From contig OZ037766.1 of assembly GCA_964035545.1 (NCBI GenBank), positions 12,204,722 through 12,268,721 of the forward strand: a stretch of 64,000 nucleotides of DNA, read 5' to 3'. Made by a program: the position numbers and the translations under genes. Below the pieces are notes generated by a model, which searched no databases, was not told the DNA's origin, and saw only the letters and a list, made by a program, of their open reading frames with translations. Numbering within the stretch: the first letter of the stretch is position 1; each line of letters begins with the position of its first letter. Below are positions 1 through 64,000 of the stretch, piece by piece. The DNA comes from Bugula neritina (Eukaryota; Animalia; Bryozoa).

Positions 1-3000
1 CCACTGATGAAATGGCAATGGAATCTCAAGGTGTTCTCCACTCTCAAACTGGCACTGGGGAACATGCTTCTCAAAAAGGCATGAATATGGGCTATACTTG
101 GCATGCTGGTGATCATCCCTTGGACAAATTGTCTCAAGAATCACAAGGAATACTACATCATCAAACTGGTACTGGTGAACATGCTTCCCAAAAAGGAATG
201 TCAATTGGTAAAGTGAGAATGGCAGCTGACACTCCCACTGATGAAATGACAATAGAATCTCAAGGTGTTCTCCACTCTCAAACTGGCACTGGGGAACATG
301 CTTCTCAAAAAGGCATGAATATGGGCTATACTTGGCATGCTGGTGATCATCCCTTGGACAAATTGTCTCAAGAATCACAAGGAATTCTACATCATCAAAC
401 TGGTACTGGTGAACATGCTTCCCAAAAAGGAATGTCAATTGGTAAAGTGAGAATGGCGGCTGACACTCCCACTGATGAAATGGCAATGGATTCTCAAGGT
501 GTTCTCCACTCTCAAACTGGCACTGGGGAACATGCTTCTCAAAAAGGCATGAATATGGGCTATACTTGGCATGCTGGTGATCATCCCTTAGACAAATTGT
601 CTCAAGAATCACAAGGAATTCTACACCATCAAACTGGTACTGGTGAACATGCTTCTCAAAAAGGAATGTCAATTGGTAAAGTGAGAATGGCAGCTGACAC
701 TCCCACTGCTGAAATGGCAATGGAATCTCAAGGTGTTCTCCACATTCAAACTGGCACTGGGGAACATGCTTCTCAAAAAGGCATGAATATGGGCTATACT
801 TGGCATGCTGGTGATCATCCCTTGGACAAATTGTCTCAAGAATCACAAGGAATTCTACATCATCAAACTGGTACTGGTGAACATGCTTCCCAAAAAGGAA
901 TGTCAATTGGTAAAGTGAGAATGGCAGCTGACACTCCCACTGATGAAATGACAATGGAATCTCAAGGTGTTCTCCACTCTCAAACTGGCACTGGGGAACA
1001 TGCTTCTCAAAAAGGCATGAATATGGGCTATACGTGGCATGCTGGTGATCATCCCTTGGACAAATTGTCTCAAGAATCACAAGGAATTCTACATCATCAA
1101 ACTGGTACTGGTGAACATGCTTCCCAAAAAGGAATGTCAATTGGTAAAGTGAGAATGGCAGCTGACACTCCCACTGCTGAAATGGCAATGGAATCTCAAG
1201 GTGTTCTCCACTCTCAAACTGGCACTGGGGAACATGCTTCTCAAAAAGGCATGAATATGGGCTATACTTGGCATGCTGGTGATCATCCCTTGGACAAATT
1301 GTCTCAAGAATCACAAGGAATTCTACATCATCAAACTGGTACTGGTGAACATGCTTCCCAAAAAGGAATGTCAATTGGTAAAGTGAGAATGGCGGCTGAC
1401 ACTCCCACTGATGAAATGACAATGGAATCTCAAGGTGTTCTCCACTCTCAAACTGGCACTGGGGAACATGCTTCTCAAAAAGGCATGAATATGGGCTATA
1501 CTTGGCATGCTGGTGATCATCCCTTGGACAACTTCTCTCAAGAATCACAAGGAATTCTACACCATCAAACTGGTACTGGTGAACATGCTTCCCAAAAAGG
1601 AATGTCAATTGGTAAAGTGAGAATGGCAGCTGACACTCCCACTGATGAAATGACAATAGAATCTCAAGGTGTTCTCCACTCTCAAACTGGCACTGGGGAA
1701 CATGCTTCTCAAAAAGGCATGAATATGGGCTATACTTGGCATGCTGGTGATCATCCCTTGGACAAATTGTCTCAAGAATCACAAGGAATTCTACATCATC
1801 AAACTGGTACTGGTGAACATGCTTCCCAAAAAGGAATGTCAATTGGTAAAGTGAGAATGGCGGCTGACACTCCCACTGATGAAATGACAATGGAATCTCA
1901 AGGTGTTCTCCACTCTCAAACTGGCACTGGGGAACATGCTTCTCAAAAAGGCATGAATATGGGCTATACTTGGCATGCTGGTGATCATCCCTTAGACAAA
2001 TTGTCTCAAGAATCACAAGGAATTCTACACCATCAAACTGGTACTGGTGAACATGCTTCTCAAAAAGGAATGTCAATTGGTAAAGTGAGAATGGCAGCTG
2101 ACACTCCCACTGATGAAATGGCAATGGAATCTCAAGGTGTTCTCCACTCTCAAACTGGCACTGGGGAACATGCTTCTCAAAAAGGCATGAATATGGGCTA
2201 TACTTGGCATGCTGGTGATCATCCCTTGGACAAATTGTCTCAAGAATCACAAGGAATACTACATCATCAAACTGGTACTGGTGAACATGCTTCCCAAAAA
2301 GGAATGTCAATTGGTAAAGTGAGAATGGCAGCTGACACTCCCACTGATGAAATGGCAATGGAATCTCAAGGCGTTCTCCACTCTCAAACTGGCACTGGGG
2401 AACATGCTTCCCAAAAAGGCATGAATATGGGCTATACTTGGCATGCTGGTGATCATCCCTTGGACAAATTGTCTCAAGAATCACAAGGAATTCTACATCA
2501 TCAAACTGGTACTGGTGAACATGCTTCCCAAAAAGGAATGTCAATTGGTAAAGTGAGAATGGCAGCTGACACTCCCACTGATGAAATGGCAATGGAATCT
2601 CAAGGTGTTCTCCACTCTCAAACTGGCACTGGGGAACATGCTTCTCAAAAAGGCATGAATATGGGCTATACTTGGCATGCTGGTGATCATCCCTTGGACA
2701 AATTGTCTCAAGAATCACAAGGAATACTACATCATCAAACTGGTACTGGTGAACATGCTTCCCAAAAAGGAATGTCAATTGGTAAAGTGAGAATGGCAGC
2801 TGACACTCCCACTGATGAAATGGCAATGGAATCTCAAGGTGTTCTCCACTCTCAAACTGGCACTGGGGAACATGCTTCTCAAAAAGGCATGAATATGGGC
2901 TATACTTGGCATGCTGGTGATCATCCCTTGGACAAATTGTCTCAAGAATCACAAGGAATTCTACATCATCAAACTGGTACTGGTGAACATGCTTCCCAAA

Positions 3001-3678
3001 AAGGAATGTCAATTGGTAAAGTGAGAATGGCGGCTGACACTCCCACTGATGAAATGACAATGGAATCTCAAGGTGTTCTCCACTCTCAAACTGGCACTGG
3101 GGAACATGCTTCTCAAAAAGGCATGAATATGGGCTATACTTGGCATGCTGGTGATCATCCCTTGGACAACTTCTCTCAAGAATCACAAGGAATTCTACAT
3201 CATCAAACTGGTACTGGTGAACATGCTTCCCAAAAAGGAATGTCAATTGGTAAAGTGAGAATGGCAGCTGACACTCCCACTGATAAAATGACAATAGAAT
3301 CTCAAGGTGTTCTCCACTCTCAAACTGGCACTGGGGAACATGCTTCTCAAAAAGGCATGAATATGGGCTATACTTGGCATGCTGGTGATCATCCCTTGGA
3401 CAAATTGTCTCAAGAATCACAAGGAATTCTACATCATCAAACTGGTACTGGTGAACATGCTTCCCAAAAAGGAATGTCAATTGGTAAAGTGAGAATGGCG
3501 GCTGACACTCCCACTGATGAAATGACAATGGAATCTCAAGGTGTTCTCCACTCTCAAACTGGCACTGGGGAACATGCTTCTCAAAAAGGCATGAATATGG
3601 GCTATACTTGGCATGCTGGTGATCATCCCTTGGACAACTTGTCTCAAGAATCACAAGGAATTCTACACCATCAAACTG
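1..3678 (+). repeat. Coding tandem array, 234-bp unit (78 aa = two diverged calponin repeats), about 15.7 units
   Basis: Near-identical 234-nt units with no stop codon; ends at donor ACTG|GTAATT (3678/3679). Confidence 0.97.
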
Positions 3679-6600
3679 GTAATTTTCATTATATTGATTC
3701 ATGACTTCCATTTCAGTTTGGATTTTTTTAGTATAGTATTTCTGCTCTGATTTACTTCTCACCTGTGCTAATTTCTTCCTCGAGGTTCAAAAAGCTTTGC
3801 TGCAATGTACACTTTTTTTCTTAGTATAATCGTAGTTCTTTTCGCCCTGCCGTTGTGACCATGGTTCTTTTTTTGTTGTCTTTTTTTCACTTTTTCCGGC
3901 CTTTGTACTTTGGCATACCTCTCCTTTGCTCTGTTGGCTTCCCTCTTCTTTTTCCCATGTAGCATTGCTTTCCTTGGATGTAATTTGCATGTTTATTACA
4001 ATCTTTTCTGTACTTTTCATGTGGGTCTTGTTCCTTTTCTTAATTAGCCACAGTTGCACATTGTATATTCGTACATGAAAAGGTTCAGTTATGTTACGTA
4101 AGTGTCTACACATGTTTTGGTGTTTAGCTGCTAGTTTTTACTTTAATAGGTTTTGGCTTCGACTAATACACTATTACTCTTTCCTACTGCAAGTTGAACC
4201 CATCTATTATTGGGCTATCTTTAAAAATTAGTGTTTTGGGCTCGACCTTATGACCAACTGCAAGCTTGATTTTTTGTTAGCCATATGATCTTAGCTCTTG
4301 TGGTTTAGCTAATGTTGCATATGATTGGGCCTGCTCTTAGTTTCTTGTTCTGAGCAGTTATTTACTAGCAGTTTTCCTGCTTTTTTTCTAAGTATCTCCT
4401 CTGCTCTTTATCTCACATCTGTCATTTTTGAACTGTCTCCAAATGTTTAATTTGTATTCTTCCACATTTTTGTCAAGGTACAGTATTAGTATTTAGATTC
4501 ACTCAACTGACATGTTTCAGTACCATTTTTTTCTCGCAGTGCGTGTTCATGAAAGTTACATATTCCTGAAATTGTCCTCATTGCTTTTCAACACAGTTTC
4601 CAGTGGCAACAAACATTTCATTCTGTTTCTTATATTTAACATCAGCAATACACCTGCCAGTTCCATCGTGTTTCCATCTTTGGGCTTTGTTTTAAATTTT
4701 TTTGTTTCTCAGTACGTTGTACGCTGTGTCAAACATTTTATATCTCATTTTGTAGGAAATAGCCTTTTTGCATCTCAAAAAGGAATGAGTATTGGAAGCG
4801 TGCGACACGCTGGAGACATAAAGACTGTTGAAATGGCTCAAGACTCTCATGGTGTCCTTCATCACCAAACTGGTTCGACTGAGTTTGCGTCTCAAAAAGG
4901 CATGAGTATTGGGAGTGTGCGACATGCTGGAGACATAAAAACTGATGAAATGGCTCAAGACTCACATGGTGTTCTTCATCATCAGACTGGTTCAATTGAG
5001 TTTGCGTCTCAAAAAGGAATGAGTATTGGGAGTGTGCGACATGCTGGAGACATAAAGACTGTTGAAATGGCTCAAGACTCTCATGGTGTCCTTCATCACC
5101 AAACTGGTTCGACTGAGTTTGCGTCTCAAAAAGGCATGAGTATTGGGAGTGTCCGACACGCTGGAGATATAAAAACTGCTGAAATGGCTCAAGACTCACA
5201 TGGTGTTCTTCATCATCAAACTGGTTCGACTGAGTTTGCATCTCAAAAGGGCATGAGTATTGGAAGTGTGCGACACGCTGGAGACATAAAAACTGTTGAA
5301 ATGGCTCAAGACTCACACGGTCTAATCAGTAGCCAAACTGGCACTAACTTATATGCTTCTTTACATGGCATGTGTACTGGAAAAACTCGCCACGCAGCTG
5401 ACATCAGAAGCGATTCTCTTTCTCAAGAGTCTCAAGGAATACTGCATCATCAATCTGGTACAAATGTATATGCCACTCAAAAGGGCATGAGTATTGGCAA
5501 GGTTAGACACGCTGGAGATCTCAACTACTTCAATATTTTGCCAGACTCCCAGGGTATTCTTTTCCCGCAGTCAGGAACAAATCTTTATGCGACGCAGAAG
5601 GGAATGAGCATAGGTGCTACCCGCCATGCTGCCGATATAAAAGCTGACTATGCAAGCAAAGCATCGACTAGCATTTTGAGCCAGCAGTCAGGTAAGTGTT
5701 GATTTCTTTATGTTTTGTTTATGACTTTTGAATTCTTCTTTGTTTGTCATTTTATCTTCTGCTAATGCCAGCATATTTGTATTGAACAACTTTTCATAGT
5801 TTTGTGCAAATTTATTTGGACCTTTTGTTTATTTTGTTTTTCAAAAATAGGTACAAATAAATTGGCTTCTCAAAAAGGTATGAGCATTGGAAAACGAAGG
5901 TTCGGTGCTGATATTGTTAGTGGCGCTGGAAGTCAAGCGTCTCAGGGAATTTTACCTTTTCAATCAGGTACTACTCCTAAAATTTCCTTTCTTATTTTTA
6001 ATCCTATTTTCCTTTTTTTCTGTTTTGTTTTTGTTTTCCTTCGCTGGGTAATGCTATGCTTGTATATGCACTCAGGTACTAACAAGTTTGCTTCTCAGAA
6101 AGGAATGAGCATTGGAGGTGTAAGACATGTCAGTGATATAAAAGTAACTGAGTTGTGCCAAGAAGCACACTCTATTTTAACCTTACAAACAGGTAAAAAA
6201 ATTAAAAAATTTCATGCTTAAACTAAGTATATTATCATATACATGTTTCATATTTTTACATTGTTTATACATGCCAATAAACTTTACTATTACCACATTC
6301 ATCAATATTCTGATTCTGTGTAAATGTTAGCTGTTTTTATTATCTTTCCTAGATATCACTAGATTTATAAATATTTCCAGGTACGAACAAGTTTGATACT
6401 CAAAAAGGAATGAATATGGGAGCTCAACGTCATGTTGGAGACATTAAAGTAGCAGAAATATGTGAGGAAAGTCAAAAGGTGCTGCCTCTGCAATCAGGTG
6501 ACTTGAACATTGTTTTGTTTGGGATGCCTTGCAATAGTCCCCCAAGACTGTCATTTCTCAGTGCAGAAAAACTAATTCTTTTAATTTTAATCTCAATAAA

Positions 6601-9600
6601 TTTATACAGATTTAATTTGTGAAGGTTAGTAAAGTTGCTAATTATGAAAATAAATATTTTTCTAAAGTTACTTTTCCTCATTGATTTAAACCGTGTATTG
6701 CCTGCAAATGAGAAGTTTAAAATACTCCTATTGCCATTTCATCAGTACCAGATTCAGCATAAGCAGTGGCTGCAGTGATTGTTTTTTGCAAGAACATAAT
6801 AAGTTGAGTGTTTCTTTAATTAGGAAGTTTGCTAATCTGAAAAAAATTTTCTCAACTATAAATCAGCATTATTCTCGTCCTACTTTTTGAGCTTGTACCA
6901 GAAAGAGTGTCATAGTCACCGCTGGTTTTATTTCGTCTATTCAGAGATAGAAAATTACAATGTCTATATAATCAAGTGTTTTCTTGCAGGTACCAACAAA
7001 TATGCTAATCAGAGTGGAATGAATATTGGTAAACAGCGCCATGTGTTTGATATTAATCTTGGAACAGTAACACCCCAATCTGAATTCATGCTTAGCCAAC
7101 AGTCAGGTAATGTGTTTATAATATGACAAGTTATAATATAAAATGTTCTTTAAATAGATTCATGGCATCTCTAGGTTTGTAGTGTTTTTGTATTTATTAA
7201 CATTTATTAACTAAAAGTTTGTGATTGCTTTCGGTTTTGCATTGGTACAAATTTATTTAGTGGTCGCTTTTCAGTATTTTTATGTTAGAACTTTCATCCT
7301 GTGCCCAGTATTAAAATTTATTTACAGCACTTAAATGAATTAAAATAGTTTTTAAGACGTAGTTCAATTAAATTAATAACTTCATGGAAGAATTTAGAAA
7401 TGGCTAATAATATTGATTAGTGTAAATTATTTTGGTTTCTATTTTGTCATATAAATTAATAAATCAGTAATTATGCAGCTCATCTATTCAGTTATAGGCG
7501 GTAATGCCATGCTTGTTGTATCTATAAAGTCAAAATTAGACAACCACAGGAAAGAAAAAATTAGTTAAAGGAAAACAGTTATTGTTTGACTAATATAACA
7601 ATTTGATCAAGTCGCCAAGTCTTGGAAAAACTATTGATGTCTCAAGCATAATATGTGAGCCTTGAATTTATAATTGAATTCAACTACTGAAAAATAATCA
7701 ACATAACCAGTTAAGAAATGGCAGAAATCAGCTATCAGTTGTGTAATCTACATACTCATATGTCTTACCACGGCGTCTCTATCGATGTATGTTGCCACTT
7801 TCTTTATTGTCCCATGTGTTGACAAACTGCAGTTTTTAGAGGATGTAAATGTTATTGTAGCAACTCATAAATGTTTATAGGTTCCTACAATCTTGCCTCG
7901 CAGAAAGGTATGAGCATTGGTAGTGTTCGCCACGCTGCCGATGTCAAAGTTGATGCTTTATCCAAAGAATCCGGGCAGCAGATTCCTATTCAGTCAGGTC
8001 TGTTCACCATCTTGTCTTGTAGATTTAGTTTGTTATAGGTTTCTCTACATTTATATAATCTGTGCAAGCAAGATGAGCACATGTATTATCTCATTTTTGT
8101 TTGTTTACTTTTAGGCACAAATATTTTCGCATCTCAAAAGGGAATGTCTATTGGTGCTGGCAGACAGATAGTAGACAAGACTGTAGAGAGCATGTCTCTG
8201 GATGCACAACAAATGCTGCATTCTCAGACTGGTGTGTACTCATGTTCTACACAGCATTCTGTGATGAAGCATATTTAATGAAATAAAAAAAGTGATTTTA
8301 GTTGGAACTGAAATGCGTTCCCAGTCGGTGATCAATTGCATTGCTCACTGTTCAAGCACCCATTATTTACCACCTGTTAGAATATGTTTACTGGAAGTAT
8401 TTTTTAGCCTATTGTTGCTTTTCATACAGGAACAAATCAGTTCGCATCTCAAAAAGGAATGTCTTTCGGTGGTGTGAGACACGTTGCTGATATTCGTGCT
8501 GACAACATGGACATAGAATCTAAGCACGTGGTGCGCTTGCAAGCTGGTAGGGTGTCCATTTCAACACATTCTTTTATAAAAGAAGCTTTTTCTCATCAAA
8601 TATATGGATTTATATGCAACTCTTTTAATAAAACATTTAATGCTTGTTCAATACCATGATTATGACCAGTGTAATCATGTTTCCCTTCTATTATTTCTAT
8701 AACTTGGTGTGTCTTTCTCTATGAGATCATGTTTTTATTTACTCCATAATATTGGGTTTTAGGAACAAATCAGTTTGCATCACAGAAAGGGATGAGGCTT
8801 GGCGGTGGTCGTGATATCACAGATATGGAAGATGATGAGGTGAACAGAGAATCTCAGAGTATTATTACTGCTCAATCAGGTTGGTTTATCCTTTGTTTCG
8901 CTCGTCTTTTATTTTTTAATCACTGCTGTTTACGAAGCCTTTTAAGCTTTTGCAATGATAAATTAATGTTATAATTGCTGAATTTTTCTCAACTAAGTTT
9001 CATTGGTACATAATTAAGTTTCAAGTGACTGTAATGCTGTTGCTCTGAATTTATAATCAGTTAGAAAGTTTTTTCCTTTAAGTTGTTGTTTGGCATATGG
9101 TAATTAATTGTCGTCATAATATGTCAAGTGCAATATATGTTTGTGGGTTTTCTTAAAATAATAAACAAGTTGCAAATAGTTATCATGCTATACATAACAT
9201 GTACCCCTTTTTGTATTTTGTATCAAAATGATTAAATATTCATCAGGCACAAACAAGTATGCATCCCAGAAGGGCATGAGGTTTGGTGGAATGCGCCGCG
9301 GTGCAGATATTAGGGCTGACAAAGTCTCTAAAGAGTCCCAAACAGTTCTTCATCTACAGTCAGGTGAGTCTAAGAAAATGTTCTCATATTTTATATCGTT
9401 CAGGTTCCATGCATAATTCTTACAACTTCAGCTGAGTTCATTTTTTGTGAGTTGTACTGTGTGGTTAATTATTGTGTAGTAATTTCTCAGTAATTTCTCT
9501 ACAATAGCTCTAACTTTTTTATTAATAACTCAATAGGTTTCTTCGTGGACACTTTCAAGTGTTCTGTTACGTGGGTTCTTCTAGTTACAGTCCACTAATT

Positions 9601-12600
9601 GCATTGGCTTACTTTGTAGCTCAGGCTAAAAACTGTAGAATAGTATTGCTAAAAGTTCTTGATGAAAATCATCTGCTACATTGACTTATATCAGTCTAAT
9701 TCTCACGTAACAAATGATGCACTTCAATCATAAGCCTCAATAGCCTATCTGTAATTTGTTACATTTCATGTAGTTGCATTTCGGGCTGTTAAGCACACGT
9801 ACCCGTATTACATATCATAATTACATCAACAATTACCCCCTGTGCTATGTGCTCAGTGCTAGTGAATGTCCAGTATTAGGATTTAAGTCAATGGAGGTGA
9901 ACATGATTATGACTATGTAATGGTTCCAGGTGTTAGTGCTGCTCAGCTTAGGAGGAGGGCCAACTCTGAAGGAAGAAAGTCTCGCTTTGCAAACACTTTT
10001 AGTCTCTTGTCTAAGTTGCCTAAACATCAGCAACAAACTGGTAAGATGGGAGATTTGCACAGATTCATTTTATTTCAATTATACACTTAACAGGCTTTTC
10101 TGATCTAGTCCAACTTCTTGCCTTTTGCCAAGTGCAAAGTTTTGTAATTGTGTCATCAAATTGTGCTTCATTTATACATGCGAATAGCAATTGACTTTTG
10201 TCAAGTTTATAGATGACTGGTTTAAATGATCTTTACAAGAGTATTGTGCATTGAGATCTCCACGTTTAATCTTACTTATTAGTTTTATGCATGTGTTTTA
10301 GGCACCACAGTATATCGTTATCCTAAAGGGGGATTTCTGGAACCCGGTAGAATATTGAGAGGGACACGTGATGATCAATCCATATTTACGTCTACTCAGT
10401 GGGTAGATGACTCCAATATTGTTCATGTTAACACATCAGGTTTGTTGTTTAATTTAAATTCCGTATGTTATATTCATATTTTATTCTTGTACCAATCTCT
10501 CTTAAAATAGCAAGAAATGTTACTTTGTTACCTTGACTTAAATAATATTATAAATCAGAATTACTGTAAGTTTGAAGTTGCTAGTAAGCATATTAGCATC
10601 TGTGAACTTTCAGTTGAAAGTTAAGTTGTTGGAATCAGCAATTCATATAGTGCACAATAATTTTTACCATGCTAAGAATTGCACTCAAGCTAAGCCTCAG
10701 CGCTATCAACCTGAAGCTGTTTCTACTAAAATTGATTTTTGAAATGCAAATAGCAGCCAATAGCATTGTACAATATGGTTGAGTCTGTGTGGGGATAATT
10801 ATTTATTGTTTTATTTTAAAATACTTTACAAGTTTGCTTACTTTAGTCACACTGATTTTGCAGGTGATAAGTTAACAGAGAATTCTGCAGAGGACCTGCC
10901 AGAGTCGGGTGTGATTTCTACGCAGATTGGTAAGTTACTAGATAGCACTATAGAGTATACACTATAGTCATAGCTAGGTAGTACACACTATAGTTATAGC
11001 TAAGTACTACACACTATAGTTATAGCTAAGTAGTACACACTATAGTTATAGCTAGGTAGTACACACTATAGTTATAGCTAGGTAGTACACACTATAGTCA
11101 TAGCTAAGTACTACACACTACAGGTGTAATTATACTGTATATACCACACTCATGGCAATACAGCATGCAATGCTATAATAAAGTATGCTTTTACAGCATA
11201 CATCACAATCATTGCTGATGAGTTGTTGTCATTATGTAAATACGACATTATGGAAGAAAATTCAAATTATTCGCACGGTTTCAAAACTTTTAGATTTAAA
11301 AATATCAGGCTATAAGTGTTCGATAAGCTTCTAGTTATTTAACAGCATAATTGGTTTTTGACAAGTGATCTTTAAGCTCTGGATTTTAAGAGTATGAATT
11401 TATTAGTTGAAATAATTTTTCTAAGATGCTTACTTTCTTTCTGCAGATGTGAATGGTCAGCTGGAAGAGCAGGCGTATGTGACTCATGTAGTGTCTGAAG
11501 GTCCGTTTGTAACCACCCGTACGCTGAGTCATTCTTACCAGCAGTTGCCCGGCACATCAATCAGATACGTCACTCAGCTCGCAGCAAATGCACCACCTTC
11601 ACTTCACAGCCAACACCAGTCACCTTCCCGGCAACCACAAAACAGAATCCGGGTAATCAACAGATCGCTCTCAGCCAATGCGCCCAGAGATGTCAGGATT
11701 GGTAGAAAGGTACAGCATGTAACCTATCAGCAGCCAGGTAACATGCAGCTACATCAAACAACCTATCAGCAGCCAGGTAACATGCAGCTACATCAAACAA
11801 CCTATCAGCAGCCAGGTAACATGCAGCTACATCAAACAACCTATCAGCAGCCAGGTAACATGCAGCTACAGCATACAACCTATCAGCAGCCAGGTAACAT
11901 GCAGCTACAGCATACAACCTATCAGCAGCCAGGTAACATGCAGCTACAGCATACAACCTATCAGCAGCCAGGTAACATGCAGCTACAGCATACAACCTAT
12001 CAGCAGCCAGGTAACATGCAGCTACAGCATACAACCTATCAGCAGCCAGGTAACATGCAGCTACAGCATACAACCTATCAGCAGCCAGGTAACAATCAAA
12101 TGCAGCTGAGAGCTTATCAAGAGCATGCTGAATCTTATGCCACTATCGGAGAGCCAGTCAAGATTGGTAATGAAGCTTATGTTTCTATGGATAGAAATGT
12201 AATAACAAAACCAAAGTCTGTTCTATCAGCTGACGGCAATAATCAGCCTATACAGGTTTCAGGAGATAAATTTATCAGAAGGAGACTTAACTTAGAAGAG
12301 TCACCTCCATCCCAACAAAGTCGTTCAATTGTCATCAGAAGGTCTGGATCCAGAGGCGGGACGAGAAAGCGGTTTGAATACCCAAGCGGTTATACAATGG
12401 CTCCGAGATTTGCTGAAGGTGGTGAGTCATATTTGTCGGTGGCCACAGCAGGAGCACAGCAACCTCTGCATTCTTCAGGCGGTGTGACTGTTGTGAGAAA
12501 TACCGTGACAGAGCAGCCTGGTGACAGTGGTTCCAGCACTACTAGGCAAACCGTGCGCAAGAGCTACCACCAGGTGGCAAGTATGGAGGGTCTGAAGACT

Positions 12601-15189
12601 GAAGATATTCACAAGGCCATGGGGCAGCTGTCTTGGGAAATGCTGCCAGAAGGTTATACTCATTATATACTAATTGTGGTGTATGCGTGTAGTACTGTAA
12701 GGCTTAGGGTGTATCTGGTAACAGCTATGTTTTTATGGCGCATCTTTTTAAAATCGTATATTGATTTATTTCTGGTGTAATATAAATCATACTCATAGTT
12801 AACCAAAATAGCACTGCTAAGTACCTCAATAATAATAGAAGGGATGTTGGGCATGTGTAATTTGTTTAATTTGTAAATTTTAGTCCTAATATTTGTTGTA
12901 AGTTTGTCAGAATTTAAAAAATGTGTTTCTGACACTTCTATTGCAGATCAAGGCTCCAACACTGTGCAAACTCGCACATTTGTAGACGAAAACAGCTCTA
13001 AAAATGGAGGAAAATCTCTAGTGACTGAGACTGTGACAGTGTATTCTAGCGATGGTAATTCTTTCAGTATACATCTTCATACAGCGTCATACATTGTATT
13101 TTAACTCGTATGGCTGCTTTGTTTGTACCTTTGGATTAAAATTTGATCATATCTTCACTATTGACAAAACCTGGAATTTTTAGCCCTTGTAAAATACATT
13201 CTTCTACTTGTACATAAAAGTAGCCATAAAAGAAGTACATAAGATAAATAAGAATAGTAAAGTAGCTGCATAATACATGATAAAAATAAAGCAAAAAAGG
13301 ATACTCTGACAGCCAAAATTCTAACATATTTCTTAGAGTAATAACTGACACACAAACTTTGGAAATAAATTTCTGGTTTAATAATATATTAATTTGCAAT
13401 TGATAATTAATTTTTTTGCTTCTAAAAAATAATAGATAGTTCAACTTCAACTTTATTCCATAATTTAATTGAGCATTTTAGATCAAATGTATTAATAAAT
13501 ATAAATAAATAAATATAAATGACCTAACAACTTGAATTTTCCTGACATTGCTATTCAGAAATGTTTTAAAAGGCACACCAATATGTAGTAAAAGTGTGCA
13601 AACTACCTCCTTGTAAATTCTAGTGTGCTTTGGATAGACCTACTTGATTCGTATGAACATTTATTTAGAAGAAAAGTTCATCTATATTACAAAGAATATA
13701 ACACATGAAAACATTCACCGAATTTGTCACACTGGGTGTAGTTGCTTACAATATTGACTCGTGTTAATTTTTCAGCATTTTTGTAAGATGCTCATTATCT
13801 TAAATTTCTCAAATCTAGCCAGGGTTACCAAAGTTTACATGTTCAATATGATTATAAAGGGGTCATTACCTGGCACAAATATGTGTATATAATGTCTTTT
13901 CTACATAAATAAATCATAAGTGATTAGTAACTTGTTGTATTGTTCTTATTGTAGAAGCAATCAAATGAAGCAAAACCAACTCTTGCTGCATGTTTAACTA
14001 CTAAAACTTTTATCTCTTGCATTTTCTCTGCACATATTTAATAGATCTGCCTGTCAAGAATATCATAGTACTTAGTTTTAGTTTTAAAGTGTTTGTGTGT
14101 GTCTTGGTGAGCTGACAGTGATGAAATTTGGAAATTTGGCTTTGTTTTTGCACATGGAACGTTTGCTCCAGAGTGTATTAAAATGATGGCATGTTTTTTT
14201 GTAATTTGCACAGCTGGCACTGCTTTTTATTTTTTTACCTTTCAAGTAAATTTCCATCAACTATACACTGTTAATAATAGCATTGAAACTTATATAAGTA
14301 ATCAACATACTTGATTTATCCATTGTATATAATATCAGATATAATTTATAAAACAGGTACTAACAAGTTTGCCTCGCAGAAGGGGATGAGCATGGGCGCT
14401 GTCCGCCATGTTGCGGATATTCGCGCTGACGAGATGAATCAGGACGGACAGGGAGTCATCACATTGCAATCAGGTGATGATCTTTATTTCCACTGTTTGT
14501 TTCTCACTTGATCCAGCAGCAACTTCCAACTTTAAATTAGTATTGCGCTTCGTGTTATGGCCTGTTCACACTACAGTTTAATAGCAGCTATGAATGCTCA
14601 CTTTCAGTTGTAGTGTAAACAGGCCATTATTCAGTCTTGCAAATTGTAAGTAAGATAACCAAGGCTGCTTCAAAATCATTGATAGAATAATATGTACAGT
14701 ATATCTACAGCCGTCATAGCATCGGCATTTTATGGGTAATTTTAATTATTTTTTTATATCCTGTCTCTTTACAACATTATTTTCTACATTTTGCATTCAT
14801 TACATCACAATCGTCATGCCTGATTATTAGCTAATAATCTCCAAGTGTATACATCAAGTATGAGCAAAAAGACATAGCAATGCAGAATATTTTACTGCGC
14901 AATCTATCACTATAATATGTAAGGGTATTCAATTGTTATGACTTATTGATTTTTTTAATTTTCAGGCACCAACAAATTTGCTTCACAAAAAGGCATGTCT
15001 ATGGGTGCTGTGCGTCATGTAGCCGATATTCGCGCAGACGATATGAATCAGGAAGGTCAAGGTGACATAGGGCTTCAAGCTGGCACTAACAAGTTTGCTT
15101 CTCAGTCCGGAATGAGTTTTGGAAAAGGAAGAGGTGTTAGTGATATTAAAATTAGCAAAGTCACTGATGAGCAAGATATGATGTACTAA
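1..15189 (+). CDS. Giant calponin-repeat (CLIK/UNC-87-like) actin-binding protein, 5' end outside window, multi-exon
   Basis: Repeated motif QxGTNKFASQKGMxxGxxRH (calponin family repeat) with 39-aa period. Exons with AG/GT boundaries, all introns phase 1: <1-3678, 4756-5691 (8x117 nt), 5851-5967, 6076-6192, 6381-6497, 6990-7106, 7881-7997, 8115-8231, 8430-8546, 8763-8879, 9247-9363 (each 117 nt), non-repeat exons 9930-10040, 10302-10439, 10864-10929, 11447-12652, 12947-13054, then 14357-14473 and 14966-15189 (TAA). AATAAA near 15600. Confidence 0.9.
10945..11121. repeat. 26-bp intronic minisatellite (cactatagttatagctaagtagtaca), about 6-7 copies
   Basis: Directly visible, starts about 15 nt after the donor at 10930. 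Confidence 0.9.
11722..12093 (+). repeat. Coding 39-bp minisatellite (TYQQPGNMQLQHT), about 9.5 copies
   Basis: Directly visible within exon 11447-12652. Confidence 0.95.
14558..14626. mobile_element. Very small (69 bp) PIF/Harbinger-type MITE
   Basis: 18-bp TIR TGGCCTGTT(C/T)ACACTACA with 1 mismatch, TTA on both flanks. Confidence 0.7.
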
Positions 15190-15599
15190 ACCCGGATCAA
15201 GCATTTCCCGCTATTCCTTTTTGTTTCTCACTGGACTCGTAGCTTCATACTAAACAGATTTATGACTTTCAAGTTACACCAAACTCTAGATTTGAGTCAA
15301 CTGTAGAAAGCTACTTATGAATATGAAACTTTCCTTAAAACATCCACAAATTTTCGACATTTAATTGGCTATAGGAGATAACAAAGTAGTATTTTGTTTA
15401 AAGTGATAACAAAACTGAATATGGCTTTATTTTAGTGAGAATATTCAAAAACTTTTCAAATTATATGTTGCACTTATTTATGCATTGTTTTAAGGACTTT
15501 TATGCTGCTTGAGTTATAATTGATTGATATACAGCACGCTGACTTTGTCTTCAGGTGCTACTTTCTTTAGTTTGTCAATAATGGTCTGTCTGAGTGTGC

Positions 15600-15610
15600 A
15601 ATAAAATAAA
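15600..15610 (+). promoter_or_regulatory. Polyadenylation signals of the calponin-repeat gene
   Basis: Overlapping AATAAA hexamers about 410 nt after the TAA stop. Confidence 0.5.
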
Positions 15611-17893
15611 CTAATAAAAACAAAATATCAAAGACGGTGATGTGTTGTGTGAACCATTTCATTAGACTTTAATATTTAGGATTGAATCTGATGATGAAAA
15701 TATCTCAATCTCAATATATTGTGCTGAGAGCAAGCATAGTTGTTTACTTGGACAAACACTGATCTACAAGTGCATATAATTCATGTCATTCTCTTTAAAC
15801 AGACAAGCACATTTTCTTTAATCTGCAAACTAATTCACTAAATCCATAAGCAAGATAGCCATTAATCATGTAGGAAATTATACCTGCACAACTACTGGTG
15901 TTAAATTTAAGAAAAGTTAGCAAAATTGTCGTTGCATAAGATAATGATTAACTAAAATATAGAGTTAAACTTTGGATATAACAGTTTGGCATTTATATTT
16001 GACATGTAACTGCTTAAATGGAAAACTTCTCTTTTATTTTTGCTTAGGTTACAGATTTTTGTTTCAAATAATTCATTTTTTGAACTTCCGTGATCATTTA
16101 TGACAAGACTATGAGTTTGGAAACCTCAATACAGAATTGGTTTGATCAAAAAGTTTGGTTTTAAGTTAAATAATTTATAACTTGTTTTTATAATTATAAA
16201 TGTATGTTATTGGTCTGTTATCGTAATGAACATATAATATAATTACAATAACATATATGTTAATGATTAGTAGGTATAGCCTTTAAAAAAAAACCAAAAT
16301 GAATTTTATAAAGTATCGCATATTACTTATATGAAATGATGTAATTTCTTCTAAAACTATGAATTAGTAGCTAATTATCTCATTTCAAAATGCAATAATT
16401 AACAAGTTAAACAAAAATAATATACCTAAGTTATCAGGGGTATTGCATTTAGGTGCAGTAATAAAAAATTGAAATAGTGTTGTATCACAATTTTAATGTT
16501 ATTAGTAAATAGACTATAAATTAAAACAAATTGGCCACAGTACATTGTATGTGTTGCCTGTGTGGTTATGAATAATAATATATAGAGAGAATGAAAAAGA
16601 GCCTGAAATATTAAGTGAATAAATAAATTAAGAATATTTTCAGGTATATCAGTGAGCACTCTACCCAAAGGCTAAGACTGTCTAGTACCACCAGACTAAC
16701 ACCTTAATCCAAAAGTCTTATTTTCCCTCCTGTTTAAGGTAGAGGCTATTCTAATGCTCTCAATTTATGCTCAGAAATTCGGACTTCTGTGATTGAGTAG
16801 TTTAACGATGCTCCATAAATTTAAACCCTTTAGCATTGTGCAAAGCTTATAACTTTTGGAATTATAGTCGAGCACTCTAGCTTGAGCTTACATACCTTTG
16901 AAATGCAATTTGGTTAAAAACTTGCTTCTTTCATGCTAGCTAGCTTGCTCGACGAGTGTCTTAAATTCACCTCACCTAAAGATATGCTTATATTAATTTG
17001 TTAGATTTGAAACAACTTTTTTAGGCCTATTGTTAGTTTTTATGGCACTGAAATCTGATTACATTTTAAAGTTTGCTACAAAATGATGTGTGTTTTACTC
17101 AGTTTACTTTAGACCTCAGCATAAATATAATATCAATAATAATACATTTTCTATCAGGGGTAACTTTTATAGACTACTAATTTCATATAATGGGAAATGA
17201 CAGACAAAAGGCATATAAGGCAGAATTCAATGGTTTCGCATGTAATAGCTGTGACCTTCAAACATGTAACATAATAGTATATAATAATAACATAATATTA
17301 TGATAAAATATGATACATGATAGTTTAATATCTATATATCAATACAATTGAATATAATAAATTTCAAAGGTATTGGATTGGGATTTATAGGACTAATTAC
17401 CTTATAGGAAGCTATTATATTGGCAAACTATACAATTTTTGGTGTATATTCTTGAAAAATAGTTATTTATATATAAAAAAAATCTCATTTAAATATATAT
17501 CCTATTAGGGCTCAGAATTTTACAGCAAATTCAACATATTTTTAATAAAATACACTTCTCTTTATGAGTGGCAATAAGCAACAAAACTTTTAGAGAACAC
17601 AACTTCTCAGTTAATATAAAAAAGCAATATCATAAACAATTGCAACAACCATTGTATTGTAAGCAGTAAAGTTTACAAAAATATGTGTAGAGGTTAATTG
17701 CAACAATAAGACAGTAAATTTCCTAATAATTATAACGTTGTACATTCTTCCCAACAATCAAACCATTGCCATAATTAATAGATTATTTAAATTAAACAAA
17801 ATGGAGGTACTAAGCGATATTATTTATTTTAGTATTCATTTATTGCAAACGATATGCATATTTTTACTGCCTTTTTGCATCTACTGCTTGATT

Positions 17894-19909
17894 ATGAAGA
17901 TGGGCGCTGTAGAGATCTTTGAGAACTTGTAAGTTGGTTTCAGTATTTTGTGAAATAATTTAACTCAATAGGTTTTATTGACCATATGTAATTAGATTAT
18001 TTTAAAAAACAACTTAGTTCTAGTAGATAGATGCAACAAACTAGTATGATGCATTGGGATGAAAACTTTGCATAATCCTTGGCGGCACTAAGGAGGGCAA
18101 CACTGAGGGAATTGTTTTCAGTATTTTTAAACCTCCTAAGTTTAAGTCATATACCTTTAGTATTTCACAGTTTTTTAAGCACATCTTTTCATAAAACTCA
18201 TCTTTAAGCTTAAATACCTCCATTCCTGTGAGAAGCCTTCATTGTTGGAAGAGTTTATAAGCTGGCTAAACCTCAGATCATGCTGGCTACATGGTCTGAG
18301 GGCTTCTACTGTAGCACAGAAGTAATTGTGACCAGATGCTCTTTCTAACATTACCAATGACTAGGGCATGAACCCCACAATGTGTGTCAACATTATAGGC
18401 CTAAAATATTAGGTTGCAGCTACTTCTGCCATCTATTAATATAATATTTTAGATAGTTTTAAAAGTATAGCCTTTCGCTTCTCTATTTCTGTATGTTTCT
18501 ACTATAAAAAGTTGCTACAGTAAGTGTAGGGCCACACGACGCGTTTTACACGAGCGTGACGTGCGAGAAATCTACGCTAGTGACATGCGACACACAGTGC
18601 GTGTGTTGCGAGTGCAAAAATTTATTAGCAAATGATGTTAGCGTTAAACTTTACTACTCGCCTACAGACATTTGTTTTTAAATTAAACTACGTCATCGGC
18701 AAAGTGATTTGGATATTATAAAAGCGGAGATGCAAACTATATAACATGTTTTAATTCAGCTCGCTAGAAGTTAAATCGTAAACTAAAATAAAAAAATGTG
18801 CTCGCTAAATATTACGTGGCAATAAGCCAATTAGATCAAACTGTGTCACACGAGCGTGTCGCACTTCTCGCTCAGCATGTTAGACGCTTGAAAATCCGCA
18901 CGCAATGTCCAATTTTTGGGCTAAATGGGATTTCTCGCACGTCACGCTCTTGTAAAACGCGCCGTGTGGCTCTACACTAAGCAAACATGTAATATTGTAA
19001 CTTCAGCTAAGCAGATATACGCCAAGTATAAATATTAATTTTTTTTGGAAGGACAAATCATGGATCGGCCAAGATGGCAGGGAAAAAAGTAGTGAAGGAA
19101 AGTCATAAGTTTGAAGAAAGAGAAAAAAATGGGACAGGGGAAGTAAAAGAAGACAAGCTGGCTCCAAAGGTGACGACTGAAGGTAAAGTTGAGGCAGAAG
19201 TACCAAAGGGAGAAAACAAAGCAAAACTAGAAAATAGACTAGTTGAAAACGAAAAAACCATGCAAAGAGAAATTGATGAAATCAAAGAAGTCAAAGATAA
19301 AGATAAAATTTTAGACCTAGAGAAAGATGGATTGGTGAAAGAAGGAAATGAGCGAAATGGCAAAAGAATAATTTTAAAGGTAGAAATTGCTAGTGAGATG
19401 GTAGAGAAAGATCTGCTTGAGATGGGAAAAAATAAAAAAGAGGCTGAAAATATGTAAATAAGAAAGAATTTCCAGAAAAAGCAAACACTGAACAGAAAGA
19501 AATTTGTGGTGACGTGACTCTGGAAGGAGAGTTCAGTAAAATTGTGAAAGGCGAGGACAGTGGTAGAATGACAGAGATAGCCAATGGACCTGAATTGGTA
19601 GAAGGGAACAGAGTCAAAGAAGCTGGAGATGAAATCAAAACTAATGTATATAATGATGGTGAGTTGGGGTGCAAAATAGATGCATAAAACTTATTGCCTT
19701 TGTTTAGCATCTGAAAGTTAAATAGTACCCTGTTGTTATATAATGCTTGACCTGTGTTATAAGAAGTATGAATACTATAAGCAACACTGACAATCCTCTC
19801 TATTGTAGCAGAAAGAGTGGCAATAGAGGTCACTAATGGCAATTCAACAAGACTGAGGAAGTTCTTGCAGAGGGTTTTCCGCTGTTGCCGTGCACCAGAT
19901 GAGGAATGA
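17894..19909 (+). pseudogene. E/K-rich low-complexity protein gene with a frameshift near 19450 (pseudogene, null allele or assembly error)
   Basis: Phase-compatible exons 17894-17928 (TT|GTAAGT), 19052-19658 (G|GTGAGT), 19809-19909 (TGA). ORF stops at 19457 but E/K-rich coding continues in the shifted frame (VNKKEFPEKANTEQKE...) and ends ...RLRKFLQRVFRCCRAPDEE*. Confidence 0.6.
18524..18977. mobile_element. PIF/Harbinger (Tourist-like) MITE
   Basis: About 49-bp TIR (GTGTAGGGCCACACGACGCGTTTTACACGAGCGTGACGTGCGAGAAATC) with 3 mismatches; TAA at 18521-18523 and 18978-18980. Confidence 0.85.
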
Positions 19910-20301
19910 TCAAATTTTTCTGTGGTTTATATATGTGTTTATCTTTTTTGTTAATATATAAATACATATGCAGTATCTTACAGTGTATAATATTATGCTA
20001 ATATTTATTTTAATTGGTGAAACATTAATTCCAATTAAAGAGAACATCCTTTTCTCTATCTGCAATGAATGATAAATTATAGCAATGCTTAGTTTTCCAT
20101 GTCTCTACTTTTAACCCAAGACCCATACAATAACACGCTGTGTTATAGTAAACAAGATGATATTCTAAACCCTCATAACAAAGTAGTATAAAGCATGTAT
20201 AAACAAAACACTTTAAATAAAAAACATTAGATTTATTTCTTATGAAGTATAGAAATAACTGCATATAAGACAACATAAAACATTATGACACACCAGCAGC
20301 T

Positions 20302-20306
<5 letters not shown>

Positions 20307-20352
<46 letters not shown>
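20307..20352. repeat. (TA)n microsatellite
   Basis: Direct. Confidence 0.95.
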
Positions 20353-20358
<6 letters not shown>

Positions 20359-21559
20359 TTATGTTGTTAAACAAAGAGTTTTACATAAATATCTCACTTT
20401 TTATTATTCTAATAGTCATGGGTGACTAAATGATAAATAGAAATAATTGTAGGCTAAATCTTCTATGACTATGACCAGTAGCTGTGAATTACCTCTGTTT
20501 CACTTTGTTAACACAATTCACAGGCTATGTACTAGTGAGATATAGCCTGTTGTCCCTGCATTGGTATTGTTGTCTTGATTTAGGGATCTTCCAGTATAAT
20601 AAAAAGTATACTGGGTAGAGGAAGAAGATCTGGTACTGTCACCTTTGTCTTTCAGATTACCTGCAGAAATGTTATGCAAAATCCTTAACTGCAGAAATGT
20701 TATTAATAGAATATGTTACATGATTGAAGTTATTCTATTTAAATGGTGCATTTTATCACAAACACAACTGTACATTATTCTAGTCTTACTACATAATATG
20801 AAACTACAGAAAATTTCTTAGTAAGACCTGGCATTTATCAATTAAATGCTAAATTTAAGGCTGTATTCAATATAATGCATGATCATAATGAGAATTTACA
20901 CTAAATGCTGTCAAGTTCGTGCATATCATTGCACATTATATCGTAGGTATCATAGTATATCAAATTTATTGTATTTACATATCATATCATTCATCATTAT
21001 ATATCATATCATAGCATATTATATATTGTTATATATCACACCATATCAGCTATATTTGTCACAGTTCGTTAGTCTCAGTCACTAAGTTAGTTAGTATAAA
21101 GTATGCAAGTCAAATAGTACTAAATTTACTTCTCAGAAAAATGATGGAGTTTGTCAGCATGGTACTGGAACATTTGAAGGCTCATTCACTTGCTTTTCCT
21201 TCTCCTCCATTATACATATTTATGAGTTCCAATGCCTCCTTTACCTCTAGTATGACTATCATCTCTTGACCTCTAGTACTTGTACAAATTCCACCACTTT
21301 ACCTCTAACATGACTATCGTTTATCTCTTTACCTCCAGTTAGTTTATAATGATCTCAGCTTGTCTTAAATTCACCTCAACTGAAGCTGCTTTTGTTACAC
21401 TTGAAACAATTGTCAAAAAAAAATTTAATTAATTTAAATTGGTTATATTATTGACTTAAACCAAAAGATACCATTAGGACGATGATGGGAGTTGTCTACA
21501 CTTGATAAATGCTAACTATGGTTTGGAGTGACATTCAAATTATTCATGCAGCTTTTTCT

Positions 21560-24520
<2,961 letters not shown>

Positions 24521-24999
24521 GCAATAGGATAGTTCTGATGTTTTTTTAAATAACTGTTTATGAAACGTGGCCTACCTTAATTTCAACCAGTTTTACTCCA
24601 GCTTATAAACTTTATTATAACTGGCATATTAGTATTAGATGTTGCTTTATTTACTATAAATACCCCATATCACTGTGGAGCATCTACTCTGCAAAAAGAT
24701 AAAATGCTTGGTATTTTTTTGATCTGACAATAGAATAGTTTGCTAAAATAAATGTTATGGAACTTGACTTACCTTTGATGCCAACCAGTTTTACTCCAAC
24801 TTATAAACTCCACATACTCAAATTATTAACTCTATTATAACTATTACTAGCATATTAGTATTAAATGTTCGCTTTATTATGCTATGTCACTGTGCAGTTG
24901 GATCTTCTCTGCAAAAGATGAAATGCTGAGTATTTTCTTAATCTGACAGGTACAATGATTAAATTGTCGCCTCTCTGATGATATTTTGATGCCGTAGTG

Positions 25000-27126
25000 C
25001 AGGGATGGGCAAATGTTTTCGAAATGGGGCCAAATCTCAAGATTTAAGGCGTAAGAAGGGCCAGGTTTGTTCGTTGTAAATTCAAGGTGCAGGGCTAACG
25101 GGGGGGGGGGGGGGAGGGGGGCACAATGAGCCAATTTTGAATTTTTCGCTCTCATTTGTCTGTTTTTCAAGTTACTAGTTCAATAATCTCTAGTATAAAT
25201 GCTGCATCTGTTGTCTGTTATAGGTATCAGTTGGTTGTTTCTGTCTCTTTCACAACTTTCAGAATAAGGAAATTTTCATGTCAAAAAATGGCCCAATGTG
25301 CCCCGGTACCGGGTACAATGGACCGCTGGGTGGGACACAACAAATATATTGAAACTTTCCTGATTTGGCTGCGTCTGATCTTTATTTATTTAATATTACA
25401 AATAAATAAAAAATATTCTTTCAGATCTATAGCAAAGATCATGTTTTAGCTGTACAGTTTGTGCCACCACGGATAGCAGGGGGAGGCAAAATCAAACGCA
25501 CATCACTCATTTCTACGTGCCATTATCACTACTGTTTAGAACTAAAAATGTTTTTTCTATTTCCACTTCACAGGACCTTTCATCAGTAACATGTACTAAA
25601 AAATTCCGAGTAGACTTTTTTCTATGAACTGTAGCTCAGGTGCATGGCTGAGGTTTGTGACTGAAATACGGAAGGGGAGAGGGAGGAAATGAGCAAATCG
25701 TAATTTATTTTAGTCAAATACATGTATATTTCCTCAATGATATAATATATAATGAATATCACGACTATCCACTATAGTAGCAACAGCAGAGTGTTTTGTA
25801 TTATGTATAAAATGGCAAAGCTATAACCTCACCAGATGTATATATTAGGGGAGCTTCACTTTGTAGTTTGGTAGTCTTACCATGATATCTTTTGATATTT
25901 TACAAAAAGGTCATAAATGGTTATATCTATAGATTTTAGTAACATTTCATCTAACTCTTGGGGCAAACAAACTAATAACAGTGATCAGGGTGCAATGATC
26001 AGCGTGGCCAATTGTGCCCCATGTGGCCAAGTTGAAAATAAATGTGGCTAAAGGAAAATTTATTTTAGAGTTTGCTGTTTTACTAGTTAAGCAATGTAGA
26101 GACAAGCAATGGCAACAATATCAGTAAAATCTAGGCTTGTTACCTTTCAGTGTAAAAATGTATAGAGCTTCAACGACATCTTCAAAAATTTACAAAAAAG
26201 TAAGTAAAAACAGTTTTTGACTTGCCTCTTCAACATGTATGCTCCGCAAGTGTTGAAACTACAATGGCTGAATAATTATGTCAATACTTTTTTATTAAAA
26301 AAATAACTACAACTCTAAGTTAATAAGTTCTCTCACAATTTGGCCCGCTTTTTGTACCCCTATGGCTGTTGTGCTCCCCCCTCCCCCTTACCTCTACAAT
26401 GCTGCATTACTAAGTGCATATATAAATTGCTTTTTTCCAGTTTTCTGGGCTGAAAGTATAAATTGCAGAATGTAGCTTGTAGATGCGGAATACAAAAAAT
26501 ATGACAGTTTATTAATTTAACAACAAGTTGTATATAGTTTCCTAAGCAAGAAAGCAGCAAATAATATATTGGGTACACTTATAGTACTGAAATTAGTGAG
26601 AAGTATGAAAAACACTTTTGTTAGCCATAATAACACTAATGTCACTGCTAGCAATGGGTTCATGTGTGGCTACTCGAAGCAAATCTTGCAGATGCCCATT
26701 GGTGAGCGTGTTCTATTACTATTTTTATATGGTTCATGCTAGAAAACATGCATTCAAATTTATAAGTATAACCAAATATGCTCAGTACTCTTAGTCCAAG
26801 TTTAGCTATTGAAGGGTACTTCTCACTGGTTACTGGTGAAGTGTAAAAACTAACTGTTGTTGTTGCAGCAAAGTGATAAATTGATCTGTTACAGCATGGA
26901 CATCACATAACTCAAGTTGTAATGCTGCTATAATTGTGCTCACTGAAGCGTGATTATTAGTTTCAGCAGCTATGCATTGGCCAGAATCTTCCCATGAGTC
27001 ATGTTCATGATTGGCCGGTGTTGCTTAGTACACACATTATTAGAATTGCTAGTGATTGGCTGAGGGCCTGATTAAAACAGTAGAAGGGCCTGATGTGGCC
27101 CGCGGGCCGCCATTTGCCCATCCCTG
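25000..27126. mobile_element. Non-autonomous hAT (Charlie-like) DNA transposon derivative, about 2.1 kb
   Basis: TIRs CAGGGATGGGCAAA ... TTTGCCCATCCCTG, subterminal GGCCCGCGGGCCG motif, degenerate 8-bp TSD (ccgtagtg vs c[gg]cgtagtg); no transposase ORF. Confidence 0.75.
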
Positions 27127-28486
27127 CGGCGTAGTGTGATATAATCAACCACGCCCTTTAACCCTTTGCTCGAAGGTGACTTTACAAAAGAAAAGATAAC
27201 TCTACGTATGCAACTAAGGACAAGGTCAAAGTATGCGTATAGTCATCTCGCCTCTAGGAGATTGTTAATAATTATTATCATACATCAACTTTTAAACATA
27301 CAAGTGCATGTAATTAGCTTAAAATTAATGTAAGTGCTAAGTGTTTCGGAGATAGTAACTGTAAAGGCAATCACTATCTTATTCAACTTTTACGGTACAG
27401 AAGCAGTTGATAGTGTGAGTACCTAAGGCTGATTTTCCTCTCTTCCCAGGTTGAGGTTTTAATTTTACTTTTACTTTTACTTTTAGTTTTACTTTTCAAG
27501 TTTTTAAGTTTTTAGTTTTTATAGTTTTAATTTTTATTTTATATTATAACCATAAGATGATGATAATAATGTGGATATTCATTATCATTCTCATTTTTAA
27601 TTCATATTCATATTGACTTTGATATTCACATTCAGTGATTCACTCAATTTGATTTATTAATATTCAATTTCATGTTGATATTCATACTCATACTGATATT
27701 CAATCATATTGTATTAGTATTACTCTATTACTATAAGACTTAGTATTACTATTAGTAATGCTAAATATAATAGTAATACTAATAGTAATACTAGCCTAAT
27801 AGTAGTGCTAGTAGTACTAGTAACACTTACACCTATTACTGTGACCTATGTTTATACTTATAGTTATACTAATACTTTTAGTTTTAGTCAATTTACTAAT
27901 TTTGACTAACTAAGCGACTAAGACATGATTCATTTTATTTAATGATCATAATGATAATCATAATGGTAACCAGGTAATGAAGGTCATTATAATTTGTATT
28001 TCTATTAGGATTAGTATTACTATTAGTATTACTCTATTACTATTAATTTTATCATTGGTATTAATACTAACAGTACTAATTCAGTAAACATAATGCTAAT
28101 TGAATAATGTAGTATTACTATTACTATTAGTTATTTGTATTCACTGAGCAAGAATATCACAGTCACTATCATAGTCATAGTAACTGAGTAACTTAATGCT
28201 TGCTATCAGCTATGTACACTAGGTTGCTAGGTAGTCTATAGACTATCACACTTACAGGGAATATTGCTCCATCAACTTCTCTGCAATCCAGAGGTAGTAT
28301 AACGGAGTCATTTCAGATAGACGTTTCCCAGTTAGACGCTAGGCTTTCCACGGGGAGATATTTATTTATTTTAGTACGATATATGTATTTTGTTTGGGTT
28401 TTGGGAAAGGTCTAACTGGGAAGCGTCTATCTGTAAGTACATATTATAATTGACTTTGTGCTTCATTTGCTGTAAAATTAGCTGAA

Positions 28487-28933
28487 GGTGTCATTCCAGA
28501 TAGACAACTTCCAGTTAGACAACCAAATTCTAATTAGACGTCTCCCCAGTTAGGCGACCCCAAATATTGCTGTCAATTGAATGAATATAATGTAGAAGAA
28601 TGGTCTAAGAAGTATATTGTATTATTTCAAAAAAATTAGGCATCTTATGGATATGGCATCAGTAAACTGTTGGAGCAATAGTTTCAATGAGTCATAATAT
28701 TATGCACATAGCTTCAGTTATACACCTATACATGGTGTCAGTTAGACACCTGTGCACATGGATTCACATGAAACCTAAATAAATACAACTAGTACCAAAT
28801 GCCATTAAATTTAATTTTGTTAATTCTTCATATTTTTTAAAGTCGTCTAAATGGAAGTCGTCCAGTTACAGGTCGTCTAAGAGGACTAGATTAATGGTTG
28901 TCTAACTGGAAGTCGTCTATCTGGACTAAAACC
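28487..28933. mobile_element. Foldback MITE with repeated CCAGTTAGAC motifs
   Basis: About 39-bp imperfect TIR (ggtgtcattccagatagacaacttccagttagacaacca vs reverse complement at 28895-28933); relatives at about 28303-28433, 30050-30478 and 61383-61491. Confidence 0.7.
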
Positions 28934-29191
28934 ATAATTAAATCTGTATTCAGTATTGACTATAACTCTAACTAAGAGTAAGAGTCAGAGTATCGCCATG
29001 ACTGATGCCAATGACATAGTTCAGTATGAATTAGCATTAGTATCAAATAGTAATACTAATTCATACTGAACTATACCTTACTAAACTATCACTAGGAGTA
29101 TAGTCATTGATTCTGACACTATGACTATGGGCTATAAGTGTAACATCAGTATAAGCATTAGTATTATCTATATTAATAGCCATATGCACAT

Positions 29192-29999
29192 GCGACACTG
29201 CCTTTGTTGCCCACTACCATCAGCAGGCTCAAGAAATCATCACCCGTTTTGCAAGATCTGCCAAAGACTTTGGACTAAAGATAAATATAACCAAAACAGA
29301 GATGATGTATCAACCACCACCAGGAGAACATGATGAGAGAGAAAAAATCAGTATAGATGGAGAAATCCTCAACAAAGTCAAGAACTTCAAATACCTTGGC
29401 TCAACCATCACAAACAACAACAAACTTGATCAAGAACTCCAATTGAGAATGTCAAAGCGTCACAAACTTTCGGAAGGCTACGAGAAAGGGTTTGGGATAA
29501 CGGAGACCTGACAACCAAGACGAAATGTGCAGTCTACCAAGCCATTGTTTTATCTACACTGCTATATGGAGTGGAGTCATGGACAGTCTATAAGATCACG
29601 GCACACAAGCTAAATACCTTTCTTATGAACCAACTAAGACAGATATTGTCAGTGAAATGGTGGCACTTTGTATCTAATATGAAGATCCTTCAGAAAACCA
29701 ACACTACCAGTCTATATGACACCCTCATCCAAAGAAATCTAAGATGGGCCGGACATATCAACAGATTAGACAACACCAGGATCCCAAAACAGGTTTTATA
29801 CTCACAACTAACAGAAGGCTCCCGTGACATCGGCAGACCGAGGCTCCGTTACAAAGATACCATTAAACGCAACCTTAAAGACAAGGGGATATCTCTCAGC
29901 AAATGGCAAAAGCTGTCACTTGACAGACTCAGATGGAGACAAATGATACACCAGAAGTCATAGTCGGACACGACAGACAGCAAGATGATAATGATGATG
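29192..29999 (+). mobile_element. 5'-truncated RTE-clade LINE (C-terminal RT region), one frameshift
   Basis: FGLKINITKTEMM...FKYLGS...LLYGVESW...LRWAGHINRLDNTRIPKQVLYSQL..G.R..GRPRLRYKD; (GAT)n tail; TSD atgcacat at 29184-29191 and 30000-30007. Confidence 0.92.
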
Positions 30000-30049
30000 A
30001 TGCACATTGTGCTCTTTAGTAATACTAAGAGTAGATGTCATCCTACATG

Positions 30050-30478
30050 GACTCTTCCCAGTTAGACGCTATTTATTTATTTTGGTACAATATATATTTT
30101 ATGTGCAATTTATTTGAATATCATTAAAATATATGTATATTTAAATAAACTTGGATCAATTGCTTGTTATTTAGCACATAAATAAATTCCTTTGGTCTGC
30201 ATAAACTTATTAATTTTGCATTTTCTATACTTCTTGCTGCTTGAAAAGATATTTGTTAATAAATATTCATTAAATATAATGTATATTATTAATGTTATTA
30301 CTGGTTTGTTGTCCCACATAAATCCGTTAAAGTTGGAATATTATTCCAGATAATTTATATTTACTATTATAGCTATTAGCATATTAGCTATTTAGCAATA
30401 AATCCAACAGTTATATAGGTATTTTACTATATATGATGGTACCAAAATAAAAAATAGCGTCTAACTGGGATGAAACCT
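30050..30478. mobile_element. Foldback MITE of the same family as 28487-28933
   Basis: tcccagttagacgctattt.tttattttggtac ... gtaccaaaataaaaaatagcgtctaactggga inverted repeat. Confidence 0.65.
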
Positions 30479-30655
30479 AAGAGTAAGCTTACTAGACACT
30501 AGTACTACTAATATTAGTATTGGTAATTTGACATTAGTACTAGTAAGTTAAGTATGAGTGCAGCTATAAGTGCAACATTAAGTTTATTTATAACTCTATA
30601 GTCTACGTAATAATTTTTGACTATTAGTATTTATTAAAGCTATACTCATAGTGCT

Positions 30656-31214
30656 TAAACAGCTACGGGACAGATTAGGCAAAGCAAGCGCGGCTTAGGA
30701 ACTCTGGAACAGATATGTATCCATCAGGGTAAAGTGTAAAGTCGACAGAGCGGTGGTGCTGGCAAGTCTGCTGTATGGAGAAGAAACAAAGATAATATAC
30801 AGGACACAGGTGAAGAAGCTAGATTTCATGATGAGGCAATTGAGAGACATAATGGCTGTAAAATGGTATGACAAAATAACGAATGAAGAAATACTAGAAC
30901 GTGCCAACTTGCCAAGCATGGCTCACATTCTTATAGAAAAGAACCTGCGATGGCTAGGCCGTGTGCACAGGATTAAAGATAGCCGGCCACCAAGACAATT
31001 GCTCTACTCTCAGCTGAAAGACGGCAAAAGAAATAGAGGGCGACCTATGCTCAGACTTAAAGATGTTGCTAAGAGGAATATGAAATGGAGATCAATCAAC
31101 TTGAGTTCCTGGCAGCAGACGGCTGACAACAGAGTTGCGTGGAGAGCTGCAACCAAATTCAATCGGAATCCAGGAAACAGTTATGGTCGTATCGACTGTC
31201 TGCAAGAGAAAGAG
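30656..31214 (+). mobile_element. Second 5'-truncated RTE-clade LINE (different subfamily)
   Basis: LLYGEET...LRWLGRVHRI..SRPPRQLLYSQL..GKRNRGRP.LR.KD; AG-rich tail; 12-bp TSD actcatagtgct at 30644-30655 and 31215-31226. Confidence 0.9.
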
Positions 31215-32234
31215 ACTCATAGTGCTGTACTAACAGGAATAGTACGGTTATAAATTAAACTTTAAATATAGTAGTAATGGGACTAGGATGTCTTAGGCCT
31301 AATTATTTGGGGCTAATCTATGTGACATATGTCACTTTAATCTATTTACTCTTTGTATTGTCTTTGATAGTTTATGGGCAATTTCACAATCAGCTGTTAT
31401 GTAATGTTATTATCATATTATGTTAATTTATGTTGACACTGGTCACTTTTGTTACTGGTGGTTATTTGGATGTGCAGCCAGTATTTGTACAGTTGTTGGG
31501 AGTTCCAGTAAATTGGTTATGACTATTTTAATATAGAGAAAGCTATTTAACTACAGCTATTATATTTATACATTACAGTAGGGGTTAGGCCTAGCTACTG
31601 AGCACCGGTGATCTGACATAGTAACTGTGAAAGGCTAGAATTCGATTATAAGCTAATAAATCTTAGTATTAGATTTGCTATGGCTCTGCCACTGTTGGTG
31701 TTACTAAAATTATCATTGTGATTGTAAGTTGCTCATAATGATCATTCTCATAAAAAATCAAATTAAACGCAGCTACTCAAAAAGGCAATTGCTATTGTCT
31801 ATCTATTACATAAATAGTTAATTGAAGTATCTGCAGTAGCCAGTGTTCGAAACACCTTGTTAAGGAATGTAGGTAGTAGGTACATAGATACACTTCACAT
31901 GCATTGTGCTATTATTTTTAGAATCTGTAATATTTTAAAGATAGCCTCGTGCTATTCAATACAGGGGAAAACTTAGGTTTATTTTGGAGCTTTATTGATC
32001 TGATTTAAACTTGCAAACCTTTACTATTTGACTATGTTCTTGAATTTGAAATAAATAGCTGTCCTAATTGTTAAATCGAAACCTGGCAACTGGTTATAGA
32101 CTTAGGGTTTTTTGAGAATTTTTTTCTTCTGTTTGGTTTACAACTTTTCTTAATAATTGCAGAAAAAATTCTTGGCAAAGCAAAAATGAGAAAGATTTGA
32201 CAGAAATGATCAAGGATTAGATGAGCTGAAGACC

Positions 32235-35200
32235 ATGGTATGATTTTGCATGACATTTGAGCATTAATATAAGTATATTATACTATAGTGAAGGGTAGGA
32301 AATTAAGAGGGCTAAGGACTTGGGTTCTATTTTGACAAAATGAACTAACAATTGTGATTGAATGTCTTCCCTAACAACACTGACCTTGTGTTTACTAAGC
32401 CAGTGTTACAGCCACTAAACCACAACTACGCCATGTAATAGTTTTAATTTTATTATGTTGCAGGTAAATACTTCTAAGCAAAAGGATGAAAGTGATCAAC
32501 ATAGTATATCCCACAAACATAAACTATCGATTGGTTCTATAAAACCTATAGGCAAAGGTGAAACAGACAAAATAATTATTTCTTTTGTAAATTACATTGT
32601 ATATGAAACACTTTAATTTGCGATATGAAGAGAAGAAGATTAATTAATTTTGTTCTTTCAATTTTTATTAGGAGATAACAAAACAAGCAGGAATAGCACT
32701 CAGAGTTCTTTTAAAGCAAAAGGTTACACCAAACTGTTACAGCTGGGCAGTCCTTCTAAATCATTGGACTCTAGTTATGGGAAATTAAAAATTCCAGACA
32801 TTGAAAAGCTCACCAAAGAGACTAAGATGAAAGGCAGTTCACCTATCTCTCAAATTTGTAAGCTGATTAGCAGATAATTTTTGTTTCAAAATTGCTATGA
32901 AATTTGATTGTTTCGAATTTTTAATATTTTGTACCTAATTATTTGTAGCCTTGTCACACTCAGATGTAAAAGTGATTCCTAAATTTGCAAATAAATGTGA
33001 AGCTATTCTGGATTCTTCAGTCAAAAGCCAGGTTGCAGTTAAGGCTACATCTAATAATGAACTGTGCAGTGATTCCACAGAGTCAATAACTTCAAAAGAG
33101 GATTCTGAAAAATCAGAGCCTGGAAATCATGACACTAAAGACGGTTCACCTTGCTCAAGTGCTCCTTTAAAGGCAATGAAAATGGCAACTGGAAAGCTGG
33201 ATTCTGCTAAATTTGTAAACAAATTTAGATCTGCATTCAAAAAGATTCAACCTGGCCAAATTATAGAAAAAGATAAGGTATCTAATACTGTGCCTGTGTC
33301 TGTGTGTAGCCAGGAGCTAATTCCTAAGGACAGTGCACCTGAACCACTTGAATTCGAAGCAGATATAAGGATTTCTAAAACTACAGAAGTAAGCTCTAAA
33401 AAGCGAAAGAAGGAGAAAAAAAGTGAGTTCGTACAATTTAAATTTTACTTATTTTTGTTCACAAAATCTTTTTTCTATTTGCTCTGCATTCAATATTAAA
33501 ACGTTGGTATGAGTTTTTACTTTCAAATTTTATTTTGTTCCAGAAAAGCGAAAGTTGCTTTGCAGTGAGGTGGACAGCGACAATTATGTACCTTCCAAAA
33601 AGTTGAAATCTTATAAATGTACTCTACCTCTGATAGAAACTGGGCATTCTACCAACCTACTGACATCTAGTCCAGAACTAAAAGTTCAACTGATCAATGT
33701 ATTGCATGACTCTGAAGTCGCATCAAATGGTTGCATCACACCTGACAATGAAGAAAGTAGGCCTTCAATGGCTCTGGAAAATTTACGTCCTAGCAACTGC
33801 AGTACTAGTGGTGATTCTATGATAACTATGGAGGGTCAGAAAACACAACCCAAAAGAATCAAGGGTCTTAAAAGAACTGCTAGAAAGACAATCAATAAAA
33901 ATCACAATCATGCTTCAGAAATGGCTCTGGTGAAAGATTTTGTTAATTCTCATAACATTACAGAAAACACCGACTCTATTTCAGCCTCTAGTGACATTCA
34001 TTCACACCAACACAATGCATCTCCACTTTCTAACAGCTCCCAGGTACCTCAAATCAGTAAAAATAACTTTTTTGGATCTCAGCAACATATAGAAAAAAAG
34101 AAAGAAGATCTTGTACTTGTCGATGAGCAAACAAAGTCATTGAGTAAATCTGCTCTGGCTTCTTCTACTGTGCTTGCTTTGGTTTCAACTGGTGCAGCTT
34201 CTGAAAATCTTGAAAGAACAAAAAGCTCCCAAAGTTCTGAGTCAAGTTTGCCGTATCAGAGTTTGTCTAGTACTGAGCTATCATCTATCACAAAACTTGA
34301 AAAACTTTCAACAGATGATAACCACATAAAGCTTGATGACCCTGTTGAAATGTCGAAAAATGTAGCTGCTCCCAATACCACAATATCTAAAGAAATTGAT
34401 GAAAGTTTGCTTAATGCAAGACCCCAAGTTAAAAAATCTAGCTCAAGCCTCTATCCAAAATCTGATGGTTCTGGAGATATAAACAAATCTGTGTTCGAGT
34501 CTGTTGACCTAGATAACATGTTGTCTGCGGCTGGCTATAAAGAGAGTCACTCCAATGCAGCCAATGGCATGGGTAACCCCTTCTCCAAAGATTCTCAAGA
34601 AGAAGTAAAGCCATCTGTGAATAAAGATTCAATAAAATGTCAAAATGTGGCAAAATGGACAACATCAATAACAGCTCATAAGTTGAACAGAAAGGATTGC
34701 AGTGTTGCTGGAAATTCTGCAGGTATACCTACTATGTTTATATTGAGCTTATTAAAAAACTTTTATTCTTTCAATATTTAGTGCAAGCTTAAAATTTCGA
34801 AATTTCAAATTTAATATAATTTAGTTTGAAATTTTAAATGTGGGCTGGTATTTACATTAAACTGGGGCATAGTTAATGTTTTTCCTAATATTGACTTTGC
34901 TACAAAAAAACTGTTTTTTTATTAAGTTGCTTTTAGTTCACTTTAAAAGAAAATACAATTTAGTATAATGAAAAACCATAGCCATATACCGTTTTTATAT
35001 TAGCTTCTCTGTACCTTGTGTACTTTTAAAATTCTAATAACTTTTTGTAAATTTTATTTTTGACCTCAACAACTTTGGTTTTAATTTATTTGAATGATTT
35101 TTTCAGATTAAACTACATAAACTATTTGAATGTAATAAGTATAATACATAGGTGACTAGCACCTAAGCATCTTTATTTAGGTGTAAAAAATAGCTAACAT

Positions 35201-38200
35201 AATTCATAAAAAACTTGCTGTCTTGCTATTCAATTACTTTGGTGGCTGTACTTGGCCTTTTGGAAAGTTTTGGCAGCAAATTAATTAGAAATATAGTTAG
35301 TATACTCACAAAGTTATGAGTATAAAATGCTCAATATTTTCTATTGTTTGAAACTTTGAAAATTATATCATGCTTTGACAAATTTAATAGTTTTTTCTTA
35401 CTAATTTTTTAAAAATAATTTTTTACTTTTTAAATAACTCAAAACAAAAACAGTCAGGGGTAAGAGCGATTGCCTAGTATACATGATGTTATTGGTTCGA
35501 GCTAACAAAGGCCATTGGTGATGGTAGACTGGCAGAACACCCAGTCATAATTGCTCCTGTGCCCCATCTGAATAAGCCCTCAGCCCGATTTAACAAAAAC
35601 CCTTTTTATCAGGGATTTTATCACAGGGATAGTGACTATGAGCTTACATGAGTTGTATAATTAATATAAGTAGCTACTGGGACTGCTCCATCAATTTGCT
35701 ATTCGCACTTTTTACATGCAAGTAACAACGTTGAAGGTTTAGAATTCTCATCAAGCCAATGCACATAAATTACTATCTCAACAATTGTATGGTACTAATT
35801 GGACTAATCTCACTATATAGTGAAGCTGTACATTGAAATCCAAGCAGTGTAGGAAAATATCTAGGTTGGATTATAAGCAATTTATTTTCAATTGTCTCTT
35901 GGGTAGTTGAGTGCCGAGATGCGTGTTTCTGCTTAGCTTCAGTTTACGAGTTTTTGGTTTGGTTTACAACTGCTAATGCTACAAATCTGTGCACAAACTA
36001 GAATATTTGTGGCTTTACTTTTGCCTCCTTATGGGGAAAATACTATGTTTTCTTAAACTTGGTCATGAATGCATTTTAATGTGCTAGTAGTATTTTAAAG
36101 GTTTATAGTTTTAGTCCTGTAGCCTACACTTTGTGGACTAAATTAATTTCGTATAACTGATATCAATTCGATAAATAATATATTATCTAATCAACATAAT
36201 GCAATGTGAATAACAACAACAACAATAGGCATAACCATTAACTTGAGTTATGCAAAGGCAGTTGAGTCAAATATTTCAGGCTACTAATAGATTCAACTGA
36301 TTGGTCTTAAATTTTTGTAGAGGAAAGTCACCAAAGAAAACCTAATTTGAGTACAGAGTCTCAAGTAAGTTTATTATATCATCCCTGGCTCAGCTGTTTT
36401 GCTATCTATTTGACAATATTATGCTTTTGAGTAAGACAGGAATAAATATTGGTTTATTATGATGAGCTTGGTGTAAAATTCATTATGAATAGTTCTAATT
36501 ATAATTAAAGGTTTAATTATAAGCCGTAAAATCAGTGGATACTAATTAATTAGGCTCATGTCATTATTTCTATTGTAATATTTACTAAATTGCACTATAG
36601 TTTTCTCAATCTAATTTTTAATTGTCAATCACAGCTTTATTTTTAACCCAGGAAAGTTTGTCATCAGAGCCAGGCTTAGTTATAGACACACAAGTCTTCT
36701 CTCCAGATGTTAGCTTAACCGAGCCGTTATTTTCCCCTGATGCCTATGAAGCTCCGCCTAGTGTGCAAGTTGTGGGCCCAATAATAGAGGCGCCCCCTAG
36801 TGTGCTGCCAGCGAGCGATACAGATGGCACTAGTGGTGTCAGCATTTCTACTACTTCTGTTAGCGAGGGCAAGGAGGGGACTGATGCAGCGTCCATTACA
36901 GATGATATTACCATCAATGATGAAAACTATATACCACATTCTAGTAATAAAGGTGTTGGTTTTTATAAGTTTTCTAATGGCGTAAAAGTGGTGACTGTCT
37001 ATAGAGATGGGGAGCTGTATTGCTCTGCACACCAAGTTGTTATTCGTCTAAAGTTGAGTTTAACTAATCTCAGTCAGTTGAAGTGCTCCAGTAAGGAGGC
37101 GTCACTTATTCGTATGATGGATAAATGTTTAAAGGAGAACTTCGATTCAAAGGTTGTTCCTCTCTCAGAAGTACAACATTTATTGAGTGCCCAAGAATCA
37201 ACTAGCAAAGCCTTGAAGGATAGCAGTGTACAACCAGTTTTCACGTCCAAGTCCTCTTGTAAACCACTTCCATCAGTATCCTCTACTCTCACCTCAGCTG
37301 ATGCTACAAGGACTTTACTCAGCAGCTCAGTGACTCCCAAGTCACAGCTGATTCATGGTGTCGACAATTCCCTTAATTTATCTCCTCTTCAGACATCAAC
37401 ACCCAAAGCAGATTATGTAGATTTGTGTACAGCAGATACCATCGCTCCTGTGTGTACAGAACAGCAATACTACGCAACTCAAGTGATACCATTTCAAATG
37501 GCATCTGTTTCTTATACTTCATCTATTATTCACCCTGTAACTCAGCCGGGGAAAGACACTTCTAATGATGGGGCCAACAGTAACGCTGCTCTACGGAAGG
37601 GTCTAAGTTCAGACACTACAGCTGATCAGTCTACTACCAGGAGTGTTCGTGCTGCAGAACCAAGCTCGTCATCTCGGGGTATGGTATTTTCTGTTATGCA
37701 AATCTAGTTTTACAATCACAGTTTTTTTTTATCGGAATCTGTGGCCTCTTTATTTTCCCTTAGGTTAGTTATCATGTATACTTTTGAGATTGTGAGAACT
37801 CTAGCAATATAAGATCATTAAATTTTTTTATGAAAAACAACTGTTAGATTACTTTAGCTTTGTTTCTAGTTAACCAAGCATTACCCCACCCCACCCTTTC
37901 TAACATTGAGGCGGAATCACTGCTGGCAAATAAAGAAACTGCTCAAATAGAATGTCAGGAAATAGAGGAGGAGAGTCACTTTTCTGGTTACCAAAAGACT
38001 GAAAGGATCTTGGAGACTATTCAGCCCTCGCCTACTATTGCCGTGCAGCATACCAAGAAGTTGCTAAGTGATAACCAGGTCTACACAGGAAAGCTGTTTG
38101 CTCGTACCTCGGTGAGCTTTTACCTCATTTACAATTATCATGTTTATCGTGAGTTGAATATTTAGCATTCCATATTGTTTCATGTAATAATAGATTTTTC

Positions 38201-41200
38201 ACTTTTTTGATTGGTGGCTTGTCCTTTAAATATCGTCTTCCTTTATAAAAACTTATAAACAGTAAAACAGGTGGCAGCTGTGATGCTCACGCTCCTGTTT
38301 AGCAATTTTTTATGCGCATAATACTTTTTTTAGAGATATAAGGCTAACAGCTTATTTCTCGTGAAGTGTGACGGGTGTAGTCGAGTATTTGGACCTCTGT
38401 CGTTCATGTTGCACACAGAGCAAGAGTATGAGAAGCTTGGTGTTACCAGAACCATCCTCTGGAGTGAGTGTATTCAAATGGTTAGTCACGTTGAAACGAT
38501 TTTAGAGCGAGCCTTTTGGAACACCTTTGTGGACTGGTTTCAGATGTAAGTTGACAATAAAGTTTCTCTTATTGATGTGCATATTGTCTAAGTGCACCTG
38601 CTGGTGAAATTCAACTCAAGACACATTTAATCATAGTTGTAAGAATATTAATGTTGGGTGACTTGTTTATACTTGTTTATACATTACACTGAGCTCTGTC
38701 TTGGATATGCAACCAAGTAGCTGTTGCCACGTTGTTTTATGCCTGTAATTGGCTATTGATCAGCTTTGCTAGAGATTTCACTTTCAAGGAATTATCTTTT
38801 GTCTATTTTATTTTCAAGTTGCTAATATAATCAGTGAGTAGCAGTTCTGTTTGTTATAGTTATTACGTTGTTAGGGCTAGTCATTTGTTGCTATTGAAGC
38901 ATTACACATCTAGTATTCTTGTTAACTTAGCCCATGAATGTTGTATAAGCTTAACAAGTCTTGTTTAGATTTGTAACTTTACAATTTGCTGATGGGTAAG
39001 TTGAACCATAAAGTTACCACGTTTATACCTGGGTTCTTTTGTGTGCATTTTTACTCATGGGACGACAATTCTATGTAGATGCTTTGGTTTTAAGTTCCTT
39101 ATCCGCTACTATCCATGTTCCCGCAAGTGCATGTTAATCGGCTGCAGGTATACAACTTTCCCCGAGTTTTGTTTATCTAGAGTAACATTTTATATCCAAA
39201 CATGTGAATTAGTTTAGTTAATTGATTTCTTTAAATGACTCTCAAGTTTTAGAATTTTGTGGTGATATTTTTTTTTCAATTATATATTATTAAATATCAA
39301 AAACAATGCACTAAATATTTACTCTTTCAACTAAAATTGTGTTAATTTACACTCAAAGATCTACACATTTACTGCAAATACTTTCATTATGAATTAAAAT
39401 AATCCTATCGTACCATTCTCAACTAATATTGTAAGTAGCCTTTGCAATTATAATAATGTATTTAATACAATTTATAAACCATGTTTTGCATGTTAAAGTA
39501 TTCTTTGCTTCATCTTTGCTATTTACATCGGAATATTTTTAATTGAAAAAGAGAATAAATGATTCCTTGTGCATGCAGAACCCATAGGGGAAGTCATATC
39601 TGCAGTCAAAGTTAATATTGCTGCTTCATAATACAACCTGTTTTGCTGCAAAAATGGTTAGTGGTTGTGATTGCATGTTGTTGGTTGCTTTTGATAGTTC
39701 ATCGCATTCAATTAATATAAATAACATTTTAAATGAGACCCTATTTTCCTGTGCATAATGTCTACATAGTATACTTCATATTGAACTTTAGGTATAACAA
39801 ACTATCAATCATAAAATCTCTTCTATATGCAAGGCCTGTAGGTATACAATATACTCAGTTTACAATTGTATCTCCTTGCACACCTCTAACACACGTCCTT
39901 TAGGGTGATATGCAAGAGAATAAATTGTGAGTCAACTGTAATAAGCCTAGCCCTTTAGTATTTTCAGCATGACTATCTTGAAACAGTATTCTAATGTTAA
40001 CACCAACTATAATATAGGTAATCCATACACTTTCTCTGTAAAACTTGAGCAAGTCTACTTTCCATCGGGACATCTCTCTAACGGTTATTGCTTCCTACTG
40101 GTATGGTGATGAAAATGTGTTTGTTGGTTGGTAGTACAATGGCTACCAATTTATTCATAACATAACGTCATAACGTAATGCAATGCGCTTCACCTGCTAT
40201 CTGTTAACTGTGTTGCTATTGGCAACTTTTAATATTCACTATCCTATATATTCATTCAACTTCATTCGATATGGATTTTTTAACAAATGTCAACTCTAAT
40301 TAATGGAAACAGCTAGCACATGAGCTACTCTACAGAAACTAAAGTAAAGTGTTCAGTGTTAGATGTGCAATATCTTCATACTCTTAATTCCTATCTACAT
40401 ATCTCGTTTTATTTGTTTCAGACTCTCTTCTAATGCAAGCATCGTTGCTCAAAAGGTAGGCTTCAATTAAGTCGTATTTTATTATTTGCGACTCATTTTC
40501 ATTTTACTGTTACATATTTTTTATTTGAGCTGTTTGCTAACTTGAAGTGATCAAAACTATGATTTACTTGTGAAACTAAATTGCTATTGAATTTCTGCCA
40601 GCATACAATACAATACTCTGCATTTTTGTTTTCTAAAATTAGGTTGCACTTGATTAGGTTAACATGAAAACTAATAACTCCTGTGACTGCTGAAAAATTA
40701 CTTTTGTTATGAGTGTTAGATGTAGATAAGTATGGTTATTCATTTATCTTACGATTAAACTTAGTGAGCTTTAGACACCTGCTCAGTGTTGAACATCAGT
40801 TTGTATATAATACTCTGAATGTATTTTATTCTGTGATTATGTTCCATGCAGAGATCTATTCCGGATAATTCTCTAAGCAAATCTCGAGTACAGACCACAT
40901 CGGCCAGGTTAGTCTGCCATTTTGACATACTAGTTCGTGAATTAAGGTTTTGCTCATTGTTCAGGGGACTTCTTATGGCAGCAATCTATAAACTATGGTT
41001 TACTGTTGCCATTTTACCCTGAATTGCCGGCTCGGTAGTGTTTAACTGATTTTAACTGTAGCCTAAATGAAATTAAAAATGCAGTTTTTCTTTCTTAGTT
41101 GTGTGATTTTTTTCACAGAGTATCATAGCTGAGTACATGTGGATACAAGTGGAAATCATAAAAATGTCATAGTGAGTCATTCTGGAGTAGATTAGAATGC

Positions 41201-44200
41201 ACCACTGTTATCGTCTAGTGTTTTTGAGTTTGTACATTTACTACTCAACTATTTCATATGATTGATTAGATCAGCAATTTAAATTATTTATTATGCGCAC
41301 AATGGTTTGTATAAATTGTGTTGTTGGATTGTGAAGTTACCAGCAATTGAGCCGGTTTTAATATTAATTTTGTTCCTCATTTTATCGTTTATCCAGCACT
41401 TCAGTTGCACCTAAACTTTCCGATGACAACTTGAACCTGATCCCAGCTTCACCTGCTCCGTATGCTCATCCTGAGTCTCCAGATGTCCAGGAAGTGTCTC
41501 ACACGACCCCAGTGCTGCATTCTAGGGGAGCACTGCCCCCCACCAGTCAACAGGTTCCTGTCAGCCTGCAGCAGACCATGGTTCAGGCCACTCAGCAGCA
41601 GTCCGCAGGGCGGAGAGTTGCTCGCCAAATGACATCAATGCAGGCCCGGCATCCGCCTATCTACCCAAGTCAGCATTATGGAGCTCAGCAACAAAAGGCT
41701 GCCGTACTACAGCAGCAGCAGCAGAGACAAGCCTCTCAGCCACATCCATATGGACAGCTGTCCCGCAGAAACAGCGGCTCCTCTTTACAGCCTTCATTTA
41801 CAGCTTCTCAGCATCAGCTGGCAGCAGCACAGCAGCTCAGCAGCCACCACCCTGCAGGTAACTATACACTTGCAGGTAACTATACACTTGCAGGTAGCTA
41901 TACACTTGCAGGTAACTATACATTTGCAGGTAACTATACACCAGCAGGTAGCCATACACTAGTAGGTAACTATACACTTGCAGGTAACTAGACACTTGCA
42001 GGTAACTATACACTTGCAGGTAACTATACACCAGCAGGTAACTATACACTAGTAGGTAACTATACACCAGCAGGTAACCACTAACTAGTTGGTGTAACTA
42101 CACACGATCTTTTACAGGTATTGCTCGTTCTATTGTCATTATATATACAATTTTAGTACAGTTTAGTGTTTTAATAGCCTCCAATTCTGACCCAATTATT
42201 TATTCTCTGTTTACAGTAAACAGTTACTATTTATTTTTATATTCATGAATAAAGTATATTTTCAAATTTAGACTAAGTTTCACCTATTTCACGAAACAAT
42301 GTCAGTTGTTGTACACAAGTATATACAAAATATTCCTTGAATGTTGTAGCTAAATAGGAGTATAATTGTCTATCTATTGCTGTAGGTCAAAGTTACATGA
42401 GCAGCTTTAGAATTAATCCAATGCGACAGCAGGTAAGTTTAGTTGCTGCCTGCAGCAGATTTGTTGCATAATATTTATATACAGTGAATAAATGTTCAAT
42501 ACTTTATGGCTGGTTATAAAATTTTAAAAATAGAAGCAATTTTTTTATATTTTCTAATTTTTAGCCTAAGCAATCAATGCTTCTTTTTCCCCTAGAATGC
42601 TTCTAATGTTACCCCAAGCAAATATATTTAGCTAATGAAAAGCATGATTTTAACATTACTTGTTTTATCAGTACCAGATTTTCTTGTAATTTTGTGTTGA
42701 ATTCTGAAAGCTGCACTTCCTCTGCAGCAAACTTAGGAAAAATAATCTTTAAACTTTCTAACTACAGGCCTGGCCTCACGCTTGTGAGAATCACACGAAA
42801 CTTGTGTGACGATTTTCATTCTGACCAGCCACACACTCGTCGGACGAAACACATAATAAATAGTCCGTGAATGAATCTTGCACGAGATACAAACAGCAGA
42901 AATTTGCCCAACAGAGAAACGTGATAGAAATGAAATAATCACTGTAGCTAAAATTCTATTGACCAATCAAATGGTGCTTATCGTTGATGGTGATATTTCG
43001 TCCATCGTCTTCGTTGTGTACACCCAACGAAGACGATTTCATTTAAAATCCCTCAAATTTTCTTGTACGATTGTGTTTTCGTGTTGAAATAGACGATTTC
43101 GTGTGATTCTCACCAGTGTGTGGCCAGGCCTTAAACACAACTCTGTGAGTAGGCAGCTGGCATCAGCTACTTTATTCCGTATGTACTTTAATTTCTATGG
43201 TCCTAATAATATCCCTGGAATATAGAGCTTTGCTGTTGCATTGTTGAGACTCTATTCTGTATACTCTAGTATTTACCTGAGTAATGTTGTATATACATAT
43301 AGTCACCGAAAACGGTGTTGCTAAAGGCTCTCGTAACAAAGGTAGCCTCAGTGACTTCATCTTCTGTCACTGAGGCTAAGAAGGTAATATGCGGGACCCT
43401 GGGTGTTTATTATTATTTAGTCAGTGTGATTTCTTAGTTTTCCAAATGCTGCTTATCTCTAGCATCCCATTAGACTAAAGTCTGTTTTACTTCTATTAGT
43501 TTGAAGATCAGTAACTTGAGTTTAGTAATGCAATCATAGTGTTGAATTGTTTGAAGTAAAATACCTGAAGTAGTATTAAATTATTAAATTTATAACTCAA
43601 TTTATACTTAGACTTTTTTGAGTCAGAAGCCTTAAGGTCCTGCCACACTGTGAATCTTCATGTAATACAAAGGCTGATGTGCAAATATCCTAGGGTGTGA
43701 TTGCTTCCTAACTAAATACATTATACTTGGTCACTCAAACCTAATCATATAATAAAAATGCCAGTAAAGTGAATGGGATTTTAAGTTCATTGTCTTTATT
43801 TTTTGAAAAAAGTTTAGTAAAATATTTAGAGAGTGATTTATACTGATAATGCCAAAGATAATCATTAAATTGTTGTTCATTGAATAAACTAGACATTTGA
43901 AAAAAATCAATACCTGTTTATTTCCTGTTGAGACAAGAATCTCACTTCATAAATTAAATATTATTTTGGTTCATCTTTAATCCTAAAATTCAGTTCTATG
44001 TAGCAGCACCTAAGATACATAAAGTGCTTCCTTATATCCTATATTTAACCTCTCTTGTAATCTAAAGTTTGAGTGATCTTTCTCATTCTGATGGTATACT
44101 AAGATTGGGAAGGGTTTATGTTTCTTTGTTTCCAATTTCTGGACAACGCGTTACTCTTGTGTAACCACTTCCGATGTTCTAGAATCTTGACTATTTCCTT

Positions 44201-46092
44201 TTAAAAATGTATGAAAGTTGAAGGCCGTAGTTTTACGTTTAGAATGTTGTTGCACAAATTATGCGTGAGATTACACTGCATATTATTTTCACTATTAGTT
44301 ATTTAACCCTTAGTTGGTTAGACCCTCAGTTTGCTAAAAAGGCATGCATAGATATGTGCAACAAATTCATATCACTGAAATCAATCATGACATGATTATG
44401 TACTTTAAGTCAGATTCTATGAATCACCTCCTTGAAACACAAATTTACTTTGATGAATATGTCTAGAACTGTGTTTTTTCATATATTATGGTTAAAATAT
44501 TGTTTTGGTGCGTTGTATAGGCTGAGAATTATCAAAGATCAACAGCCTCTTACATGCAGCCTGGCTCTTATGCTATAAACAGCCAGCAGCAGCAGCCATC
44601 TAGGACTATGCAGCCACCACCCCAACTTGGTATGTATTTGGCAGCTGTGTAAAATAGATAATTTTATGGCTGTTTCAATTATATTCTCTCACATTTGAGC
44701 ACTCAATCAGCAAATTAGAAATGTTTCTTTATGGAATGCTTAGATTTTTGGTTTTGTAAAGTCTCTGTTGATTTTTATAAAGTAACTTAGTTTTTAGCAA
44801 TGAGACTCTTGGTATGCAAACGTCTGTAATCTGTGTCGTATGGTTTGTTGCAATCTGCAGGTCTAAACAGTCCCTCATCTTCAACTGTGTCCAGTGTGGC
44901 CTCAGAAACTTTCACCTCCGCTCTCAGGCAGCACCAATCTTCTATGGTAAATATGGAGTCAGCATTTCGCCAACTTGAAGGTAAGTATTATCAGGTTATC
45001 ATGGAGATAGCGTAAAAATATGTGTTTTTGTCTTTCATAGTGAATAGAAAAGTCAAGGAAGTTTTTGAATAAAAAATACAAAAATGCTGTCTAACTGAGT
45101 TATTACAAAGTGATAAAACTCTATCTGCAAAATGCTTTGCATCCTACAGACTTTAACATAAAGGTACTTAGCTGCCTCGATTCAGAAGGTCTGAAACTTT
45201 AAACCAATTATAGATTATGTAGTTGTAGAGTCTCCAAACAGGAGTTTTGAAGAAAAATTGAATTGTTTTTAATCGGTTAATATTGTATTAGACAAAATGA
45301 TATATCTTTTCATTAATGGCATGTAACTAAGGAAATTTATTCCATTGTTTTTATCCAGCATTGCTGTAGCATATTAATTATTATTAACCCTTTACTTTAA
45401 AAATTAGTTCTTAGTTTGCTAAGTATCCAAAAACTACAAGATAATAAACTCATGGGAAAAAAGCAAAAAGTTGCAAGTGCAGAGAATAAGTTGGTGTTAC
45501 TGCTATGGAATATCATTAGATTATTTTGCTTTATTTTATGTAGAGGAAAATGCGTCATTAAAAGCCCAGTTGGCAGCTGAACGGGAGGAGAAACAAGGAT
45601 ATGCCTTGAAATTACAAAGTGAGATTTTTCTTTAATTTTCAACACTGTATAACATAATGCTTAATGCATATATGTTGCTGAATATGGTCTAAGTGAATCA
45701 CCCGTTCTTGTCTCCTACTAGATCATTAATCATAAAACAGAGTAAATATGCATATAGATATTTCTTAGGTGGTATTTTGTCTTTACTCTGGTTATGTAGT
45801 GGGTGAAGCTGAATTCACCAAATTTTTGTAACCAGCTTGTCTTGGCATTCTTGCATAATTCATGGCTACTGGCTAATTTCTATTTGCATGTCACATATAA
45901 TGGTTAGAGTATCAGGACATTACCAAACTCCCAAGTTGTACTCATTTTAATCATGGAGTGTAGTCATGGTTAACATATTTAGTTGATTTTATACTTTTAG
46001 AAGCTGTAGCTGAGATTCAAACAAAAGAGCAGCAGATTTTGGCTTACACGATAGAGTTAGCTAGATATAGAGTATTGCCGGGCCATATGTGA
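32235..46092 (+). CDS. Highly diverged Ski/SnoN/SKOR-like nuclear protein, about 1500 aa (Ski/Dach-like domain, SAND-like Smad4-binding domain, Q-rich region, C-terminal coiled coil)
   Basis: Phase-consistent exons: ATG 32235-32237, 32464-32557, 32672-32857, 32949-33422, 33544-34722, 36321-36364, 36652-37678, 37870-38111, 38334-38545, 40422-40455, 40852-40907, 41397-41857, 42386-42432, 44521-44629, 44861-44980, 45408-~45476 (donor uncertain), 45544-45618, 46001-46092 (TGA). Motifs GVKVVTVYRDGELYCSAHQVV..CSSKEASLIRMM..KVVPLSEVQHLL and GKLF..RY..LVKCDGCSRVFGPLSFMLH..W resemble Ski domains by eye; basic NLS-like KKRKKEKKKKRK. Exon structure is better supported than the family call. Confidence 0.65.
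35451..35640 (+). mobile_element. Possible degenerate tRNA-derived SINE
   Basis: A-box-like agtcaggggtaagagcg and B-box-like ggttcgagc at tRNA-like spacing followed by a body richer in GC than the surrounding intron. Confidence 0.4.
41851..42078 (+). repeat. 18-bp minisatellite (gcaggtaactatacactt) spanning an exon/intron boundary, about 12 copies
   Basis: Direct; nearly every unit carries CAG|GTAACT. Confidence 0.95.
42766..43131. mobile_element. PIF/Harbinger-type MITE
   Basis: About 35-bp imperfect TIR AGGCCTGGCC(T/A)CAC(G/A)CT(T/G)GTGAGAATCACACGAAA; flanks TAC/TAA (imperfect 3-bp TSD). Confidence 0.75.
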
Positions 46093-46106
46093 AACACTTC
46101 TATATC

Positions 46107-46325
46107 GTATTACTAGTTAGCACTGTGTGTATTACTAGTTAGCACTGTGTGTATTACTAGTTAGCACTGTGTGTATTACTAGTTAGCACTGTGTATATTA
46201 CTAGTTAGCACTGTGTGTGTTACTAGTAGCACTGTGCGTATTAGTAGCTAGCACTGTGTATATTACTAGTAACACTGTGTGTATTACTAGTTAGCATTGT
46301 GTGTATTACTAGTTAGCACTGTAGT
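46107..46325. repeat. 22-bp minisatellite (tattactagttagcactgtgtg) in the 3' UTR, about 10 copies
   Basis: Direct; starts about 15 nt after TGA at 46092. Confidence 0.92.
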
Positions 46326-48539
46326 AAATATCTAACAGCATTTATTTGATTGTGTTACATATCCTAATGTGATAAACACTTTTAAATTTCTAGTGTTCAC
46401 TTGTAGTATTATTTTATTTGACTGAACTATTTTCAATATTTCACTATTTTAGCAAATTGTGTTTTATTTTATATGTTATGTAATCCTTTGCCTGCAAATG
46501 GTGGGATAGTTAGTAGATACTTTTATCATCATTGTGCCATGCCAGTGTATTATTGTAGTGTATAGTAGTAATATATTAGTGCTAGAATTCATATAGTATT
46601 TCAAGATATGTGATTATATTTGAGAATTTGCAGTAGTTAGAGGTTTAATATGGAATAAGAATTGTATAAATATTTGACATACTGTATAGTGCAGTATATA
46701 ATATATGTTATATAATATTGTGATATGGCAGTTTCAGTATGCAGTACGTTTTACATGCAAACCTCCATGTGTCTATCTATTGTAATCAACTGTAGTACTA
46801 GGACTATTTTTATAGCTGTAAAAATGCTCAATTTTGCTAGCGTTCTACTTATTCCTATATAATAAACTGCCAGTGCAATGCTTGCCTATACAAAACCTTG
46901 CAAGAATGATGTTCTATCTAATGTCTAGGGGCTGAATTTTTCTCTAAACTACAAACCTGCCATGGCTAGCTACAATGTCTATACTAGAAATAAAGAGCTG
47001 CCTGATTTATATTATGCAAATTTCAGTGTGTATACTTCATTAAAATAATCGTACTCTCTCCATTCTACCTGCTTATAAGCCAAGGGTAAAATATCTTTAA
47101 TAAAAGAAGCCATTATTAAACACATAATCTTCATTCTACAATCAAAAATTAAATAGAGAGAGAGTAGTGACAACAAATTGCCTTCTTAGCTTTGCCATGA
47201 GAGGCTGGAGTGCCATCTGTACCAGAAATAGAAAATAACTAGCTTGGCTAGCATTTTTATAATGCAGCCACTCAAAACTTTAATGACAAAGAATTATAAT
47301 GTAAATACATACTACACTAAGCTATGAAATGATGCATTAGCAACAAACAAGATATAAATAAACTGTTTATTTAAAATAGCAATGATCTGTACACTGCTAA
47401 AAATTATCAGAAGTTGAAGAGAAGAGATACACCTGGTTGGAATATGTCAGTTTAAATGCAATTTTCCGTCTCAGTATTTCATTCAGATCAGTGCAGTCAA
47501 AACATAGATACATTCACAAATTCTTTGAATATTGTCACTATCCCAGTGACTATAATGACGTGGCCACCAATCAATGGCTATAACCTGACAGCAGCCTATT
47601 CAAGTGTTATATTATATAAAATACAGTCACATTCAATGATCATGGTGTTGTGGGTATGCCAGTTATCCCCTTGGGGGGTCAAGCATGCAATTAGATTTGT
47701 GAACAGATGAACCTGGACTATGAATATTATTTTGACATTAATTTTAATGAATAATGATTATTTATAGAAAACTATTATGATGGGTGTACAACTCCAATAG
47801 TATTAGATTATTGACTATTGAACACATTTGGTAATTAATAAATGGTTGGAAATATTCAAGGGGTGCCATACAAAAGCTCCCACCCATAATGAATTGATTT
47901 AAAAAATAATTTTTCCCTGGCCAGAATGTCAAATTAAAGAACTTGTGCTTTATATATATAAATTCTCATTATTGCACCTAAATGCTATATTCAATTTCAC
48001 GAAGTTATGATTTATAGTCTTTTCTTTAAAATTATCAATTTAATGCATCAAAACTGGAGTTATCAAATTAAAAATCTATGACATTCCCATCTACACTATT
48101 GCATCAGACAAAAACAGCTGTAAAATACTCAAAAATGTTTTTAAAGTTACCATAATAACCCCTAGCAGTTCACTACCATAGAGCATGAAAGATAGTTATG
48201 GAGGTAAATAACAAAAATGACCACACCTCATGCACATTGGAATTCATTGTATGAGTTGGTATCTAAATCACAACAGCAACAAGTCCCTACAGCAATTCAA
48301 ACATAAGGACATCTTTATGGGTAAATTGGACACTGTGAAGGTAAATAATGCTGACCAATGTAAATATTTTGCTAACTATAATTTTATATAGTTAAAATTT
48401 TACTTTAACAAGACTACAATGCTGTAGTTATAGTCTAATATAGATTGCCCAAAAATTTTAGTACGTTAAGCCTTGCATAAACTGGTGCATACTTAGCTAT
48501 TGCGACATGTACGCAAATACTGCAGCACTGTCAGAATAG

Positions 48540-49700
48540 GGGTGTGAGAGTATATAATGTGGGCGTGAGAGTATATAATGTGGGTGTGAGAGTATATAAT
48601 GTGGTTGTGAGAGTATATAATGTGGGTGTGAGAGTATATAATGTGGTTGTGAGAGTATATAATGTGGGTGTGAGAGTATATAATGTGGTTGTGAGAGTAT
48701 ATAATGTGGTTGTGAGAGTATATAATGTGGGTGTGAGAGTATATAATGTAGGTGTGAGAGTATATAGTGTGAGTGTGAGAGTATATAATGTGGGTGTGAG
48801 AGTATATGATGTGGGTGTGAGAGTATATGATGTGGGTGTGAGAGTATATAATGTGAGTGTGAGAGTATATAATGTGGGTGTGAGAGTATATAGTGTGGTT
48901 GTGAGAGTATATAATGTGAGTGTGAGAGTATATAATGTGGTTGTGAGAGTATATAATGTGGGTGTGGGAGTATATAGTATAGGTGTGAGAGTATATAATG
49001 TGAGTGTGAGAGTATATAATGTGGGTGTGAGAGTATATGATGTGGGTGTGAGAGTATATAATGTGGTTGTGAGAGTATATAATGTGGTTGTGAGAGTATA
49101 TAATGTGGGTGTGAGAGTATATAATGTGGGTGTGAGAGTATATAATGTGAGTGTGAGAGTATATAATGTGGGTGTGAGAGTATATAATGTGGGTGTGAGA
49201 GTATATAATGTGTTTGTGAGAGTATATAATGTGGGTGTGAGAGTATATAATGTGAGTGTGAGAGTATATAATGTGGGTGTGAGAGTATATAATGTGGGTG
49301 TGAGAGTATATAATGTGGTTGTGAGAGTATATAATGTGGTTGTGAGAGTATATAATGTGGTTGTGAGAGTATATAATGTGGTTGTGAGAGTATATAATGT
49401 GGTTGTGAGAGTATATAATGTGGGTGTGAGAGTATATAATGTGGTTGTGAGAGTATATAATGTGGGTGTGAGAGTATATAATGTGGTTGTGAGAGTATAT
49501 AATGTGGGTGTGAGAGTATATAATGTGAGTGTGAGAGTATATAATGTGAGTGTGAGAGTATATAATGTGGGTGTGAGAGTATAGAATGTGAGTGTGAGAG
49601 TATATAATGTGAGTGTGAGAGTATATATAATGTGGGTGTGAGAGTATATAATGTGGTTGTGAGAGTATATAGTATAGGTGTGAGAGTATATAGTATAGGT
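48540..49700. repeat. 21-bp minisatellite (gtgagagtatataatgtgggt), about 55 copies
   Basis: Direct; explains the three long repetitive ORFs here. Confidence 0.97.
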
Positions 49701-49960
49701 GTAGGAGCAAGTGATGCAATAAGGTTATGAGAGGTAGTAATTGCCATAGGAGAATGCATGAATAGTGACTAGGAGAGCAAATAATAGAGGATTGAGGGTA
49801 ATAATTATCTGAGACTGAATAATGAAGGTATGAGAGCAAATTATATATCTATGAGAGCGTTTTGTGAGCATATTATGAGGAAAAATATAGCTATTAGATA
49901 TTATATTGTAAGCATAGGAGATAAAATAATGAGTGAATTTTTGACCATTTAGCTCTCCAT

Positions 49961-50253
49961 GATTTTAAGTAAAAATGGCACAGGTAAAAATGGCACGGTA
50001 AAAATGGCACGGATAATAAAGGTACAAATGAAAAAGTATTGGAAAAATTGGCACACTGATGTTAAAATTTCCCAAACCCCAAATCCCACACCAAACCCTA
50101 ATATTGAAAATATGTCATTTTTATCTATAACTTTTCTATTTGTGCCTTTATTACCGGTGCCACTTTTACCTGCGCCATTTTTACTGGTGCCACTTTTACC
50201 TGTGCCATTTTTTACCTGCGCCATTTTTACTGGTGCCACTTTTACAGGACACC
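49961..50253 (-). mobile_element. Foldback element with tandem AAAAATGGCAC subterminal repeats
   Basis: AAAAATGGCAC repeats on the left, GTGCCATTTTT repeats on the right, ends GATTTTAAGT... and ...GGACACC; second copy in opposite orientation at 55803-56108. Confidence 0.7.
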
Positions 50254-50532
50254 AGCCTTTCCTAGTGCATTGTATTATATAATGTGTTTAAGAAACATGA
50301 TATATGACAAAATTTTATTGGTTGAATTTTAAGAATGAAAATTTAATAATATATCTTTTTGTAAGAGCAACTATCTTTGAACTTATTCATTATTATTTTG
50401 GAAAAGCGCTGAGCACGGTCTTTAAAATCTTTACAGTCAGAATTAATGGCTAAAAACAGTACATCATTTAAATTAGGCTAATTTTTTGTCAATTATAAGT
50501 GAAATCAAAAAATGTAATGTTTTGTAAATGCA

Positions 50533-53155
50533 TCACCAACGAATACATACAAATTCGCAATACTGTTGTCCTGAAACTGTGTGACATTCAAAGACCATTT
50601 CGAGACAAAGTGTATACCCCCGCTTGACTCTGCTATTTGAAGCTGAAGTAACTTTTGTATCTGAAATTAAAAACAAGTATGTTAACTAAAATCCATTTGG
50701 ATTCAGCACTAATTGAAATAACAAGATGTTAAATTATTTAAAATAGTAGCCAATATTATTTGTGCAAATGGACAGGCCAGGGCGGGCCCTGATGCTGAAA
50801 AATACCCAGCATTACCAAAAAGATGAAAAATACTAAAACGTTTTTTCTTGTTACAAATGTGTTGGAGTTTTTATCTAAATTTTACAATACAGTACTCCCC
50901 CTGTATCTCGCTAAGCTTTGGGTCCTGAAACCTCAATTTGCGACATAGTAGAATACCGGATTTAACTCACGGATCCAGTAAATTTGGCCATTTTGTCCCT
51001 AAACACACATACATGAGCCACAAAACCGAAGTCAAAACCATTCTTGTTACTTATGAAATTTTGTGAAAACTTGATCCGTGAGATATGGAGGGAACACTGT
51101 ATATTATAAAAGTGAGATATGGAGGTAACACTGTATTTAAAAGTGAGATATGGAAGGAACACTGTATATAAAAGCTGTAACTACAAGCAAGATAGTTACC
51201 AGAATCTCCTGTTGGTATCACAATCATCCATTTATACCCATTGGTGCACTCATTCTGCACACGTTTAGGAAGGAAACTGACATCTTGCACGAACTCATCG
51301 AGTACTTTAACATCTACTTCTGCGTCTTCCTCCTCTATTTCCTGGTCACCAAAGTTGTCCAGGAACTCCGACACCACATTTTCATTGTTGGCTTCATTGA
51401 ATGTAACAGGACTAATATAGCAGATGCCTTTATCAGCTCTGATTACACGGAGACCCTAAATAATTTGTATATGCATAGATTTCACACAGAGCACTACTGT
51501 TCATCATATACATATATGCTATATATAGTAAAACTACACAACTCTATACAGTCATACGTCCCCATGCTTCGCATTAAGCAAATGGATGTTTTATTCCATG
51601 CATGGAACAGTGTCAATTGAATGACCCCGCAACCACACATGCCAATGCAAAATTTCATTTCATGTGGGAGCTTATTGTAGGTGAAGTGAATATATTACTA
51701 CATTGAATCAAATAAATTTGCAAAAACTTAAAAAGATATTAAAACTAAAAAAATATGTTTACAAAATATCTGCATAATATACAGGTGCATAAACAGGTAC
51801 ACAACAATTTAGTAATCTTGCCTCTTTCATTTATAAGTGAATAGCACTCAGAAATATTTTAACCTTAGTACATGATATAGACGCTATAACAGACACATAT
51901 CTACTAACACTGTGCACTATATGTACTATATAATAGGCAAGATCTCATACTATTCAACATATATATGAGCTGCATCAACCACTATTTACCTTTTGAAACA
52001 AATCAGCATGAAAAGTACCATCAGCTCGGTGGTAGTATGCCACATGTTCATCTTTGTTCAGCATAACCTGATCCTTCACCTATATTGTACACAAAGTCTT
52101 GTTAACCATTAGCCTCATTTCTAATATTTTTATTATACATAAACTTTTAAAAACAACATTGCTATAAATTCACGTAATTAAAATCCAATACTCTTGCATT
52201 TTATCAACATTATATCTGATTTTATTTATTGCTTCATTTCTATTTTCAACTTTTTTTAAAATTCAAGATTCTTTTTAAATTTATTGTTTCTATCTTTACA
52301 CTCAACACCTCCAGCAGTGACTACTGTTGTGTAGGCAAATAGTACTGTGACTTGCTGTTTATTGGTATACAAAACCTGGTCAAATACATTATAGTAAATT
52401 ATTCGTAGTTTTTTATATAAAAAATTAAATTTATAAAATACTACAACACTATTTTAAAAGTTGTAAAAATTTGATGTTTTCAACATCTCTCTGGTTTCAT
52501 ATCACAGAACCAGCAACTTTTATGATAGATAGTTATAGTGTTCCTTTAAGTTCTTACACAGCTCAATGGGGATGTATCAGCATAAGTTGAAATAATTCAA
52601 AGAAGAATTTTAGGTTGAGAAAAAATTTATCCGGGATAACAAATACATAAGAGTTGATAATATTTTAAACTCTTTACTCACATGTTGGTTGTCAGGAGTT
52701 CTAATGTTAACAGTTGCCTGGACATCTGCACTCACTCTGGTCGTCTTCTCAGGTTCTTTCTGCTGGCAAACTGCATGAGTTTTAGTCAGGCCCATGTAGA
52801 TAACGGCTGACACAGAAACAACCAACAGAATGGAGATAACCAGCAAGGAGACTCCCAGGAGCTTTGACTTGTCGCTTTTCTCAACCATCTGTGAACACAC
52901 AATTGAATGAATTTCCAATGTACATAATAATTTAACCTAATTATAAGTTGCTATGTTTTAAAAATCCCAATAATAATTTGACTCAAACAATTCAGCTTGA
53001 AAAAACTTTGCTAAAATTTAAAAGATATTGCCAATAAGTTATTGAAAATTTTATTTGATGGTTCTCAAGTTATAAAGTTGATATAAATGTAAGAGAAAGC
53101 TTGCCTTAACGTCTTCGAATGTCTGTTTGTCCGAGAAGTTCATATTAATCTTCAT
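50533..53155 (-). CDS. Type II membrane BRICHOS-domain precursor, copy A (243 aa), releasing an anionic 28-aa four-Cys peptide
   Basis: Exons 53155-53105 (GC donor), 52888-52682 (TM LLGVSLLVISILLVVSVSAVIYMGL), 52079-51990, 51455-51200, 50660-50533 (TGA); 732 nt in frame. BRICHOS-like motifs FQKGLRVIRADKGICYI and FLPKRVQNECTNGYKWM; furin site RVKR. Confidence 0.85.
50890..51164. mobile_element. Tc1/mariner (Tigger-like) MITE in intron 4 of copy A, right end triplicated
   Basis: TA|CAGTACTCCCCCTGTATCTCGC ... GTGAGATATGGAGGGAACACTG|TA (50890-51099); the terminal ~32 bp recurs twice more to 51164. Confidence 0.7.
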
Positions 53156-53171
53156 TCTATGAGTTGAGATT

Positions 53172-53207
53172 GAATGATTTCAGCTGAAATCGCTGCAGCC
53201 TTTTATA
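53172..53207 (-). promoter_or_regulatory. TATA box plus Initiator of BRICHOS copy A
   Basis: TATAAAA (53207-53201) followed about 30 nt later by TCATTC, then ATG at 53155; same layout in copy B. Confidence 0.75.
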
Positions 53208-54039
53208 CCAGCCTGTCTCCCATAGAGTTACTGTTTTGCAATAATTATGTTGACCAGTTGCCAAAAAGAAACACGTCTTAAAACATCAAATAGAGTGCAT
53301 TGCCAAATTAACAAAGATTTTGATTGGCCATAACCTAAGTTGCAAGACATTCAAAACTGAAATAAAATACATTTTCCCACAATAACTTTAATGTCTGTAG
53401 CCCTCCACAAGTATTTATGATCTCCAAATTAGAACTACTTGTTATATTTGTGAATGAAATTTGAGTTAAGTCAAGTTAAGTTAAGTTAAGCAAAAAATAA
53501 AGAGTCCCTAAAAAATTCATGCCTGTATTAAATTATTCATATTTATATGGGCCATGAAATAAACACACTTCAGGGTAGTATTCCCAAACATATTGGTTAA
53601 AAAAAGCTCTGCTGAGATGGCATTGTTTGTTAGACTCAGTGTTCTAGGCAAAAAAATGTTCTTGCTGATATGACATTACATTGTTTGTTAGACTCATTGC
53701 TCTAGGCACTATATAATTATATTGTCATTGCATGCTATTCTTAGCTGTTGCAACACCCAGGCAGGTTAATCACCGAGCTAGCCTAAAAGTTTAGACTTTG
53801 AACCTAAAACAGTCTGTAGATGCTAGCAAATATATACACGAATGTTCTTTGAGATTTCAAAAATGAAGGGTGTCAGAGAGTGTTTAAACAGAATGACAGT
53901 AGAGTAAAGTGTGACTTACAGTTGAATAGACATATGAGTGATTGTTGATGTCATAATCGGAGCATGATATGACAGTATAGTTGAACAAATAGTATTCTTT
54001 CCTCACAAATTCATAAGTTATGGCTATTGACCTTGCTTA

Positions 54040-55200
54040 CTGCATGGCATTTCCCAGGAAGAATACTGTTGCTATCAGTGTGCTGTGTATCGGGTACACC
54101 AATTCAAATGGCATGTGAATTTTGAAATTAATTCGCATACCTCTTCCAGTTGCAATTGTCTGTTTTGACTATCTGGCATCACATTTTCTTGTTTGGATAA
54201 AAAGTTGCAGCATACACTAATGGGTCAATAACCTGTTTATAGCTTTTCTTCTTTGGCACGTTTGGTTGTGAATTGGAGAGTTATATCTTCACAATCAGTT
54301 GCCATCCAAGACCTCTGCAGGAATTTTCCACGGTAAAAAATAGATGTGGAATGGTTAGGTAATACGTCAAGTACTCTTCTTTCACAATTACAAAGCTTTC
54401 AAAAGTTATAAAAAAAGTCACTAGGAGGGTGAAGCAACATATTTCAAGTAGAAGGTATTGCATAAACTAGCAAATTCCTGACTGGAAAATGTGGGTAATG
54501 ACCTGTAAGAAAAGTTGCACATACAGCCTCAATAGTACAGATGTCCTCCAATACTTGCATTGTTTGCTATTAATTATTTGCCTAATATCCTGTAAATCAT
54601 GAGAAATTTGAACAATTAATACGGAAAAGCTACATCTTACTCCTGAAGAGTCAAAGGAAATCTACATGTGCGAGTTTCAATTGTAGGATTATGGATCTGC
54701 TGTGATGGTGTTATGACACACGGCTTTCGGTACAGATGAAAATAATGCTTTGGAGTAGCTGTCAAATGAATGTACAGGTGAACAGCTGCGGGGACTTAGA
54801 ATTCGAGCTGGTACTGCATCAATAGAGAAATTGAGAAAAGTCTGTGTTCTAGATTAAGAATTTAGCAAAATAAGTTAGATTTTTGCAAGAATTTCAACTC
54901 GAGCCCCAAATCAAAATTTAATAATAAAATTAAAGAACTTAGGCGGTCTCAATTTCTCCACTACTGCTTCTAAGTGCAGAATTCTAGTTTGTATCTGTTA
55001 AGTTAGGCTAATACTACAGCAAGAAATTGGATGCTTTTAAACTCCTGGCAAACTTTATAAGATTTTCTGGCCAGCTCAATATGGGATTTCTTCTTGATCA
55101 ATCACTATGACAGCACAACTCCTACTCCATAAAATGAACTATTGTGTTTAGTTATAGTGTGCTAGGCTAGCGGCATTGATGATGCTGTTCTATAGCTAGG
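54040..55200 (+). mobile_element. Possible heavily decayed LINE remnant
   Basis: Scattered fragments resembling RT-downstream motifs (VKY, DWK, DYGSAV) in several frames with stops; weak. Confidence 0.25.
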
Positions 55201-55802
55201 TAAAAGTTTGTCCAAATTTTTCTGACTTTGTAAACAAAATATCACTCGTGAGGAAGTTATACAGCAGATCGCAGTTTCATCTGCAGAATTGGAGACGACA
55301 CACCAACATATTGGAGATGATGGGATCATAGCAGACACACCAACATTGGTAATGAAACAACCATTGCAACAATGGAAGTCTAGGATTCTGGGTAGTTTAA
55401 AGAGAGTCGCCAGAAAAGAATTTGTTGGCCATTTCCGACTCCTAATTGTTAATGGTATGACCCAAATGTTCAACAGTGTTTAAAAAAGTTACATATGTCT
55501 AATTGTATTTGAAAACTATGCTTCTGAAGTGCTGCAATTAAATTTGGGAGATAAGTTGGTGTTATTGTTCTGTTCGGTCCACTAGTCCACTGTATTCCGT
55601 TATACAGCAACTCCTGGAAATTTCTAAGGTCAAGGTGTTCATGCAGGCTGTTAAAGCTGAGGTGAGCTATGGGAAACTCCAAAAGCACATTTAGTTAATA
55701 ATATTCAAATAAAGCATACTGATCATGCACTATATAGCTGTCTCGTGTCGTATTTTAGGCTCAAATTGTAAGCAAACATTTGTGAAGTAGAACTTGGTGC
55801 AG

Positions 55803-56108
55803 GGTGTCCAAATGGCACAGGTAAAGATGGCACAAACGGAAAGGTGGGTAAAAGTGGCCCATTTTGAATATTGGGGTTTGAGGTGGAGGCTTGGGGATTT
55901 AGGGTGGAGGGTTTATAGGTTTGGAGTTTGAGGAGTTGAAAAAATTTAACATTAGCATGCCATATTTACCTACTTTTCCGTTTGTGCCATTGTTACGTGT
56001 GCCATTGTTACCCGTGCCATTATTACCTGTGCCATTTTCACTGGGCCATTTTTACCTGTGCAATGTTTACTTGTGCCATGTTTACCCGTGCCATTTATAC
56101 CTAAAATT
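55803..56108 (+). mobile_element. Foldback element, same family as 49961-50253
   Basis: GGTGTCC start, AAATGGCAC repeats, GTGCCATT repeats, ...ACCTAAAATT end. Confidence 0.7.
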
Positions 56109-57470
56109 GAGTGTAGAGTTGACCTTCTCTAAGCCAGCTCAATATTTTTTGCAGAGTAGATGCTGCGTAGTAACATAGCATAACATTTATAGTAGACTGT
56201 AATAACAAAAGAACAACATTAATGCAGTTAAGTATTAATCATGATTGAGTTAATAATTTATGTATGTGTAGCTCGAAAGATTATAGTTAAACTGGTGAAA
56301 AGTTTAATATATTATTATAAATTGCATAATAACTTTTTGCAGACAATTTATCACATTTACAGGCACAAAAAATCTGTTAGCAAAAAAGTAACAGAGTCAG
56401 TTAATTTGTGTTGCTTTCTAGTTATCTAGTTTTTTATAACCAATTTTATTTTTTATATTGTTTTGCTAGTTATTTCATAGTTATATAATAATATTGTACA
56501 AGTAGTAATCATGTGTTCTTCGTTAGTTGAACTTGTTTAGTTAATCTGAAGTAGTTACTTATTAGTTATTGCTGTTACATTTTTCCAAAATATATTTAAT
56601 TAAGAACTGGTATCAAAGGGGTTATTGTTCAGTGGGAACATTCGATGTGGCCAGATAAGTTATGTAGTAACAAAGTGTGACAATTTCAATCCTTTGCATG
56701 GCTGTGTTAGGCAAAATAGATAAATACTCTAAAATGTTGTTTAAATTACTATTATAGTGCTTTAAGCCATTCACTGCATAGCCCTAGAGTAGAAAAATAG
56801 TAGAGGTAGGGTAAGAATGGCACCACCTCATTTATATTCAGATAGCCACATACCCAATAGTTAACACAAGGTATATAAACCAAAACAGCCACAACTTATA
56901 ATCTAACAATTCCACTTCATCATAAATAAGGATATTCTATGAGTAAATGTGACAGTTAAAGTATGCAGGTGAATGTTGCTGGGCATGATGTGTAAACCAG
57001 TTTATTAATTATAAGTTTATACTTGGGATCTCAGGTTCAAAATCCCAAATGCTATTTTATAGCTAATGCAGTATATTTATGAATTCATAAAGGCCATCAG
57101 GTTAGAAAAAAGTAATTTTATTAGAAACTTTTAAAAGGAAAATTTGAAATTTTTTGATTACTTTAATGGATTATATCAAAGATGCCATTATTTATGGTTA
57201 TCTTTTGAAAGCTTTATTGCTAAATAAAATGCATAAAAATGGTACAGTCAACATAAGGCTAAATTTTAACCAATAAGCAAAACAGGAAAATATTATAATG
57301 CTTTGTAACTCACAAGTTTATTCTCAATAGATAAAGCACACTATATCAAAGCTGAAGTTCAAAATAGAAAAATTTTAATTATAATTTTATAGCTTGCCAT
57401 ACTTTTAAACACAAATCATAAATTTATATGAACTCTTAGCAGCCTTAAGCAATATTAAAAGACTTTTGGC

Positions 57471-59864
57471 TTATCCTCTAATAGTACATATACGACGTAC
57501 ATAACAATAAGCTCTCCTGAAAATGATGTAGCAGTAGTAGCGATTGTAGCAACTGACTCGGCGTTTAACTCTTCCATGGGTAGCTGAAGTAACAGCTGCA
57601 TCTGGAATAAAAAGGCAATCTCATTGAAAAAAAATGTCTACATTCAACAGTAATTATATTAAAAAACAAATAGAAAAATACAAGTTATTATACTAAAAAG
57701 TCAAAAGGAACTAAAACTTTCAACCTCGCTGCAAACAATAGGCTTGACTTTTGGTGAACTGTAACAGGTGAACTAAACAAGATAGTTACCAGAATCTCTT
57801 GTTGGCATCACAATCATCCATTTATACCCATTGGTGCACTCATTCTGCACACGTTTAGGAAGGAAACTGACATCCTGCACGAACTCATCGAGTACTTTAA
57901 CATCTACTTCTGCGTCTTCCTCATCCAGTTCCTGGTCATCGAAGTTGTCCAGGAACTCCGACACCACATCTTCATTGTTGGTTTCATTGAAAGCAACAGG
58001 ACTAATATAGCAGATGCCTTTATCAGCTCTGATTACACGGAGACCCTAAACAGGTTGTATGCATAAATTTCACAGAACCATGCATACATAGCCGACCATA
58101 TAAATATATATAACATATAGTGAAACTACAATACTTTGCATGGTCATATTATGCCACAATTCCAAACCGACTTGCATACATATGCTCAAAAAGATTTTAA
58201 AACAAAAAACTATGCATTGACATAATCTAAGCAAACATAAGCACATATAGCCTATTATATATAGAATTTATATATGTGTAAAAATTTACGTACGATGCAA
58301 GCTTTTATTTTATTTAGAGAATAGCACTAGCTACTTTCACTCAGAAAGAGTCGTACATGATATACACACTGTAGCTGACACATATCTACTAACACTTTGC
58401 ACTATGTGCACTATATAATAGGCAAGATATTGCATACTATTCAACATATGTATGAGCTGTATCAACTGCCATTTACCTTTTGAAACAATTCAGCATGAAA
58501 AGTACCATCAGCTCGGTGGTAATATGCCACATGTTCATCTTTGTTCAGCATAACTTGATCCTTCACCTATATTATACACAAAGTTTTTTAAACCATTAGC
58601 CCTGTTTCTAATATTTTCATTATATATGAAAATTTTAGTAGCAACCTCCCGCAGAATACATGTATAATTAAAATAGAAAACCAAAATTTTTACATTTCTG
58701 TACCAATATTATGCCTGATTTCATGGATTGTGGAACTTTAATTTTCAACTAAATATTTACTAACTGTTTTCTTTTGGCAATATTAATTTAAATGATTGCT
58801 ACAAATCTTATACTCAAAGCCTGTAACATCAATCTTATAGTATGTGTACCAACAGCCATACTGGCAACTTATATATAGATATACAGAATTTTTGCTAAAT
58901 ATTTACAGCAAATCACTCAAATCTTTATGCAAGAAAACGAATATAAAACACTGCAATATCATTTCAAAAGTTAAAAAAGTGTAATATCTTAAAACATGTG
59001 TGTGGTTGCATATTACAAAACAAATAACTTAATCATGAAAAATAGTTATACTGGCATGAGTTGAAATACTCTTAGTTCAGCTATATTGTATAATGAAATT
59101 AGACTTCAAGTTGTATAGGATAATGTAAGCTGAACGATTTTTTGGTGCTTTTAACTTGCCAAAATATTTTAGTTAGCAAATGGACATGATCATATACATG
59201 TTTTACTTACAGCTGCATGTGGATGTACTGGCACTAGTTGAAATAATTCAAATAAAAACTTTAGGTTGAAAAATAATGTGCTGCAAACAATGTTTATATA
59301 GCATTTTCAATTTACCAAAATAGCTTATTTGCTAGATAACAATTGCACAAGAGTTGATAATATTTTAAACTCTTTACTCACATGTTGGTTGTCTGGAGTT
59401 CTAATGTTAACAGTTGCTTGGACATCTGCACTCACACTGGCAGTCTTCTCAGGTTCTTTCTGCTGGCAAACTGCATGAGTTTTAGTCAGGCCCATGTAGA
59501 TAACAGCTGACACAGAAACAACCAACAGAATGGAGATAACCAGCAAGGAGACTCCAAGCAGCTTTGACTTGTCGCTTTTCTCAACCATCTGTGAACACAA
59601 AATTTAATGAATTTCTAATCTACATAACAATTTAACCTCATTATAAGTTGCTATGTTTTATAAATCACAATAATAATTTAACTCAAATAATTCAGCTTGA
59701 AAAAACTTTGCTATAAAATTATTACTTTGTTTAAATTAGTAATTAAAATTAATTGGTAATAATTAAATAAAAATTTTATTTGATGATTCTTTAATTATAA
59801 AAATAAAGCTTGCCTTAACGTCTTCGAATGTCTGTTTGTCTGACGAGTTCATACTAATCTTCAT
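57471..59864 (-). CDS. Type II membrane BRICHOS-domain precursor, copy B (244 aa), releasing a cationic 29-aa four-Cys beta-hairpin candidate antimicrobial peptide
   Basis: Exons 59864-59814 (GC donor), 59588-59382, 58566-58477, 58045-57790, 57601-57471 (TAA); 735 nt in frame; exons 1-4 same sizes as copy A; last exon DAAVTSATHGRVKR-RVSCYNRYYCYIIFRRAYCYVRRICTIRG*. Confidence 0.88.
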
Positions 59865-59880
59865 TCTATGAGCTCAGATT

Positions 59881-59916
59881 GAATGATTTTAACCAAAATA
59901 ACTGCAGCTTTTTATA
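59881..59916 (-). promoter_or_regulatory. TATA box plus Initiator of BRICHOS copy B
   Basis: TATAAAA (59916-59910), TCATTC about 30 nt downstream, ATG at 59864. Confidence 0.75.
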
Positions 59917-62900
59917 CCAGCCTGTCTCACTTGGGGGCAGAGTTTTGTAATAATTATGTTGAGTAATTGCCAAAGAAGAAAGATTATTTTAAAGATATGA
60001 AAAGGAAGCATATTGGCAATTTGAAAAATATTTTGGCAAACAATAATTTAAGTAGGGCAATTAAAAGCTGAAATATAAAAAGAAACTTTCCCACATGTTT
60101 TTCCAATGCCAGTAGTTTTCCGTCATGCTATAAAAAGGGGAAACTAACTTTTCTAATTTTAAAGAATGCACATTTAGAATAAGTAACTCATGCCAAATTA
60201 TGAAAATAAATAGTCTTTAATTTGTTTTAGTTTTTTAATGCCACATCCTTTCTACACTAAAAATGAATAATCAACAAGGCAAATTCCTCAAAGATACGAA
60301 GTTTGCACTCACAAAAATTTAAATTGGTTGTTTGTATGATAATGGCAATTTACATTAAATATAGTGTAGGCTATATTATGTAGCAATTCTGCAATTTGTA
60401 ATCAAATTCTTATACCAAATTCCTCAAAGATACAAAGTTTGCACTCACAATATTCACATTTAGTTATTTGGAGAATAATGGCAATTTACATTGGATATCT
60501 TGTATATTATATAACCATTATGCAATGTAATAAAATTCTTATACCAATATTTTTAAAGTTTTGTGCATTTGCTATATATGTACATTATGCTAAAGCAACA
60601 TCTTACTTGTCACATCAACAGTTATGCTTTATATTTTCATAAATCTGTTGCAGAGTCTTACTCAAAGAAATGTGCATCTTTTAAAAAAGGTGAAGCTAAA
60701 CCTAGATTTGCAATAATGCATATTTATAATGTAGTATTTTATATAGGAAAAAAATAATAGGCCTATCACTTTTTGCTATCAATATAGTAAACAAAACTAT
60801 TAAGTTGAAACAAAATGAAAATTTTTGATGGTAGCTGTAAGTCAGATTACAAGTAACTCTCGTATCCATGGTGACAGTTATTAGTAGCACCATGTTTTCC
60901 CATTTTGAAATGTTGCATTATATGTCAAAACCTAATTTTTGGTTAAATATGCAGATTCATTTTGCATTATATAATTATGTATACACATTATGGAAACAAT
61001 GACTGGAAACGTGTATTTTTATAGAAAACAGATGCGTCTGAGCTATTACTTTGAAGATCTCAATTGTTCGTTTAATTTTGACGGTTTGGCAAACATTATT
61101 TTTACCATTCGCTTATAAAAAAGTGAATTATAATATATATTATTTCTAGCTTAACATTCATAAATTGCAAATTGTAATACACTACGTTTCTAAGCCTCGC
61201 ATTATGCAAATCAATTTTTCATTCTATGTTTGGACACAGTTGCATCAAATGAAACCACAACGATAAGTTCATACATGCAAATGCAAAGCAATAGAAAGGC
61301 ATTGTTATAAGGTGCAGTGCTTGTTCTAACTAAGCCCTAAGCCCTAAGACAAATGCGCTGGTTTTGTTGGTGCCATTTTATATAGATACTTCCCAGGTAG
61401 ACACTAGGTTTTCTACATGAAGCTTTATTTTGGTACGATATATTTATTTTGTTTGTGCATGGTTTAAGAAGCATGTAACTGGGATGATACCCTTGTTTTG
61501 GGTACTTTGCGTTTAGGATAAATTACTAGAATATGATGCTTATTGCACCTAACCAGCTCCTCGAACACAAATTACAATGTTGGTTTGAGAACAATTGTCT
61601 TTTTAAATTGACTTTAAATAATTACCAATTTAACGTATGTCAAGAGTGTTTCACCAGAGCAATTTTGCAAGAAAGCAGTATGAATGTTTTACAAATGAAA
61701 ATACAATGTAGGTGTTGATCACAGTCAAATTTTCTATAAGTTGATGAACAAAGAGCAAAGAACAGCATGGATTAGGATTGAGTGTAGATTCAGACCATGC
61801 AGCCTGCGATGTGAAAGATACTCATCAGAGCTGACTGATGCGTAAAATGTATTATAAAACTACTAACTATACTCTTAACAAACTATAATAAAGATATTAA
61901 TGCCCTCCCATTGGTTGATATCAGTTCCCATTAATGCCTTATTGGATGAGTGTGCATATATTGTAATATCCTTGCAGCAGCAGATGCTTTTACATCAAAA
62001 GAGTTGTTCAAAATCTATTGCATTTGGCAAAATAATATTCTCTTTAAATTTAATTTTGCCAATTATTCAAGTTTACAGCTCAACTATAATTTAATAGATC
62101 TTTTTAAAATAACTGCAAGAATTTGTTGCATCATTTGTCAAAAGGCATTTAGATGAAAAAACTATCTTTTGGCACACGAAAAGTTCCTTATTGGCTGGAA
62201 AGTTCATGATTACAGATTTTTTCCTCAATTATGTCAAACATATCTAAATGAAAATCTGCACAGATATTGATGGCTTAGGTATTTGGTTTATAAAGATATG
62301 TTATGTTGTTTTTTCAGCCCATCAAGCTTATACACTACTGACTACACAAGCGAAAATGCTCAATAAACAATTCGGATGAAATCACATCCTTTCCTTGTCT
62401 GCTTCAACACTATCTATAATAATTACAAAGCCTGGTTGTATAAGTTACACATGTCTTGCATGACCTATTGTAAAGAATTGGTATCGTTATTGTTATTATC
62501 GAAAGGATAACTCCTCGTGGCTTATTCCCTATACGCATCATGGCACGATGTCTACAAGTTCAACAGATCAATTATCGTAACAGCTGACAATTGTAATGCG
62601 TATAGTCTCTCTTATACTCGGCTGGACAGTAATTGCTAGCTACTAATGTAAGCTGTGAAACAAGGCAGGACTAGTCAATTAGGAACAATAGCTAGCGTTA
62701 GTAAATAGCCAATCAGCTTAGTAAAAGGTTTAAATAACTTGTGAGTAGTTGGCGATTAGCCGGCAGAGTGGATCGAGTTCTGATAATGTAAAGTTGTGTG
62801 TAAATCACTCTCTATTATGTAATCGTGTGTACTAGTGTTAACAGTTTTATTTCTTATATAATTCGCAATAATGAAGTCTATTCAATTTGTTCGAAATCTG

Positions 62901-63234
62901 GTGAAGTGGCTTTGCATAAGTAGACCCACTAATTATAGTGAATCGTAAATTCACTACACTATTAAGTCTTCACTATTTTGTCAAATTAAACATAAAACAA
63001 TTACTGTAACAATCTTTTTATTTAACCATTAATTGACCCTATTTTAAACTTCTCTACAACATATCTCAATAGTTCACTTCCTAGACTGATACAGTAATTA
63101 TGAATGAAGACTGGCTAACTAAATCTAGGCACCCACTCATCATTTATTATTACTCTTGGTGTCAGATTTGATAAATTTATGGGGCGGGCTTAGTTGTGTG
63201 GACCGAGAAGACTGGCATGTACTCAAATTTTGTA

Positions 63235-63560
63235 ACGTGTAAACAAATACTAGTGAGTCAGAATCAGGCAAAAGACTAATTACAGTAATAGGGGTATGAG
63301 AGAGAATAATAGGCATAAGAGAATAAATAATGACTATAACGGAGAACTGAGCAAACAATCAGGGTATGAGAGTGCATAATGAAGGTATGGGATTGAATAA
63401 TGAGCATAAAAGAGAGAGAAATAAGGGTGTGGAAATGAATAATAATGGTGTGAGACCAAATAATAGCATAGACCTAAGAACAAAAATGAATAATAAGGGT
63501 ATGAGAGCAAATTATAGACCTATGAGATCGTTTTGTGAGCATATGAGAGAGAATAATGGT
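63235..63560. repeat. Interspersed repeat related to the flanks of the 48.5-49.7 kb minisatellite
   Basis: Shares caaatact...gtcagaat, aataggggt.tgagag and ggtatgagagcaaattata.a.ctatgaga..gttttgtgagcata with 48505-48550 and 49825-49875. Confidence 0.65.
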
Positions 63561-64000
63561 TAGATACTTTATTGTGAACATATGAGATGCAATAATAAGC
63601 GAATATTTGACCATTTGGCACTTCATATACATTTGGCACTTCAAAGTGTAGGCCTATCATGTGTTCATAAAACATAGTATGTGAAAAGCTCTTATTGGAA
63701 ATCTTAAAAATGCAAATATAGTACATAAAACTTTTGTATGAGGTAATTATCTTTAGACCTTAATAGATTATAGGTTATAGATGCCACTGAAGACATTTTT
63801 TTACAAAGAACTTTATAGATCATAGAATAAAAGAATAAAGATAGTATATAATCAAAACCTAGGATAGATTTTCACCAATAAGTAAAACAGCTAAATATCA
63901 TGTTTTGTAAGTCACAAGTGTCTTTTAATAGATAATAGCAAACATATATAAGAAAGCTTGAATATCAAAATTTTGCAGTTTTTCAATTAATATTATTATA

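What the first reader, a model, noticed from the sequence alone, without database searches (positions are those of the whole stretch)
50533..59916. Tandem BRICHOS precursor pair: one conserved chaperone carrier, two very different beta-hairpin cargo peptides
Seen: two head-to-tail five-exon genes with the same exon 1-4 sizes (51/207/90/256 nt), TATA+Inr promoters, cytosolic tail, TM helix, BRICHOS-like domain with both Cys, an acidic patch, RVKR and a C-terminal four-Cys peptide. The peptide exons are absent from the ORF track. Established: TM + BRICHOS + furin site + beta-hairpin peptide is the architecture of polychaete BRICHOS antimicrobial peptides (arenicin, alvinellacin, capitellacin, nicomicin), and more distantly of ITM2B/Bri2. 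Inference: a diversifying innate-immune peptide cassette. BRICHOS-AMPs are mainly described from annelids, so if the host is not an annelid this would extend the system to another lineage.
Basis: partly seen in the sequence, partly recalled or inferred. Interest (0 to 1): 0.92.

Follow-up and report, generated by a model that had tools for sequence, protein, structure and literature searches.

The report
Bryozoan BRICHOS peptide-precursor gene pair
Two neighbouring genes of the moss animal Bugula neritina encode nearly identical chaperone 'carrier' proteins that would each release a very different small peptide, one positively and one negatively charged; they resemble the antibiotic-peptide genes so far described only in marine worms, but their activity is untested.

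Summary
Two intact five-exon genes lie on the minus strand (244 and 243 aa, GC-AG first intron). The first 201 residues are 93.5% identical; the four-Cys peptides after RVKR differ completely (+7 and -2). The host is the bryozoan Bugula neritina (tzBugNeri2.1, chromosome 2). An independent draft annotation of close relatives uses the same splice junctions. The carrier has a BRICHOS fold (structure and language-model matches) but scores below the Pfam cut-off and has Leu at the conserved Asp. The pair is part of a five-copy cluster and a family of about 14 loci whose cargoes include disulfide hairpins, Cys-free beta strands and Pro/Arg-rich peptides; relatives occur in Watersipora. Carriers are under purifying selection and look homogenised, while cargoes change faster and flip charge. 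BRICHOS antimicrobial peptides are published only from annelids, so this extends the design to another phylum. Only cargo A looks like a classic cationic hairpin. UniProt already auto-labels draft orthologues as BRICHOS, and this scan noted the family on other DNA of this genome. New variant of a known kind.

The parts
59909..59916 (-). Gene A TATA box; initiator-like TCATTC at 59886-59881
   Evidence: 32-nt TATA-to-Inr spacing kept in four intact copies (consensus match only)
59814..59864 (-). Gene A exon 1 (51 nt, cytosolic tail), followed by a GC donor
   Evidence: same junction in draft model P0071
59382..59588 (-). Gene A exon 2 (207 nt): signal-anchor TM helix, an unpaired juxtamembrane Cys58, linker strand
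   Evidence: 45% identical to Watersipora P0006
58477..58566 (-). [quoted passage not shown]
57790..58045 (-). Gene A exon 4 (256 nt): BRICHOS core with Cys128 and Cys186, acidic helix and loop
   Evidence: PF04089 at 17 bits, E 0.007, below the cut-off of 25; profile search
57471..57601 (-). Gene A exon 5: spacer, RVKR (57572-57561), cargo A (57560-57474; 29 aa, net +7, C-x5-C-x8-C-x5-C, C-terminal Gly)
   Evidence: identical cargo in copy D
57317..57322 (-). Candidate polyadenylation signal of gene A
   Evidence: motif only
53200..53207 (-). Gene B TATA box; initiator-like TCATTC at 53177-53172
53105..53155 (-). Gene B exon 1 (51 nt), followed by a GC donor
52682..52888 (-). Gene B exon 2 (207 nt): TM helix and linker
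51990..52079 (-). Gene B exon 3 (90 nt); Leu at the conserved-Asp position
51200..51455 (-). Gene B exon 4 (256 nt): BRICHOS core with both Cys
   Evidence: PF04089 at 16.5 bits
50533..50660 (-). Gene B exon 5: spacer, RVKR (50631-50620), cargo B (50619-50536; 28 aa, net -2, C-x6-C-x8-C-x3-C)
   Evidence: syntenic orthologue with the same Cys pattern and charge in the draft assembly
50314..50319 (-). Candidate polyadenylation signal of gene B
   Evidence: motif only

Best explanation
Each gene encodes a type II membrane pro-protein. A divergent BRICHOS domain holds the beta-prone C-terminal peptide in the secretory pathway. A furin-like convertase cuts after RVKR and releases a 28-29-residue, two-disulfide peptide; cargo A is probably amidated through its terminal Gly. 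The peptides are most likely host-defence or microbiome-shaping effectors: A is a classic cationic membrane-active hairpin, and B is an anionic hairpin with another target or another mode of action. The cluster evolves by tandem and inverted duplication, with recombination that keeps the carrier exons alike while older, faster-changing cargo ends persist. SHOWN here: gene structure, host, fold of a close relative, purifying selection on the carrier, faster change of the cargo, mosaic identity between copies. INFERRED from Bri2, furin and annelid BRICHOS-AMP biology: chaperoning, cleavage, disulfide pairing, amidation and antimicrobial activity.
For: Intact frames and splice sites. Same splice in transcript-hinted AUGUSTUS models of a Virginia colony and the same architecture in Watersipora RefSeq proteins. 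An intronless relative runs from TM to cargo in one frame (L046). BRICHOS fold: a homologue model at pLDDT 88 matches ITM2/OAF/BRICHOS clusters at TM 0.70-0.75 against 0.55 for the next unrelated family. The Atlas model and features of draft protein P0071 (93.6% identical to A over residues 1-202) point to BRICHOS. Carrier A/B dN 0.03, dS 0.11. Between the two assemblies, cargo pN is 0.137 against carrier 0.031 (Fisher p=4e-6) and non-coding 0.074 (p=0.02), with all four Cys kept and charge flips. Cargo A has a perfect C4:C25, C10:C19 register, +7 charge and seven aromatic residues, like arenicin and alvinellacin (PMC6780910, Table 4). Other paralogues carry Arg/Ile-alternating and Pro/Arg-rich peptides.
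Against: No activity, peptidomic or read evidence for these two genes. Cargoes B and E are net anionic, and Watersipora cargoes range from 0 to -13, unlike the cationic BRICHOS-AMPs. Pooled cargo pN/pS is 0.70, not above 1, and B's cargo pS is also raised, so older alleles or conversion can explain the excess. The conserved Asp is replaced by Leu. Matches to solved structures are weak (2yad E 0.084; VIA Z 4.2-4.4, below LolA-like folds at 5.7). No named annelid precursor was reached by the profile search.
Confidence: 0.6

Rival explanations
1. The cargoes are structural, self-assembling peptides (functional amyloid for cuticle, adhesive or calcified wall), and BRICHOS stops premature assembly until cleavage.
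For: All cargoes are beta-prone. Many are acidic and aromatic, or strictly alternating Cys-free strands. Preventing amyloid is the established BRICHOS role (PMC9714404).
Against: Rapid amino-acid turnover, charge flips between orthologues, and birth-and-death of copies fit conflict-driven genes better than structural ones. No skeletal-proteome paper naming BRICHOS came up.
Confidence: 0.17
2. The peptides act on animals rather than microbes: deterring grazers or settling larvae, competing for space, or serving as polymorphic recognition or signalling ligands between colonies.
For: Two-disulfide hairpins are common ligand scaffolds (own knowledge). Hypervariability and charge flips suit specificity-driven ligands. 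A sessile colonial host faces fouling and neighbours.
Against: The only functionally tested invertebrate BRICHOS cargoes are antimicrobial (PMC6780910, PMC10745061). Cargo A has every sequence mark of a cationic AMP.
Confidence: 0.13
3. Only A is an effector. B is either a charge-complementary partner that tempers or co-assembles with A, or a relaxed copy on its way to decay, like the broken copy C.
For: Opposite charges in adjacent genes. B's cysteines are 3 residues out of register. A broken copy lies next door.
Against: B's carrier is under purifying selection. The syntenic orthologue keeps all four Cys and the -2 charge despite 10 of 28 changes. A paralogue with the B scaffold is itself cationic.
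Confidence: 0.06
4. The five-exon models are wrong or the genes are silent: exon 4 does not splice to the RVKR exon, or the GC donor is unused.
For: No reads could be laid. Intron 1 has a non-canonical donor.
Against: Independent annotation gives the same junctions. The phase-1 intron before a dibasic-site exon recurs across the family. dN/dS is 0.27.
Confidence: 0.04

Closest known systems
Annelid BRICHOS-AMP precursors (arenicin, alvinellacin, capitellacin, nicomicin, abarenicin, HfBRI series)
   Same: About 240-aa precursor: hydrophobic N-terminal segment, acidic pro-region with BRICHOS, dibasic convertase site, short C-terminal disulfide peptide. Heteromastus has TM-anchored forms and nine cargo families on one carrier type (PMC10745061). 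Tandem multigene family with intergenic recombination, as in Alvinella (PMC5431198).
   Different: Host is a bryozoan; the family is published as polychaete-only (PMC6780910), later also from echiurans. Several cargoes are anionic. Cys spacing is longer (inner x8, outer x5). The pattern is the reverse of Alvinella, where the AMP is monomorphic and BRICHOS diversifies. No sequence-level link to annelid precursors was detected. Activity is untested.
ITM2B/Bri2 (and OAF) type II BRICHOS proproteins
   Same: Cytosolic tail, signal-anchor, linker and a BRICHOS domain with the Bri2-type extra strands (against PMC9714404); furin site; short beta-prone C-terminal peptide. Best structural matches at TM 0.72-0.75.
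   Different: Multi-copy and hypervariable rather than conserved. Four-Cys cargo. Conserved Asp replaced by Leu. Below the Pfam cut-off.
Unstudied database entries: B. neritina EB796_015196 (A0A7J7JLJ2) and EB796_014395 (A0A7J7JMN9); Watersipora subatra XP_067942708.1, XP_067947259.1 and relatives
   Same: Same family. EB796_014395 is the B-type gene (90% identical, same length without exon 1), and EB796_015196 is the E-type gene.
   Different: Automatic labels only ('BRICHOS domain-containing' or 'uncharacterized'). No paper linking BRICHOS to bryozoans was found. Cargo A was not seen in the draft loci I could fetch.

Membership tests
BRICHOS proprotein superfamily | Cytosolic tail, TM or signal segment, linker, BRICHOS domain, beta-prone C-terminal region | tested here: met
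   (cargo beta propensity 1.23 and 1.14)
BRICHOS proprotein superfamily | BRICHOS fold (antiparallel sheet, two helices, final strand) | tested here: met
   Tested on relatives, not on the window's own spliced protein. Watersipora domain model at pLDDT 88, Atlas TM 0.70-0.75. Atlas model of draft protein P0071 TM 0.55-0.56. PDB matches are weak.
BRICHOS proprotein superfamily | Two conserved Cys (strand 4 and helix 2) | tested here: met
   Cys128 and Cys186; invariant columns in alignment A3
BRICHOS proprotein superfamily | Conserved Asp (97% Asp, 2.7% Asn, 0.3% Glu/Ser in single domains; PMC9627735) | tested here: not met
   Anchored on the F-x-K-G motif, Watersipora and the distant paralogues have Asp, whereas all five cluster copies have Leu. 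The position was assigned by alignment and the model's strand order, not by direct alignment to Bri2.
BRICHOS proprotein superfamily | Pfam PF04089 at or above the gathering score (25 bits) | tested here: not met
   Exon 4: 17 and 16.5 bits. Full-length draft proteins: 13-14 bits. Still the commonest hit across the family, 8 of 24 members.
BRICHOS proprotein superfamily | Convertase site before the C-terminal peptide, and actual cleavage | tested here: inconclusive
   R-x-K-R is present in all five copies. Cleavage itself cannot be tested.
BRICHOS proprotein superfamily | Chaperone (anti-aggregation) activity | not testable with these tools
   needs recombinant domain
Annelid BRICHOS-AMP family | Polychaete or other annelid host | tested here: not met
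   Host is Bugula neritina
Annelid BRICHOS-AMP family | Acidic pro-region containing BRICHOS | tested here: met
   net -14 (A) and -11 (B)
Annelid BRICHOS-AMP family | Cationic mature peptide | tested here: inconclusive
   Met by A (+7), not met by B (-2)
Annelid BRICHOS-AMP family | Beta-hairpin closed by one or two disulfides | tested here: inconclusive
   A has an exact nested register; B's outer pair is 3 residues off. No peptide structure was predicted or solved.
Annelid BRICHOS-AMP family | Antimicrobial activity | not testable with these tools
   needs synthetic peptides
Annelid BRICHOS-AMP family | Common descent with annelid precursors within BRICHOS | tested here: inconclusive
   The named hits of the profile and word searches are all bryozoan; only some hits were looked up, and no annelid sequence was available for a tree

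The most novel reading that the evidence does not exclude
Cheilostome bryozoans run their own modular peptide-secretion system. A homogenised, Asp-less BRICHOS carrier is reused for old, exchangeable cargo exons whose charge flips repeatedly on the same disulfide scaffold. Cationic and anionic hairpins together shape the colony's surface microbiome, possibly including tolerance of the bryostatin-making symbiont. This would be the first gene-encoded antimicrobial peptide family of the phylum and would include a new anionic hairpin class.
Probability: 0.2. Interest if true: 0.8.

Novelty: new variant of a known kind. Interest (0 to 1): 0.6.

Why it matters
BRICHOS-guided mining is the most productive recent route to new hairpin antibiotics, but it has been confined to annelids and relies on an HMM that misses these proteins. 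A bryozoan family with about 14 loci in one genome gives ready-to-synthesise candidates from a phylum for which I found no described peptide antibiotics. It also offers a natural test of two open points: whether one BRICHOS surface can chaperone cargoes of opposite charge, and whether the near-invariant Asp is dispensable. B. neritina is a model for a defensive symbiosis, so host peptides that select bacteria would be directly testable there.

Tried and rejected
I did not resend or trim the request, and read laying could not be used without run ids, so there is no direct read evidence. As the operators asked, the spliced models were never sent to a search tool: searches went exon by exon by reference, and splicing was done only inside scripts to check the frame and to compare with proteins the tools returned. 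PF04089 on the whole genome rang nowhere, controls included, so it is uninformative. A full-length fold with 5 sequences was poor (pLDDT 52) and its searches were inconclusive. The PDB sequence search found nothing. LolA and ependymin-like VIA hits (Z 5.0-5.7) were rejected as generic sheet similarity. The metagenome scan found no second copy of cargo A. Exon shuffling from an unrelated source was rejected: the start of exon 5 is about 70% identical between A and B, so the cargo exons share an ancestor. 'Divergence starts exactly at the furin site' was rejected in its strict form, because intron 4 and the 3' flank are already unalignable. Clean positive selection was not shown (pN/pS 0.70). 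No paper was found for a Bri2-like dimer role of Cys58, so that idea was dropped. A human or contaminant origin was rejected (chromosome-scale bryozoan scaffold).
Full report
Observation. The two genes are real and lie on the minus strand. Gene A has exons at 59864-59814, 59588-59382, 58566-58477, 58045-57790 and 57601-57471 (244 aa). Gene B has exons at 53155-53105, 52888-52682, 52079-51990, 51455-51200 and 50660-50533 (243 aa). Exons 1-4 are 51/207/90/256 nt as reported. Intron 1 has a GC donor in both genes; all other sites are GT-AG. A TATA box sits 32 nt before an initiator-like TCATTC in all four intact cluster copies. The first 201 residues are 93.5% identical: a tail, a hydrophobic helix from residue 29, a linker with one unpaired Cys, and a domain with Cys128 and Cys186. 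After RVKR, cargo A is 29 aa, net +7, spaced C-x5-C-x8-C-x5-C and ends in Gly. Cargo B is 28 aa, net -2, spaced C-x6-C-x8-C-x3-C. A pairs exactly as a nested hairpin with a two-residue turn; B's outer cysteines are three residues out of register.

Host. The window is C2:12204722-12268721 of a 216,009,554-base assembly in 321 pieces. The contigs fetched measure 33.58, 32.42, 16.05 and 10.88 Mb. These match chromosomes 2, 3, 6 and 9 of Bugula neritina tzBugNeri2.1, which has 216.00 Mb in 320 scaffolds plus the mitochondrion (PMC11480708). The host is a cheilostome bryozoan, not an annelid.

Are the models right? Indirect support is good. A second assembly, from a Virginia colony annotated by AUGUSTUS with transcript hints (PMC7576161), holds EB796_015196 (243 aa, all five exons, GC donor used) and EB796_014395 (226 aa, exons 2-5, 90% identical to B). 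UniProt auto-labels both as BRICHOS domain-containing. Watersipora subatra RefSeq proteins of about 250 aa have the same layout. An intronless contig from an unnamed organism runs from TM helix to cargo in one frame, as a spliced transcript would (L046).

Is it BRICHOS? By sequence only weakly: PF04089 gives 17 bits on exon 4 and 13-14 bits on full-length draft proteins, against a cut-off of 25. It is still the only family that recurs widely across relatives, 8 of 24. By structure, yes. An AlphaFold model of the Watersipora luminal domain (pLDDT 88, pTM 0.82) shows the strand and helix order described for Bri2, with the extra strands (PMC9714404). It matches ITM2, OAF and other BRICHOS clusters at TM 0.70-0.75 over 124-129 of 133 residues, against 0.55 for the next families. 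ProSP-C BRICHOS is the top Foldseek hit but is not significant (E 0.084), and VIA-align is inconclusive. The Atlas features and own model of the draft protein P0071, 93.6% identical to A over residues 1-202, also point to BRICHOS. One hallmark fails: where Watersipora and the distant paralogues have the Asp before F-x-K-G, all five cluster copies have Leu. In a survey of single BRICHOS domains that position held only Asp, Asn, Glu or Ser (PMC9627735). I assigned the position by alignment among relatives, not directly to Bri2.

The family. Three more copies lie just past the window. C is broken: start codon lost, exon 2 acceptor lost, and a 13-nt deletion in exon 4. D is inverted and carries a cargo identical to A. 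E carries a third, Tyr-rich cargo (-1). All keep an inner C-x8-C loop. About nine further loci lie on chromosomes 2, 3, 6 and 9. Those examined keep a cargo exon after exon 4 but carry Cys-free alternating beta strands, two alternative cargo exons in one gene, or long Arg/Phe- or Pro/Arg-rich peptides. Watersipora cargoes have four Cys and net charge 0 to -13; unnamed marine contigs add cationic four- and six-Cys cargoes. In a tree of exon 4 the cluster is one well-supported clade (99/100). It groups, with moderate support, with one Watersipora subfamily and apart from the Cys-free paralogues. Every hit that carried a name was bryozoan.

Evolution. The A/B carrier has dN 0.03 and dS 0.11, so both are under purifying selection. 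Exon 5 is only 58% identical at the DNA level, though its first 41 nt are about 70% identical, so the cargo exons share an ancestor. Intron 4 and the 3' flank cannot be aligned between A and B. The 3' module therefore looks older than the carrier divergence, which points to homogenisation of exons 1-4 or to recombinant gene birth. Mosaicism supports this: A and D are 80% alike in intron 1 and 91% in exon 2, but 98-99% in exons 3-5. Between the two assemblies (non-coding distance 0.074), cargo pN is 0.137 against 0.031 in the carrier (p=4e-6) and exceeds the non-coding rate (p=0.02), with all cysteines kept. E changes from -1 to +2, and the draft has a cationic paralogue on the B scaffold. Pooled pN/pS is 0.70 and B's cargo pS is also high, so diversifying selection is suggested, not proven. 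This is the reverse of Alvinella, where the peptide is monomorphic and BRICHOS varies (PMC5431198).

Mechanism. Most likely (0.6), the precursor enters the secretory pathway as a type II membrane protein, BRICHOS shields the beta-prone cargo, a furin-like protease cuts after RVKR, and the released disulfide peptides act in defence or in shaping the microbiome. These steps are inferred from Bri2 and annelid BRICHOS-AMPs; none was tested. A fits a cationic membrane-active hairpin. B does not, and must act otherwise, if it is antimicrobial at all. Rivals are structural self-assembling peptides (0.17), ligands or deterrents aimed at animals (0.13), B as a partner of A or a decaying copy (0.06), and wrong or silent models (0.04).

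Comparison and novelty. It works like the annelid BRICHOS-AMP precursors, and one carrier with many cargoes is already known from Heteromastus (PMC10745061). I do not file it in that family: the host, the charge of B and the untested activity do not meet the definition (PMC6780910). I file it as a divergent BRICHOS-fold proprotein with two noted departures, the Pfam score and the Asp. BRICHOS proteins as such are known from 11 phyla (PMC10182729). A search for BRICHOS with bryozoa found only one review in which the two words merely both occur. What is new is the bryozoan radiation, the anionic and charge-flipping cargoes, the Asp-less carrier and the constant-carrier, variable-cargo pattern. 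Other first readers of this scan noted the same family elsewhere in this genome; I had located those loci before looking, and their notes are not independent evidence. Verdict: new variant of a known kind, interest 0.6.

Noticed in passing
G000:C2:12268750-12288410 (L007-L009), just past the window end: Three more cluster copies: broken C, inverted D with cargo identical to A, and E with a Tyr-rich cargo. Window 54200-57300 is about 90% identical to DNA between D and E.
   Followed up: yes
L012:5771-8630 (G000:C2:29.41 Mb): Distant paralogue with two alternative Cys-free cargo exons in tandem; both are kept in two JGI contigs (L038, L039). A broken inverted copy lies about 8 kb away.
   Followed up: partly
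G000:C6:10.969-11.016 Mb and G000:C3:22.516-22.523 Mb: Four paralogues with long Arg/Phe- or Pro/Arg-rich cargoes ending in a shared short hydrophobic strand, and two paralogues with strictly alternating Ile-rich cationic 16-mers.
   Followed up: partly
G000:C9:7.900 Mb (L028): Paralogue with a frameshift in exon 4 and an Arg/Ile-alternating cargo exon.
   Followed up: no
L051:7231-7353 (draft assembly GCA_010799875.2): A B-scaffold cargo that is cationic and is absent from the window's assembly, showing copy-number and charge variation between colonies.
   Followed up: partly
window 1-6200, + strand: Calponin-repeat protein gene (PF00402, E 7e-19) with an open frame of over 1200 aa built from a 234-bp unit in 15.7 copies at 97% identity.
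   Followed up: partly
window 48540-49733: 21-bp minisatellite, about 55 copies, strongly G-skewed, which produces spurious long ORFs.
   Followed up: no
window 49960-50245 and 55800-56100: Related elements built of 14-15-bp repeats in both orientations flank gene B and recur between D and E; possibly a non-autonomous transposon that aids unequal recombination.
   Followed up: no
window 29155-31250: Open frames that look by eye like decayed non-LTR retrotransposon reverse-transcriptase tails; palindromes at 27712-27822 and 29016-29074.
   Followed up: no
P0037 (Watersipora XP_067947260.1): A 481-aa model with two carrier-plus-cargo units, either a fused prediction of tandem genes or a true double precursor.
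   Followed up: no
window 33513-34778, 36622-37704, 11425-12777: Long Ser/Pro-rich open frames without Pfam hits, probably large exons of a neighbouring gene.
   Followed up: partly

Follow-up and report, generated by a model that had tools for sequence, protein, structure and literature searches.

A spliced BRICHOS precursor gene of the bryozoan Bugula neritina with a candidate cationic beta-hairpin antimicrobial peptide in its last exon

The window, a 64,000-nucleotide stretch of Bugula neritina chromosome 2, holds part of a cluster of five tandem BRICHOS paralogues (A to E) located within about 34 kb. The gene studied here, paralogue B, is located on the minus strand and encodes, after splicing, a precursor of 227 amino acids whose C-terminus is formed by a predicted 29-residue peptide (57560-57474). 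The peptide has seven arginines, six tyrosines, no aspartate or glutamate and a net charge of +7. Its four cysteines are spaced C-x5-C-x8-C-x5-C, and its last residue, a glycine which may serve as amide donor, is directly followed by the TAA stop (57471-57473). It is preceded by a furin-type RVKR site (57561-57572); the R-x-K-R motif is common to all five paralogues and to P0003 of the bryozoan Watersipora subatra. The initial annotation, which gave no strand, had described a 29-mer after RVKR with the same Arg and Tyr counts, no acidic residue, the same cysteine gaps and a terminal Gly. Translation of the minus strand bears out all of this, and a plus-strand reading of 57474-57560 was rejected, as it gives no such peptide. 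The pattern combining R-x-K/R-R, four cysteines and a stop was also searched for in 300 shuffled windows. It matches exactly twice in the real window, at the target peptide and in paralogue A, and never in the shuffles, so the peptide is not a chance occurrence.

The precursor is encoded by four coding exons of 207, 90, 256 and 131 nt (228 codons including the stop) separated by introns of phases 0, 0 and 1, all on the minus strand. Exon 1 (59382-59588) codes for 69 residues comprising the initiator ATG, a short basic N-terminal tail, a hydrophobic helix at about residues 12-30 and a linker. Exon 2 (58477-58566; 30 residues, phase 0) continues the linker and begins the BRICHOS domain, most of which, with its two cysteines, is encoded by exon 3 (57790-58045). 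Exon 4 (57471-57601, the acceptor AG ending at 57602) follows the phase-1 intron and is the only one to carry the peptide, preceded by a short linker and the cut site. Both coding introns upstream of exon 3 are confirmed by RNA-type contigs from four runs of three studies. In two of these runs a GC-AG intron (RNA joint 59588-59814) connects exon 1 with a 5' untranslated exon, of which 59814-59847 is seen. The join between exons 3 and 4 is supported indirectly, by its recurrence in the NCBI model of the paralogue A orthologue (KAF6027297.1, P0036). A stand-alone small ORF was rejected, since the peptide lacks a separate start codon and is in frame with the BRICHOS exon of this spliced precursor.

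The order of parts in the precursor is a transmembrane helix, a linker, a divergent BRICHOS domain, RVKR and the four-cysteine peptide. The hydrophobic N-terminus expected of a secreted or membrane precursor is found in a 19-residue window (residues 12-30) with a Kyte-Doolittle mean of 2.74, and the pro-region is anionic, with 20 D/E against 8 K/R in exon 3. The target exons were searched singly; the full-length homologues P0003 (Watersipora) and P0036 (B. neritina) served as proxies for the joined precursor, which itself entered no search or fold. Exon 3 matches the Pfam BRICHOS profile PF04089 with E=0.008 and 16.8 bits, below the cut-off of 25. Language-model (ESM) features place P0003 and P0036 next to BRICHOS clusters (0.92 and 0.89), all ten best matches belonging to the BRICHOS family or clan, and the UniRef label of P0036 is BRICHOS domain-containing. 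The top three Atlas folds for the AF2 model of P0003 are all BRICHOS (TM 0.35-0.47), and PDB fold and profile searches with the same model (mean pLDDT 50.7) gave no clear assignment, with Z 5.0 at ranks 31-32 in the fold search. A Pfam BRICHOS scan of the whole genome gave no match anywhere, its controls being likewise blank. Since several individually weak lines converge (Pfam, language-model features, Atlas folds and the UniRef name), we accept a divergent BRICHOS domain with two conserved cysteines, which would place the precursor in the BRICHOS superfamily.

Paralogue A (50532-53138, minus strand) has the same exon plan, and its last exon (50660-50532) codes for an anionic (-2) four-cysteine peptide with gaps of 6, 8 and 3 residues. 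Its orthologue in a second B. neritina isolate is P0036. Paralogue C is broken: its exon 3 has lost 13 nt, and the acceptor of its exon 1 reads AA. Paralogue E codes for a Tyr-rich cargo of charge -1. A and E, which are both intact, thus have anionic cargoes, and these lack the terminal Gly. Paralogue D encodes a peptide identical to that of B and is located outside the window, on the other arm of an inverted duplication whose near arm spans 54203-60414. That D is an assembly artefact is unlikely, given its inverted orientation and the identity of only about 90% between the arms over 6.3 kb.

Exons 1-3 of the paralogues are 90-99% identical in DNA, and their last exons are 59-70% identical between types. 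Between the two isolates, nonsynonymous change in paralogue A reached 17% of sites in the cargo against 2.8% in the scaffold (about sixfold, Fisher P=4e-5), all cysteines of the cargo being kept. Judging from these comparisons, the cluster keeps its scaffold almost unchanged, whereas the cargo exon diverges rapidly. Exon 4 of B and D differs by no nonsynonymous and one synonymous change (5.9 expected, P=0.003, against the synonymous rate), and over exons 2-4 there is one nonsynonymous change where 22.7 are expected. Intron 3 and the 3' flank have diverged by about 8%; an unchanged peptide amid such flanks suggests purifying selection, and gene conversion could contribute to the identity.

Several other peculiarities of the cluster were noted. 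The first intron of paralogue E (G000:C2, about 12.287-12.288 Mb; 82190-83640 in window-extended coordinates) is about 1.25 kb longer than those of its siblings and has a different acceptor context. Just downstream of paralogue A, positions 48493-49839 are occupied by a G-rich minisatellite with a 21-nt unit and a GC skew of 0.66, which is much shorter in contig L023 of the second isolate. In the same isolate, the interval upstream of gene A (L026, 1-7280) is filled with LTR-retrotransposon-like DNA.

Single-sequence AF2 prediction on a 30-mer gave a hairpin (best model pLDDT 93.7, the models ranging from 59 to 94) with strands at residues 2-14 and 17-29 and a two-residue Phe-Arg turn. In the predicted register, C1 is opposite C4 and C2 opposite C3 as direct cross-strand pairs on the same face. 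This supports the nested C1-C4/C2-C3 pairing which the initial annotation had proposed, naming structure prediction as a check. The cystine face would consist mostly of cystine and aliphatic residues plus Asn, one Tyr and one Arg, while the other face is a Tyr/Arg ladder. The cationic, disulfide-locked beta-hairpin typical of BRICHOS-type antimicrobial peptides (BRICHOS-AMPs) is thus found in the predicted structure. The exon 4 peptide gave no candidate among 5.8 billion proteins in a search limited by the short query, and no match to PDB sequences at E<=10 or to Pfam. Fold searches with the 30-mer returned generic hairpins only and named no family.

Two cut options had been offered for the release of the peptide, after RVKR or after RVKRR. 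The first Arg of the peptide aligns with the G, E or Q that follows R-x-K-R in the siblings, which supports cleavage after RVKR as the conserved position and disfavours the form one Arg shorter. Arenicin-1 and alvinellacin likewise start with Arg. PAM-like and furin/kexin-like genes are present in the B. neritina genome, with PHM-like exons at C2:31613662 and C2:1685732, so both the C-terminal Gly and the PAM that an amidated peptide would need are found at the sequence level.

The precursor shares many features with the polychaete BRICHOS-AMPs alvinellacin, capitellacin, arenicin-3/abarenicin, HfBRI-25 and HfBRI-29. These include a hydrophobic N-terminus, an acidic linker and BRICHOS region, a dibasic or furin site, a C-terminal cationic Arg-rich hairpin with nested C1-C4/C2-C3 disulfides (predicted in the target), a phase-1 last intron before the peptide exon and a tandem multigene family (PMC4002450, PMC6780910, PMC9410094, PMC10745061). 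The intron phases 0, 0, 1 agree with the alvinellacin-like plan, but the target has three coding introns and not five. The same phases occur in ITM2B and may therefore characterise the superfamily as a whole. Reports of BRICHOS-AMPs come solely from polychaete annelids (PMC6780910, PMC11767717), polychaetes being the only hosts in the former review, whereas the target host is a bryozoan. The target peptide is also longer (28-29 residues, gaps 5-8-5) than the polychaete two-disulfide peptides of 20-22 residues, and its terminal Gly suggests amidation, unlike in the polychaete family. In Alvinella it is the BRICHOS domain that varies, the peptide exon being monomorphic (PMC5431198), which is the reverse of the Bugula cluster. 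Precursors of UuBRI-21 and of the Heteromastus filiformis HfBRI set resemble that of the target in having a short N-terminal piece, a transmembrane helix, BRICHOS and cargo, and, as in Bugula, one species carries many different cargoes, some of them not cationic. The Bugula scaffolds differ in being 90-99% identical tandem neighbours, with cargo charges from +7 to -2.

Likeness to tachyplesin, polyphemusin, gomesin and alvinellacin had been noted at the outset, and it is alvinellacin, with its BRICHOS precursor, for which it holds. The other three are chelicerate Arg/Tyr-rich two-disulfide hairpins of 17-18 residues, whose C-terminal amide is paralleled by the target Gly, but the likeness lies in the fold only. 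To our knowledge, their precursors have no BRICHOS domain. Membership of the target in these families was rejected in view of its 29 residues, the absence of a PDB or Pfam match and its BRICHOS precursor, and the precursor layout places it with the polychaete kind instead. Fewer than 30 families of beta-hairpin AMPs have been described, mostly of 11-25 residues (PMC13001179). The proposed greater length of the hairpin stands against the 17-18 and 20-22 residues of the peptides above, but HfBRI-29 is already a predicted 29-residue two-disulfide BRICHOS hairpin (PMC10745061). ITM2/Bri2, chondromodulin and tenomodulin, the nearest Atlas clusters by features and fold, are type II membrane proteins, as the target precursor probably is, and share with it BRICHOS, a furin site and a C-terminal beta-hairpin client. 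The clients of these proteins are conserved and have no known antimicrobial role, whereas the Bugula client is hypervariable and multi-copy.

The closest full-length homologues were found in B. neritina itself and in Watersipora subatra. All homologues retrieved were bryozoan or unassigned metagenome sequences, with no annelid precursor among them; JGI metagenome scans with exon 4 gave no match, but the exon 3 scan was equally blank, which makes the negative result uninformative. The Watersipora precursors carry aromatic-rich four-cysteine tails, most of them neutral or acidic (charges 0 to -12), and those of the P0003 group also end in Gly. As paralogues A and E are anionic too, most of the family is unlike classical AMPs. 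Cationic Cys hairpins do recur at two related metagenome loci, L020 (+6, gaps 4-12-6) and L018 (+3, six cysteines), in support of an antimicrobial reading. The family profile also finds at least six more loci in B. neritina, and in five of these the tails are Cys-free beta-strands. In a tree built on exon 3 alone, with no annelid row and weak deep nodes, A, B, D, E and P0036, which are the five intact rows of B. neritina, group as a single clade (100/99); the cationic cargoes are located on separate branches.

Some members of the wider family deserve mention in their own right. Distant BRICHOS genes at L012 4036-6800 (G000:C2:29.41 Mb) and L040 each have two candidate last exons downstream, encoding short Cys-free alternating beta-strand tails. 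More B. neritina BRICHOS genes are located at L038, L039 (C3:22.52 Mb), L046 (C9:7.90 Mb) and L047 (C6:11.02 Mb). The C3 and C9 copies have cationic Ile/Arg/Lys alternating-strand ends; the C9 copy appears to have a frameshift in exon 3, and the C6 copy is highly divergent. In a related gene (L030 2615-2827, L031), the last exon encodes a brief collagen-like Gly-x-y stretch and, after it, a tail rich in Gly and Cys.

All BRICHOS-AMP features accessible from sequence are found in the target, the intron pattern matching in part (three introns against five). By analogy, we consider the peptide a candidate AMP which shares the build of the polychaete BRICHOS-AMPs and probably also their mode of action. 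Gene plan and conservation, together with the modelled fold, point with a probability of about 0.6 to a membrane-active defence hairpin whose release by furin, probable amidation and activity we infer. The precursor would enter the secretory pathway via its N-terminal hydrophobic helix. The acidic BRICHOS domain would then hold the beta-prone cationic tail and prevent its aggregation or early action, as the biology of other BRICHOS proteins suggests (PMC10182729, PMC4002450). Two cross-strand disulfides are predicted to lock a hairpin of 13+13 residues, a furin-type convertase would cleave after RVKR, and PAM could convert the last Gly to an amide, giving a 28-residue amide of about 3669 Da in oxidised form. 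Once released, the hairpin could attach to anionic bacterial membranes and permeabilise them in the manner of arenicin, alvinellacin and capitellacin. Family context alone is insufficient for this reading, because the same scaffold carries anionic peptides in two intact siblings. It also counts against an antimicrobial role that BRICHOS proteins in general have a beta-hairpin client at the C-terminus and that Bri23 is not antimicrobial (PMC6780910).

The same tails could instead serve as secreted, self-assembling beta-sheet building blocks of a cuticle, adhesive or surface film, kept soluble by BRICHOS until release. In that case, the Tyr-rich tails would undergo cross-linking or stacking, and siblings of opposite charge might assemble together through charge complementarity. 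This would suit the prevalence of aromatic-rich yet neutral or acidic tails, their content of 54-71% beta-forming residues, the Cys-free alternating strands at other B. neritina loci and the general role of BRICHOS as a chaperone of amyloid-prone clients. We nevertheless consider it unlikely, since the target has the complete cationic amphipathic hairpin profile, and the fast nonsynonymous change of the cargo, the pseudogene copy and the tandem turnover point rather to an immune effector. Such features, pseudogene copies included, are more typical of immune effectors.

Just as improbable, in our view, is an effector of defence or symbiosis that is not mainly membrane-lytic and acts by agglutination or trapping, LPS binding, fouler deterrence or selection of the microbiota, as proposed for alvinellacin. 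The anionic and neutral siblings, which evolve equally fast, do need a non-lytic role, and alvinellacin is reported to shape the epibionts of its host, but a +7 Arg/Tyr amphipathic hairpin fits the descriptors of the lytic class (PMC13001179).

Since RNA contigs confirm the scaffold introns, the BRICHOS family of the cluster is spliced and probably transcribed. In exon 3 the contigs resemble B most (three mismatches) and in the untranslated exon they match A/B, but from the scaffold they continue into an E-like, sibling-type last exon. Exon 4 of the target gene was not covered by contigs from the four runs, which derive from other animals. This suggests that in other animals a B-like scaffold may be joined to an E-type exon, and the DNA upstream of gene A in the second isolate, closest to the E-type 3' flank (92% against 86%), points the same way. 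These observations, together with the 70% identity of exon 4 to the E exon (the frame differing locally through indels), might indicate an intact but silent or barely expressed gene, recently derived from an E-type exon in this isolate and without a current role, but this is the least probable alternative, as the B and D protein is nearly unchanged over exons 2-4, the splice sites are intact and contigs from other animals can show presence but not absence.

Returning to the candidate defence hairpin, it would be of a known kind of precursor and peptide (BRICHOS-AMP-like) in a new phylum, diverse cargoes and a 29-residue hairpin being known already from Heteromastus. In the literature covered, which is incomplete, no bryozoan BRICHOS or AMP study was found. 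We tentatively speculate that bryozoans possess a BRICHOS cassette system, in which one homogenised chaperone scaffold is combined with quickly exchanged or remodelled last exons encoding cationic lytic hairpins, anionic hairpins or Cys-free beta-strands. The peptide might then be the first gene-encoded bryozoan antibiotic found, and BRICHOS-AMPs would either be older, with a wider lophotrochozoan origin, or have been invented independently in bryozoans. For a host that produces bryostatin, the peptide would provide a candidate immune effector with which to study its management of microbes. Siblings with switched charge on a common scaffold also make a natural experiment on which clients a BRICHOS domain tolerates. 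As a 28-residue peptide is cheap to synthesise, the antimicrobial claim is directly testable.

Elsewhere in the window, a very long calponin-repeat protein is encoded on the plus strand at 12-6221; it includes a 1230-residue ORF (12-3704) with tandem units of about 78 residues (PF00402, E=2e-13). Short plus-strand ORFs at 29571-29963 and 30753-31253 resemble, by eye and with no clear Pfam match, C-terminal fragments of LINE reverse transcriptase. A further plus-strand ORF (11449-12780) codes for 443 residues with Gln-rich 13-residue tandem repeats.
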